In this document: piece by piece, positions 1-64,000 of the stretch | How the letters are laid out: each line of letters begins with the position of its first letter | Position numbering within the stretch: position 1 is the first letter of the stretch | Assembly (NCBI GenBank): GCA_965655095.1 | Contig: OZ296648.1 | Location: 147,126,001-147,190,000, forward strand | DNA length: 64,000 nucleotides | Direction: 5' to 3' | Source: Haplodiscus bocki | Taxonomy: Eukaryota | Notes under the pieces: generated by a model | Databases searched by the model: none | Seen by the model: only the letters and a program-made list of their open reading frames with translations | Told to the model about the DNA's origin: nothing | Position numbers and translations under genes: made by a program

Positions 1-3000
1 CGCCTGAGCTTCCGAAGTTGTGTCCCTTGAAGCATTAGTTAAAAATTCAATCAGGTAACCACTCAAACTTTGTAAAGCATTGTTGGACTTGTTATTACGG
101 GTTCTTCTCAAACAACAATGGGTTCTTCTGAAACATCACAAGCGTCATAGACTTCATGTTTAATTGGTCAGGCTCTATTGCCCCCAGGGATGACTCAAGA
201 GTGATCGACTACATGTCTATTCCGACTTTTCTTATTGGAAAGGTTTCATGAAGTTTTTTTCCAAACGTTTCGTTAGGTCTGTTGGCTTTTCGGGTAGAAA
301 ATTTGGCGCGGCGTTTGCTCTACCGGGGAATGTGTGCGTGAATTACGCTGTATGTATTAACTTTATCTAAAGAACTCCACTATGATTGGTAAAGTGAGTT
401 TGATTGGAAAAAAATTGTGAGTTTTTGTTATCAACTAGGAAAGGTACCACCTTTTCAACTCCACTAACAAACTGAGAGAACAATTTCAATGCAAAACAAA
501 GTGCGAGAAACTTTTTACAATCTAAAGCTATTTCCAACTGAGTTGCAGTAGATAACTCTCATTCGTTGGGGACAAGTGCATAGGCTCCTTTTCTGCCTTT
601 TTTTGTCCTAAGTAGTCTTGAATTGAAATGCAAACTGCTTACTATACGTACTTGCGTCACCCAAAATATTGGAAAGTTATTTGAGTTTGGCTACACAAAA
701 TTTAGTTTCTTTTGCTGTGAGCAAATGATTTTGTGTTGTCAAAACTCTGTGAATGCTCATCTTCTAGAAAAAAATCTACATCTATTCTAGGTAGATTATA
801 CCATGACATCGACTTTTGTGCTAAGTTGGGCAGCAAAGAAATACAAAGATCTTTTAATTAACCCACTAGTCTCTTCACGTGTTTCATAGTAAATGGGAGT
901 TTGATTGAGAACAAAAATGTTTCAATGTTTACAACCTCTGGTGTCAATCCTTCCAGTATTATCAAGTTGCCGAGAAAAAAATTCGATGTCATTCTAAGTT
1001 GAAATTTGTGGGATGTCAACTTTAATGCTGTTTTCCTCATCAACCAATCAAAGATTTGACTAAGCGTGGGGACCGCTTGTTCAAATGTTTCCACTCCACA
1101 TTGGATCTGGTCCATGAATCTTGTACATTTGATTGCTGGTGGACAGGAGTGTAGATAGGATCTGACAAAAGATCTAAATCCTGTGATCGTTTTGTTTAAT
1201 TCTTGCGCCTTTGTCGTGTAGGCGTAAACCCGTGCAACAAACTTGAACAAAAGCAATTGCAGTCATAATGGGTCTCTTTTTTGTGCACATTGACATACCT
1301 GAGAACAATGCAACTTGGTAAACAGATTCTATGCCGCAAAATGATGAACGGAGTCGGTCATATTTGAAATTGGAACGTTGTTGTTACTGTAATCAATTCG
1401 AAGGAGGAGATTAACTCGTCTAAGGCCGACTAAATTTCACAATAATCCTGATTGCCTTCGTTGAGCGAAAATAGGACAATTGATTTTGATTTCCGGTAGA
1501 AGTAACACAATTCCGTAAATTTTCATTAGAGCAAGTCCATCTGAGATTTCATCTCTCAAGTGAATTGGGCTTGGCGGACTTTGAAAGTAAAATGATATTT
1601 AATGCGCTGGACTTACTTTGATTTTCATTTCTGTGTTACAACCAACATCAAATCTATGTTTTCCAAAACTATCAGTAATTTCGACTAATGTTTCTTGCAT
1701 GGGTTCAATCGGTTCTGCTCTTAGTACAGATTTTGACGAAAAAAATTGATGTGCAATTGTCTCAGTCTTCCAAATTTTTTGAGGTTCTAGAATATCCCTT
1801 GTTTGTAATTGTGTGATGTTGTCATAATATCTTCCCTGTCGTGTTTCCAGGATTCGGACACGTTTCCGGTGTTGGAAACCAGATTATATTGTAGTCCGGT
1901 GGTGCATGCTTTGCTTCACTTTTGCCAAGTTTTTTGCATGTGTTCAATTATCGATTTTTGCGGTTACAAAAAATTCCACTTTTTGTTTTACCAATGGATA
2001 ATAAGTTTGGTTCTATTTCAATCAATTTGTCTTCTTGTTGTGGTGAAACATTTTTGAAAACAGCAATTTGTTGACTTTTGTAAGGGTTACACCATGTTCA
2101 CTCGAAATAAAGGCAACAAATGACATTTTGTTGTTTTTTCCAACTTTGTTACTTTCAGTGGAGAACTCTAGAACTTCCTTGTTCTGAAATTGTTGATCTG
2201 TAGTCACAACTCCTGTATGACCTTTTAATTTTTTTGTGAACAACAATTTTTGCGTAAAGAATTTCTTTTCATAGAGGTTTGCACGCATTTTTGGCAGTAG
2301 ACAAACAGAATATTTGGTTTCTACAGTTTACTTGCTTCTTTGGCGGGGAGTTTTCGATCATTTAATTGGTAAGTCTTGTTCGGGAATTTAGGTGTGTTTC
2401 CTTCAGGGCATGTCTAAACATCAAAAATATTGAAAAGGGGGTTGTTTTAGACAACATTGCCAATCGAAGGCAAAAGTGAAAAACGTCGTCGAAATGATGC
2501 CCCTTATTGTTGAATTTGTCATCGAGTTGTGTCAAAACATTCAATGTACGTCTTGATGCTACTTTCCTGATTGAAAGTGATGGTTGTTGAATTTCTGAAA
2601 TCGGGTGCGATCATTGTTACTTCCACTCTTCGAAAATGTCTGATGGCATTGCATTTGCACAGGCTTTAGTATCAACGAGTGCTTTTCTGCGAACATCATT
2701 CTCAAGTTCCAATGGAATGTCACTCTAAGCTGCTGTAGTTTTTCAACTGCATTGGAAAAGGTTTCCCCTAGAATGTTTTGTGTCACTGACTCTATGAAAC
2801 TAGGGTAAAAAACTGGAACTTGAATTTCTTCTAGAGAACATAATTTATTTTTAAAAGGTTTGTACATAACTAGAGTACGTATTTTTGAATGACTGACTGA
2901 TTTGTGTAGCTTTAAGTGCTTTTTGGTCCACCTCTTGAACTATCTCTTCTTTTCGCCTGGCAACCTTGCGTTGTGTGCTTAGGATAACCACAGGTGTAAC

Positions 3001-3380
3001 AAAGTTTTTGGGATAATTCATTAATTTCAATGTGTCTGTCATAAGTTCCAGAATTTATTGTGGTTTCGTCTTTTGATGCATTTTGTGCAAGATTATCATT
3101 ACTAAATTTGATGGAGTTGTTATAGCAAGTGCTATAGTTTTTTGAAATTTCTCCCCGACAGTTTTTATTAAAGATATATCTTCCACATTTTTCTCCTCTC
3201 TAGTTTTGTCCTCTTTTGTGCAGTTACCTCTATGATTACCTCTCCCTCACTGGGTTTAATAATTATGCTGGTAGAGCTGCTCGGAATTGTTTGGAACTTG
3301 TTGGGAATTAGGTTTTTCGTTTGAAGCACTCAAGTTTGTTTTTAATGAGGGCTGATTTTGTGACTTCTTCATTGTCACGG
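1..3380 (-). mobile_element. Degenerate Ty3/Gypsy LTR retrotransposon gag-pol remnant; runs off the left window edge
   Basis: ORF 858-1256 (YTTKAQELNKTITGFRSFVRSYL...FMDQI...FFLGNLI) reads as a decayed RT core, with YMDD changed to FMDQ. KLHCSQ (LDCSQAYH-like) at ~1290-1320; RNase H-like GDAS motif at ~650; zinc-knuckle-like CYTCGYPKHTTQGC at ~2960-3000. Many stops and frameshifts. Possible PBS/LTR start at ~3440-3470. Confidence 0.8.
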
Positions 3381-4271
3381 TCGGAAAATTTTCTGTATTA
3401 TCACTACACTTCAATAGTAAAACAGTGAGTCAATCAGACGCGGAAGGTTGAAACACCCTTTTGTATTAAGATAGTGTATGGTGTTCCGACAACCGAATTG
3501 AGCTCAATTTGGTGTTCTGGGTAGGAAAACCTCTCTTGGCTCTTATGTTGATACCTGGGTCAAAGTGCCAAGATAAGGATCTTCGATACTGTGCGACCTT
3601 TTGGCACTACGAGGCCTTCGAAAGTACTCGATCACACATGAAAATACTAGGATACCTTTATCAAAAAAGTTCACCCCGAGATAAGATTCATCGCAACACA
3701 TGGTTCATTCCAATGTATTAGGAAACCCCAAGGTATAGAGTTTTCAGCACTGTGAGACTTTCGGCACTACCCGAAGATACCAGAATATTTCAAGATTGCC
3801 CAATTGATGGGGTTCCCCCCACGACAGAGTTCAATCCACAGTAAGGTTCGCGTTTTTGGTACTGTGAGGGTTGGAGTTCAGTCCAATGTATTGAGATATG
3901 CGTTTCGTGTACCAAAGATGTTACGTTTGGGTTGAATTGGGCCACGTTCTGTCCAGTAGTAAAGTGTGAGCAGAAATTGGGGGAAACGCGGGGTCCTCTC
4001 GGCTTGATTCGAACCTCTGACAAAGGAGACAGTACTTTTTTTGACAGGCCTGGACGATAAATTCATACGCGGGGGGCTTCTATTTAATAAAGGATTTGTG
4101 AACGTAGAGCAGTGGCGTACATTTTGTTACGCCTGCGAAGTTCTCATTACAACTGCGAATCCTTCATCAAGGGAGCTGACCATTTAAGGCTTGATTCTAT
4201 GTTAAGATTTTGAAAAAAGTCAGTTGGAGAGTATGTTTGTGAACAAACACCTGGTTTTTGAAGAATCTAAA

Positions 4272-7120
4272 CTTTAAATAGAGGAGTATGGATTCCATCT
4301 GACTCAACTGTTCACTTAGAAGAAAAGTAAAGCAGTCGTTTTTGTCTGACCGTTGTTTCCTAAAAACGGTTCTTCGTACCAAATCCACTATTGGTAGAAG
4401 TTAAATTTTCTGTTCCCTCCAATACTTTTCGATATCGATGCGTCTCCACTGTCTACAATTGGTAACTTTTTCACTCCTCTTCTGCTGAAAAAAAACTTTT
4501 GGTTTACAGAGTCGTTACAGCAATATGTCTGGTTACACAAACACAACAATTCAGTTCATCAAAAGTCATCCTTGAACAGTCCGGGTTTTTTTCATCATGT
4601 TTTTTTTGTGTTTAGCACAGCACCAGTGGGTGAAAAAATTGCTGCTAGCGTCTGCAGTGAACGAATCGCTACATTATGTACTACTCAGCAATTCCCACTC
4701 TTATGTTTCCTCACTTTTATGCAATCATACAATTCTTCTTCGGCTAGTGCTAAATACAGGGCATCAATATCCATCCCCCATATTTGTCAGTATCACAAAA
4801 GATTGCAAGATAAGCTGTGATACGGCTCTAACAATCTCAATTTAGCATACTGCAGGATTAAAAAGACCATCTTGATGGGTTCCTTATGTTCGATTACAGA
4901 TCCACCCAACCGAACCTCGTGAAGTTCGTCGTTGCTATGTCACAATCACTTGAACTGTTTTGTTGATGGCATCATGTGTCTTTTCATAATTCATACACCG
5001 TGTGACTGAATCACGACTGAGGTCCATGATTTTATAACCGTGCGAGATGCTAGCAAGCAACATCATAGTTTTTGCAACAAGACTACAGTTTGGATTCTCG
5101 TCCTCTTGACGACGATCATTAACAGTGGATTGCACAAACATGTTAAAACAGTTGATCGGATTGTATTCAACGAAGCGATAATCTTTTGTGCGTATAAATC
5201 CCAGCCCCAAAAAAACAGTGGTGTAATGATTGTACAATTGGTTAGTTTAAAGCTAGAATTTAAGGTCCGTCGTAGTTGGGACGCTAATTCTTCCTTCTCA
5301 GCGTACTCTTGCCTTAATGATCCAAAAATTTGTCTACAAACGTTTGTAATTTTGAAAAATATTGGGAAGTTTGCAAAGTTTTCTTTTTGATGTTCTGGAA
5401 GTTTCATATCACACTGTACGTCACCAAACATTTCAACTGATTTTGTTTTGTCCAATTAGTGGTCCTGACGCAATGAAGCCTGTATGGGATTGATACTCTC
5501 AAGTGTTCCTTCAGTGATGCATCAGTTTTTTTGGAGTTTCCACCGTTCACCTTCCCACATTTAGACATAGTGTAACCTTTTTCTTCGATATTTTGTTTCA
5601 ACATTTAATCCAGTTCCCTCTTTTTTGTTCCACGTTGAAAATTACTTTTTCATTTGGAGCAGGTTGTGTCTATTGACAACAACAGTAAAATTAGAAAAGA
5701 CACATTGTTTCAAACACTGTGTTGCAAAATCCACAAAAACCATATGTATTGAAGCAATCAAACTTTTTCTGAATTCCTGTTTTGTAAAAATTCTCAATTC
5801 TGCATTCCGGTCTCACTCGCTGAAAATGCAACATGACCATATCTTCGAAGCTTCCAGATTTGTCCTGACAGGGCTTGAATTTTTGTAAATCTGCATAGCT
5901 CCCATACTATGTGCAGAGTCCTGTAGGCGTAGGTTGACGCATTGAGTAAGAGTAAAGTTGGCCAACATCTGTTCCAATAGTCGATTTGCAAACACTTGTG
6001 GACTTGTGGATGTGAGTGTAGTCAATAACAGCTTTATTTGTAAACACTGATGATGGTTATTCAATCAATTGTTCTCAAAACTTTGAAAACAAATCTTCAT
6101 CGCTTCCTGTGAAGGGATAAGTATTTGCACTGGTGAAAATGTGCAGACAAAAGTTGGCCAGGTTAAGTAAAGTACATCCACGCTTGAGCATATCAATGCG
6201 TTTGTTGCTAAAAAAGTCGATCAGTTTTGCATAGCCTGTAATTTTGGTACAAGATGTTGTTAGTTTACCAGCGCAAAAAGTCTTTGAACGTCTGCATTTT
6301 TTGCTGCTCCCACACCTCGTGCAAATAGGAATAGTTGTCTGCTCCTGTAGGTGATATTTCAGAAAATCTCAGCTTGACCGGGGCAACTTCTGTCGTCAAA
6401 CGAATACTGATCAGCTTTTCGACGTCTAGTTACTCCTTTTCAAGAAAGCTGCAATTCCGTAGTTTGTTGTGAATGGCTGTGTATGAAGGTAGTTCTTTGT
6501 TGTTCAGTTTATCTGGGTGGTTCAACCGCTACTATGAAAAAAAATCTTGACAACTTTGAAGACTTGTAGGCTTTCAGGATTGAATCAAGATTGGTAGCAT
6601 TTCTGAAAAACTGGAAATTGTCAAGAAATTGAACTTTACCATTTTTGAACGAGACAAATTGCTTGGCTTTTTTAACAGCATTGGGTTCAGATAACGTTCG
6701 TTTACGAGAAGAGTTGGTAAGCAACTCTTGATTAGGTTGATATCATACCTCGCACTGTTGAACCCAAAGACTGGTAAGTTTTGCAATATCACTCAAAATA
6801 TATTGATCCTCCGATGAAATGACAGTGTGTCTGTGAAAATCAATCCAATGGAACAATCGCTTTTAGTGAGGAGAAACGTTGACGGAAAAAGATACTCAAT
6901 TGAGTCAAATCCACCTGATAAATAGGCAGATTGTCTGAAAAAAAATTTTAATCATTCATTTTTTCGTTTCAACTGTCAATCAAAAAGAATTCCATCAAAA
7001 GAAAAACGTTCGTTTCCAAAATTGAATTTCTAGTCCACATTTTGAACGTTTACGATCACAGACTCCTTGAATTATCGATGTAAACTGATGCCTTACTCCA
7101 ACAAAAGGATCGTATGGAAC
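4272..7120 (-). pseudogene. Polinton/Maverick (adintovirus-type) protein-primed DNA polymerase B, frameshifted (left-arm copy)
   Basis: Fragments across frames: LPVFGFNSARYDINLIKS (ExoII), KKAKQFVSFK..VQFLD..LDSILKAYK, DVQCDMKLPEHQKENFANFPIFFK, VAKTMMLLASISHGY (decayed KLxxNSxYG motif B), MDIDALYLAL (decayed DTDS motif C). Confidence 0.9.
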
Positions 7121-7286
7121 CCAGTAATTTTTTTGAATACTATACTACTGTTTTTATTGTATAAAACTACACAAATCAAGAAGGATCCTAACTCAAAAAA
7201 AAGGTCTCCAAAAACTGATAAATTTTCGAAACGTGATGTCCTGTAATTTTTTAAAACAATTTCTGGCGTGATTAGAAATTCTAGAT

Positions 7287-7544
7287 TCAAAATCTAATTT
7301 TTGTTTTGTTTTTCGGATTCTCACTGAATGAATGGTCGCCTTCCCAATATTCAAAACAACTTGTAGCACAGAACAGATTTACAGAAACAGTTTTATTGTT
7401 TTTCGCATAACAGTTGGCAAACTCTTGTAACATAACAGCAACCACTTGATTGTTTAATGGGTTTTCTGAATAAATTACTGGCAAAGAAACAAAACAGTCA
7501 CAGAAATTATTACTGATTCCCAAAAAAGGGATCACCTTCCACAT
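7287..7544 (-). pseudogene. Small unknown ORF upstream of pPolB; disrupted mirror copy at ~14750-15010 (+)
   Basis: 85-aa ATG ORF in the left arm. The mirror copy is frameshifted in T-runs. No recognisable motif. Confidence 0.3.
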
Positions 7545-7718
7545 TTGGAATTTGTTGTGTCTTTGACCAAAAAAGGTATGATTTTCCTTTTACGGTAGGT
7601 CTGAATTGGTTAAAATCTTATAAAAGCAGCAACTTGCTACTCTGAAAAATCATTCTTTGAAAATCGTTCTGAAAAACAGCAACTCGCCTTTTTCAGCTAC
7701 TAACGTACCCAACCACTG

Positions 7719-8309
7719 GTGAATTTTTTCACCAATACCTGCGGACAATCACAATTCAGTGCTCAACCCTTGTCGAAATTGAGCAATTTTTCCTTTCTTT
7801 TGCATGAAGCGATCTACAAAAATAATAAAACCCAAGCATTTCCTTATGATCCTACAGAGGTTGCACTTGAATCTATTTTGCGCCCGGAAGTTGATTTTAT
7901 ATCAAATTGTGGTCATATGTTCAAGATGACGATTTCTTCAGATGACATGATGCACTTCATTGATAAGGAAAATATCGTGACCTATGCAGAGTTTGGTTGT
8001 GGTTTCAGTTTTTACCACAAAACTGCCGTTAATGTTGAACAGATCAACCGAGAATGGAAAAACATTGCCAGATCCTTTGAAAAGCCCATGTATTTTCCAA
8101 AAAGCGATGAACATAACTGTTCTATTGATACCTCTAAAGAGCATATATCTAAAATTTTTCTGAGCCCGCCCATTTTTGGGGACATGGATTTGGCAGCTCT
8201 TATGACACTCAACCACACTACGGATGGGGATTCTATGTCCAATCAAAATCTTCAAACAATGACTAACAAGCATATAACAGAATTATATTCGGTGTTTTAT
8301 TCATTGTGA
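7719..8309 (+). CDS. Unknown ~196-aa ORF divergent from pPolB, probably a Polinton accessory gene
   Basis: Open 196-codon frame with non-repetitive, protein-like composition. It stays open in the mirror copy despite substitutions. GTG start; first in-frame ATG at ~7917. Confidence 0.5.
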   Translation: MNFFTNTCGQSQFSAQPLSKLSNFSFLLHEAIYKNNKTQAFPYDPTEVALESILRPEVDFISNCGHMFKMTISSDDMMHFIDKENIVTYAEFGCGFSFYHKTAVNVEQINREWKNIARSFEKPMYFPKSDEHNCSIDTSKEHISKIFLSPPIFGDMDLAALMTLNHTTDGDSMSNQNLQTMTNKHITELYSVFYSL

Positions 8310-8620
8310 CCAATGGACATTAAAATTGAAAGGATTGCGCGTCAGCTTTGCATTCTTTCAAAAAAAATTACCAGGCGGACCACTGAAGGAAGTTGTTGGT
8401 ACGGTTGAAAAGGTGAGTGGTCTTTGGAAGCCCGGAGCAATGGATGGAGTTCCACCGTCTGTGAGGAGCTTTAGTTGTATTAGAGTGTAGTTGTTTGTTT
8501 TTTCTGTTTGATTTCTATTGTGTGCTGGTGCATCGTTTTTGTTGTTTTCTGAGAAGTAACTTTTTTGTTCTTTTGTTTGATGATTTTGAGTCAGAAGTTT
8601 TACTTCATCAACAACTACTA

Positions 8621-9011
8621 CGTAAGGTAACACTTCCATAAGCAGTCGATGCCGCAGCTTGTCTTAGTTTTTTTGCAGAAGTTCACCCCACAGTGATACA
8701 TAGGTGCATACCCTCCTCAGCCTCCACTCTCTAAACTTACTTCAATACTTGTACAGATCGGCTCTCTGCCTCATCATATTACGTGACATCATCATTAAAG
8801 AGTCACAAAGTCCTTTTTATTTTTTCCTAGACATTGCGAAGCCCATATTCTTTAATAGAACAATGTGGAATATCATTCCCTATCTAATCATATTAATGAG
8901 CACACTCGGGTCAGATTGGTTGTCCGAAAACACCTAGTGCCGTTGATCACAAGTGGGAAAGACAAAGACTATCTTAACACAAACACTAGACTAACTAAAC
9001 CCCTCCTTACA
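8621..9011. mobile_element. Probable solo LTR (~390 bp), left arm
   Basis: Inverted termini cgtaagg...ccttaca (canonical TG..CA with one decayed base). No TSD visible. Confidence 0.55.
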
Positions 9012-9460
9012 TTGAATCATTGCCGAAATGTGTCCTAATTTGATGAACGCAATAAGACCTGGCAACCTGCCAACCAAATAGACTTAAAATCTGACACCTT
9101 TCAAACCAATTCAATTCAATGACTTAGGTCTCTCGAAAAAGTTGATACAAAATATGACACGTTGTAGAACTTTTGTTTGAAAACTGACACGTTGTAAAGT
9201 TTTCATTTCAAAGAAAAATTTACAAAAAAATTGCCTTTCAAATTTCTGGTTGTTAATGAAAATATTTGTTTCGCAATCATGTTTTCTAAAAAAGCAAGAA
9301 AACTAAAAAAATTGTTGCTTCTAATGAGTAAATTGTGTTAAAATGTGATTTTTCAGATCCAATTCTTGGTTTGAAACGTGACTTTTTTCAGAAAATTGAA
9401 CAATAAATATGATTTTTTTTAAAAAAATTCTTTTCAAAAATAGACAGGACGGAAAGTTTT

Positions 9461-9790
9461 CAATTCAAAAGCAAACGATCTGTTCTTTTTCCAACTATAA
9501 ATCTGACACTTTGTAACATCTTTATTTCAAAATCTGACTAGCTGTCAAAAATATTTCTCCCAAATCTGATTTTCAACTTGTTTTCCAGGTTCTGAATCAG
9601 TGATCATGTCTCTTGTCAACGTTAATACCAAACTGTTGTAAAGAGGAGAATTACAAGATATTGTCTGTTACAGAATTAGTCGCTAGACGCACGACAAAAA
9701 GCAGACACACGACAATTCTCTTCTCAATTTGAGAGGACTAAATTTGTGAAAATTCACAATTTTCACAGGGACCTTGGATAGAACTCTATG
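9461..9790 (+). repeat. ~320-bp dispersed repeat, 4 copies (9461-9790 +, 10684-10994 +, 11084-11415 -, 12508-12836 -)
   Basis: Begins caattcaaaagcaaacgatctgttctttttccaactataaatctgac and contains aaatctgac sub-repeats that also occur at 9085-9200. The two inner copies face each other at the palindrome centre. Confidence 0.85.
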
Positions 9791-9979
9791 TAGCATAAAA
9801 TCTAGCAGACTGACTCGCTCTAACCTACATTGGAACATAGGAACCTCCGTCCTAGGCAACAGATCTTGGAGTTTTTTGGGTGACTTAATACTCGAGTCTG
9901 GTTGGCTGCCGACAACATTTCGCAAAAACCGACAGCAATGTTTTGAGCGAGGCCGAAGTTCGACAGTGTGTTGAAATTT

Positions 9980-10420
9980 TGTATAGCTCAGTATTGTAGT
10001 AGAGCAACGTGTACGTTAGTAATGTTTTTACGTTGCTAAGGGCGTCGCATTCTATTAGGCTCAGATATACCTGAGCTAGGTTATAAGATTGGCAAAAGTT
10101 CAGCAGTGTAATTAACCAGAGTATACGTCAGCAATGTTTTAAGATTGGGAGTAGCTCCGCAATGTAATAAACCTGGGAAAAGCTAAGCAATATAATAAGG
10201 CAAAATATACCTCAGAAAACCTAAACGATTGGGAAGAGCTCAGGAACGTAATAGTACACGGTATTCGTCAGCAGTGATCCAAAGTTGGGAATTGCTCAGC
10301 AACGTAATAAAATAGGGTATACCTCTGCATTGTAAAAATGTTGGCTATAGCTCAACAATGTCAAATGGATGGCAGGGTATACCACATCAAAGGATTAAGA
10401 TAGCGTACACTCCCGACCAA
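9980..10420. repeat. Degenerate ~28-bp minisatellite (consensus approx. gggtatagctcagcaatgtaataagatt)
   Basis: Successive units such as gggagtagctccgcaatgtaataaacct, gggaaaagctaagcaatataataaggc, gggaattgctcagcaacgtaataaaata. Confidence 0.75.
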
Positions 10421-11739
10421 TTTAATAAGGCAGGGTTTATTTCGGCACTGTAATTACGTATGATATGGATTTGGGTGCCCAAGTCGTTGGCTTGAGACAA
10501 GGTTAGGTATCCGGCAAAAACCGAACGCGTAAGACTGTCAAAGTCTTACAAGGTACAAATGGACCCAAGTTTAAAAAAGCACCAAAAAAGTAACAGTTGT
10601 AGCCTTTACAGAGTATATTGAGTCCGAACGTGGTTTTTCAGATGTAACTTTTTATTCGAAATGTTTTTTTTTGAAAAATACGCCAATTCAAAAGCAAACG
10701 ATCTGTTCTTTTTCCAACTATAAATCTGACATTTTGTAACATCTTTAATTTCGAAATCTGACTCGATGTCAAAAATTTTTATCCCAAGTCTGATTTTCAT
10801 CTCTTTTTCCAGGTTCTGAGTCAGTGATCATGTCTATTGTCAATGTTAATACCAAACTGCTGTAAAGAGGAGAAGTGAAAGAAGTTGTGTGTTTTGAATT
10901 TCGTCAGTAGATGTACGACAAAGAGAAAACACACGTCAAATGTCCACTCAATTTGAGAGGAACAACGTCAAAACATCACACAATTTTCACAGAAAAGGAT
11001 AGAGGTTTAACTGAGGTGCGTTTTTTTCAAAGATGGACAGTGGTGTATTTTGAGAAAAACTGTTGATCTGCAAGATGTTATTGTCCACAGAGTTCTGTTC
11101 AAGGCTTCTGTGAAAAATGTGTGATGTTTTGACGTTGTTCCTTTCAATTTGAGTGGACTTTTGACGTGTGGTTGCTCTTTGTCGTACATCTACTGACTAA
11201 GTTTAAAGCAGACAAATCTTTCCACTTCTCCTCTTTACAGCAGTTTGGTATTAACGTTGACAGTAGGCAAGATCACTGATTCAGAACCTGGAAAACAAGT
11301 TGAAAATCAGATTTGAGTTAAAAATTTTTGACATTGAGTCAGATTTTGAAATAAACATGTTACAAAATGTCAGATTTATAGTTGGAAAAATAACAGATCG
11401 TTTGCTTTTGAATTGGCGTTTTTTCGTCCCGGTTGGTTTTGAAAAAAGCTTTTGGATAAAAATCAGATTTTGAGTTGATATTTTTCAAAAATAGACATTT
11501 TGAACAAAAAGTTACATCTGACAAATCACGTTTGGACTCAATATACTCTGTAAAGGCTACAACTGTTACTTTTTTGGTGTTTTTTAAACTTGGCTCCATT
11601 TGTGCATCTTAAGACATTGACGGTCTTATGTTTTCGGTTTTTGCCGGAAACCTAACTTTATCTCAAGCCAACGACTTGGGCACCCAAATCCATACGATAC
11701 ATAATTACAGTGCTGAAGTAAATCCTGCCTTAGTAAATT

Positions 11740-12320
11740 GGTCGGGAGTGTACGCTATCCTAATCTTTTGATGAAGTATACCCTGCCATCCATTTGACAT
11801 TGTTGAGCTATAGCCAACATTTTTACAATGCAGAGGTATACCCTATTTTATTACGTTGCTGAGCAATTCCCAATCTTGGATCACTGCTGACGAATACCGT
11901 GTACTATTACGTTCCTGAGCTCTTCCCAATCGTTTAGGTTTTCTGAGGTATATTTTGCCTGATTATATTGCTTAGCTTTTCCCAGGTTTATTACATTGCG
12001 GAGCTACTCCCAATCTTAAAACATTGCTGACGTATACTCTGGTTAATTACACTGCTGAACTTTTGCCAATCTTTGGGTTTTCTGAGGTATATTTTGCCTG
12101 ATTATATTGCTTAGCTTTTCCCAGATTCATTACATTGCGGAACTACTCCCAATCTTAAAACATTGCTGACGTATATTCTGGTTTATTACACTGCCGAACT
12201 GTTGCTAATCTTAAAACATAGCTCAGGTATATGTGAGCCTAATAGAATGCGACGCCCTTAGCAACGTAAAAACATTACTAACGTACACCCTGCTCTACTA
12301 CAATACTGAGCTATACAAAA
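11740..12320. repeat. Mirror copy of the 28-bp minisatellite with an extra 139-bp (~5-unit) duplication
   Basis: ttctgaggtatattttgcctgattatattgc occurs at 11941 and at 12080. Confidence 0.8.
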
Positions 12321-13285
12321 TTTCAACACACTGTCGAACTTCGGCCTCGCTCAAAACATTGCTGTCGGTTTTTGCGAAATGTTGTCGGCAGCCAACCAGA
12401 CTCGAGTATTAAGTCACCCAAAAAACTCCAAGAGCTGTTGCCTAGGACGGAGGTTCCTATGTTCCAATGTAGGTTAGAGCGAGTAAGTCTGCTAAATTTT
12501 ACGCTCCATAGAGTTCTGTTCAAGGTCTCCGTGAAAATTGTGAACTGTCATAACTTTATTCCTCTCAAATTGAGAGTAGAATTGACGTGTGTCTGCTTTT
12601 TGTCGTGCGTCTAGCGACTAAATCTATAACAGACAATATCTTGAACTTCTCCTCTTTACAACAGTTTGGTATTAACGTTGACAAGAGACATGGTCACTGA
12701 TTCAGAACCTGGAAAACAAGTTGAAAATCAGATTTGGGAGAAAAATTTTTGAAATCGAGTCAGATTTTGAAATAAAGGTGTTACAAAGTGTCAGATTTTT
12801 AGTTGGAAAAAGAACAGATCGTTTGCTTTTGAATTGAAAACTTTCCCTTCTGTCTACGTTTGAAAAGAAATTTTTTTAAGAAAATCATATTTATTGTTCA
12901 TTTTTCTAAAAAAAGTCACATTTCGAACCAACAATTGTATCTGAAAAATCACATTTTTACACAATTTACTCAGTAGAAGCATCAATTTTTTTAGTTTTCG
13001 TGCTTTTTTAAAAAGCATGATTGTGAAACAAATAGTTTCAATAAAAACCAGAAATTTGAAAGGCAATTTTTTTGTAAATTTTTCTTTGAAATGAAAACTT
13101 TACAACGTGTCAGTTTTCAAACAAAAGTTCTACAACGTGTCAGATTTTATATCAACTTTTTCAAGAGACCTAAGTCATTGGATTGAATTGGTTTGAGAGG
13201 TGTCAGATTTTAAGTCTATTTGGTTGGCAGGTTGCCAGGTCTTATTGCGTTCATCAAATTAGGACACATTTCGGCAATGATTCAA

Positions 13286-13674
13286 TGTAAGGAGGGGTTT
13301 AGTTAGTCTAGTGTTTGTGTTAAGATAGTCTTTGTCTTTCCCACTTGTGATCAACGGCACTAGGTGTTTTCGGACAACCAATCTGATCCGAGTGTTCTCA
13401 TTAATATGATTAGATAAGGAATGATATTCCACATTGTTCTATTAAAGAATATGGGCTTCGAAATGTCTAGGAAAAATAAAAAGGACTTTGTGACTCTTTA
13501 ATGATGATGTCACGTAATATGATGAGGCACAGAGCCGATCTGTACAAGTATTGAAGTAGGTTTAGAGAGTGGAGGCTGAGGAGGGTATGCACCTATGTAT
13601 CACTGTAGGGTGAACTTCGGCAAAATACTAAGACAGGCTGCGGCATCGACTGCTTATGGAAGTCTTACCTTACG
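13286..13674. mobile_element. Probable solo LTR, right-arm mirror copy
   Basis: tgtaaggagggg...ccttacg; reverse complement of 8621-9011. Confidence 0.55.
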
Positions 13675-14008
13675 TAGTAGTTGTTGATGAAGTAAAACTT
13701 CTGACTTAAAATCATCAAACAAAAGGAACAAAAAAGTTACTTCTCAGAAAACAACATGAACGTTGCACCAATACACAAAAGAAATCAAACAAAAAGAAGC
13801 GAACAACTACACTCTAATACAACTAAAGCTCCTCACAGACGGTGGAACTCCATCCATTGCGCCGGGCTCCCAAAGACCACTCAACTTTTCAACCGTACCA
13901 ACAGCTTCATTCAGTGGTCCGCCTGGTATTTTTTTTTGAAAGAATGCAAAGTTGACGCGCAATCCTTTCAATTTTACTGTCCATTGGTCACAATGAATAG
14001 AACACCGA

Positions 14009-14578
14009 CTATAATTCTGTTTTATGCTTGTTAGTCATTGTTTGAAGATATTGATTGGACATAGAATCGCCATCCGTAGTGTGGTTGAGTGTCATAATAG
14101 CTGCCAAATGCATGTCCCCAAAAATGGGCAGGCTCAGAAAAATTTTAGATGTATGCTCTTTAGAGGTATCAATAGAACAGTTATGTTCAACGCTTTTTGG
14201 AAAATACATGGGCTTTTCAAAGGATCTGGCAATGTTTTTCCATTCTCGGTTGATCTGTTCAACTTTAACGGCAGTTGTGGGGTAAAAACTAAAACCACAA
14301 CCAAACTCTGCATAGGTCACGATATTCTCCTTATCAATGAAGTGCATCATGTCATCTGAAGAAATCGTCATCTTGAACATATGACCACAATTTGATATAA
14401 AATCAAGTTCCGGGCGCAAATTAGATTCAAGTGCAATCTCTGTAGGATCATAAGGAAACGCTTGGGTTTTATTATGTTTGTAGATCGCTTCATGCAAAAG
14501 AAAGGAAAAATTGCTCAATTTCGACAAGGGTTGAGCACTGAATTGTGATTGTCCGCAGGTATTGGTGAAAAAATTCAC
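14009..14578 (-). CDS. Mirror copy (189 aa) of the unknown ORF at 7719-8309
   Basis: Near-identical translation with scattered substitutions; an earlier stop removes 7 C-terminal residues. Confidence 0.5.
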   Translation of the reverse strand: MNFFTNTCGQSQFSAQPLSKLSNFSFLLHEAIYKHNKTQAFPYDPTEIALESNLRPELDFISNCGHMFKMTISSDDMMHFIDKENIVTYAEFGCGFSFYPTTAVKVEQINREWKNIARSFEKPMYFPKSVEHNCSIDTSKEHTSKIFLSLPIFGDMHLAAIMTLNHTTDGDSMSNQYLQTMTNKHKTEL

Positions 14579-15169
14579 CAGTGGTTGGGTACGTTAGTAG
14601 CTAAAAAAGGCGAGTTGCTGTTTTTCAGAACGATTTTCAAAAAATGATTTTTCAGAGTAGCAAGTTGCTGCTTTTATAAGATTTTAACCAATTCAGACCT
14701 ACCGTAAAAGGAAAATCATACATTTTTTGGACAAAGACACCACAAATTCCAAATGTGGAAGGTGATCCTTTTTTTGGGAATCAGTAATAATTTTTGTGAC
14801 TGTTTTGTTTTTTTTTGAGTCATTTCTTCAGAAAACCCGTTAAACAATCAAGTGGTTGCTGTTATGGTACAAGAGTTTGCCAACTATTATGCGAAAATCC
14901 ATAAAACTGTTTCTGTAATTCTGTTCTGTGCTACAAGTTGTTTTGAATATTGGGAGGGCGACCATTCATTCAGTGAGAATCCGAAAAACAAAACAAAAAA
15001 TATCTTTTGAATGTAAAATTTCTAATCACGCCAGAAATTGTTTTAAAAATTTACAAGGCATCACGTTTCGAAAACTTATCAGTTTTTGGAGACAATTTTT
15101 TGAGTTAGGAACCTTCTTGATTTGTGTAGTTTTATACAATACAAAACAGTAGTATAGTATTCAAAAAAT

Positions 15170-18010
15170 TTACTGGGTTCAAGAAGTTCCTTTTGTTGGA
15201 AGAAGGCAGCAGTTTACTTCGATAATTCAAGGAGTCTGTGATCGTAAACGTTCAAAATGTGGACTAAAAATTCTATTTTGGAAAGGAACGTTTTTCTTTT
15301 GATGGAAGTCTTTTTGATTGACAATTGGAACGAAAAATCAAAAGATAATTTTTTTTTCAGACAATCTGCCTCTTTATCAGGTGGATTCGATCCAATTGAG
15401 TGTTTTTTCTCCGTCAACGTGTCTCCTCACTAAGAGAAATTGTTCTATTGGATTGATTTTCACAGACACACTGTCATTTCATCGGAGGATCATTTTATTT
15501 GGAGTGATATTGCGAAACTTACCAATCTTGGGGTTCAACATTGCGAGGTATGATATAAACCTAATCAAGAGTTGCCTACTACATATTCTCGTAAACGAAC
15601 GTTATTTGAAGCGAATGTTTTAGAAAAAGCCAAGCAATTTGTCTCGTTCAAAAATGGTAAAGTTCAATTTCTTGACTTTTTCAATTTTTTCGTAGATGTT
15701 ACCAGTCTTGATTCAATCCTGAAAGCCTACAAGTCTTCAAAGTTGACAAGATTTTTTTTCATAGTAGCGGTTGAACCACCCAGATAAACTGAACAGCAAA
15801 GAACTACCTTCATACACAGCCATTCACAACAAACTACGGAATTGCAGCTTTCTTGAAAGGAGTAACTAGACGTCGAAAAGCTGATCAGTATTCGTTTGAC
15901 GAGAGAAGTTGCCCGGTCAAGCTGAGATTTTCTGAAATATCACCTACCGGAGCAGACAACTATTCCTATTTGCACGAGGTGTGGGAGCAGCAAAAAATGC
16001 AGACGTTCAAAGACTTTTTGCGCTGGTAAACTAACAACATCTTGTACCAAAATTACAGGCTATGCAAAACTGATCGACTTTTTTAGCAACAAACGCATTG
16101 ATATGCTCAAGCGTGGATGTACTTTACTTAACCTGGCCAACTTTTGTCTGCACATTTTCACCAGTGCAAATACTTATCCCTTCACAGGAAGCGATGAAGA
16201 TTTGTTTTCAAAGTTTTGAGAACAATTGATTGAATAACCATCATCAGTGTTTACAAATAAAGCTGTTATTGACTACACTCACATCCACAAGTCCACAAGT
16301 GTTTGCAAATCGACTATTGGAACAGATGTTGGCCAACTTTACTCTTACTCAATGCGTCAACCTACGCCTACAGGACTCTGCACATAGTATGGGAGCTATG
16401 CAGATTTACAAAAATTCAAGCCCTGTCAGGACAAATCTGGAAGCTTCGAAGATATGGTCATGTTGCATTTTCAGCGAGTGAGACCGGAATGCAGAATTGA
16501 GAATTTTTACAAAACAGGAATTCAGAAAAAGTTTGATTGCTTCAATACATATGGTTTTTGTGGATTTTGCAACACAGTGTTTGAAACAATGTGTCTTTTC
16601 TAATTTTACTGTTGTTGTCAATAGACACAACCTGCTCCAAATGAAAAAGTAATTTTCAACGTGGAACAAAAAAGAGGGAACTGGATTAAATGTTGAAACA
16701 AAATATCGAAGAAAAAGGTTACACTATGTCTAAATGTGGGAAGGTGAACGGTGGAAACTCCAAAAAAACTGATGCATCACTGAAGGAACACTTGAGAGTA
16801 TCAATCCCATACAGGCTTCATTGCGTCAGGACCACTAATTGGACAAAACAAAATCAGTTGAAATGTTTGGTGACGTACAGTGTGATATGAAACTTCCAGA
16901 ACATCAAAAAGAAAACTTTGCAAACTTCCCAATATTTTTCAAAATTACAAACGTTTGTAGACAAATTTTTGGATCATTAAGGCAAGAGTACGCTGAGAAG
17001 GAAGAATTAGCGTCCCAACTACGACGGACCTTAAATTCTAGCTTTAAACTAACCAATTGTACAATCATTACACCACTGTTTTTTTGGGGCTGGGATTTAT
17101 ACGCACAAAAGATTATCGCTTCGTTGAATACAATCCGATCAACTGTTTTAACATGTTTGTGCAATCCACTGTTAATGATCGTCGTCAAGAGGACGAGAAT
17201 CCAAACTGTAGTCTTGTTGCAAAAACTATGATGTTGCTTGCTAGCATCTCGCACGGTTATGAAATTGTGGATTGCAGTCGTGATTCAATTACACGATGTA
17301 TGAGTTATGAAAAAACACATGAAGCCATCAACAAAAAAGTTCAAGAGTTTCTGACAAATCATCGACAAACTCCGACAGATACATTTGTCCAAAACTGTAA
17401 TATAACAAAAGGAACCAATCAATGTAATCTTTTTTATCCTGCAGTACGCTAAATTGAGACTGTTAGAGCCCTCTCACAGCTTTCTCTTACAAGCTTTTAT
17501 GATACTGACTAGTATGAGGAGAACAAATGGAAACTGATTCACTCTTTTTTGCACTAGCCCAAGAAAACTTGAAAAATTGTAAAAAAGTGAAATAAAGCAA
17601 GAGTGGAATTTGTTGGGTAGTCAAAACAGTAGCCATTCGTTCGCTGCAGACGCTTGCAGCAAGTTTTTCACCCAATCATACAGTGCTAAGCACAAAAAAC
17701 ATGATAAAAGTGAACCTGGATTGTTCGAGAAGGAATTTTGAAGCACTGAACTGTTGTGTTTGTGTAGCAAGATTTACAGCTGTTACAACTCTCTCAGCAA
17801 CAAGTTTAAATTCAACAGCAACGGAATGAACAAGCAAACAATTGAAGAGTGTTGAAAAGTGTTGGAGGAAACAGTTTGTGCAATTTTTAATCGGTAGATT
17901 TCGGACAAGGAACCATTGTGTAGCAACCAACTAGCGTACAAAGAAAGGGCTTTTTTATTTTCATCCTAAACGGATAAATGAGTCCTATGGAATCAATACT
18001 CCTCCGTTGG
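15170..18010 (+). pseudogene. Polinton/Maverick (adintovirus-type) protein-primed DNA polymerase B, frameshifted (right-arm copy)
   Basis: LPILGFNIARYDINLIKS at ~15520; motif A region at ~16310-16370; Vsr-like insert (GFCGFCNTVFE...IEEKGYT) at ~16550-16730; motif B at ~17220-17260; METDSLFFALA motif C at ~17527; C-terminal KGLFYFHPKR..PL tail ending at ~18009. Confidence 0.9.
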
Positions 18011-18649
18011 AGGATTAAATTCCCTGAATACCTGGTGTTTGTCCAAATAGATAGTCCCTTATTTACTGTTTTCCAACTACGACTCCCTGAAAAAACTATC
18101 CGCACGCATATTAAATTATCCGCTGGGTTTCCCAAAAGAAGTTTTCTCTCGACATTCCCAAGTTTTAATCCTGCTGACAAGGCCTCGACTTTCCCCCCAC
18201 CTCTGCTCACACATTACTACTAGACAGAACGTGGCCCCATTCAACCCAAACGTAATATATTTGATAAACGAAACCCATATCTTAATACACTGGACTGAAC
18301 TCCAGCCTGGAGTGAACTTTTTTTGCATTGAACCCTAGTCTCACAGTGCCCATAAGCCTTAGCCTCACAGTACCAAAAACGCGAACCTTACTTTGGAGTG
18401 AACCTTATCTTGGGGTGATCGCCATCAATTGAGTTATCTTGAAACATTCTGGTATCTTCGGGTGGTGCCGAAAGTCTCACAGAGCTGAAAACTCTATACC
18501 TTGGGGTTTCCTAATACATTTGATTAAACCCTCTTTTGGGGTGAACCTTATTTTGTAGAGGCATCTTCCTACCTGGAGGTATCTTCCGGTTGTGCTGAAA
18601 TTTTCACTGTGCTTAGGGTCTCACAGTGCCATAAACTTCTATCCTAATG

Positions 18650-19560
18650 CAATGGCCGACGTATTATCATTGGAACGGAGAAGGGTCTTCCAACCCAAAG
18701 TGCCAGTTTGAGCTCCTTTCAGCTCTCGGACCGCTATATCGTATTTTGAAACAAATTGGCCTAACACCCGCCCCGTCTGATGGACTCACTCTCTTACTCC
18801 TCTTCAGTTTAATAAACCCATTTCGCGACAGGTCATCTGACGGGAGAAACTCTCTCAAGATCAATTCTTGTCTTGTGTTTGTACATATTTTTTGATTTGT
18901 TGCGTTTGCTGGTTTTTCCAGAAGTTTAAGTCTATTAACACTTGGCATGTTTCTCTTGAAAAGTCTTTTGACATGTCTGTCTTTTCCATTTTCTCGAAGT
19001 TCCTCCTATTCTCGTTTTCCTTGTGTTCTCTGTCAACTCTCCGTTACTCATTCGCTACTTCGTCATTGAGTGGTGCTACAGGCAAATCCACTGGTTGTGT
19101 TAATGTTTCCCTTTCAAGGCTATGTTTTGCATTTTAGCAACAAATTCTTCTGGTGATGCTGCCTTGTTTTTGAATCTTAAGTTCTCCAAATTTTTGCGAT
19201 GAATTTCCATCCAATTGGGGTTACAAAAGTGATATTTGTCAGCTGTCAATGTCAGCGCCAGATCATATCTTGTCTCGTTGTCTAGTGTGTGCAAAAAATG
19301 GATTGCTGCATCTTTTATTTTCAATTTTTGTAAATCTACTCCTTCAACTCCATTTTTGTTTGCTACATCATTCAATCCACGAAGAAATGATTGAAATTCG
19401 GTCCAATTTTCCACTCGAGATGCTCCAAAATCTTAAATCGATTGGGCGATGCTGCTGCTGCCATCGTTGTGAATTTCTCCTGTTTTCAATGTTTAATTTG
19501 GGTTTTTGAAGACAGAAGCGTTCGAGTCAGAGAATACGGGAGGTCTCCGCAAAAAAAATC
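18650..19560 (-). pseudogene. gag: LTR-retrotransposon gag remnant, truncated by the palindrome end
   Basis: ORF 19100-19414 (LKIKDAAIHFLHTLD..RYDLAL..LENLRF..SPEEFV) is Gypsy capsid-like. PICFKIRYSG at ~18730-18760 is a decayed zinc knuckle. Confidence 0.6.
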
Positions 19561-20199
19561 AGTAAAGGGAAGATCGCAAAATGAAAAATGAAAACTGAGG
19601 ACTCTACTTGACTGGAGAGTGAAAGAGAAGCACAGCTACTGCCTTAGTATCAAAATACTGCTTGCTCTCCAAAGTTTAATCGTGGTTTCAATTTGAAAAC
19701 TGCTGAATCAAACAATGAGATCAGTTTTTCGAAGTTAATTTGAGCGCTTACATCAATTTACTGCTTGCTAAGATCCTCTGAGAGTTGAAAATGGATTTTC
19801 AAACTATTAGACGTTTGTTCATCGTCACTGGTTGAAGGTGCTTCGATAGGCAAAGTCACGTCACTGGGAAGCCTCCAAAGTTCTGCTGTTCCAGTTACTG
19901 AGAATAGCTGCTTTTTGTTTCGGAAGCTTTTAGGTTTTAGGAGCGTTCGTCTGGCGGTTTGTGGTGTGGCAATTTTTTTTTCAGATTAAATTCTTGGAGT
20001 TCTTTCTAAGATGAATTTTTTGTTTTAGCTGTCAGTATAATATGGAATGTTGGAAATGGATTGTTATAAAGGTCAAGAGACCAATGATCGGACGCTTCTC
20101 TCATCGCTTCGCTAAGTATCGATAAGTATATACAAGTACAGACGCCTATGCTGAATTAAATACAAAGGCTGATGGTGCAACTGAAAACAATCAAATTTA

Positions 20200-21334
20200 C
20201 CGTTAAGCGGCACAGTTCACTACCATGAAAACTCTGATATATAACGTTACAAGATAAATATAGCATGACAATTATGTCACTTAGCTATAATGAGTTGACA
20301 GCTTTTAGAGAACATTTTTTGCCAGACGCTTTGATTTGAGCTGTTTCTATCTCCAGGAGATGTGTTGGCCGACCAGCTGAAACCCCTGACTCCGTCGCAA
20401 TTGCCTTACAGCGGGATAATTTGGATAATACGATGGCGCGTCATGTTATCGTCGAAACTTTGAGAAGGTATTGGGTTCTAATGCAAAAATTGTGAATAGG
20501 GCTCATTTCGAGATTGGCGTCGTAAAAATTCTTGAGAGACGCGAAATGTTGCTGGCCAAAAAAAGATCATGCTCGAGGCTCAAGAAGTTAGAGGAAGAAA
20601 CTGCCCGGGTCGAAATAATGGCCGAAGTTTTTCGGGTATAAGGGCGTTAACGGCGGTCAAAATTAGCCACAGAAGCCGTTATTAACCGGAAAAATAGCGG
20701 CATTAACGGCGTTGAACCGGAAAAATAGTGGCGTTAACGGCGTTGAACCGGAACGCTAACGGCGTTAACGGCGTTCCTTGTCGGTATAAAGGCGTTAACG
20801 GCGTTTTGCCTGTCGGTATGAAGGCGTTAACGGCGTTTTGCTAAAAAGTTAACGGCGTTAGCGGCGTTTACGCCACTATACCGGAAAAATAGCGGCGTTT
20901 TCCCAAAAAAATTACCCGGGTGGCAACATGCCAGTTGAAGACAGTGATTTAGATTCGCCTTACAAATTCTTAAGAAGCGGGCCGAAACGAGATTTCAGGA
21001 GTCCACATATCACAATTGCAATCTTCTAAAGCGAGCGCCAAACATAATGGAACGGTTCTTTAGTTCTGCCGGCTTAGTTCTGTCAGTTCTGTGCCAAAAA
21101 TTGATGCCTGAACAGGTGACACAGCAACAGTTTCTTAAGGTCAAACGAAATTTTGGAACGTAGAACTCGTATCACAAGTTTTGAATTATTAAATATGTAG
21201 CTTGAAATTTATGAATTTATGACATTTCCAGTTTTTCCCGAGGTACCAATAATTGCAATAGTTTGATAAAGTTTATCAAAATCAATTATTTATTGGCAAT
21301 TTTTTTTCTTGCAATCGCTATTTCGCAAGCTCTG
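20200..21334 (+). mobile_element. hAT DNA transposon remnant (C-terminal half of the transposase plus 3' end)
   Basis: DSVAIALQRDNL and GSNAKIVNRAHFEIGVVKIL (~20390-20535); hAT dimerisation-like NIMERFFSSAGLVLS..KLMPEQV..FLKV (~21040-21150). Probable 3' terminus ...ttcgcaagctctg, i.e. a CAG-starting TIR on the opposite strand. Confidence 0.75.
20604..20920. mobile_element. GC-rich MITE-like insertion interrupting the hAT transposase
   Basis: Termini cccgggt...acccggg. The interior consists of ggcgttaac and accggaaaaatagcggc repeats. hAT coding similarity lies on both sides. Confidence 0.6.
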
Positions 21335-21539
21335 ATAATGCCCTACTTTCTAGTTGTCTCATATGTCTATCAGAATTGCCCTATGGTCTGAATTTCATAC
21401 ATTGTTCCATGTTTTGTTCCATCAGTCTCAGATGAGGAACTCTTGACCTCGTATCTTCTATATCATCAGAGTAACATATTTGAGAGTCACTGACCTAACC
21501 CTTCCAAGCCATATCATCTGCGCTTCCCTTATACTTTAT

Positions 21540-23330
21540 TTTTGATGCTTATTTTATGTGTTTATTTTGATGTGTGCTTCAACTGATTATAACTCATAAC
21601 ATTTTTTCAATTGATTACGACTCGGAGTCATAAAGATTCCTCATGAGACAAAATGGTGTTTGCATACGCTTATGGAGTTATAAACAACTCTTTCTGAAGG
21701 GCATAACTTGCTGGCTTCTCGGATGCCTTTTTCAAAAACGCCAAGTGCCCAAGTTCTGCAAACATGAGATTTTTTTGTGGAAGTTTTTGGTTGTTAGCTT
21801 CGAATTGGCGACTTTGAGCAAACAAAATGCCCTTTTGAGCTCTTTTGACAGTCACACGGCACAGAAGCGCTCAAAAACGCCTTGAAGAATAGAAGAAGAA
21901 AACAATAGTTTTTTCCTAACGAACTCCCCAAGCTCCAGTCTGAGCGCGCAGTCCTACGCTCTTTCAACACATCGAAGCCTCCATATATCAGTGTCATCTT
22001 GCCGAAAACTGAACGTAGTGTCCCGTTCGAAATAATATAAAATCCTAATAACTCTCCACCATTCACTTGCAAACCAAGTCAAAGTCAGTGAATGGTTCTA
22101 AAAGGAATCTTTCCCGAAGTTCACTCTAAACTTTGCGTTCCTGTTCACACACCAAAAAGATTAAACATAACATTGCCAGGTTTCCATAGTCAAAACGAAG
22201 ACTAGTGATCGCCGACACAAAAGCCCCCATTCACCATTCACAAGTTTAGTTCAAAAGCTAAAGTGAGACCAATCAGACCTCGTGGAATATTTTCAGAGGT
22301 TTTCGATCACGGAAAAACAAGATATGTTTCCGAAGTTGCCTTCCGGCAATCGTAAAAATGATGAAAGTCAAAGAAAAGACCATCATATGTCTGGTTTTCA
22401 GAAACGAACTTACCAATCCCTGTAATTTTTCATGCGGTTCCAGAAATAAAGGATTTGGCAGTGGCGTCAACGCCAACTGATGAAATTAACAGATCAGCTG
22501 CGGATAATGGACAATTTTTCCAAACTTCTTCTCAAACGCGCACGACTGAGCGGGCAAGGGCCTTGAGCCGAATAAATGTCCAGTGATGTGACTGTGCATT
22601 TCACTTGCATAAACATGCTATAAGCTGAAACCTGACCGAATGCGTCTCAAGTTGTAGCATGCCATTAAAAGAGTGCGTATTGATGCTCGAACTTTTGTTC
22701 AAGACAAAAACTATACCATGGAAGAAAGGTTGAACCCTTTTGTTGAGCAAAAACACCTACCAGGACTGCTTCTACCATTAGAAGGGCAAAATTAAACCCT
22801 TTTCAGCAAGCTAACCAGGTACTTGTTAAACAAGTCGACGAACAAGAGCCAACAAGTTGAAAGACTTCCAGAATCGAAACTTGAAAGCAACAGCCAGAGG
22901 GCCCATACCCTTACACCAACCACATTGTCTAAAATTGCCCAGCGTAATAAAAATACCCAAAAAGTGCCTCGCCAGCATCACCAATGTCGCATCTTCCGTG
23001 CTATTTTGCCAAAACCACTACACTAATGCAACTTTTAGCAACCAAATGTTCAAAACTAAATTTCTGCTCATACGACAAAACGCTACCACTTGTTCTTTTC
23101 CTTTTACCAGACTTTGTATGCACCTTGAGCTCCAAAGTGGAAATTCAGAGCCCATAGAAGCCTAAAACCGAAGAATTCAACAATGGTTTGATACAATGGA
23201 AACCTGTCACTTGGCAACTCATCTTCGATGGACGAACTGCAACAGTCTTGCAATCATACCAGACGAACTGGGACCCGAACTCAGAATTCCAATCTTAACA
23301 GCTACACCAAAACTGTTGCTTGAAACAATG
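21540..23330 (+). pseudogene. Possible highly decayed retroelement envelope-like ORF
   Basis: Hydrophobic N-terminal stretch (~21546), a basic QKR site (~21860) and Cys-containing segments (ATARGPIPL..KKCLAS..C). Weak, multi-frame evidence only. Confidence 0.3.
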
Positions 23331-25544
23331 ACACTTGGTTAAAAATGGTGACAACCCATCCTGATGAACAAGACGAGAAGAAAGAGCTTGAAAAAAGTAT
23401 TCAGTGATGAGTTACCTCACCAAAGAAGCATGGGAAGTCACAGTCAGCAAGCCTCCAGGAGAGGGAAACTAGTTGAGTGAAAGTTTTTGTCGAGTGTTGT
23501 CCACATTTGAACGACAACATTCAACTGATTCCCTCATGAGCTTGAATGTTTATACAATCCTGCTTACTCTCAGGAGCAGCTTTCTCCTTTGAGGAAATAT
23601 GATCGTTCAACGGTCCATGAAGGAAGAATACCCATCAAGAAATGCACAACGTTCAATGACGAAGTTTACCTGGCGATTCTGTTTTCAACGGAGCAACTTC
23701 GATTCCTTGCCGGTGGAAGCCAGCGTCTTCGAAAGAAATGACATCACAAACAAATATATAGCACAGCCAGTAATTTGTCTGTCTTTCGCAGCCCTCAACC
23801 GTTAGGGCATTGACTATGAAATATCATCTCTGAAACTCAGGAGTTGCGAATGAAAACCAAGCAAAAAAATCCTCCTACCCCATGCAACAAAACGTATGTC
23901 TGGAGAAAGGGGCGTGTTTTTATAGCGGTGAAGTCGCACAAATCGTGAGGGAGCAATCAAAAACTGAACAAACCAATGGGAATCTTTGCGTTGTACCACA
24001 TAGTGATTAGGCAAGTTGAATCGGTCGACGACGCAACTCCGATCGTCTTTCTCTTCAATTCTATGGTAAAAGCGTGAAAAAAACCAGCCAACCATTTCTT
24101 TTCAATCAACGCTCTCCAAGAAAGAAACATCGCCAGGGATTGGAGTGAGATTGTAAAAAGCAAGCCATTTGTTTCGTGTTCGCTGCCTAGTGAAGCTTCA
24201 TCAATTTGAAATTGGCCACGGCTACACAACCATCGAGTGTGTAGGTATGGTTGTGGGGGTTTGTTACTTGTATCGTCGTTCTCCCCTCCACCAACGTCAC
24301 TAGTGCCAGCGAAACCAGGAGTGCTTCTTTTCGGTCAAATGCAGGTGTTGCTTCCGATGCGCCATTCGTGAGGGTTGTAGGTAGCTTGAACTCTGACGGG
24401 TACCATGACTTGTTAGAACGGTTGGATTACTGTCTTCTGTATCCTCTGTAGCTCTATAAAACTTTTCAAATACTTGTTTTTTGATTTTTTTCGTACTTGC
24501 ATGGAGATGTCGGGTAAAAAGACTAAATACTTTTTGGCGCACAGTGTTACCGCATCTTTTCCAAAATATAACATTCCTACCAATACTGTTCCCATGGTCG
24601 GCAAAGTAAGAAAATTTTTATCAAAAACTCGGTCCATGATGAAAAACTTTAAGCCTATCTGTTCCTCTACTGTAATTAAGGTTGCGTTTGCTATTTGAAT
24701 CTTGTTTGCTGGGGCGGGGAGTTCTTTCAAGAGTGCTTCGTGGTCAACAGTTTGAGTTTTCTTAGATTTGTTTTCGGACATGGCACTCTGGACCGCTCCG
24801 ATCTACAATAGTTCGTGGTTTCTGCAGTTTTCATAGGGTAAGGGTGCGTATAAACTTTTTATGTTTTTTATCTAACTGTAATGTGGGACTAACAATTTGG
24901 ATTTTAACGGGTCTTTTGATATTACTAATACATGCAGAAGTATGAAAGTTTGTTTTGCTATTAGTGTCTTGGATCGGATGTAAACCGATGTCTGTGACAT
25001 TCTTCTTTGTGCAGTCAACTGAAGTCGTCTGTGTGTAGTTGGTGGGTCGGTTGTCATCGATTGTGCCCGTCCGACGTAAACTGATGTCCTTCTCAGTCAT
25101 CTTGTTGGCCAGTATCGTGTACCTGTTGCGGACTGTTAGCCTCAGTGTAGTCTGCTGTGTCAGTCTGTGGACGTCTGTCTTGCTGTCGGCGTTTCTTCGT
25201 GACTTTGGGGTTCTTCATGGTTGGAGTCTGCCTCCTCCGCTGATGGAACGCCTCTTTTCTGTTGTTGTGGTTTGTCCGTTGCTCATTAGTTTGTCGAGTA
25301 GCTTGCGCACTTGCTAGGTCGGCGGGCAGGAAACGTATCTGTCTAAGTTTGAATCTTGGCTGTTTTCGGATTCGCGTTCGTATTGTTCTTCCCCTTCGTA
25401 TTCTGCTGTCATCTGATGTAGTTTTGGGGCTTCTGTCATGATGCCTTTAATTTCCCGTCAATGATTTTTGTTGGCTTCGGCGGATTGACGGTCATAAGGG
25501 ATCTTTTCATAGGGCGTGGAGTTTTGCTGGCGTTCTCGACAGTG

Positions 25545-26493
25545 TTTTGCTGAGTGTCCCGTGTAACTGCAGATTTGGCACACTAACTTCCCATTTTAGG
25601 TTGAAGCGTTCCTCGTTGGTTTGGTGGTTTGCGCGCTCCCTGTTTGACTGGGCCGTTTTTTATGTCGCGAGCCTTCTGTCGGCATTCTGCTTCTCTATGT
25701 CCCGGTTTATCACAATAGAAGCAACTTCCGTCGTATCGTCTGGTCTGTCGTTTTACATCGGGTTGTTGGTGCTGTGCTGGTCTTGGGGTGTCCGTTTGTT
25801 TCAATTAGGCTTGGTGGAACAGCTGTGGTATTGTTGCTTAGGCGAACTGGTTATATTGTTGTCTCCGGTTTAAAAAGATTTTTATTTTCTCGGGAGACGC
25901 GTCTCTTTTATTGTGAAATATGAGGTCCTGTTGGATGTCGATGGGTAGTTTCCCAAACAAGAATGTCTGAATGAATTTCGCGGCATTATCCTGGAAGGCT
26001 TGTTTGGCTATGATCTTCAGCCGTCTTAGAAATTCGGAAAAAGTTTCCACCGTTGGGTCAGACTTCGCCTGATCCCATTTGTATCTGGCGACCTCTTTTA
26101 GATCACCTTTGGTGAACTCTTTTCTAAGTTTGTCCAATACCTCGGTTAACGTCGTCTCCGTAGAGATCTTTAGTGACTTGAAAATTCAATTGTCTCTTCG
26201 CGCAGTAAGCTCTGGAAAAATTGAAGTTTCACCTCTTCTTTAAAACGATTGCTGATTTGTCGAAGATGGTTTCGGAGCAAGTGTTCAAATTTATTTAACC
26301 GGTCTTTTTTTCGTCGGAACGTAGGGACTTGTGTATGCAAAAGCTTTTGATTCGTGTTCGTGGCTCGTAGTCTATTAGGCAGCGTTGTGATTGCGTCGAT
26401 GATCTTTTCATAGTGGTCTGTCACGTCTGATGTTTGCGAGTATTCTGCTCTTCTGTTTCTGCAGGGGAGGACTGTTTCGTTGTCACTCTCCAT
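25545..26493 (-). pseudogene. gag: gag with two CCHC zinc knuckles (frameshifted)
   Basis: QVPTFR..FEHLLRNHL..KLQFFQSLLREE; ETFSEFLRRLKIIAKQAF..FLFGKLP; CX2CX4HX4C motifs. Confidence 0.85.
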
Positions 26494-27059
26494 GTCCGCG
26501 TGTTGTGGTATTGGTGGTTGTTGATGTGCGGCTCAGGTTGCTCCTGTCACCGTGTCGGACGAGTATCCCTTGGTGTTCAACGGTGCTACCGTCGGGAACC
26601 TAGATGATTCCGGTTCTTCGCTGTAAGGCGACCTATACGGATTCGGGGTTTCACGGGAACTCACAGTGGTAGTTTGCTCAGCCGAGTTACTCTGACTCAA
26701 GCGGTCCATCATTTCAGTAGGGCAGTGATATTTGCATTGAGAGGCTCAAGGCTCACTTTTATCTTTTCATCTACTAATTCAGGAGAAAATCTCATGCTAT
26801 TCTTTTTGCTGCCTTCAATTATTCCCATTTCCGCTTCTCCGGTGTTTTCATCTCCGTGCGCTGACATTCTTGGCTGTGTTCTCAAGTCGTACTATTTCCC
26901 ACTTCTTATCGTCCTAAAATTAAAAAAAGCTCATATCATCGGCAAGAGGTAAATAAAGATTTGGGCCGATATATTTGTTGAGATAGTATCGTTTTCTAAA
27001 GGTTACAAAAGCAAGTTTAAGTCTCGATGGAAAACGATGTGTCAAATCGTCGAAGACAC

Positions 27060-27288
27060 TGTGGGTTATGTGGGTTGTCACAACGCTCTCTGGTTATCAC
27101 GTGGTTAGTTCAGTGACCTTCTGGCTTCAGAGGTTATTACGTGTTAGCTGTTCGCGGTCGGATTTATGCGGTCACCTGACCGATGGTAAGACGCAATTCT
27201 TACCATCGGTGAGCTCTTTTTGGCTTGTTGGCCTAGGTGCTAGTTAGTTTATTACTAAGTGAGGCGCAAATCTGCCGGTAGCGTGACA
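27060..27288 (-). repeat. Putative 5' LTR of the 23.5-27.3 kb Gypsy element
   Basis: tgt..gtgaca termini (tgtcac at 27076, gtgaca ending 27288) directly upstream of gag; contains a perfect 13-bp stem-loop. Confidence 0.45.
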
Positions 27289-27419
27289 AAAGATGAGTTT
27301 TGTGTAAACTTAAACATCATATCTGCATGAACTAAAAATTGTGTAAAAAAGCCCTGAATCATTGAAATAAACGCTAAAGATGATGTAAATGAATGGTAAA
27401 TGATTTCAGATACTCTATG

Positions 27420-29150
27420 GGGGGTTTAGGGCATTTTCCGATATACATCGAAAAATGTTCGATTGTTGTTTCTGCGATATTGCTGTTTTAATTCAGCTCT
27501 CGGAAAATGTCTGTATTCCTGATGTATCAGCTAACTCCGTGTTAGTACTGTTGTATGTGGCTATTTTCCACCTGGGACGTCGGAGTATGCTTTAGTACCA
27601 ATACATCAGCGTATTTACTGTGCAGACATTGAAAAATGCTGCTTGCAAGTATTTAAATATTCCGGACATTGTAGTTTAGTATCAAGTCCTCAGACATCGG
27701 AAAATGTCTAAGATCTGGCGCAAGCTGCTCCCTCAACCGGAGCCGCTGTGCGTTTTCTAGCGTATAGTCATGTGTGCTCTATCAATCAGTTTCTGTCGGC
27801 AACCCAGCTGCGGAGTCAATATTTGCCGTTTTCAGTCTTGAACGGATAGAAAACTATGTAAATCTTTACTTTCTCCCAAATCTATTCTGCTTCTCTATTT
27901 TCTAATGCTATATCTCTCTCTAATTGAGTCTTCATGTTCGCTTATAGCGGAAAAGATTTCGAAGTGAAAACATCGGGACGGATGTTTTCCGGTGTTGTGC
28001 AGTATCAGCTCAATACAAGTTTATATAGTCAATTTACTGCATTACAGAGGCCACATGTAATTATTGCAGATTTCCGGTCGAAGCTTACCGGTGTCTTCTT
28101 TTCTTCTAATGTGTATTTTCATCTTTGAGCTAGCACCTGTCGAGTCTGTATTATCATGTCATTTCTGCACTTTTGGTATTGATGTTGGGTAACAGTTAAT
28201 TTGTAATATGCTCAGCGATACTTGGTTTTACATACTACATAGCATTTTTTATAATACATGGTCTCTTTCATACCGGGGAGAAGAGAAGTAATATGACATA
28301 CTCGCGTTTATACCTTTTTGGCTACAGAAATGCATTGAGATCTTAATCACTATTGTTAGCTTCATACATGTAGCACCTAGTCGTACTTTTAGGGATATGT
28401 AGATAACTCAGTGTTTCCCTCATGCGTGCATGACAATAGGTGTTCAGCAAAAGTGCTGCATCATATTTCAGAGAAGTAAGTAACTGTTTTCCTCGACCCA
28501 ATGGGTAACAATCGATGTCGTCGTTGCTGTTTTTCACGTCCTGTTGCGGCTCCGCATTTGCACTAATACCCAGTTTTTATACCTGAATACACTGGGGGTG
28601 TTTGTTATGTCTTCTAATGTTCCTATTGTCCACTGCCAATAAAGACAACTTGCTTCCGCCGTTTGTTTTTGGTCATCTCTGACATGAATTTGGATTTGGT
28701 CTAGGATTTGGAGTATAATAGGATGCTTATTGTTACGGTTTCGTGTTTGCATTATAACGCTGCCTTCTCACGATTGAGAAATTAAAACAAAATGGCGAGC
28801 GTTTCAGAAATCTTCCACTACAAATGTCAACGAGTTGGTACATTGGTTTCGCATCGGTAGCAAACTTCCAGCGTTTTTCGGAGCGAATACCCTCGAGCGT
28901 ATTCACGAGGTCCTTTCAGTTTCAGAAGGGCACTTTCTACAGCAATCCTCAAAACTTCTCCGAAACTTGTCCTCAGGACGTCCGAGAAACCAAAAATCCC
29001 CAGCAAAATTATGTTCGTAAATTTGTTTCTTTGAACTGGAACGTGTAAGGTACATTCTTTTCTGAAGCACAATTCCTGTGCGTTGAGTTTCTTGATGAGA
29101 TTTTCTGCATTATTTCACTGGTCTACCCACGGCGTTTCGGAGTTCCGCTT
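27420..29150 (+). mobile_element. Degenerate Mutator/MULE transposon: TIR-like left end plus transposase relic
   Basis: G-rich start with repeated catcggaaaatgt(c) sub-terminal motifs (27420-27710). Decayed MULE-order motifs: VAPS..YVDNSVFP (~28370-28420), PQWVTID (DFE-like, ~28500), TTNVNE..W..GF (TTNxxEGWH-like, ~28815-28850). Confidence 0.5.
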
Positions 29151-30617
29151 CACCGTTCATGTTTTTTAAGTTGTTGTGTTTTTGATCTGACGGCTGGAAG
29201 TATTGTCCCTTTCTATACTGCGTTTTCTTTCAATTTCAACGAATTGGACATTTGAAATGAAGTTTATAGTTTATAAGCACTTAGCAATGTGAGTGGCTTC
29301 ATTTTGCGTCGAGGTAGTTCTTAGATTAAGTGTGCTTTCCTTGGTCGTTCGATAAATCGGCATCGCTCTCAGATGGCCTCCGCTACTCTTGATATCGCGT
29401 TTCATAATAGTTTTCAAACAATTTCTCTCTGCCACCACTTGTTCAATGTGGCATGGCTAAAGTAGTCAGCGCATTGATTTTTTGACCCGGCAACCTTTCC
29501 GACGAAATATCAAATTACTTGGTAAAGAAGAACCAACTGCTCAGACTAGTGCTACGAGGTGTGTTCTATTTGAAAACTTTTCAAAAATTGTTCTAGTACT
29601 TCCTGAACAGGGTGCAAAAGCATTTATTTTCCGTACAAAAAACTCAAAAAATTCCGCGATCGGACACTACTGGTAGCAATTCTAATTCAACCATGGATTA
29701 ATTGCTTTTGTTTTGACTTTTAAAAAAGTCTACTCTGCAAATAGCAACATTTTTAATCTCCCTAGAAAAGTTTCTTACCTGTATTGAAGCCCCCACGTCC
29801 ATTCACAATGCAACACATGCCACGCTATATAATCATTTCCTTGTAATATACTTCAAATGGTATTTCTGTTAGTAGTTCTTTCCTTTTCGTGAAGTTTTGT
29901 TTAAGTTTGTCGGGCCAGTTGCATCGTGTTTCATTCTTAATATGCTTTTCAAAAATTACGTCTTTCCTGAGAAGTCATTCTAGGTTTTGGTAACTATGAA
30001 ACTGTGAGGAAAGATTTCGTTTGTTTTGTTCTATCTGGAAATGCTAATTCATTACTTGTGTCTGTTTTCTTTTTGTTCAATACTACACAGCTTTACGATA
30101 TATCCTATTTTTTGAATACTTCCGGATATGAGGTCGATTTGATTGTTCTTTTTCTTGGTCTGTATCACACTTTCTGTATTTTTTTTCTGCTTTTCTCAAT
30201 TTTTTTTCTCTGCATGTTGGGTTTCCTTTCTTCTTCAAACTTCCAAAATGTGATCAAGGCAAACTGGCAATTATTAATTTGATATTCATAAGAAAATTGA
30301 ACTGAGCGCCGTCTTCTGAGAAGCACTCTTCGATGCCCGCGATGTACCCCGAGCGCACCCAATGGGTTTCTTGCGCCCCAAGGGCGTCGTGAGTATCCTC
30401 AGTTGGAGCTGCTCCTTATTTACGGCACCTAGGCGACCTGTCGTTTCTCTTGCGTTCGTACTGCCGGCTTCGTTTGGTGGGATCTGTTGTCCTGAAGCCC
30501 CAACCTTTTTTCTTGTCTTGAGTCTTGTGTGCCCATAGCTGGGCTTGTAGTGTGAGATGTCTTCCTTTCTTAGACAGCGCTTTGTTTTCAGCTCCTGGAG
30601 TGGACGAATTTCGGACA

Positions 30618-31277
30618 ATGCATGTCTTTGGCGCCAGTTCTCTAGCTGCTTCGGTGAACACTCTTAATGGTGGTGTCTTCAAACGGCGACGTTTTCTAAC
30701 TGCTATTCCTGGACTCCACTTAGTACAACGCTCTGCCCGTTTCCCCTGCAAAACAGTCCAATACCAACTTCATAAACTTCTCCGTCTACACAAACACACT
30801 TTAAATTTCCAAATCGTCCTCTGGCATGACACCATTAACAATTCCATTACACCGCACTCCTCAAACTTCTACAACCCTTTAAGTCCTCAAGAACTCGTTG
30901 AAGCAATCAGTGCTCTTCTTTGTCCCGTCTCTGCCATAGTCTACTGTCACCGGAATAATTCTCTTCCAATTTTCGACCAGCTCAGTTGGTCCTTTTTGAC
31001 CGTTCATGCAGTCAAGCACCTTTTATCACACCGCAAACCAAAGAACATTGCCTTACTTCGCAAATACAGCGAACTTCATTTGGATATCTCCTTGGAAATC
31101 AGGATGTTCTTTTTAATATCCAAACATATTAGTGACCTCCACCTCCTAACAAAGAAAAAATCGAGACTCAACAACAAGCGACGACGTTCACGTTTCCGAA
31201 AACAACAACTCCAACAGCCGACGCAACATCCACAGTTTCAACATCACCATCCCCATCAGCATCTCCATACCCGTTAA
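30618..31277 (+). CDS. Intact 219-aa ORF with SGNH/GDSL-hydrolase-like motif spacing and a basic C-terminal tail; probably retroelement-derived
   Basis: Longest ORF in the window (frame open from 30525). MHVFGASSL (block I-like), AIPGL (block II-like), IVLWHDTINNS (block III-like), YSELHL (block V-like), then KKKSRLNNKRRRSRFRK and a Q/H/P tail. Confidence 0.6.
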   Translation: MHVFGASSLAASVNTLNGGVFKRRRFLTAIPGLHLVQRSARFPCKTVQYQLHKLLRLHKHTLNFQIVLWHDTINNSITPHSSNFYNPLSPQELVEAISALLCPVSAIVYCHRNNSLPIFDQLSWSFLTVHAVKHLLSHRKPKNIALLRKYSELHLDISLEIRMFFLISKHISDLHLLTKKKSRLNNKRRRSRFRKQQLQQPTQHPQFQHHHPHQHLHTR

Positions 31278-32499
31278 CCCTGCACGACCCTTCTCCGCTG
31301 CAGTCACCGCCATATTTCTACTAAAACTACTAACAGAACATCGTCTTCTTCAACTTTAACAAAGCCTTTCTTCTTCATGTCGGCCCTGTTGCCTTCAGTT
31401 TGCTCCTCATTAGACTCCTTCAGTGGTGGTCTTAGCGGATTCGCTGGTTGGCCAGCCGTTCCTGCTCTCTTTTTTTCGCGAGGACGCAATTACCACATGG
31501 CGCGACTGATATAGCGGTCGTCGCCGCTCTTAATAACCAATAACAGCGAGGCGCCGCGAATATATAACTGGACACAGCGAGGCTCCAATAAGATAAAGGT
31601 GATTTTATGAACAACACAGGGACCTGTCAGAAACTCAAGTACCCTCGACTCGCTTTAAATAAAACAAACCGTACAAAATATTAAACAATTTCGTAACCTA
31701 ATAAACTTTAATCTCATTTTATTTTACTTTACTTCTTTATCCCCCAAAAAGGACCCGTCTGTTTTTAATGTTATTTACTTGTCATACTTTCTAATTTTCA
31801 CTATCACGCAGTTTCAATAATACACAGCTCCTTCTTTTATCTGACACACATTTAATATTCCTTCCTTCTTTAATAAGCTTCATATTTTGAACATTTGCAG
31901 GAACTTAACTTTTAATTTAAACTTGTTGAAATATGTTTGTTATTTCCTTATCTAACCTTTGCCCCTTATTGGTTGTCATTTCGACTTCCGAAAAATTCAA
32001 AACCCTCAGCAACCCAGAAATTACAGACCCCAACACAACACCTCTAACCGTCTTGTGAGCAACATTCAACAGAAAAACAAGAGAATGGCAACCTCCATAA
32101 ATACAACCCTCAACTCTCCTCGCTTGAAAATGTAAGATGTTTTCTCTTTTTGTATTATTCTTTTTTCAATTAAAAACTATTTAAACTCAAACAATTTCTC
32201 AACTAGAGCAATTCCAAAAAGGAAAAACACAATCAAAAGAAACCTAATAAAGCCTCCATCCGCCCATCCGAAAAATAAAAATAGAAAAGAACTCTTGTCA
32301 TGGGTTTAACAATAAAATCACGGTTGTTGAAATAAAAATTGTTTATCTATGATTTCGCAAAACTGACGTGTTTGTTCGTTTGTTTGGATAAAATCAATAG
32401 TCGGTAAGCACAGTCCACGTCATACATAAATAGCCTTAGTGCTTAGTGGTTTCTTTTTTTCCATTTTCATCTTTGTGGAAACTTGATTTAGCAGTGTCT

Positions 32500-34480
32500 T
32501 CTTGTTCGGCATATATGGTGGTTTGTTGTTTTCCAACTTTTGTTCACCTTTGACGAGTTGAGTGCAGTTCTCGAGGATTCAGTTCCTCAATGTATCAAGG
32601 GTGGCGATGAAAAACAGTTTTACCTAAATCTCCATAGTGATTCAGTTGCCAATTATCCAATTCCTGCTTTCCTCCTTAGTTCTGCGCGGACTGCTTCTTC
32701 TAAGTGGCATAACAACAGTCTTGTTTTTTTTGCTTAAGCAAAAGCCACTCTACGATTGCGACTTCCATGTCTTATGAAAGCTGTACTCGTGTTGGAAAAC
32801 CTGCGAACTTTCCGGTAAATTTTGATTGGTCTCTTTTATGTCACAAAAAGGATGTTTTCCTGATGTTTGTGTAACGCAAACCAAGTGATGGTGTGACATT
32901 GCTTGTAACTACAACATTAGATAGTACTTCTCATATTGTTGATTCAGCACAACCGATATTTGTTTTTGAAATTCTGTTACTTCTTGTTCACAACCTGATG
33001 CTTTTTCTTCGTCGGTTAACTTTTTAGTTTATTCCTTGTTTCTTTGTCATGGAATTTCCCCTGTCCACAAGAATCAGATTTTTGGGTCGTTGTTTTTTTT
33101 CGTTCCTTCGTAAAATATCTGTAAATGCCTCCACTTTCTTTTTTGTTCGAGATGTGCGCGTTTTTTTTCAGCTAGGGTCTTGTTCTATTTCTTTTTGCAT
33201 GTGTTTGGATCATTTAAGTTGGAGGATTTTAGTTTTTTGTTCGTCTTACCACAACGTGTACATTTTTGATCTGTATTTGAACAATTATGATATGGGGCGT
33301 CGTTAAATCTGCAATCACAATTGTTTTCTGTTTTTCTCCGTTTTGCTCCGATACTTTCAAATCAGTTAAAAATGATTGTTCGTCGTATGAAAGTTCGATA
33401 TGATGCTAATTTCTACGACATTGTCAATTTCTGCTCTTTTTTTATATTTAAAATGTCTCATTCTGTTTTTATTTATTTTGGTTGAAAAACAGTTTCTTCT
33501 CGGCAATTTTTCCTTATGTTTTTTTAACACTGTGGTTGATTCAACAAACTTTGCAGTTAAAATATCTCCCGGTTTTTTGCGCCAAAGTAATAGGTCTTTT
33601 TCAATTTGCGTAACTAATTCCAATGGTTTTGTAGGTTTCGGCTTGTTCTTTTTTTTTGCGCAAAAAATTGACCCCTGATGTGTATAGTGCTGGTATATGC
33701 CATGAATTTTTGTTATTCCTTCAATTCTTCAATGACCTCAATACTCCAATTCAATCAGCAGTGATAAATGCTTTCCTGTTTTTTTTTTCACTTTGCTTCG
33801 ATACTCAGAAATCGTTTAATTTCTTATGTTGCTCGCATGAAAATCGTATGCATTGCTATTTCGTGCATCATTGTCGGTTTCTATTCTTTTCATCGTGTGT
33901 GGTGTCGAAATGGGTCTTTATTTCTTTTGCTTGAAAAAACGGTTTCCTCTCGCCAATTTTATTCAAATTTTTGTCCGTGGTTGTTGAAACAAGTTTTGGA
34001 GTTATATTATTTTCGGCTTTTTCCCCAACCTCATTGGTTTTTCTAAGTTTACTCATTTTATTCCAATGATTTTGCAAGTTTCTGCTTGTTCTTTCTTTTT
34101 CCACAGGAAAACTGACCCCTGACATGTTTTGTGCTTGTAATTGGCATGTATTTGCAGTTGTAGCTTCAAAAACTCTCATTTTCCTCATTACTTTAATGAT
34201 CTTTGGATCAGAATTGTATTCAACTCCTCTATTTTTATATTTTCATTGAATGGCCTGAAGCCTTCTGCCGTCAAGTGTTGCGTTTATCATCTTTATCTTC
34301 TGTATTCCGTTCCAAAACGGTCAATTCGGTTCCACGGGCCAGTTTGGATCGCCTGTTTTTTCCAAAGTTTTTCTCTATTTTGCCGCAAAACTAAGTACAA
34401 ATCCTTTCCCCAGTGTGTATTTTTCATCGTTGACTGGGTTGTGTTGTAGGTAGAGGGCATCGTTAGTGCTGCTGTCATTT
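32500..34480 (-). pseudogene. Decayed Lys-rich coding region with a ~450-bp internally repeated domain; unknown family
   Basis: ORF fragments 33366-33623, 33868-34188 and 34293-34478. Paired motifs at 33481/33931 and ~33665/34110 (IHGIYQHYTHQGSIF vs IHANYKHKTCQGSVF). Confidence 0.35.
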
Positions 34481-34687
34481 TTTTGCTACGGTTAAACTTT
34501 TCCTCTGACAGTTAATCAAAAATCAAATCAGATTAGTGTAATGAGTTGCTTATTGCACCATGTTTTAGAAATGGGCAGTTGTAACTATTTATGTATTGAT
34601 CAAAGTAATTTAATGCTCTATCGGCAAGATCTTTTTTGTGAATGATTGTTAACGTATAAGGTTAGACGTTCAGTTTCGCACCGTTAT

Positions 34688-34928
34688 GACTGGAGTTATT
34701 CGTCAGTCAAATATTGTTGCAAAATTCGGTGACTCAATACTGACGTGGTTTGAAAAACGTTTTTGAGGGTAAACAATCATATCGAATGTCATATGCAATT
34801 CGATATGGTTGTTTACCGTCTAAAACGTTTTTCAAACCACGTCAGTATTGAGTCACCGAATTTTGCAACAAGTTTCCTTGTTAAAGTGTTTGCTTACAAC
34901 AGAGATTCTGTTATGATAACTCCAGTTA
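34688..34928. mobile_element. Hairpin MITE-like element with a ~158-bp near-perfect internal palindrome (34714-34871)
   Basis: ttgttgcaaaattcggtgactcaatactgacgtggtttgaaaaacgtttt... and its reverse complement flank a ~10-nt loop; outer short IR ctggagttat/ataactccag. Confidence 0.75.
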
Positions 34929-35290
34929 CACTTTGAAGTGTCTCACTTCAGAAGGTTTGAGGCCGAGCGAAGCCTCACGTCGATAGAGGATTGTAGCACG
35001 TCACTTGGTTACGGACACGAAATATTAAAAGTCATCTTTACTTGCAGTCGTAATATGGTTGTTCCAAATTGCCACATTTTCAAGCTGTTTTCGTAATCAA
35101 ATTTCTGACCCAAAAAATGGTTCGACAAAAAAAGGTGCCTAGAAACATTACCTTTAACTCTTTCGCCCTGACTGCAAGTAAAGACGAATTTTAATATTTC
35201 ACGTCCGTAACCAAGTGACGTTCAACGATCCTCTATCACCGTGAGGCTTAGACCGGCCTCAAACCTTCTGAAGTAAGACACTTCAAAGAG
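34929..35290. mobile_element. MITE with ~120-bp TIRs and a TA target-site duplication
   Basis: ta|cactttgaagtgtctcacttcagaaggtttgaggcc...ggcctcaaaccttctgaagtaagacacttcaaagag|ta; arms 34929-35049 and 35170-35290. Confidence 0.8.
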
Positions 35291-36535
35291 TAATGCACTA
35301 CTGCAAAGCCTAATACTCCAATGACGTAAGATCGAATGGAAGTTAGAGCCACCCTATTATCAACACCGAACGAAAATATGTCTTTTTGTTTGGAACGATT
35401 GGCGCGACCAAATGTCTAACTTCGACGGCCACTGCCAAAGCGTTGAGAAAAAGCCAACAAAATGGCCACTACCATGGACGTTGGACTGCAATCTTGACTT
35501 TGGAGAAAACTCCAAACAATGTTTTTAGTGCTCTAATGAATGACTAACGTGATGAACAGCTCCTTTCAAAACCTGTAAGCCTTACCAATCTAGGACAAAG
35601 TTATGACAACACTTTCGATTTTTTGTTCTTTCAGGGTCAAGATGGGTTGAGGGCATGCTCTTTTGAGAGATGACTCCGGCAAATAATCTCGCAAAGGACT
35701 GCCTTTTCCACAAGAGAACTGCTTTTTTCAAAACAACTATAATTCGAAAGGTCAATCAAGACACTAAAATTTAACTTCCCTCTCCAAATGTTCCCGGTTT
35801 GCGTTTTCAATGTGAACTATCCAGACAAGTTATCTACTGCATGAAACTTTCCTTCCACAAAACTTTAGGTTCTTCAGTTTGTGCTTTGTCGCATGAGTTT
35901 TTTTGCTCTGCGGTTTGATTGCTGCTCAAGATCCTTCGACCGGTGTCGACTGGCTCTGCCATTTCAAAAAGTATCTACTTTCTAAAAAATTATACATGAA
36001 GGCAACAACCGTTATCCCTGAAAGTGTATAAACCTGTTCAAATTCATAATCTTTATGCACATTGTGATAATTACAGTCTAGATCATCTCAGAGTAGATAC
36101 TGTTCACCACGGTTGTTGTTGCCACGATGTTACCACCAGCATAGAGCATCCGAGGCGGTCGAGATAATGATAGCTCCTAACTGTTTTTAACTTGTCACTT
36201 CTGGGTAATCGCCCTCTAAAAAACGGCAGTTTGTGGCAGCGTTTTATTGATAAAGTGAGGCTTCAAAAATGTGCCTGTTTTTTCGGTGGCGTTGATCACT
36301 TTTGGAACCGTTTTCGTTAGCCTGTCGTCATGTGTACTAGAGTTCGCTTAGGGTGATAGAAAATACTAGCACTCCGTTTGGCTACCGGCGAAGAGAGGAA
36401 CTCTTGAAATAAGAGCATCTTTTGCAGTTGGAACGTATTGATTAGCGGATGGGGTTTGTAGATTGTTTTATTTTCCAGCTACCTTTTGGCAAATGCCAAA
36501 ATAATCCCTCCAGTTACTTTGCTACAACTGGGGTA

Positions 36536-38181
36536 CCCCCCCGTCGAGAACACAATGATAATATTGATGGTTCATTATTGTTGTCATCCTTAACATGAAT
36601 GATGTATCAATTCTACATCGAAAATCGTAAAGATTGGTGACACTTTGATATTACCTCAATGTTTCATCTTTGTTTTCAATGATGTTCCACATTTAAAACA
36701 ACGATGTTCCGACGATTAAACATCAATGTGATTCATCAATGGAACATGATTGAATCATCAATGAAACAACGATAAATCGTGGACAAGGAAATAACTAAAT
36801 TTAGGACTTCTATGACTGAGGTTAAAATACTGAAACTACGATAGTTTCAAATATCATCTTTTCCGATCCAATTGACAAAAATTTTTGTTCAAAAAGTTAA
36901 TATGCAAGACAAAAAGCGATAGTTTCGGATAACTCGCCGAATGAGATATTTTCGCTTAGTCTAAGGCCTAAAAGTGAAACTTTTTTTGTAGAATGCCTAA
37001 ATTCTGTTTGAAAATTGTTTCAGATGTCTTCTAAAATTCATTTACTTGAATTTTAGCCAAAGGCAGAATTAGATGGCAAAAATGCGTAAATTCTTTGAAA
37101 GGAGAAACGTTAACCATTTTTCGACTATTTTGAGCGTAAGCAAGATCTCATTAAATTAAAGAATAGATTTGAAAATAGTGATGTATCTTGGTAACTTCTT
37201 GTTTCTTTTCCGAAAGTCTTTCTTTTTGGATGCAGTTGTTGCCTTTGGTTAATTTCAACTTTGAAGCTAAGAACTTTCCAGAAATTGCGAGTATAATGAC
37301 GGTGAAAACGGTCACCGGCATTTTCCCGTCTCACCAGATTTTTGCTGGTGTTTCACTGGTGAAAGAGCAAAAAAATGTAAGAATTTTTATTGATAGCAGC
37401 AATTACCACGCTATTTTTGTGGTAAAACGCTGTTACTATGGCGTTTTTTGGTATGAAAACCGTTATTTTTCCGTTGAGTAACCGCTTCTGTAGAGAAATG
37501 CTTTCATAATGGAAGAATTTCAGCCAATATCTCAAATCAGTTGGAAGCCCCTGGTTTTGAAAAAATAGGGCATTCGGAAAAATTAAAATAGAAAAAAGTT
37601 GACTCTTTCTCAGGTGGTAACACGATTACTTTTCAATCTCCACCTATTTTTTCCCTAATTCCACTCACTTTAAAACTCTTAAAGGTAGGCCGAATGCAAA
37701 ACTTCTGCTCAATTTGCGAAATAAAACTCAATGATACATGAATCATTAATGACATGACACATCGACGTTTTGGAATAACGGACTTTGTAATCATTAATGA
37801 TCTTCAATGTTTCCATCGAAATCATCAATGTTTCATTGAAGACTCATCTACGAATCATCAATGAAACATCGATGTTTCACAAAATAGCACATTAAAAACA
37901 TTAATGATCTTTAATGTTTGCATCAAAATCTTCACTGTCTCGTAAATGTTTCGTCAAAGAGTCATCAATGAATCATCAATGAAGCAGCAATGAAGCATCA
38001 ATGTTTCACAGATTATCACATTAATTAAAACCATTAATGATCATTAATGTTTGCATCGAAATCATCAATGTTTCATCAATGTTGCATCGATGTCGCATCG
38101 TTGTCTCTTAAATGAACAGGCCTGTTTTTTGATGACGACATCAATGAATCATCAAAGTTACCAATGTGTTCTCGACTGGGG
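36536..38181. mobile_element. Non-autonomous TIR DNA transposon (~1.65 kb) with CCC termini, TA TSD and catcaatg sub-terminal arrays (CACTA/EnSpm-like architecture)
   Basis: ta|ccccccc gtcgagaacacaatgataa...ttaccaatgtgttctcgactgggg|ta; ~55-bp TIRs; dense catcaatg/catcgatg repeats at 36600-36780 and 37730-38150; no coding capacity. Confidence 0.8.
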
Positions 38182-38784
38182 TACATTCCAAGAAAATAAA
38201 ATTGGGCAGCGGGAGGAGTAGTTCCCTGCAGTGGTATACTCCTTGACTACTTCCCCTAGTAAACGGAAAAACTACAATATTGTGTACATGATTGTCATTC
38301 CTAACAAGACTGAACAATTTTTGAAATAGTTTGCCACGAAATGCCAATTTCTTTTTAGGGTGTCCGCATCTGTCATTTTTCTTCGGGCAGCCACTGCTAC
38401 TTAATTAAATACTTGTCTGCATTTGTAAACTTGCGTTGTTTTCATCTGTAGAAAAACATCATGTCTGCATATGTCACATTTCCATCTCTGCGTCTGTATA
38501 GCTTCCATATTTGAGACTGCAGAAGCTCTCTGACGATGAAATTTTTGGTACAATCGGAGTCAGTTTATTATAAAAGCACAACACAATTTGTCACACTGAT
38601 TCAGTTGAGGTCTCAAACATTTTCGAAGGGTTTTCCTGGAAAAAAGCAAAGCGAGTCGTCGTTTTGGGGTTTCGATACCGAGTGAAAAAAAAAAACGAAA
38701 TGTATTTGATAAAACAGCATCAAGCGCAAAAGACGGTGCCTTGGTGCACAAAAAACTTGGCAACAGAGGAGTGCTAGTGATTTG

Positions 38785-39450
38785 GCGACCTGCTTTGGGT
38801 GCTATGATTTTTGTTAGTACTGTTCTAAGAACTACTTAAGAACTTCGTAAATTGCAGCAAATTAATTAGAACATTAAGTTACGTAATACGAGGATAATTA
38901 ATTTTCTGAATGAAAAAAATATTTCGAAACAAACAGTAAAATATTGTAAATCTCTAAGGTTACTTTTGCTGAGAGAAAAAAAATAGAAGGGCGATTTCAG
39001 TTACTTTAAAAGATGAGAAAAGTATTAGTTTTTCCTGGTATACGGAGGAGCTCCTTCTGTCTACTGCAAAACGAGTTGGTTTTAGAGATGAGAAAAAAAT
39101 GACTGTTGAGAAACGAAACGATTGTTAGAAAGATCTATGTGAACAATCGTAGCAGGCAGCGAGTGATGAATGATATTATTCACCACTCGTTTTGCACAAA
39201 CAACAAGCACGAAGCACAAATAGTTTCCCGAACTCTTTTGAACAAGACGAGCAAAAAACTGACTACTACTGGCCTGGACAAAATGGAGTGAAACAATTGA
39301 AAGATAAATTTACGGAGTTCGCGTCCTGGGAGGCGCAATAGCTAAAAAAAACAAGAATCCAAATTTTGTTGTTGAACCTTACAGATCTTCCATTTATGGT
39401 AAAAAAACGTCCCGGATTTCCATGTATGGTAGGTATGTTGTTTCCAGTGT
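38785..39450 (+). repeat. Diverged paralogue of the sequence flanking the 50669-58175 LTR element (empty site)
   Basis: cctgctttgggtgctatgattt (38789) matches 48248/50371. ctccttctgtctactgcaaaacgagttggttttagagatgagaaaaaaatga (39051) joins the left and right flanks of the insertion. Confidence 0.7.
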
Positions 39451-41399
39451 GGGGAAGTATCGAGGTCATTAAATGAACACCAGAAAATGGATCGTTGAGA
39501 TTTCTGATTTCGGACTGTTTGAAGGCCACAACAGTCAAAAAACCTTCTGCTCCTTGCCGTGGACAAATTTTTCTTGATTCCATTTAAAGTACTGCAGTAT
39601 AGAATTTAGTCCAGTAAAAACGAAGACTGAACGGTAATTCTTGAACTGTGTGCAGACCAGCTCCAAGTTCTAGGTCTGGTCCTCGGGAACACGAGAAACC
39701 TAAAGTATTTCGCATACACTCTACATTGGACAAAATAGTTTAATGACTGAGAGAGATAGAGGTAGAAAGCTTCAAAATTTTTGAACGTAGCGTTAAAATG
39801 GTTCAATACAACAACCCTTATGGCCTTGAAACTTTCTGGGCTCTTTGTTTTATCCGAGCAAAAGACGACAACTTTTTTCATTTTTTCATTTGCTGTTTGA
39901 GTCGTTTTCATCGCTTCAGCGATAAGAAGTGTATTTGGCAAAATTTTTTTTCTTCAAGTCTTTATTATAGCTGTAAAGTTGCATATTTCATGACATTCCA
40001 TGATATAATACAGCTGCTCCAGATGCAAGCATCAACGCTTGAATAGGTCGACCATGCTTAACAAGGCCTTTTTGTCCTCTTTCTTCGTCTTTCCTCGTTG
40101 GCAGTGGTGTTAAAGACTCGGCTATTCAATGGAATTCAAAATATTCATCTGCACTGATGTGATATTCTTTCATGAGATTTTTCGCTTGACACTCGACTGA
40201 TTTGGGTGAGCTTGCCATTTTTGCCAACTTATCGTTGTTGTTGAAGTCACAAAACATGGGTAAACAGAGAACTTGACGGTGGTTGATTGACATGGTCGTG
40301 GTACTTCTGGCCGGTGTTGGCGAAGTTTTGGTGCGCCTTCAGAAGAATTTGGCGCAAACGGAAGGCTACAGCTAGGTCAAATGCTGCTTGTTGCGGAGAA
40401 GTTGGGAAAAGTCTGACTTTACAGCCACTTTCAGTTTTGATGCCTTCATAAGCATATGTAAGCTTTGCGCTTCTTTGAAAAAGTAGATCTTTCCTCTGAG
40501 AGCCTAAAAATGTTTAGATAGTAGAATCTGAACTAACCGCAGAAACGGAGACAGCAGGAAATTAATGGAAACAACCCGGGAACACATTTCACAAAGACTG
40601 AAATTATACAAAGAAATGACGAGAGTTCGAAAAAATGGAGACAAGTGAGGCAGAGGAAAGATGAGGACAAAATAATAAATACCGTTTTTCTTCATCATGC
40701 TTTGATTTGTTACTTTGCTTCCCTTAAGTTGAAGAATTTTCTCTGGTTTCAAATTAATAGGCAACTGTTTTCCTAATATATGGTGTGGTTTTGCATAACG
40801 TTGAAGCAATTGTGTTGAAAGTCACTGGCCTGGACATTGAGGTTGACTATCGGTTTTAGCAGACGCTTGAGAGGTGGCTGTAAGGTCTAAGTTTTCCGCA
40901 GCATTAGAAAGAAGGTTCTCGACAAAAATGGCGGAGAAAGGTGAGTCCGGTGGTGGTGGGTTTTTCCTGGAATACCTTGGAAGGTCAATTATGTCGTTGG
41001 GAACAGTTGGCGGTTGTGTACATGGTATACACTCAAACAAACCTCGAATTGATTTGGAGTGATTTTGCTGTGAGGCAGAAGATGCTCGTTTCGAAACTGC
41101 AGCAAAAAATCTTTAAGTCGGAGTTAGAGAGAAGAAAGCTGGGAAAAATGGTGCTGGAAGGCAAATTCGAGGCCAACGGATTGTTGAAAACAGATTACTT
41201 GTAGGTGCTGCGATCTGATGACACAATGTTTGGGATAAGTTTTGGTACTTGTGAGGATTAGCTTGTAGTTTTGACGTGGCTTTGCTTGTCGCTTCGTTGG
41301 CAGGACCTAGTTCAAACGGTGGGATCTGAAATTTTTCTGGGCTGCTAATTTTTGGACTTAAACGGTCATATTCACCGATGGTACAAATTGGGTCCGCTG

Positions 41400-44300
41400 T
41401 GTTTTTGATTCCTTAGGTATGGTCATTTAGATTTTCTACAACTGTGTGAGGACAGTTCCACGAAGATAGAATTTCGGGACACGAGTTTTTGGGACGACGC
41501 AACTGTGTAACCAGTTACTGTCAGCTGGATTGTATCAGGAGTCAAGAGCTTCTAAAAAAGTTAAAGAATGCTCATCAGTTGAGCAGCTTGCAGGTGAAAA
41601 CGTGCTGCCTAGTTAGCTCACTGCAAGTGTGCACATTTTTGTTGGAGATTGATGCACGTCAGTCTTGTTCGCTTGTTTTGGTGATTTGTTCTGAATATAA
41701 CTAAAAAGTTCAATGTCTTCAGCAAAAAGAATCTGGGTGTGTAGATTGCCGAATTTTGGACAGAAGTGCAAATTGCCACCCTGACGTACGGGATTTGCTA
41801 ATTCCAGTTGCCTTTGAAGTCATCAACGGTTTTTTTGCAATAAAACAACATGTTCATTAAATTTTATATCAATTTCTTCCTCACGGCGCTGGACTCTGGC
41901 TGTAAGGAAGTAGTTTGCTTTTCTTCAATCGACAGGGACTGCATGAGATATTAAAAGAGTTTTAACTCAAACTGTTGACCTTGATCTATTAGATTGCTCA
42001 CTGGAACACCGAAGAAGCTAATCCAGTCTTGGGTTGATTTATTCCTTTTAGCTGAGCGATTTGGCCATGGGACTGCTTTATACCCTTTGGTAGAGTATTC
42101 GCCAAAAGATGCCGTTTATGAGTTGACACTCGTGACAAGATTTTGTTGACCAAAATTATGTTGGTGTGGGTAACAGTGAAACTGGCAGGCCAAGTATCAA
42201 AGCTGTGTCTTTGTTTCCGCTCGCGCTCGTTATGCTGAAGACAAAAAAAAACAAATTGAGACAAAAACTTTGACATGTTTCTTATATAATGGACAACATG
42301 ACTTTTTCGCAAACATTTGGAGTTTTCGAAACTTCTAGATGCATAGCCGTTGATGAGTTCTGAAGTTACAGAAAGGTTTTGATTTTCAACGTTGTTGGAA
42401 CGAGATGTTACAAGTGACCGTGGCCTGTGCTCGAATTTGCTGAAGTTTCGCAGAGAAAGTTAATCACAACCTTGAAGGATTCAAAGTGGTTCTAGAGAAA
42501 CCAAGTGCCTCCTGAAATGTCTTGCAGTACGAAACGCTGAAATGGTGCGGTGGTTTCTCTTTTTTGATACAAGTCAGCATGTTACTAAGTTTCGGGTCGC
42601 GTTGTCGTGTCTGTTGCATCTCGGGTATTGCTCATGTTTCCCTCAGTATTCCACCGGTACTGGCATTTTGCCAATGCGAGTGCGTATATTTCGTAGGTGT
42701 TGTAGGCAAATTCTCTAACGCTTTCTTGATCATGTCTTCGAATTCCAGCCGGTATAACTTTTCGATTCCTCCGGTCGACAGTCGCAATACACTTATCTTC
42801 ACATTTTTCTGTTTCTGTGCGTGTTTCAACATGGTTCCCAATGCTGTAACGTAGGGAACTTTTAGTGGGTTCGTGTCGATTGGATCTGTACGGAGATGAA
42901 GCATATAGAAACCCTCTTTTCAGAAGCTTACAAGTCACACTCCCGGTAAAGTGGCTGGGAAATCTATTAAAGAAAATCTCCGAAGTGGTTTGTTGATGAC
43001 TTTTATTAACTCGAATCCTGACAAAAAGTTGGGAGCTAAAGCATCTCTGAAATCAATCAGATTTCCACAAGATTCTCCAAATTCATTTCTTTTGAGCTAT
43101 CTGGCTGGTAGCTTGGATGCATTAAACGATTCTTTTTACTTCCTGCGTATTCACATTTTCGGTAAGTGAGCTGCCGTTGCTGTAACTGGTCTGCAGTTCT
43201 AACTTCGTCCTATTGTGCTACTTCGTGATGTGACTGGACCCGTCCACTTGGCTGAACAACTACTTTTAATCTATTTTGTTAAACTTGCTTCCTTATTATT
43301 TTGCCTTGGGTGCGTTGCTAGGACAATCCTCGTAGGCTCATTGAACTGGTCCAGGGTAGCGTCTCAACTGGGAATCTTGGACATCGATTCAGGGTTTTTC
43401 AGATGCGATGGACATTTTCCTATGCCAAAATTGCTTGTTTTTGTAGCCAACTTGCTGCTAGAGCATCGGGATTTCTCAAACTATGGAACCATCCAAAGGA
43501 TTTGAGTTCAGTAATAAATTGGATTTTTCTTCCCAACAAGAACGCATGAAATGTCCTTTGAAATTCACGATAGCCAAAAATTCAACAATCATCGTAGATT
43601 TTGGCTCCGCATTTTCTTGATGGATTCAGGTTCTCACCAAATAACGCGTTTGAGCCATTTTAATGTCTACCTGCAACTACAAGCTTTGCATTCTGGCTTC
43701 CATCAATATGGATTTTTAAAGGCTCTCTCATGTTAGGGAAAACCTATAATTGGGACTGAGTTTAGTCTTGCCTTCGCAGGCTCAAATGCTCGATTAGCGT
43801 AGGGTTTTTGAAAGAAGTCATTTGTTTTCTCTATCAGTTGATGCACGTGACGGAATGTTTCTGCAAATTTTTCATACATTAATGTACTATCAATAGGGGC
43901 CAAAAAAAACATTTGACTTCGGTAGCCCTCTTCAGGGCTAATAACATGGCCCGGAAAGTGTACTTTCTGCCAAAAAACTTCGTCTTTGGTTGCATTGTTC
44001 CACAATTGGTGTCCTTGACCCTCTGAAAAATGTGACGAAGTTTGTCTCGGTATTCGTCGTTTGTGAGTTGTGGGAGAAGATGACAAAATGATCCTTACAA
44101 TAAATTGTCAATTGCCACATCAAGCCTACGAGTACCCTTCCATGAGATTCAAAAAAGTGTATGCTTAGCCTTTCAAATGTTCCAAATTCCGTACTGAACA
44201 CTGTATAGTCCTGACTTATATCTTCCATTAAAAGTTGATAGAATCCCAAATATAAATCCTTGGTGGAAAAAATACAACTACCTTTCAAACTGTGGGGGGT

Positions 44301-46420
44301 TCAGGCGATGGATGGTAGCAGCCACGAGAAATTAAAATGACAAGCCTCAGTTTACCAGTTCCCTTTGGGAAAAACCTATCCGGTGCAGTGTCAGATTTAT
44401 GGCAAAGGTTGACAAAGCCATCTCAAGGAGGTTGTCGAACTTTTTTCGATACTCTCAATTGAAAAGAATTAGCATCTGGCGATTTCGAAGTTTGATCGGA
44501 ATAAAATGTGGGTAAACTTGAAACCTGCGTTGCAATAGATCGCGATTTTTATATCCCTTTCATTTCTAGAGAAAACAACCGAAAATTCAAGGAGCAGCTG
44601 CGCAATTTTCACACGTAAATTTCATTCAGTACTGGTTCTGCCAGTCGGTGGACCGTTTTGAGGTCATACTTTGTGACTGCGATGTGCTTCTATTCCGGTT
44701 GACTGGCTTTATTGTTCTGGGGAAATGAATTGTCCAATCTTTTCCAGGAGTAAGTACACCGGCTAGGTTGAAATCCTCTTGGAGTTCAAAAACAGAGTTT
44801 AAAATCAAAACATCAAGTTCGTCGCAGAAAGATTGCGAATGTTCAAAGCTGCCTTCTTTGGTCAAGACTGTGTGGCCAACAGAAAAAAGTGTACCTGCAT
44901 CAACCGCGTCATGACCGGAATGTTTGAAAAAAGTCTCTCGCAAATAATGGCATGACAGTGTAGTGCCAGGCCAAAACCGGCACACTTCATTGGAAATGTT
45001 TCATTGAAGTCTCGCGTTTCAAGCCTCATTCCATTTTAAAAAACATAGGATTACACTTGTGTATATCAAAGTAGCCGACACCAAACAAACATTCAGCTTC
45101 GGAGGCTTCAAAAAAAGGAAAAATGTTTGAGAATGTTAAAGACGCTGCATTAGTATCAAATGCCACTCCGCCTTTTGCGCGGATCTTGGCTTGGTTGGCG
45201 ACTGGAAGCGGTTTAAAACATGGTGTCGGAAATGACTGTATGTCTTGAGGAACACGATCAAACACTTTGAAGCCCGAAGAAGAATTACCTCCTAATGTGT
45301 CGCAATTGACGTCAAAGGTAAATTCCCAGATGAAAACCCGTATGAGAACACTTTCGATATCCACCACCAAGATCAAACAACCTGTGGAAGCTTTTTTGTT
45401 TCCCTGCTCAGCTGAATCGTTGTTACGCAGGTGCTTTTATTTTTGAAACTTGGCGACGGGCCCAAACATTGTTTATAAATTGGCAACTTGTGCCAAATTT
45501 GAAAAGCTATGCAACCGTATTTTGAATGATTGCTTCAGCCACATTGTTTGCAATATCTTCTTCATTGCTACGCTGAACACTGGTAGTTTTGTATCGTTTA
45601 CTAGTAACCGCGGCGTCTAATGTTTCTATAAAGCAAATAATCTGCCGGTTTGGGTGTCGCAGGGCGTGTCCCGCTCCTTTGTTTGGTTACATATTCCGAA
45701 CTTTTCATAGTTTTTGCTTCTTATAGGTTCCGGCGGAAAAAACTGGAACTAGATAGTGTTTCGGCTGTCGAAATGATCTCGGTGACTGTTTCAGGAACCA
45801 TTCCTGTCACTTCGTGATGGCACTACTCTGACATTTTGGCTTTGTGAGTGAATAGTGCAGAAGTTTTCAGTATTCGAATCAAGAGCAGTGTCAGCAGTGA
45901 CGTTGGTAACAGCGGGACTTTGAATTTTCAAATAGTCAACGTCGAGAAAAAAGAGGGTTTCCGAGGCTGTTCTAAATGCAGCATCAGAATCCAAGGCCAT
46001 GTCTATGCCAGCCTCCCACCGAGCCTTGGCGTTGGACAACCAGCAATGAGAGTTGTCCAAAAAACTTCACTGCGGACAACCTCGATAGAATGACCATTGC
46101 AAGCTAAATCTTGTTACACGTGAGCAAAAGTGGAATTGGCTGGTCCTGATTTTTGACTGAAAGCCTGGATCTTCTCCTTCGGAACCTCTTGTATTGGAGC
46201 ACATTCAGTTCGTGAAGCTGTGAGAAATTAGGTTCCTAAGGATCTGCTGCGTTTCACTAAGAGAGAAGCAAGAACTCAAAGCGTTGCCATTGAGGCGTAG
46301 AAAGAAGAATTGAAGACTCAAGTCACTAAGCGGGTGGTTTGCCCAAGCAGAGAGGGAGGCTCTTGGAATAAATTGAGTACCAACATTTTCGACATCAGTT
46401 GCACCATCGAAAAAGCCGGG
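41400..46420 (-). mobile_element. Degenerate Ty3/Gypsy retrotransposon (gag, RT, RNase H, integrase)
   Basis: gag-like LQFFFLRLNGNALS (46205-46423); RT GSCIFSTKDLYLGFYQLLME..QDYTVFSTEFGTF and KVHFPGHVISPEG (43900-44290); RNase H IIGFP..IHIDGSQ (~43700-43750); integrase-region remnants ~42000-42900. Gypsy domain order. Confidence 0.8.
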
Positions 46421-47865
46421 CAAGAATCACAATATTTAGACTGTGGCACCAATTGTTGTTTTTGATGACTGTGGAGACGGCATGGGTGGGGCTTGATCGT
46501 CAGAATCCACGGAAACCAGAAAAAATTTATTTAGAGAGGAAAAGGACAAATGAACATAAAATTGAAGATTTCGTTCGGTCGTTGAGCTGGATGTAAACAA
46601 CCATTTTGAGTGATACGATGCTGTTCTCTCAAACACCAGTAAAAGTAGTTCCAATTTGAAACATGTGGCGGCATGGAAATCTAATCAACTTTTAAAAGCT
46701 TTTGAGTTGCAAAGCCCAGTCGAAAATAGGAAGCATGAGAAAGACAGCGTATCACAGTCACAAGTAGAGAGCATATGTTCAGGGATGATCTGAAGCAAAG
46801 GCCAGTGGATTAACAATTGTACCAACCATAAAGCAAACAGGCTATAGAATAAAAAACAAGGAAGTGTAGTGAGCAAAAGAGCATTAGAGAAACAACGAAC
46901 AATTGATACCCGAACAAAAAAAAAGAATTACCTTCCTTTCGAAGGAACTGAGGCTAACCAATGTGCGGGAAAGAGTGTCTGGATCAGATGGAAGGTTTTT
47001 GTGCACCTGGGGGAAGGAAAGCTTAAACCTGATATGTTGGATCTCTGGTATTGGTATCCCGCTGAGACAATGCGAATGCACGAAATGACTGCGGAATAGG
47101 AAAACGTGGTGTCCTAAACAAACTTTCGAGGCAAAGCAGATGGCCTTGTGGTAGTGGCAAATGGTTCAGCTGTTAAAATGCCTGGGTGGTTGTGTTCCTT
47201 TTGTTCCAAATGCAGCAGCTGAAAGCATCCGAGTAGATACGAAGTGGGGGTCACGGACCAGAGACTTATTGATTTCTGTTAGTTAGGATTAAGTTGTAAA
47301 GCGCGGAAGACGTGACTGGTAGTGATGATTGAGGAGGACACTGTGAAAATTTTTAAAGGAAATAGGGACAAGTCTAACGTACACAAAAAAAACAAAAAAA
47401 TCGATTTTTCGCTCCTGTACATCAAACTGACGAAAAGCAGCGAAAAGTAAAGACAAAAGGGCTTGAACACGAGTGACAAGTATGACAAACGGACCTAAAA
47501 ACTGTTTGTCAAGCTTTTGTTTCAGTATCAGGGAAGCGGCGACAAGATAGGTGGTAGCAGACGAAGCAAGTTTGACGTAACAAACAATGGCGGCAAATCA
47601 ACGTGGCCGAAACAACGCCACAAGAATGGGGGCGTCGTGAAAAGCAAAAAATCTTAAGGGTTGTGCGACGCACTGGCACTAACCTTACACGAAATAATAT
47701 CAGTTTTCCACACGCGAGTGACTACTAGCTTAGTCTAGTTGGTCACCCCCAGGGAAAAGATTCACTGGACTAAAGTGCTAGATCAAAAGAAGTCTGTCAC
47801 TCAACAGTTCAGGTGTGGGACACTCAAAATTGGACTCAGTGAAGTTTCAAGCCGTGACCAACAGG

Positions 47866-49965
47866 TTGAACGAAGTGCGTTGTCGGGGGAAACATGCTCT
47901 CAGCGGAAAGAAAAGAACAAATTGAACGCAAAGAATGGCGTGGTTTAAGGAAGAAGCAGGTTGAAGCGCAAAAAAGAAAACGCAAAAGTTTTTGGATAAG
48001 CAATCTTTGAAGAAGAAACAGTTTAGTAGACAAACATTCAGCAAAACACTGCAGAAAATGAGAGTTAGAAAAACAATTGGGAAGAAACAATTTTTCAGCG
48101 CTGATGTTGTTTTAGAATACAATAAGAAAAGCAAAAGAAGGGACAAGCCAGGTAAATGTGCAATATGCAAAGAGATTAGTTTAAAGTTGCCTGGGGGTGA
48201 CATCTAAAGAAATAAAAAAAACGCCTCTCATCATTTTATATAGTAACCCTGCTTTGGGTGCTACGATTTCCATAAATACTTTTCTAGGAATTAAGGGGAA
48301 AACCTCGTAAATTGCCACAAATAAAGTGGGCCGTTAAGGTGGGTATTATTTGGACAATTCTTTTTGTACATGAAGTAAACTAAATTACAACAAACAATAA
48401 TAGTTCTGAAATACAAATATATTTTTTGTTGAGAGAAAAGAGAAGGAGAGGGGAGCTTTCAGTTTTTTCAAAAAGATCAGAGAAAGTATTTTTTTGTTAT
48501 GCGGTTTGCCTCTCCTGCTGTCTTTTGCAAAACAGATGGTCATTGTGTCGCGTTCTAGCTAACGTTTAAAGAGAAATATTATATTTCTTAAATACGTGCA
48601 GTAAGCCATTAAACAGGAAATGACTAATGTTTAACAAGAGAATTGCGTGTGTTACTGACAAACATGGGAGCTGAACTGGTGAAGAATAATGCGGTATGAA
48701 GGAAGGCTGAAGGAATGGAATTGCACAAGAAAAAGAAGAAAACAAAAATTCTAAAAGCGTTGGAACGCAGTTCAACACTATTGGCTCAACGACTGGTCAC
48801 GAAGTATAACTCCATTTTGGCTCAACGATGCTTTTGGCTCAACGACCTGTCACGAAGTATAACTCGGTTTTGCAGCTAGTACGGGAAATGCGGCCACTAC
48901 TTACTTACTCGCTCACCGGACGGCAGCCTTACTTCTTTCCCTTTTACCTTACCTTACTCTCTTCTTTCCTTTTACATTACTCCCTTTCCCTTTTACCTTA
49001 CCTTCTCTTCCTTCTTGCTGGTTAAAATTAATCTGATTTCTCTTCCCTCTTTCCACGGGTGAAAATATTCTAAGACCATTCCAAATTGTGTCTTAGCCAA
49101 ATTCCAATCGCATCTCATCGAAAATATTCTAACATAATTCCATATCGTGTCTTAGCCAAATTCCTATCGCATCTCGTCGAAAATATTCCAAGACAGTTCT
49201 AAATTGTATCTTAGCCGAATTTCTTCTCCTTTGCTTATTTACTCTATACTCTTTTCATCGAAGTATAAACGGTGTGCACTAACGCTAGCTTCGGTATTAG
49301 CGTGCGCCGATTCCGTGGATGAACTTCGGTTCTGAAACAAGAGTGGATCTTAATTTGCACAACTCTTGCCATCGGTGTATAAACGGTGTCCACAAACACC
49401 AAAGACTTTTTCGCCTGCAGATTTTGTCTTATCCGCAAATCATCAATTTTGTGGAACTATTCAAAGTTTATCGCGTGCAAAATTGTCCTAGCCGCAAATC
49501 AACAATATCCTGGAAATATCCAAAGACTTTTTCGCCTGCAGAATTGTCTTAGCCGCAAATCAACAAAATCCTGGAAATATTCAAAGACTTTTTCGCTTGC
49601 AGAGTTGTGTTAGCCGCAAATCAACAAAATCCTGGAAATATTCAAAGACTTTCTCGCCTGCAGAATTGTCTTAGCCACAAATCAGCAATATCCTGGAAAT
49701 ATCCAAAGAGTGTTTCGCCTGCAGATTTGTCTTAGCCGCAAATCAGCAATATCGTGGAAATATTCAAAGAGTTTTCCGCCTGCAGAATTGTCCTAGCCGC
49801 AAATCAACAATATCGTGGAAATATTCAAAAAGTTTTTCGCCTGCAGAATTGTCTTAGCCGCTAATCAACAAAATCCTGGAAATAATCAAAGACTTTTTCG
49901 CCTGCAGAATTGTCTTAGCCGCAAATCATCAATACCTTGGAAAAATTCGAAGACTTTTTCGCCTG
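47866..49965 (+). repeat. First copy of a near-identical ~2.1-kb tandem duplication (second copy starts 49988); includes flank plus a truncated LTR starting at 48546
   Basis: Identical ORF translations offset by 2122-2123 bp (47992/50114, 48566/50689, 48828/50951, 49319/51442). Confidence 0.95.
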
Positions 49966-51519
49966 AGAGAAAAGAGAAGGAAAAGTCTTGAACGAAGTGC
50001 GTTGTCGGGGGAAACATGCTCTCAGCGGAAAGAAAAGAACAAATTGAACGCAAAGAATGGCGTGGTTTAAGGAAGAAGCAGGTTGAAGCGCAGAAAAGAA
50101 AACGCAAAAGTTTTTGGATAAGCAATCTTTGAAGAAGAAACAGTTTAGTAGACAAACATTCAGCAAAACACTGCAGAAAATGAGAGTTAGAAAAACAATT
50201 GGGAAGAAACAATTTTTCAGCGCTGATGTTGTTTTAGAATACAATAAGAAAAGCAAAAGAAGGGACAAGCCAGGTAAATGTGCAATATGCAAAGAGATTA
50301 GTTTAAAGTTGCCTGGGGGTGACATCTAAAGAAATAAAAAAAAACGCCTCTCATCATTTTATATAGTAACCCTGCTTTGGGTGCTACGATTTCCATAAAT
50401 ACTTTTCTAGGAATTAAGGGGAAAACCTCGTAAATTGCCACAAATAAAGTGGGCCGTTAAGGTGGGTATTATTAGGACAATTCTTTTTGTACATGAAGTA
50501 AACTAAATTACAACAAACAATAATAGTTCTGAAATACAAATATATTTTTTGTTGAGAGAAAAGAGAAGGAGAGGGGAGCTTTCAGTTTTTTCAAAAAGAT
50601 CAGAGAAAGTATTTTTTTGTTATGCGGTTTGCCTCTCCTGCTGTCTTTTGCAAAACAGATGGTCATTGTGTCGCGTTCTAGCTAACGTTTAAAGAGATAT
50701 ATTATATTTCTTAAATACGTGCAGTAAGCCATTAAACAGGAAATGACTAATGTTTAACAAGAGAATTGCGTGTGTTACTGACAAACATGGGAGCTGAACT
50801 GGTGAAGAATAATGCGGTATGAAGGAAGGCTGAAGGAATGGAATTGCACAAGAAAAAGAAGAAAACAAAAATTCTAAAAGCGTTGGAACGCAGTTCAACA
50901 CTATTGGCTCAACGACTGGTCACGAAGTATAACTCCATTTTGGCTCAACGATGCTTTTGGCTCAACGACCTGTCACGAAGTATAACTCGGTTTTGCAGCT
51001 AGTACGGGAAATGCGGCCACTACTTACTTACTCGCTCACCGGACGGCAGCCTTACTTCTTTCCCTTTTACCTTACCTTACTCTCTTCTTTCCTTTTACAT
51101 TACTCCCTTTCCCTTTTACCTTACCTTCTCTTCCTTCTTGCTGGTTAAAATTAATCTGATTTCTCTTCCCTCTTTCCACGGGTGAAAATATTCTAAGACC
51201 ATTCCAAATTGTGTCTTAGCCAAATTCCAATCGCATCTCATCGAAAATATTCTAACATAATTCCATATCGTGTCTTAGCCAAATTCCTATCGCATCTCGT
51301 CGAAAATATTCCAAGACAGTTCTAAATTGTATCTTAGCCGAATTTCTTCTCCTTTGCTTATTTACTCTATACTCTTTTCATCGAAGTATAAACGGTGTGC
51401 ACTAACGCTAGCTTCGGTATTAGCGTGCGCCGATTCCGTGGATGAACTTCGGTTCTGAAACAAGAGTGGATCTTAATTTGCACAACTCTTGCCATCGGTG
51501 TATAAACGGTGTCCACAAA

Positions 51520-52880
51520 CACCAAAGACTTTTTCGCCTGCAGATTTTGTCTTATCCGCAAATCATCAATTTTGTGGAACTATTCAAAGTTTATCGCGTG
51601 CAAAATTGTCCTAGCCGCAAATCAACAATATCCTGGAAATATCCAAAGACTTTTTCGCCTGCAGAATTGTCTTAGCCGCAAATCAACAAAATCCTGGAAA
51701 TATTCAAAGACTTTTTCGCTTGCAGAGTTGTGTTAGCCGCAAATCAACAAAATCCTGGAAATATTCAAAGACTTTCTCGCCTGCAGAATTGTCTTAGCCA
51801 CAAATCAGCAATATCCTGGAAATATCCAAAGAGTGTTTCGCCTGCAGATTTGTCTTAGCCGCAAATCATCAATATCGTGGAAATATTCAAAGAGTTTTCC
51901 GCCTGCAGAATTGTCCTAGCCGCAAATCAACAATATCGTGGAAATATTCAAAAAGTTTTTCGCCTGCAGAATTGTCTTAGCCGCAAATCAACAAAATCCT
52001 GGAAATATTCAAAGACTTTCTCCCCTGCAGAATTGTCTTAGCCACAAATCAGCAATATCCTGGAAATATCCAAAGAGTGTTTCGCCTGCAGATTTGTCTT
52101 AGCCGCAAATCATCAATATCGTGGAAATATTCAAAGAGTTTTCCGCCTGCAGAATTGTCCTAGCCGCAAATCAACAATATCGTGGAAATATTCAAAAAGT
52201 TTTTCGCCTGCAGAATTGTCTTAGCCGCTAATCAACAAAATCCTGGAAATAATCAAAGACTTTTTCGGCTGCAGAATTGTCTTAGCCGCAAATCATCATT
52301 ATCCCGAAAATAATCAGAGTTTTTCGCGTGCAGAATTGTCTTAGCCGCAAATCATCAATATCGTGGAAATATCCAAAGAGTGTTTCGCCTGCAGATTTGT
52401 CTTAGCCGCAAATCATCAATATCGTGGAAAAAGTCAAAGAGTTTTCCGCCTGCTGAATTGTCCTAACCGCAAATCAACAATATCGTGGAAAAAATCAAAG
52501 AGTTTTTCGCCTGCAGAATTGTCTTGGCCGCAAATAAACAGTCTCCTGGAAATATTCAAAGACTTTTTCGGCTGCAGAATTTTCTTAGCCGCAAATCATC
52601 ATTATCCCAAAAAAAATCAGAGTTTTTCGCGTGCAGAATTGTCTTAGACGCAAATGAACAATATCCTGGAAATATTCAAAGACTTTTTTGCCTGCAGAAA
52701 TGTTTTAGCCGCAAATCATGAAAATCCTGGAAATATTCAAAGACTTTTTCGCCTGCAGATTTGTCTTAGCCGCAAATAATCATTATTCTGGAAATATTCA
52801 AAGACTTTTTCGATTGCAGAATTGTCTTAGCTGCACGTCATCAATATCCGGAAAAATTTCAAAGAAGTTTTTCGTCTGCA
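51520..52880. repeat. 61-bp tandem satellite inside the 5' LTR (~22 units)
   Basis: Unit gcctgcagaattgtcttagccgcaaatcatcaatatcctggaaatattcaaagactttttc. About 9 units at 49400-49965 and about 3-4 units at 57470-57680. Confidence 0.95.
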
Positions 52881-53050
52881 AGCAGCACTCCAGCAACCAG
52901 AAGGAATCATCCAGTAACCAGCAGCAACCAGCAGCAACCAGCAGTATCCCGGCCGCAACCAGCAATCATCCAGCAAACACTAGCAACTAGCGGCGACCAG
53001 CAACAAGCAGTAGCAACCATCAGCAATCAGCAGTAATCAACAGCAGCCAA
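52880..53050. repeat. CAG/CAA-rich ~10-bp microsatellite-like tract in the LTR (also 57680-57860)
   Basis: cagcaaccag / cagcaatcag units. Confidence 0.85.
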
Positions 53051-53452
53051 CACTAACACGACCAATGCTAGCTTCTAACGTAAAAGACCATATGAGTAAT
53101 TCCCCATTCCACACGCGCAGTCATATTTCCTCCACGGTTCAACAAATTGAATTGTCATTGTTTATAATTTAATTTTCTTTTGTATTCTTTTTCATAGCTC
53201 ACAAGTCCTTGCTTGAATTCACGCAATCCCTTTGTGCGCACGTTGAGCAAGGCACCGTAATGAGACTTATAAATAACAACCGTCGCTATAGCATAGTAGT
53301 GCTGACTGAGTCAAACGCCAGCACAACTGAGTAAATATTAGATTTTTAATACCCCTACCACGTACGACAAATTAGTGCGACCAGTGTGGCATATCTAAAG
53401 TGAGCAAAAAGTTCTTGGTGCGGTTTGCTTTGGAGCTATCTTTATATGGGCT

Positions 53453-54445
53453 ATGTTTCTCTTAATATTTTTTACTACCGCTGCCAATCACTTTGCCTAT
53501 CCTTACGCCTCTTCAGACAAGTCCTCTTGCACTGAACCCGATAGAGATGCTGAATCTTGTTCACAACTGACGGAAGCTGCCACCTTGTGGAATCAGATAA
53601 AAATGAACTTCCTTACTAGATTCTCAGATGGACGAAATAAATTTCGCCATCGATTGAAAGTTAAACGTTGTTGGCCTAATGATATGAACGGTATCACAAA
53701 TGCCCAGCAATATGCAGAACGAGCTACACAAAGAAGACAACAAAAGCAAAGATACATGGACTACAGTCCGCGAGGACTTAAAACAAAATATTTACAGATA
53801 AAAGCCCAAGAACAATTAATGGAGTGCCCGAACGCTACCCGGATTGACTTTTCGACTCAAAATTTGCAAAAGAATGTCATGTTACAAGTATGCTCGAATT
53901 TTCTACACGATGTGGAAAAAATCAAAATTGAGCTGGCTACAATGCGCCAAGAAGTGAGAAACCCTCGAACAGAACTTCAGGAACACTGAGTTAATTGCAT
54001 GGAAGGAATTTTTAGAGCATGGGCTCCCACCCAAAAGGGGAACCAAAAAACTGTCCGGTTCTGTAACTACTGTCAATAAAACGGACACACACCAAAATGG
54101 TGTCGCAAAAAGATGCGAGACGAAGAAAGACGGAGAGTGCAACATGATATGTCCCTCTACAAAAATATTGCTCCTATACGGGAATACGGCACTAGTGACA
54201 CTTATTGTAGATCCCAGCACGATCAAAGCGCGGACCGATGCCTTGATTCGGACGAAATGAATATTCCCACGAATAACTTTCTATCCACCGAAGACGAAAC
54301 CTGTCAAGATGAAAATAACGATGTGATTCCTCTGGAACCGAAATTCATTTCGAAGACCAATGGCATGAGCTTCAGAATGGCACAATTCAATTCAGCTGAA
54401 GAATCTGACAATGAATTGTCCGACCCACTTCCGTTGGGCTACTGA
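53453..54445 (+). pseudogene. gag: gag (interrupted) with CCHC zinc knuckle
   Basis: ORF 53453-53989 (WNQIKMNFLTRFSDGRNKFRHRL..RGLKTKYLQ), then FCNYCQ*NGHTPKWC at ~54060-54105, then ORF 54113-54445. Confidence 0.8.
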
Positions 54446-55123
54446 AGACCTCAAGAATCCTTCTTTTAATTTTTATCCTATAGCTTTTGTATACTTTTAT
54501 ATTCCGTGATGTCAAATGTTTGTTTTTACTTTATTGGTTAAATCTAGTTCCCACCTGATTCGTCGGATCCTAACCGCCCTGATTTGATCTAGATAATTTG
54601 ATCTTTATCACAAGGAATATCATCGCAGTTATTGATTGAGATTCTTCGACGTGAATCGCGAGATGTTCAAACATCTTGCCCTGGCTTCATCGGCGCCAAT
54701 AGGCAATACCTTCGCCGTAAGTGGGCACCTATCACATCTTCATTGGAACACATGTTCACCACAAAAGTTTCGACACTTGATGGAGCCCAAAGACTCGGTT
54801 GAAAATCTACCCACTGTAGTTGTTATCCCAATACCTGCCCGTACAGCAGAATTCGACAACGTCCTTGTGACCCTCACAATTGCCGGTCGGAACTTGGCCA
54901 CTCCGACTTTGGACTCGACGGAAAATCAAAGATTGGTAAATCTCCTTGCGTATATGAAAGCTAACCTTGGGACCAACACTGGGGTGTCACTGATCAACCT
55001 ATTGCACGAAACTTGCAATCGTTACGTCCTGGAAATCAGACAGTAGACGAGCAAGGTAGGTGAGTTTTTCAAAACCCCAACGAAATCTTGACAAAATAAC
55101 AAATCTGCTTCAACACTAAACAG

Positions 55124-55267
55124 AACCCGAATAGTTGGAGATAAGTGCCAATTGGGAATTACAAATCATCAAAACCCGAACAGTTGGACATAAGTGCCAA
55201 TTGGGAACTACAAGTTATCAAAACCCGAATGGTTGGACGCGCGAGCCAACTGGGAACTACAATCATC
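55124..55267. repeat. 49-bp tandem repeat x3 between gag and env
   Basis: aacccgaa(t/c)(a/g)gttgga...gccaa(t/c)tgggaa(t/c)tacaa at 55124, 55173 and 55222. Confidence 0.85.
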
Positions 55268-55501
55268 TTATCTATGGTGGAAGTGAGGTAAATTTAATTT
55301 TTGGCACTACCGGTTTTAGCCCGGCACCCTTTACTAAAATCTCCACGTGGTTACTAGAGTAGTGTAGCGGCTCTATAAATATAGTGCTGTCGCTTCGTGT
55401 TCGTGCCAACGAAGTAGCCGGTAAAATATAATACGGCTGTTCTTTCTTTTTTGGTAGCTGTGACGAAAAATTCCACTCTACCCTTCCCATTTGCTAAGGC
55501 A

Positions 55502-55870
55502 ATGGATGTTATAAACCAGGTCTTGTTTCTAGTTATTTTAGCCAGTTTCACGAATGGCAACCTTGAAAACGCAGATTTGCAAAAAATACCCTCCCAACTC
55601 AAAGTGACACTTTACGAAATTACGACTGTGGTGAAATGACAGAGAATAGCCTCTACGCTTTAAACCAAGTTTCCAAAGGCAATATTGCTCCTGAGAACTT
55701 AGAAGTCAGTACAACAATTTCGAAGAGAAATCAACACAACAGTCTGCAGAGTCAAATACCAGAGTGAACAATGGCACGGTGGTTTTGGAGACGATTCAAG
55801 TCTGGATTCCCATCATGCAGGGATAACAACAGACTTAACCATAACAGCATCTCAATGCAGAACCTTAACG
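55502..55870 (+). pseudogene. env: N-terminal fragment of an envelope glycoprotein, chuvirus-G/herpes-gB-like (class III) pattern
   Basis: Signal peptide MDVINQVLFLVILASFTNG. After frameshifts: YDCGEMTENSLYALNQVSKGNIAPENLEVS and FRREINTTVCRVKYQSEQWHGGFGDDSSLDSHHAGITTDLTITASQCRTL. Located just upstream of the 3' LTR. Confidence 0.65.
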
Positions 55871-56059
55871 ACTTTTAACTTCTTCCCACACAGCAAGATG
55901 TTCAGCAAAACTGAAAACTTTCTTTTAATCAATACTTTATATTTGGAGATAAAATTCACCGACCTACCCAAACCGGGAGGCGCCACAGCTTCCACACCCC
56001 GACCGTCCCTTTTATGGAACCCCCCAGTCGTTTTTCTATCCTTTTGACCCCGTAGAGTT

Positions 56060-58175
56060 CTTGCGTTATAGCTAACGCTTAAACAGATTTATTATATTTC
56101 TTAAATACGTGCAGTAAGCTAATAAATAAGGAAATTACTAATGTTTAACAAGAGAAATGCTTGTGTTACTGACTAAAATGGGAGCTGAGCTGGTGAAGAA
56201 TAATGCGGTATGAAGGAAGGCTGAAGGAATGGAATTGCACAAGAAAAGGAAGAAAGCAAAAATTCTAAAAGCGCTGGAACGCGGTTCAACACTATTGGCT
56301 CAACGACTGGTCACGAAGTATAGTTCCATTATGGCTCAACGACGCTATTGGCTCAACGACTTGTCACGAAGTATAACTCCATTTTGCAGCTAGTACAGGA
56401 AATGCAGCCATTACTTACTTACTCGCTTACTGGACAGCAGCCTCACTTCTTTCCCTTTTACCTTATCTTACCCTCTTCTTTCCTTTTACATTACTCCCTT
56501 TCCCTTTTACCTTACCTTCTCTTCCTTCTTGCTGGTTAAAATTAATATGATTTCTCTTCCGTCTTTCCTCGGATGAAAATAATCTAAGAAAATTTCAAAT
56601 TGTGTCGTAGCCAAGTTCCAATCGCATCTCATCGAAAATTTTCTAACATAATTCCAAATTGTGTCTTAGCCTAGTTCCAATCGCATCTCATCGAAAATAT
56701 TCTAAGACAGTTCTAAATTGTATCTTAGCCGAATTCATTGTCCTTTGTTTATTTACTCTATACTCTTGCCATCGAAGTATAAACGGTGTCCACCAACGCT
56801 AGCTTCGGTATTAGCGTGTGTTGATTCCGTGGATGAACTTGGTTCTGAAACAAGAGTGGATGTTAATTTGCACAACTCTTGCCATCGGAGTATTAACAGT
56901 GTCCACTAACGCTAGCTTCGGTATTAGCGTGTGCAGATTCCGCTGACGAGCTCCGGTTCTGAAGCATGAGTTGATCTTAAACTGCACGGCCCCCACGAGG
57001 TTGCTAGGAAAGAGAATTGACGTTACTCATAGATCAAATCTCACCTCGTCTGCGTCCGTGGGATTTAGAAATCAATCTAAATTCCATGATACGGATCAAA
57101 TAAGCAGAAACCGTCCCTTTTCCAAACTTCGAACTTTTCGTACCGACTAGATAATCTTCATTAACCTTACTATTTGCGGCGCTCTCCTATTAGTCGATTA
57201 CTCGATTACGTCATAATAGGGTATAAATATACGCTACTCTCTTACTTTTTTCATTCGCTTTCCTACCGTCAACTGGCCTAAATCCCCGAGGCGAAACTCT
57301 CTTTCACTTTCCTCTCATAATATTTCTAGAGCTCAATTCTTGCTCCTAAAATATTCTAAAACAATTTCAAAACTTGTTTTTGCCAAATTTCTTCATCGCC
57401 TCTTCGAAATATTCTAAGACAATTTTAAAACTTGTCTCTGCCAAATTTCTTCATCGCCTTTCCGAAAATTTTCAAGGACTTTTTCGCCTGCAGAATTGTC
57501 TTATTTGCCAGTAAATAATATCTTGGAAATTTTCAAAGACTTTTTCGCCTGCAGAATTGTCTTAGCCGCAAATCATCAATATTCTGGAAATATTCAAACA
57601 CTTTTTCGCCGGCAGAATTGTCTTAGCCGCAAATCATCGAAATCCCGAAAATGTTCAAAGAACTTTTTGGCCTGCAAGCAGCACTCCAGCAACCAGCAGC
57701 AATCATCCAATAACCAGCAGCAACCAGCAGCAACCAGCAGCAACAAGCAGTATCCCAGCCACAACCAGCAATCATCCAGAAACCAGCAGCAACTAGCAGC
57801 GACCAGCAACAAGCAGTAGCAACCATCAGCAATCAGCAGTAATCAACAGCAGCCAACACCAACACGACCAATGCTAGCTTCTAACGTAAAAGACCATATG
57901 AGTAATTCCCCATTCCATACGCGCAGTCATACTTCCTCCACGGTTCAACAAATTGAATTGTCACTGTTTATAATTTAATTTTCTTTTGTATTCTTCTTTT
58001 TAGCTCACAAGTCCTTGCTTGAATTCACGCAATCCCTTTGTTCACACGTTAAGCAAGGCACCGTAATGAGACTTATAAATAACAACCATCGCTAAAGCAT
58101 AGTAGTGCTGACTGAGTCAAGCGCCAGCACAACTGAGTAAATAATAGATTTTTAATACCCCTACCACGTGCAACA
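56060..58175 (+). repeat. 3' LTR (~2.1 kb)
   Basis: Homologous to 50669-53369, e.g. ORF pair 50951-51148/56348-56539 and a shared 3' end taatacccctaccacgt. Has an extra block (~56900-57470) and a shorter satellite. Confidence 0.9.
57218..57232 (+). promoter_or_regulatory. TATA-box-like motif in the 3' LTR-specific block
   Basis: agggtataaatatac, followed ~25 nt later by the Inr-like tcattc. Confidence 0.4.
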
Positions 58176-58999
58176 ATTGAGACGGAAAAGAAATGGTTGA
58201 TCAGAAAAGAAACTGCTGGGTGGCTGTTTCTCGAAAAGATCTACATCACTATTTGTGGCAGGAAACGAGTGATGACTGATAAGAACCATCAGTCATTTTG
58301 CACAAAAAAACAGGCATGAGGGACGAGTTGTTGACAGAATTACTTTGAATATGATGAGCAAAGAACTGACTAATGCTGCTGGCCTAGAGAGCCTGGACAA
58401 AGTGGAGCGAAAAAAATGAGTGAAAATTTTAGAAAGATGGCGTTCTAGAAGGTCCATTATTAAAATAAATTTAAAGTAACGTTTTGTTTTGTTGGGTTTC
58501 ACAGTGATCTGCGGGGTCACATCGGCAACTAAGAATTTTTGACTCTGATGCCCTTGCCATATACCGGTTTCCAGTCAATTTCTTTAAAGACAGCAGATCA
58601 AAATTAGCACCATTACTGTTGAACTAATTCGACGGACAGTCCAAAATATAGTGTTAGAAAACTTTGGTGAGAACCAAATTGAATTAAAGCACAGGTTAGT
58701 AGTCCAAATACAACCTAAGCAAAGAAAAAAGAAACTTCTGTTTTTGGAGCAAAGACAAAGACCAGAACGCACTGGATGGGTTGGACTGGACAAAAACTGG
58801 GAGTCATAAAAGATATGGGTGACAGCATCATTTGAGCCCAAGTTTATTCCAAAAGACCGGTAAACGAATTGAAAAGAAAATCGAAGATACGATTCATATG
58901 AGAGATAGCAATTGAACTCTAAGAAGTGGAAATGTCGTGGCAAGCGAAAGGCAGAATCAAACAATCGTACAATAGAAAACACACTCCAATCCGTTTACA

Positions 59000-61900
59000 C
59001 ACAGTTTTTGCATGAGATTTGAACAAAATGGCCTCGAAGGCACATGTAGAAGAAAGGGAAACTTGAGAGAACAGAACTTATTGTCTAGCAGGAAAACCGT
59101 AAAGAAGGATACGTCGGAGAAGATTGCAATGGACTCCGCAAAAAGCAACACCTTTCCTTTTCGACTGCAAAGCTTAAACAACGATCATGAAAATGTCAAT
59201 ACCAGGACTTTCAAAACAAACTGAGGACGGCAAATTGATGAAGTATGGCTATCAAATCTAGACATGCATTTCACTTAGAAGCAATTGAAATGCCAGGAAA
59301 TTCAAAAGACCTTTCGCTCATTGACAGCAACACTGCGGGTGATTTTATTTGGTGGAAAACATTCAGAAAACATTTCCAAACACTGACAGGTCTTCACACA
59401 AATTTCCTGAAATGATTGGGAAAGCTTTGGTATATACAATCCAAGACCTGCCAAAACGCTACAAAACTTTGAAAAACCAGGCAAGAAGGGAAAAAGAAAG
59501 GATTGAAGTAAGTCCTAAGAACAGATGATCTATAGAAAACCGTCGACGGTCATTCAGCAAACACCGTTATAATCAAACCGCTAAACTAGGCCACAACCAG
59601 GAAACAAAAAAGTTGTTAAGGAATAGCGATAACTAATACATTACGGTGATTAACGAAAATCAGGCGACGAAAAGAAGAAATTTATGCGTCATTATCATCA
59701 AAAAATTGAAAGCTTGAACTAGACGAAAATGCTGTAGTTTTGGCAAAGCTCAAACAGTAGTTGAGTTGAAAAGATGTTTCCAATAGCCAACAGATGTGGC
59801 AAATGGTTTGTTAAATTTCAACAAATAACATAAACAAAACGACTAGCTGACACTGGCATATTTTTCTCCCAATTACAAAGTTTTTGTTCAACCTGTACAA
59901 ACAGTTTGAAAACGAGAATTCTGTTTTGAATCTAGTTTTCAAACGTTTTCTGCAAACATCAATTCCATCTCTGAATTCTACAATTCTTGGCATTATAGTC
60001 TTATCAGGGCTCCGAAGCAAAGTACTGAACCCGAAGTTTTTTTCTGAATCACTTTTTCAAAATTTAAAACCATCTTGTGAGATCATGATAGTGGAAATTT
60101 GACCAGTACCTTCAGAGAAAATGAGTTTGATTAGGGAGGAAAGCCAGTAAAAGTCGCACTTTTGCCAATTTCAGCCTATGAGATTACGAATGCAGGGAAC
60201 AAAATTTGGAATATATTTATCGAGTGACTTTTTACACAGATTAAACAGTCTATTGATACCTTAGTGGAAGAAGTCCAATTGGTAGTTTTGGAGAGAAGAG
60301 TTGAATTCTCAAGAAGAACCACATGCATAAGCAAACTTTGGAATTCTCAGCCAACCAAATTTCCGCTAGGAGCAATAAAACTTTACGTTTCTCAGTTCAG
60401 AAATATTCAAATTGAATAACTTGTCGGTTAACATTTTGGTGAAAAAATGCAGCCGGAACCTCTGGAAAGAATTAGTTCCGATACAACAAAGCGTCGTACA
60501 CATACATACCTTCTGGCAAAACAAGCCTATCAACTTTGCGAAGAATGAAAAGAAAAACAGGAAACAGATTTTCAGCCATCTTTTACAAAACCTTGTGAAT
60601 TGAGACCTTGACGGAAGAAAAGCAAAGAGTGGCTCTGAGCAAAACCGAGTTTGAAGATCAAGACGAGTCCGACTATTATTCAATTTTTAGCTTGTTTGGT
60701 ACATCAAATTTCCATTGCAAGTAACTAGAGGCTTTGTTTGGCAAACAAGAAACTTTTTACGAGTAGACAAATGGCACTTGATTCCCTGATGCACGAAATA
60801 CAGCCATTAGTTTTGGTGAGCAAAAGGTTTGATTCTTGGGAAAAATTGAAAATTTTTCTGCAAAGTATCAACGAACCAATCAGCTTCAACTTGAAATAAA
60901 ATACTCTGAAACTAAAAAAGTATTAGAATACTAAACAAAACCAATGAATCTTCACCAAAAGCCTACCGCTGATGAAACCCAGTTTTATACAGAACAGAAT
61001 CAAGACTAGAAGCGCTTTACAAATACAGCGAAAAAGAACTCAACTAAAACAAGACAGCGGTATAGTCACCTGGCCTGGTCAGAATACGCCGAGCCGGAAC
61101 CACTGAATATTGGCGAACACACCAACGGTATTAGCCGACCAAAGATTGATTTAGCTAATTTGGCACGGAAAATGGATGAAAAAGCACTGATCTTGAATTC
61201 TCAATTCAATAGAAGACAGAGAATGAAAAGTGAAAATCTCGGTGTGTTTGAAACGGGGAAACTTTTGAAGACACAATTTTTCCGGGAACCGGAAATAGTA
61301 GGTGGATCAACACCCGTATGAGTGACTAGGAGCCAGAACTGAAGAAAATTTTGACAATTTTTATGTCTCGTTTTTACAGTTTTCCGAACAAGTTGTTTAT
61401 TGCCATAAAATCGATGGTAAAGGTGGAAGAAGAAGCCATGTAGGAACATTAAAATGAAAAAGATACCAAACTCATTAAAGAAGTATGTTTGAAAGATGAG
61501 AAACAATCGAAATGACAGACCAAGGTAAGTTTTCGCGCGAACAGTTTGTGTAATGTAAAAAGTTGTTTCTAAATCAGGTTGGTAAGGATGCTGAATGAAG
61601 GTTTCACAAACCGTTCTAAAGAATCAATACCAGAATCAACTTGAGTAGTGGACATCGGGAGGTCAGTAAGGGTGGGTAGATGAGTAAGCATATGAGCCAA
61701 GAAGTCAGGAAAATGGATTTTTTAAAAGATGGAACTTCACGACAGCTGGCTGAATTGCTACGATTTTTATGGTTAGTACTGGTCGATCGACGTCCACAAG
61801 AAAGAGTAACAACGTAACGATTACATCCTTTAAGTTTTATGTTTGATGTCGTTGGCGAAACTACATCGGATTTTGTTAAGGTGTACGATTCATGTGCCAA

Positions 61901-63300
61901 CATAATTAACCAAAACCAACGTGAAAAACTTTTTATTGAGAAAAAAATGTGTTTTTTCAGTAGCACAGACTTTTAAGGTTTCCCAAGCGACGTGAAAAAA
62001 AAGCGTCGCCAAACACAAATATTATCCCGTTTCATTTGGTATATTTTCAAAACAAGTTTGATAAGCAGAAGAACCGAAACATGTTTCTAACTGATCTCGA
62101 CTAAAAGGTGCAAATTCCATTTTTTTACCAATGTGGCGTGATAGTCTGCCTCAAGAGACCGTTTTAGAGCAAAATCACGCCCCGGAGGAGGCATATGAAA
62201 AGGGTATGCGCGATAAGCTCAAAGGGCTGATTTCATGCTTCCAAGGGAAACAGACAATGTCAAAAAAAGACCTTATTTCAATGTAAGTACATCTAAGACC
62301 AGCTCTGCTTCAAAATAAGTCAAATATTTTTGTACAGAATAGCTAATGAAAGTCTCTCATCTGTATGGGATTGTTCTTTTGACATTCCGGCTAGTATTTT
62401 GGCTGAAGATTTTTTAGGGCCAAAGACATTGGCAATCTTCGTGTTAGCAACGTAGGAATCGCACTCATGAGATTCATTTGATACGCAGTAAGAACTCAAC
62501 GAAAGAGTTTTATTTTTGAGAAGCGAAAGGCAACTAAGAATGAAACAGAATCGTAATCGAAGTAGATTTGTTGACGGGAAAACAAAACTTTATCGCAGTT
62601 TCTGAGAAAGTGGATTTTGTTGGGAAATTTTTCGAACTGCTCTTCAATGGTAGCCCATTTTTGATTATGAACATCAAAATATTTCATTTTGTGCTTTCCG
62701 AAGCGTTTTTGGTTCTTTTGAGATCAAACAAAAAATTTTGTTGGTGTCTGTACGAAAGCTACGAACGTCAAATTTATTTTCAGCGTTTTCTTCCGCTTTC
62801 TTTCGACATGAGCCAAACATGTCTTTCGAGCCACAACTTCATTGTTGCCGAGAAGAATAACGCCCGCCAAAAGTCGGATAGCTCCAACAACTAGTGCGGC
62901 AAGAGGAGCGGAACGTTCTGATCGGTCATTGGGTTCGGTGTTCACGCCTTTGGATTTACTGGTTCCTTCATGTAAGTTTTCTAGTTCGGCTTTTCCGGAA
63001 ACAGTTCCTCGCTCTACCTGACCAAGAAACCAATTTGACCGTGAAGGCCGTATCATTCGCATTAAATTTCGTTTAAACATTCAAGTCACAAAGTATACTA
63101 GTAATAAACCGAATGCGAGGTAGTGCGGCCGTAACATTTTACGTGGAAAGATCAATGTTCAAGTGAGAAGTTGGAAAGGGAACGAAACATTCAACATTCC
63201 TAAACGTCTGCTAGTAGAAACTTCGTCTTCTGGTTGAACAAGATGCCATTCGCTAAAAAGTCTCTGTTAGTGCTGACAACTGTCAATATCGTAGTAGAAA
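59000..63300 (-). mobile_element. Highly decayed Gypsy-type pol (integrase region) followed by a possible env-like ORF
   Basis: Integrase-like segment IMLAHESYT..KLKGCNRYVVTLSCGR (61616-61966) and a pre-integrase segment at 62400-62700. The Cys-containing DVCRKRLKTR..C..ICHICWLL segment (59770-59970) resembles retroelement env ectodomains. Confidence 0.45.
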
Positions 63301-64000
63301 TGCGTGCGATTGAAGCAAGGTTAGGCCCAAGGAAGAGTTCTAGGATTACGCAGAGCAACCAGAACACTTAGCCGTTTCAACTTCTGTCGTGATTTTCGGG
63401 CCCGGGTTCGCAATTTTGTTTGTAAATTTTAACTTTTGTGTTCCAGGTGATGGTGCTGCTGGTGGTATGTTATTATGTTCATGATTGATTGAATTATACA
63501 CAAAAATGAGTTTTTTTTTCTGAGCTGGAAACCTTTCTACTCTTTTCGTCGTTCTACTGATTCTATAGCAAAATTAAATGATCATTCGATCTTTTCAGAG
63601 CCCAAAAACATGCTTTAAACTGTCAACCTGTTGCGGAAGATGTTTTATTGCCACAATGGCAATATTTTTGTCTGGCTTGACGGCAGGCAAAACTACACAG
63701 CTGTGTCCGCGTCAGAGCGAACAGTCTTTTGGTGAAAGTAAAGAAGAGCCACGTGAAACTGACCGTGGTTGGACAGGAGTATTCATGCGTCTTCTCATGA
63801 CTTCCAACGTGGTTTGCTGTCTAATCTGGCTACATTGTAGACGAAACAATTAGTATAGAAAAAATCAGGACTAATCGTCATCAGAGACATTTAAAGCACT
63901 ACCGGAAGTGAGACACTGACGTGTATTAAGCTTAAAATTACTCACAGTGCAGCTGTAAAAATTGCAAGAAGGTTGTTGAGTTATGCGTTAGCATTTGCTT

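What the first reader, a model, noticed from the sequence alone, without database searches (positions are those of the whole stretch)
3610..18635. 15-kb chromosomal palindrome built from a Polinton-like pPolB module, head-to-head around a ~90-bp spacer
Seen: two ~7.4-kb inverted arms separated only by ~10995-11083. Each arm carries pPolB pointing outward, an inward-pointing ~190-aa ORF, a solo LTR and a minisatellite. No integrase, ATPase or capsid gene is recognisable. Known: Polintons normally have TIRs around a unique gene set, not mirror-duplicated genes, and long palindromes with short spacers are unstable. Inference: the shared frameshifts and shared solo LTR mean duplication happened after decay, so this is not a replicative dimer of an active virus. 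Read-through transcription would fold into kilobases of dsRNA, making this a candidate hairpin-RNA/endo-siRNA locus against Polinton-type elements.
Basis: partly seen in the sequence, partly recalled or inferred. Interest (0 to 1): 0.75.

Follow-up and report, generated by a model that had tools for sequence, protein, structure and literature searches.

The report
Mirror-image dead Polinton, still self-converting
This is a 15.4-kb palindrome of two mirrored, broken polymerase halves of a virus-like Polinton transposon whose arms match from 61% to 100% in sharp blocks, likely because DNA repair copied one half of a single dead insertion over the other and has kept patching arm from arm; a gene-silencing role is untested.

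Summary
The palindrome is real and larger than reported: arms 3416-10994 and 11106-18798, 91% identical overall, in blocks of 61, 88, 74, 100 (1,312 bp), 94, 98 and 90%. Short-read contigs hold both arm versions and show the identical block deeper than arm-specific contigs, so a fold-back artefact is unlikely. Each arm holds a broken pPolB matching only residues ~600-1445 of intact 1,446-aa relatives; no other Polinton gene was found. New here: homology starts abruptly at AGT termini (22 of 25 bases alike, 7 of 25 beyond), with a candidate 6-bp target duplication (5 of 6; chance 2-6%), apparently inside one LTR-retroelement gag. So it is likely one Polinton insertion with the same end twice, like maize Mu killer or Galileo extended-TIR copies. 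Best reading: repair replaced the unique half with a mirror copy, then repeated arm-to-arm conversion. Because conversion spreads lesions, shared frameshifts do not date the duplication; an integrated snap-back genome remains possible. The solo LTR was not confirmed; the 190-aa ORF is unassigned and shows no selection between arms. Hairpin silencing could not be tested. A new variant of a known kind.

The parts
3414..18800 (.). whole palindromic Polinton-derived element (15.4 kb); exact ends uncertain by 2-3 bases
3408..3413 (+). candidate target-site duplication, left copy (5 of 6 alike to 18801-18806)
   Evidence: chance 2-6% depending on how many offsets are allowed
18801..18806 (+). candidate target-site duplication, right copy
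3416..4278 (+). left terminal and subterminal region, starts AGT; first 25 bases 22/25 alike to the right end, then 61%, 88% and ~67% blocks
18013..18798 (-). right terminal and subterminal region, starts AGT on the minus strand
4279..6786 (-). left pPolB remnant (exonuclease to C-terminus, with Vsr-like insert), 19 breaks: 14 frameshifts, 5 stops
15510..18012 (+). right pPolB remnant, 18 breaks: 14 frameshifts, 4 stops
5034..6345 (.). 1,312-bp block identical between arms (left copy); most recent conversion, inferred
15949..17260 (.). 1,312-bp identical block (right copy)
7704..8309 (+). unassigned open frame, 201 codons, in a high-copy repeat; left copy
14009..14593 (-). unassigned open frame, 194 codons; right copy
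9289..9809 (+). dispersed ~520-bp repeat M1
9814..10381 (.). 98% block with 56/139-bp minisatellite; right copy (11791-12483) has one extra 139-bp unit
10568..10995 (+). repeat M2 (lacks 60 bp present in M3)
10995..11105 (.). central spacer, 111 bp, partly the end of M3
11067..11588 (-). repeat M3
12488..13012 (-). repeat M4 (mirror of M1)
1..3407 (-). left flank: decayed LTR-retroelement, gag end with CCHC knuckle then RT-like sequence
   Evidence: 8 of 9 hits nucleocapsid/Gag, E 0.19-9.3; RVT_1 E 0.014; weak
18807..20251 (-). right flank: likely 5' LTR, leader and first part of the same gag, pointing into the palindrome
   Evidence: by eye and recalled resemblance; no database support

Best explanation
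The locus is a palindrome of two broken pPolB halves that begin with matching AGT termini and differ in blocks from 61% to 100%; it is likely one old Polinton insertion whose unique half (integrase, ATPase, protease, capsids) was likely replaced in the chromosome by a mirror copy of the pPolB half through break repair anchored in the terminal repeat, and which has likely been patched since by repeated arm-to-arm gene conversion. Steps: (1, inferred) a Polinton integrates into a retroelement gag and decays, collecting host repeats; (2, inferred) a break in or near the middle is repaired by copying the pPolB-side half in inverted orientation and rejoining at the opposite terminal repeat, which keeps both flanks and deletes the unique genes, possibly in more than one step; (3, pattern shown, cause inferred) conversion tracts of different ages homogenise 0.3-3.5-kb blocks, the latest 1,312 bp; (4, inferred) the 90% centre, a 60-bp deletion and an unequal minisatellite blunt hairpin extrusion and let it persist. 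It most likely does nothing for the host.
For: Sharp homology edge at AGT on both sides, 22 of 25 inside against 7 of 25 outside; vertebrate Mavericks end in AGT or AG repeats with 6-bp duplications (PMC8097293, section 7 and passages). Candidate 6-bp duplication 5 of 6, and the open frames of the two flanks are in phase across it. Closest intact relatives with flanks (L002, L003) carry protease, rve integrase and A32 ATPase hits and none of these is in the window: best frameshift-aware scores 18-34 bits against controls of 16.5-29.9 and ~850 for pPolB. Seven identity blocks; K2P from 0.43-0.72 near the ends and 0.27 in the pPolB tail to 0.04-0.11 inside and 0 in one block. The identical block is in the reads: contigs with 0 differences over 5152-6169, depth 44-47 against 19-26 for arm-specific contigs in X1 and 14-16 against 5-10 in X4; contigs with 33, 17 and 17 differences match the left-versus-right counts of 33, 17 and 17. 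Both arms share repeats M1/M4 (K2P 0.09) and M2/M3 (0.11), while M copies differ from each other by 0.21-0.25, so the inner mirror postdates those insertions. At 16 of the 20 deepest listed sites between 7728 and 10457 both arms share a departure from most laid contigs (only the 40 best-supported of ~1,430 rows were shown). Some frameshifts are shared even at 74-77% identity: 2 survive the strictest penalty, 3 the middle one. No third-position excess in that zone (68/47/61 and 68/40/66), so divergence is mostly that of dead DNA. The same mechanism is proposed for Galileo (TIR1-F1-F1-TIR2; PMC3573991 passages).
Against: The target duplication is weak (chance 2-6%) and neither end carries a clean (AGT)2 or (AG)3 motif. 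The right flank's identity as gag rests on recall. Conversion erases history, so this locus alone cannot separate a chromosomal mirror from one made before integration. The terminal 25 bp are better conserved (88%) than the next 210 bp (61%), and second codon positions differ less than others in the pPolB tail (25 against 49 and 47 on 181 codons, stratified p 0.0002-0.0008; weaker with one arm's frame only): both would fit ends drawn from two different active lineages. In L002/L003 pPolB points away from its near end, the opposite of this element; the layout of this lineage's intact element is unknown. The runs are 2 samples of 1 study and may be the assembly's own source; no listed contig spans the centre or both arms.
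Confidence: 0.55

Rival explanations
1. Snap-back or inverted-recombinant genome: during extrachromosomal strand-displacement replication the polymerase switched template, giving a molecule with the pPolB end twice, which an integrase in trans inserted whole; conversion later copied lesions and nested repeats across.
For: Both ends are element termini at what looks like one site; length 15.4 kb is within the 13-25 kb Polinton range (10.1101/2023.08.22.554363 passages); conversion is evident, so shared lesions are not decisive. Palindromic defective genomes of phi29, adenovirus and AAV are recalled, not seen: one search listed 3 papers, none on this for phi29 or Polintons.
Against: Needs conversion to have copied two ~520-bp insertions and a minisatellite across arms; the inner 3.4 kb is made of host high-copy repeats; the bin holding the terminal 150 bp is shallow in the runs (74 against 26 for a single flank contig in X1), so no abundant family with this end shows at 80% likeness.
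Confidence: 0.2
2. Two-lineage chimera: the right half was copied from, or contributed by, a second Polinton copy of a related subfamily (ectopic template, or two insertions head to head), then homogenised from the inside by conversion.
For: Conserved terminal 25 bp followed by 61%; second-position deficit and dN/dS 0.57 in the pPolB tail; chimeric Galileo copies are described.
Against: No third-position excess and the deficit shrinks without double frame selection; shared frameshifts in the same zone; two independent insertions would not leave in-phase flanks with one duplication.
Confidence: 0.15
3. Functional hairpin locus (compatible with any origin above): read-through from the flanking retroelement's LTR makes kilobases of dsRNA and siRNAs against Polinton pPolB and the nested repeats, and selection keeps the arms alike.
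For: Same layout as Mu killer (PMC3440606 passages); a candidate LTR 1.4 kb away points into the palindrome (by eye); the most recent conversion covers pPolB; 3,032 of 7,519 21-mers pair perfectly.
Against: The nearest intact pPolBs match only at ~37-50% amino-acid identity per segment and 64% in DNA for L001; arms were left to drift to 61-77% over 1.6 kb; pairing the pPolB copies needs a transcript of over 11 kb; conversion needs no selection (Y palindromes, PMC6790999 passages).
Confidence: 0.12
4. Assembly artefact (fold-back read or mis-join).
For: No listed contig spans the centre or both arms; one identical 1.3-kb block could flip the inner 9.6 kb.
Against: 643 substitutions between arms, both versions present as contigs, left flank-to-arm junction on a 12-kb contig with 2 or fewer differences; right minisatellite has an extra unit.
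Confidence: 0.04

Closest known systems
Polinton/Maverick elements (pPolB group with zinc-finger N-terminus and Vsr-like insert, relatives in echinoderms, molluscs, amphioxus)
   Same: pPolB family, AGT-type termini, candidate 6-bp duplication, 15-kb size
   Different: no integrase, ATPase, protease or capsid; pPolB twice, truncated and broken; inverted repeat of 7.6 kb against 46-1,447 bp in intact vertebrate Mavericks
Mu killer of maize (PMC3440606, passages)
   Same: both termini from the same end of the element, two partial copies of the key enzyme gene in inverted duplication, flanking sequence that could read through
   Different: different superfamily; ~1.3-kb arms and young, with a live target and shown silencing; here 7.6-kb arms, old, patchy, enzyme genes point outward, no expression data
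Galileo extended-TIR (2RT) and chimeric copies (PMC3573991, passages)
   Same: non-autonomous copies in which internal sequence is recruited into the inverted repeat by repair and conversion
   Different: TIRs up to 1.26 kb without transposase; here the repeat holds nearly the whole element. That paper cites Jurka et al. 2007 for expansion of Polinton inverted repeats; I did not see that review
Y-chromosome palindromes (PMC6790999, passages)
   Same: arm-to-arm conversion keeps inverted arms alike
   Different: those arms are long, near-identical and often hold essential genes; here conversion is patchy and the cargo is dead
Polinton-driven rearrangements at C. elegans eri-6/7 (10.1101/2024.01.15.575659, passages)
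   Same: pPolB-end remnants and TIRs reshaping a locus
   Different: several insertions inverting a host gene; no mirrored pPolB described in the passages seen

Membership tests
Polinton/Maverick (autonomous) | protein-primed family B polymerase | tested here: met
   remnant only: residues ~600-1445 of 1,446-aa relatives, E to 1e-140; relatives hit DNA_pol_B_2 (2 of 8; 3 of 24); the window's own frames do not
Polinton/Maverick (autonomous) | N-terminal terminal-protein and vOTU part of pPolB | tested here: inconclusive
   27 bits at a colinear place (7649-7197), controls up to 26.4 and 31.6
Polinton/Maverick (autonomous) | retroviral-like integrase | tested here: not met
   profile from 16 relatives, best 33 bits anywhere in the window, controls to 24.6; 612 ORFs by tblastn
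Polinton/Maverick (autonomous) | ATPase, protease, major and minor capsid | tested here: not met
   very decayed pieces could be missed
Polinton/Maverick (autonomous) | terminal inverted repeats | tested here: met
   sharp edge at 3416/18798
Polinton/Maverick (autonomous) | end motif (AGT)2 or (AG)3 | tested here: inconclusive
   AGT on both ends; the 2-3 bases outside it each differ by one from the motif
Polinton/Maverick (autonomous) | 5-8-bp target-site duplication | tested here: inconclusive
   5 of 6, chance 2-6%
Mu killer-type hairpin silencer | same end twice with inverted partial enzyme gene | tested here: met
Mu killer-type hairpin silencer | transcript across the centre and small RNAs | not testable with these tools
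   no RNA data could be laid
Mu killer-type hairpin silencer | active target with near-identical sequence | tested here: inconclusive
   no genome held; 315 of 11,772 laid contigs at 99%+, which include the locus itself
extended-TIR derivative (Galileo 2RT type) | internal sequence recruited into the inverted repeat, non-autonomous | tested here: met
   pPolB and inner repeats lie in both arms; unique genes absent; the parent's TIR length is unknown
solo LTR | TG...CA ends with 4-6-bp duplication and a matching LTR family | tested here: not met
   candidates at about chance number, edge crossed by a relative; a weak likeness of 13275-13500 to the left terminus (score 52, shuffles to 41, elsewhere to 45) is not seen with the right terminus

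The most novel reading that the evidence does not exclude
The element was already a mirror molecule when it integrated: a snap-back defective Polinton genome, made by template switching during protein-primed replication and inserted by integrase in trans. It would be a chromosomal fossil of the Polinton replication intermediate, and the founding member of a class of palindromic defective Polintons that can double as hairpin silencers.
Probability: 0.2. Interest if true: 0.7.

Novelty: new variant of a known kind. Interest (0 to 1): 0.4.

Why it matters
Same-end-twice derivatives are known for cut-and-paste transposons (Mu killer, Galileo); I found no report of one for a Polinton (open-access full text only; a 2007 review cited for Polinton repeat expansion was not seen). 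The locus records several ages of conversion in one dead palindrome with a ~110-bp spacer, a structure usually taken as short-lived, so it offers a gene-free control for how often inverted arms convert without selection. If further copies show it was mobile as a mirror, it would be direct evidence on how Polintons replicate. As it stands it is one decayed locus.

Tried and rejected
No whole genome held, so no genome-wide search. No RNA holder listed; this says nothing on expression. Pfam on 52 fragments and 18 stop-masked frames did not name the polymerase; a word-index search with one fragment found nothing. IMG/VR scans found no relatives. 190-aa ORF: only one outside relative, 47%; no Pfam hit, ESM Atlas under 0.9 or blank, model pLDDT 28, no match to 612 ORFs of 80 loci, 18 differences spread 6/7/5 over codon positions, ratio 0.86; I first suspected it was the antisense of the pPolB N-terminus, which the profile did not support. 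Right-flank gag: no hit in Pfam, PDB sequences, pairwise comparison or fold search of a pLDDT-49 model; not excluded by this. PDB search with two left-flank frames gave 0 and 1 unrelated hit. Rfam 0 matches in 1-24000, no tRNA. Idea that each arm has its own TIR pair near 9000/13300: weak, one terminus only. CpG decay as cause of the codon-position pattern: removing CpG-type sites left 52/42/50 and 55/35/54. Earlier scan notes: 4 look-ups, nothing. One search timed out.
Full report
Observation. A self-comparison shows one long inverted match, 4209-10311 against 18076-11987 at 92%, with further matches inward and outward. A full arm alignment runs from 3416 to 10994 against 18798 to 11106: 643 mismatches in 7,423 columns. 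Segmentation gives seven blocks: 3416-3651 61%, 3652-3973 88%, 3974-5034 74%, 5035-6344 100%, 6345-9813 94%, 9814-10381 98%, 10382-10994 90%. The longest identical run is 1,312 bp; the next is 189. The spacer is 10995-11105.

Is it real? No genome is held. Four public runs hold the stretch, from two samples of one study, possibly the assembly's source. I laid all four on the left arm and spacer. A 12-kb contig covers the left flank into the arm with 1-2 differences. Contigs with 0 differences tile most of the identical block, at 44-47 against 19-26 for arm-specific contigs (X1), 14-16 against 5-10 (X4), 56-62 against 25-37 (X3) and 139-226 against 23-58 (X2). Three contigs carry 33, 17 and 17 differences where the assembled arms differ by 33, 17 and 17; two others over one of these stretches carry 11 and 16, probably mosaics. 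So both arm versions exist and both join the identical block. Only 32 of about 49,900 pieces were shown and none spans the centre, so continuity rests on the assembly. Summed depth, which is no copy number, puts pPolB at tens of times, the 7600-8800 segment and the minisatellite at hundreds to over a thousand times, the flank contig's depth: the parts are genome-wide repeats.

The polymerase. Pfam does not see it in the window. One fragment found 426 relatives; a profile of 30 of the 150 listed found 517 long proteins, among them entries from echinoderms, molluscs and amphioxus. The best, 1,446 aa, match both arms from residue ~600 to the end; the first 600 residues are not above controls. The family has a zinc-finger start and a Vsr-like insert, and 2 of 8 long members hit DNA_pol_B_2. 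Metagenome loci L002 and L003, among the closest of 80 kept from 518, carry protease, rve integrase and A32 ATPase hits beside the polymerase; capsid labels there are recalled. Profiles of nine of their genes find nothing convincing in the 64 kb. The left copy has 19 breaks, the right 18; 7 lie in the identical block, 2 shared frameshifts lie just inside it, and 2 to 4 shared frameshifts plus one stop lie in the 74-77% tail, depending on the penalty.

The ends. Homology begins at AGT at 3416 and 18798, 22 of 25 bases alike against 7 of 25 beyond. One diagonal of flank similarity can be read as 4 of 4, 5 of 6, 6 of 8 or 7 of 10; the 6-bp reading puts the ends at 3414 and 18800. Random pairs do as well in 2-6% of trials. 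The left flank is a decayed retroelement on the minus strand, with a CCHC knuckle and weak RT similarity. The right flank, also minus strand, has a candidate LTR at 20251-19900 and a frame that runs up to the right terminus; I read it as the front of the same gag from recalled resemblance only, and five kinds of search did not confirm that. The frames on both sides are in phase across the candidate duplication. Together this makes one insertion site likely, not proven.

Other parts. The ~190-aa ORF is open in both arms, has one outside relative at 47% and shows no sign of selection between arms. No solo LTR stood up. The centre is built of a ~520-bp dispersed repeat in four copies around the minisatellite; mirror partners differ by K2P 0.09-0.11, non-partners by 0.21-0.25. 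The central kilobase folds into one long imperfect hairpin as single-stranded DNA (no shuffles at that length).

Mechanism. Shown: the mirror, the blocks, the dead pPolB, the shared nested repeats, the sharp ends. Inferred: a single insertion; loss of the unique half by repair that copies the pPolB half in reverse and rejoins at the far terminal repeat; later conversions. Galileo copies gain inverted internal sequence in this way (PMC3573991, passages), breaks near short inverted repeats prime fold-back duplications resolved at repeats (PMC10622511, abstract), and conversion keeps Y palindrome arms alike (PMC6790999, passages). The oldest divergence is at the ends (K2P 0.43-0.72), then the pPolB tail (0.27), then the inside (0.04-0.11), which fits stepwise inward growth. 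Against it: conversion hides the starting state; the terminal 25 bp and a second-position deficit hint at two lineages, though there is no third-position excess and the deficit weakens under a fairer test; and in L002/L003 the polymerase points the other way relative to its near end.

Function. The layout matches Mu killer, where both termini come from one end and partial transposase copies meet in an inverted duplication (PMC3440606, passages; that paper disputes the long-hairpin model itself). Here nothing bears on expression, the outer arms have drifted, and intact relatives found are far too distant to be targets. I put a silencing role at about 0.12.

Standing. It works like an extended-TIR, same-end-twice transposon derivative. 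It is Polinton-derived but fails membership as an autonomous Polinton (integrase and virion genes not found; features from PMC8097293 section 7, 10.1101/2023.08.22.554363 and PMC11161782 passages). Searches listed no mirrored Polinton; I saw listings only for most of those papers and opened no supplements. Verdict: new variant of a known kind, interest 0.4; 0.7 if it proves to be an integrated snap-back genome (probability 0.2).

Noticed in passing
window 5028-5181: In X1 and X4 a left-arm contig runs through this stretch with 9 differences and a gap, while in X2 and X3 the contig stops at 5027 with at most 1 difference: a hint that the outer edge of the identical block differs between alleles, or that the assembly is off there.
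   Followed up: partly
window 47866-52088: Tandem duplication of 2.1 kb at 99.1% identity with a 61-bp satellite (9 and 22 copies), and a third 90-92% copy at 56063-58176; recent duplication or assembly effect.
   Followed up: no
window 34714-35293: Two small palindromes (158 bp at 94%, ~370 bp at 75%), MITE-like.
   Followed up: no
window 25838-26532 and 43733-44300: Further decayed LTR-retroelement gag-like and RT-like frames on the minus strand (weak PNMA hit; labels by eye).
   Followed up: no
window 20684-20899: 31-32-bp tandem repeat rich in a short palindromic word, just beyond the candidate LTR.
   Followed up: no
window 47322-47516: Weak tblastn match to the pPolB C-terminus of two loci (E 6e-4, 4e-3), not confirmed by the profile scan.
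   Followed up: yes
L002:335-5481 and L003:191-4915: The zinc-finger start of pPolB lies in separate frames from the rest, and is present twice in L002.
   Followed up: no
L012:806-860, 4993-5047, 18452-18506: A Polinton contig with three copies of its terminal repeat sequence, two on the pPolB side.
   Followed up: no
window 7597: Sharp edge of a very high-copy repeat (about 100 contigs per run leave the sequence here); the family that carries the 190-aa ORF is unidentified.
   Followed up: partly

Follow-up and report, generated by a model that had tools for sequence, protein, structure and literature searches.

An LTR element without pol lies at positions 50669-58175 of the window (the whole 64,000-nucleotide stretch of Haplodiscus bocki DNA analysed here), and its 2689-bp interior, as delimited by sequence analysis, raises the question of whether an autonomous element lost its genes after insertion or whether a family multiplied without them. 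We consider it probable that an enveloped Ty3/Gypsy retrotransposon gave rise to a non-autonomous subfamily and that the locus is a dead copy from this subfamily, inserted long ago; the reading of its anatomy deserves high confidence. Gypsy elements with a gB-like env are an already described class; the interest that remains is a TRAF-C cargo gene, the most unusual feature of the element, which was overlooked in the preliminary description of this DNA.

Structure of the insertion

The outer ends of the element read TGT...ACA and are bordered on both sides by ATTG (50665-50668 on the left, by direct flank comparison, and 58176-58179 on the right; all features described here lie on the forward strand). 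The chance of a matching 4-mer at the flanks is about 0.005, and a 5-bp duplication fails to match; judged by its termini and the 4-bp target-site duplication (TSD), the insertion is of the integrase type. The termini had been described as intact, which holds for the outer ends and the TSD, but not for the inner end of the 3' LTR, which is degenerate and lacks TG. The 5' LTR (50669-53369; 2701 bp; TG...CA), delimited by repeats and LTR alignment, contains 59-bp repeats (51184-51344), an array of 22.3 copies of a 61-bp unit (51523-52880) and a CAG/CAA-rich repeat. The 3' LTR (56059-58175; 2117 bp) has 3.4 copies of the 61-bp unit and harbours a segment of about 360 bp without counterpart in the 5' LTR (56988-57347), which includes a TATAAA at 57222. 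As stated earlier, the LTRs together exceed the interior (4818 compared to 2689 bp), and they are long partly because of the 61-bp tandem array. LTR-LTR identity is 91.8% over 851 sites and 94.7% over 489 sites (K2P 0.087 and 0.055).

The primer-binding site is placed by position at 53370-53390, where the window copy is degenerate and has no canonical TGG start, and the 3' LTR is preceded by a pyrimidine-rich stretch, not a purine tract. No tRNA was found, and there was no Rfam match between 48000 and 59000. The reported absence of protease, RT and integrase was borne out by the six interior frames, which gave no Pfam match to any of the three at E values up to 1; 69 other frames of the window yielded three weak Pfam matches, all below the cut-off. 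A recent tandem duplication of 2.1 kb (47866-49987) upstream of the element repeats the initial 1.4 kb of the 5' LTR together with some 680 bp of flanking DNA; it postdates the insertion, and its junction holds 18 extra nucleotides that were copied from the neighbouring flank. With stops in gag, frameshifts in env and LTRs that are 5-9% diverged, the window copy is dead and can supply neither Gag nor Env.

The gag remnant and its relatives

The gag remnant (53480-54445), defined by comparison with relatives, belongs to a short-gag subfamily. Two in-frame deletions have removed 45 and 22 amino acids in or adjoining the PF03732 capsid region. The CCHC knuckle noted earlier is present as a single CX2CX4HX4C motif (54062-54103), but of the two in-frame stops at 53987 and 54077 one lies within it, and the surrounding gag is the internally deleted form. 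Eight of 24 gag matches are short, and both capsid segments are missing in all eight, that is, the same internal deletions recur in every short-gag relative; the second segment is present in 16 of the 24 and the first in 15, one full gag starting beyond it. The short gags are 63-84% identical among themselves, and the family therefore diversified after the deletions. Their share of conservative changes (0.40) equals that of the full gags, and in a quick gag tree their branch has a support of 79, or of 100 with P0121 included. The N-terminal blocks of P0121 match the best full gags at 31/32 and 33/33 positions and the short gags at no more than 18/32 and 26/33, while its tail is of the short-gag type; P0121 is thus a mosaic of helper and derivative gag.

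PF03732 scored above the cut-off in three of five full gags and in neither of two short gags, and it was the only family found in these seven proteins, BEL/Pao-type Pfam families being absent at E values up to 0.01. The element has TG...CA LTRs with a 4-bp TSD, and its relatives have a Retrotrans_gag capsid and a CCHC nucleocapsid, as in Metaviridae, whose TSDs measure 4-6 bp. The earlier assignment to Gypsy rather than BEL/Pao is upheld by the PF03732 gag of the full-length relatives.

ORF-X and the 49-bp repeats

Downstream of gag, the list of open frames contains a stop-free frame of 136 amino acids (54636-55046), previously described as unknown. The frame is indeed open, but comparison with relatives aligns just its last 84 residues (54792-55043) with a family protein, namely the C-terminus of a longer, family-specific ORF-X of at least 210 amino acids. 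The first 52 residues are common to a subset of relatives only, and are either another frame of a decayed ORF-X or the product of a deletion join. When frames were tested for a frameshifted ORF-X, the relative P0263 scored above 300 of 300 shuffles (11.2 bits), whereas a score of 0.0 was obtained for the window frame, a value also reached by 7 of 300 shuffles. Three 49-bp tandem repeats, found by repeat detection, separate ORF-X from env (55124-55267), and the ORF-X of the relative P0161 continues into the same repeats. A search with an ORF-X relative against 1.84 billion representatives returned 19 matches (17 short and family-like, two long and repetitive), none of them a polyprotein, and thus gave no sign that ORF-X is the terminal part of pol; the ESM Atlas gave nothing usable for ORF-X.

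The chuvirus/gB-like env

Alignment to relatives places an N-terminal env remnant, reaching to about residue 141 of P0013, a relative of at least 623 amino acids, at 55384-55867. It is broken into four pieces over two frames, with frameshifts near 55430, 55618 and 55710, and has dropped two cysteine positions that are conserved in relatives. The signal peptide and the YDC...C-R...W-H-x-G...C pattern reported before can be recovered as a hydrophobic N-terminal stretch and as YDC and C-R...W-H-x-G...C pieces, but from 55862 the same frame encodes TRAF instead of env. The pieces are 65-88% identical to relatives that bear PF24664 (Monjiviricetes_fusion, E 5e-27), in agreement with the proposed chuvirus/gB-like glycoprotein. 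P0013 scores 94.6 bits on this family (cut-off 27), P0021 and P0023 pass the cut-off in the N-terminal region retained by the window, and eight of 13 aligned env relatives match PF24664 and no other family.

Alignment to P0013, whose cluster has 764 members (a count that does not tell intact from fragmentary copies), was obtained for 30 of 110 matches (22 env-only and eight env::TRAF). Most env matches are fragments, and their share of conservative changes is low (0.30). An AlphaFold2 model from 13 sequences reached a pLDDT of 30.4, and a fold search with this low-confidence model gave noise; an env profile had no match in the PDB, nor did env in the ESM Atlas. The longest env relative (623 amino acids) lacks a C-terminal membrane anchor and a furin-like site. 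The env of the parent is a candidate class III fusogen, which may serve cell-to-cell spread.

A TRAF-C gene at the 3' end

An internal deletion has fused the window env in frame to the end of a TRAF-C (MATH) ORF (env141::TRAF386), of which the last 48 residues remain (55862-56005; 81% identical to residues 386-433 of P0051). In relatives, this ORF comprises 433-436 amino acids with a coiled coil and a MATH domain, has no RING and abuts the 3' LTR; in P0027, its frame continues into sequence matching the start of the window's 3' LTR, and TRAF therefore lies inside the element. TRAF-only proteins make up 80 of the 110 matches, and 52 of these 80 are near full length, in a protein set that holds open frames only and thus favours intact-looking copies. 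The assignment is supported by PF21355 (E 8e-19 in a TRAF relative) and by the PDB, in which all 28 matches are TRAFs (best E 2.6e-14).

TRAF2-6 carry an N-terminal RING and zinc fingers, and TRAF1 is without RING. No Pfam match to either was found N-terminally in the TRAF ORF, which has a mean of 2.4 cysteines per protein over 75 matches. Helices are predicted at residues 120-145 and 210-259, the AlphaFold2 model of the full ORF being otherwise low (37.5). A trimer model of residues 216-420 of P0051 scored 0.75 (best of three controls 0.00; pLDDT at least 83; contact agreement at least 82%), on a scale whose mark was reached by 21/30 microbial and 17/29 eukaryotic solved homo-pairs and by 0/23 and 0/30 single chains, respectively; the model indicates likeness only, because TRAF trimers have already been solved. 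With its coiled coil and trimeric MATH head, and without RING and zinc fingers, the protein may resemble a decoy of host TRAF, which would damp TNFR/TLR-type antiviral or death signalling in particle-making cells. A dominant-negative decoy function of this kind, aimed at the TRAF adaptors of the host, is possible, although we lean slightly against it; more generally, such a TRAF version may enable the element to interfere with cell death or with the defences of the host.

Origin of the subfamily and alternative explanations

A second deletion family consists of eight proteins with an env121::TRAF289 fusion (70-86% mutual identity); the search for relatives had a lower limit of 201 amino acids, and a fusion of the window type (env141::TRAF386) would fall near or below it. 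Together with the shared gag deletions and the mosaic P0121, this second family strengthens the earlier proposal of helper-dependent spread, which we regard as likely. The parent family would have had the layout LTR - gag - (pol) - ORF-X - 49-bp repeats - gB/chuvirus-type env - TRAF-C ORF - LTR. An ancestor that retained LTRs and packaging signals may have lost two gag capsid segments along with the whole of pol; it would then have multiplied repeatedly by means of the Gag, RT and integrase supplied by a full-length helper, and such co-packaging would explain the mosaic gag. A later deletion between short identical stretches could have taken most of env and TRAF, before or after insertion, whereupon stops and frameshifts would have built up; rearrangements would have affected the LTR arrays, and a duplication the left end. 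The broadest version of this history can be offered tentatively, being somewhat doubtful: the parent might be a high-copy invertebrate retrovirus of the complex type, with two accessory genes in addition to a class III fusogen. One of these genes would encode a selected, RING-less, trimeric TRAF-C decoy suppressing TNFR/TLR-type signalling. Two or more defective families would depend on this parent, among them one with a constrained, capsid-deleted, knuckle-bearing Gag, possibly an adaptor that draws its own RNA into helper particles.

Local decay, in which an autonomous element inserted and then lost pol, env and TRAF without any non-autonomous family, would agree with the diverged and structurally rearranged LTRs, and the window env::TRAF junction, which is absent from the eight fusions found, may well be local. 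However, both gag deletions and the tail are common to all eight short gags, the odd start of the 136-aa frame occurs in 27 of 120 ORF-X matches among those listed (two of the 27 being the window's own sequence), and one putative shared contig bears both a short gag and the odd-start ORF-X type, all of which makes purely local decay very unlikely. Still less credence is due to a BEL/Pao element resembling Anakin, even though chuvirus-like glycoproteins are common in mosquito Pao elements (PMC7642597). Against it stand the PF03732 gag with a single CCHC knuckle and the lack of BEL/Pao Pfam families in seven gags. TSDs of BEL/Pao elements measure 5-6 bp, compared to 4 bp here, and the linked RT, part of the env-RT fusion P0021, has Ty3 RT as its best PDB match (E 1.2e-8), in a comparison that included no BEL/Pao RT; this RT could also derive from a nested element.

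The position of pol in the parent has to be deduced from relatives known from protein sequences alone: full gags were paired with env, TRAF or ORF-X on a putative shared contig in 0 of 16 cases, there being 12 pairings among 254 proteins. The window copy has the order gag, ORF-X, env, TRAF, and the parent was probably arranged as gag-pol-X-env. Alternatively, pol lay between env and TRAF and was removed by the env::TRAF deletion; a GAG-ENV-POL order has been described in nematode, bryozoan and flatworm elements of the gB type (PMC13524379), and env followed by RT in P0021 would be the product of one deletion in such an element. P0021 and P0023, however, lie on a putative shared contig and show three differences in their first 206 residues, as would be expected if an element arranged as gag-pol-env had undergone a tandem duplication spanning RT to env. 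Furthermore, the last four residues of three of the 16 full gags are C-P-L-N, a motif seen here at the protein level, which would be consistent with a -1 frameshift leading straight from gag into pol, and the GAG-ENV-POL order is accordingly unlikely. A somewhat larger, though still minor, chance is given to TRAF being a passenger, a piece of host gene captured once and copied without function. Among 36 aligned copies, the identity gap between MATH (0.863) and linker (0.756) is modest and comes from non-independent pairs, and two deletion lineages spread or persisted although much of their TRAF was gone. In contrast, the length is exactly 433 or 436 amino acids in 28 of 75 matches despite a median identity of 82% to one reference, and conservative changes are enriched in MATH (0.40) and the helices (0.43) over the linker (0.31).

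Relation to known elements

The preliminary description placed the element in a poorly described lineage, a view that does not hold: gB-type env proteins in Ty3/gypsy elements, including chuvirus-like glycoproteins beside gypsy pol, have been reported across metazoans (Chary and Hayashi, eLife 2026, PMC13524379). The HSV/gB-type errantiviruses of that paper share with the window family a multicopy Ty3/gypsy LTR element and a chuvirus/gB-like env, but they were chosen as intact gag-pol-env copies, whereas the window family has an additional ORF-X and TRAF-C, LTRs of several kb and pol-less derivative families. With gag, pol and a membrane-anchored env all not intact, the window copy is a derivative and not an errantivirus member in the sense of PMC13524379. 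'TRAF' does not occur in the main text and seven supplements of PMC13524379, nor 'non-autonomous' in its main text, and a motif search in its alignment supplement (gapped rows, 400 characters per cell) gave no close match.

The giant planarian Gypsy element Burro/GYPSM1 combines env with MATH_TRAF_C, which in one of the species is encoded by an accessory ORF of its own, and its cargo was suggested to meddle with apoptosis and ubiquitination (Arkhipova and Yushenova, PMC6431247). Both are enveloped Gypsy elements with a MATH/TRAF-C cargo; Burro, however, has a gypsy/F-type env in a polyprotein of about 5000 amino acids between gag and pol, together with BIR, BCL2 and ankyrin motifs, whereas in the window family a non-coding repeat precedes a gB/chuvirus-type env that begins with a hydrophobic leader of its own, and TRAF is a stand-alone ORF of 433 amino acids at the 3' end. 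TRAF was likely captured independently in the two. In a literature search outside subscription journals and Repbase, the Burro review was the sole relevant find on TRAF cargo. Anakin of mosquitoes is likewise an LTR element with a chuvirus-like glycoprotein, but on a BEL/Pao backbone (Dezordi et al., PMC7642597), in contrast to the Ty3/Gypsy-like gag and linked RT of the window family. A virus-encoded TRAF homologue is also known from the iridovirus ISKNV, whose ORF111L binds TRADD and alters apoptosis (PMC3352826); it is compared here by description, and differs in being pro-apoptotic and from a large DNA virus of fish.

The stand-alone TRAF-C occupies the 3' position that accessory genes have in complex retroviruses. 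Considered alongside Burro, it suggests repeated acquisition of one immune adaptor by enveloped Gypsy elements. If true, this would point to TRAF-dependent signalling as a restriction of invertebrate retroelements, and it would provide a testable protein. Non-autonomous LTR derivatives include LARD, TRIM and similar elements. The window family resembles these in its retained LTRs and cis signals, lost pol and shared deletions, but differs in its enveloped parent and in a shortened gag frame that retains the zinc knuckle. The full, capsid-deleted and mosaic gags and the two env::TRAF deletions form a natural series for the dynamics between defective elements and their helpers.

Structure and age of the insertion

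The element at 50669-58175 is dead and belongs to a non-autonomous subfamily derived from an enveloped Gypsy-type element; the parent carries a TRAF-C accessory gene. Its integrase-type insertion, its gene order, the identities of its gag, env and TRAF sequences, the deletions it shares with relatives and its decay are established, and the copy yields no working protein. ATTG is found at both flanks and the outer ends are TGT and ACA; the chance of a 4-mer flank match, computed for the ATTG target-site duplication, is around 0.005. The inner end of the 3' LTR is non-canonical, as are the primer-binding and purine-tract positions; thus, the intact termini claimed in the preliminary description hold for the duplication and the outer ends, but not for the inner end of the 3' LTR. 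As described there, the LTRs (5' LTR, 2701 bp; 3' LTR, 2117 bp) are together longer than the interior (2689 bp), and the reported absence of protease, RT and integrase agrees with a six-frame translation of the interior, in which no pol domain was found by Pfam. Comparing the unique parts of the two LTRs gives identities of 91.8% over 851 sites and 94.7% over 489 sites; the insertion is therefore not recent. A 61-bp array is present in 22.3 copies in the left LTR versus 3.4 in the right LTR. In the 5' LTR, the expanded array occupies the position of a TATAAA-containing segment of about 360 bp (56988-57347), which is found in the 3' LTR only, and the 5' LTR may thereby have lost its core promoter.

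Immediately upstream (47866-49987), around 2.1 kb of the element's left end are duplicated in tandem in a near-identical form, differing at 3 positions over the first 1.88 kb and at 14 further ones at the array end. The junction contains an 18-nt insert copied from the nearby flank, which resembles the products of templated end-joining; alternatively, the duplication may be an assembly artefact.

A subfamily with a shortened gag

The gag frame (53480-54445) contains the CCHC knuckle described previously, but is interrupted by two in-frame stops. Searches yielded 24 gag relatives from 332 candidates (344-2000 aa). Sixteen of the 24 are full gags, which lack the deletions of the window copy; precomputed matches to PF03732 exist for 8/16, and three of five full gags scanned for this family were over the cut-off and two under it. 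No BEL/Pao-type family was found by Pfam among seven gags scanned. The remaining 8/24 are short gags, which, like the window, have lost 45 and 22 residues in frame at two sites inside or beside the PF03732 region; the second loss covers the putative major homology region. Both deletions are present in 8/8 short gags, in line with a helper-dependent family. The tail of the short gags and the window copy also differs from that of the full gags. Identity is 63-84% among short gags and 49-65% between short and full gags over the core, and a quick tree places the short gags on one side of a branch with a support of 79, or 100 with P0121 included. Since the deletions are common to diverged short gags, they are older than many copies. 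P0121 is a mosaic gag, full-type at its N-terminus and short-type at its C-terminus, and suggests that the two types exchange sequence; candidate origins of P0121 itself are template switching, ectopic recombination or an assembly chimera.

The 136-aa frame

The 136-aa frame has 266 relatives among 279 candidates and neither a Pfam nor an Atlas match. Its alignment to a longer protein form of at least 210 aa, ORF-X, is limited to the last 84 residues. Among the 120 matches listed, 83 have the longer-form start and 27 a window-like start (two being the window's own sequence); one is of the window type but read in a different frame, and nine were not classed. The start of the frame may come from reading a decayed ORF-X in a shifted frame, or from a join left by a deletion. 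Among 1.84 billion representatives searched, 19 matches and no polyprotein were found. Relatives with around 50% identity to ORF-X (P0264, P0267-P0270), for which no named homologue was found, suggest sister families.

Env, TRAF and the parent element

Searches with the frame 55703-56044 retrieved 110 relatives from 223 candidates (201-2000 aa), comprising 22 env-only, 80 TRAF-only and 8 env plus TRAF matches. The env pieces of the window are 65-88% identical to the relative P0013 and end near its residue 141. The score of P0013 against Monjiviricetes_fusion is 94.6 bits, with a cut-off of 27; two relatives exceed the cut-off within the N-terminal part kept in the window, and 8/13 aligned env relatives match this family. 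This family is the basis for calling env class III, together with PMC13524379, in which the chuvirus-like glycoprotein is called structurally similar to gB. No C-terminal anchor is present in the longest env found. The chuvirus/gB-like fragment noted initially is thus supported through its relatives, but from 55862 onwards the frame is TRAF rather than env, with 81% identity to a 433-aa protein over its residues 386-433. The two parts overlap by two residues, which is consistent with a deletion between short identical stretches.

The 433-aa protein has TRAF-type MATH matches in Pfam, and 28/28 of its PDB matches are TRAFs. The TRAF frame of P0027 reads on into sequence matching the start of the window's 3' LTR, and env and TRAF matches lie on contigs of equal size twice, a count without a chance baseline; TRAF is therefore the last ORF of the family. 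The ORF comprises helices and a coiled coil, and neither RING nor zinc fingers were found in it by Pfam. The MATH domain is more conserved than the linker (36 of 80 TRAF matches aligned). A three-copy model reached a score of 0.75 compared to 0.00 for the best control, with a pLDDT of at least 83 and a contact agreement of at least 82%; the calibration of the score, built on two copies, gave 21/30 microbial and 17/29 eukaryotic pairs, and 0/23 and 0/30 single chains. Because TRAF trimers have already been solved, the model indicates likeness only.

A second junction, env121::TRAF289, is common to eight other proteins (P0001-P0008), in which env, from its leader to residue 121, is joined in frame to nearly the whole MATH domain. 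Two of these lie on contigs equal in size to those with the longer ORF-X type, and this family therefore looks independent of the short-gag family.

In P0021, the family env is joined to an RT (RVT_1), for which the Ty3 RT is the best of six PDB matches. P0021 and P0023 are found on equal-size contigs and have 3 differences in their first 206 residues, a pattern that a gag-pol-env element with a tandem duplication inside it would show. The arrangement may instead derive from a GAG-ENV-POL parent, an order already on record (PMC13524379), or the RT may stem from a nested insertion.

Comparison and possible mechanism

The observations of the preliminary description are confirmed in part, and its interpretation is supported in part. 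The short-gag, pol-less form would spread in trans, co-packaged with a full-length helper, and the env of the parent would act as a fusogen. TRAF biology is well established, and by analogy the RING-less TRAF might act as a dominant-negative decoy. The viral TRAF ORF111L offers an analogue for such a role (PMC3352826). Chary and Hayashi described 1512 Ty3/gypsy elements with env, among which gB-type and F-type are equally abundant; the main text and supplements do not mention TRAF (PMC13524379). The planarian element Burro likewise carries a MATH_TRAF_C domain, but beside an F-type env (PMC6431247); further context is provided by PMC12440569 and PMC7642597. In the literature outside subscription journals and Repbase, no description of gB-type elements that carry a TRAF ORF was found.

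Other features of the window

A palindrome of around 15 kb (3681-18551) has arms of about 6.1 kb with 92% identity and nested inner inverted repeats (around 9300-13500). Each arm contains one open frame of 194-201 aa (7704-8309, plus strand; 14009-14593, minus strand), the former without a Pfam match. As the arms have diverged, a read fold-back artefact is disfavoured. The longest open frame of the window (30522-31277, 251 aa) also has no Pfam match. Small clusters of tandem and inverted repeats at 20668-20908, 34714-35293 and 36729-38100 are probably remnants of other mobile elements.
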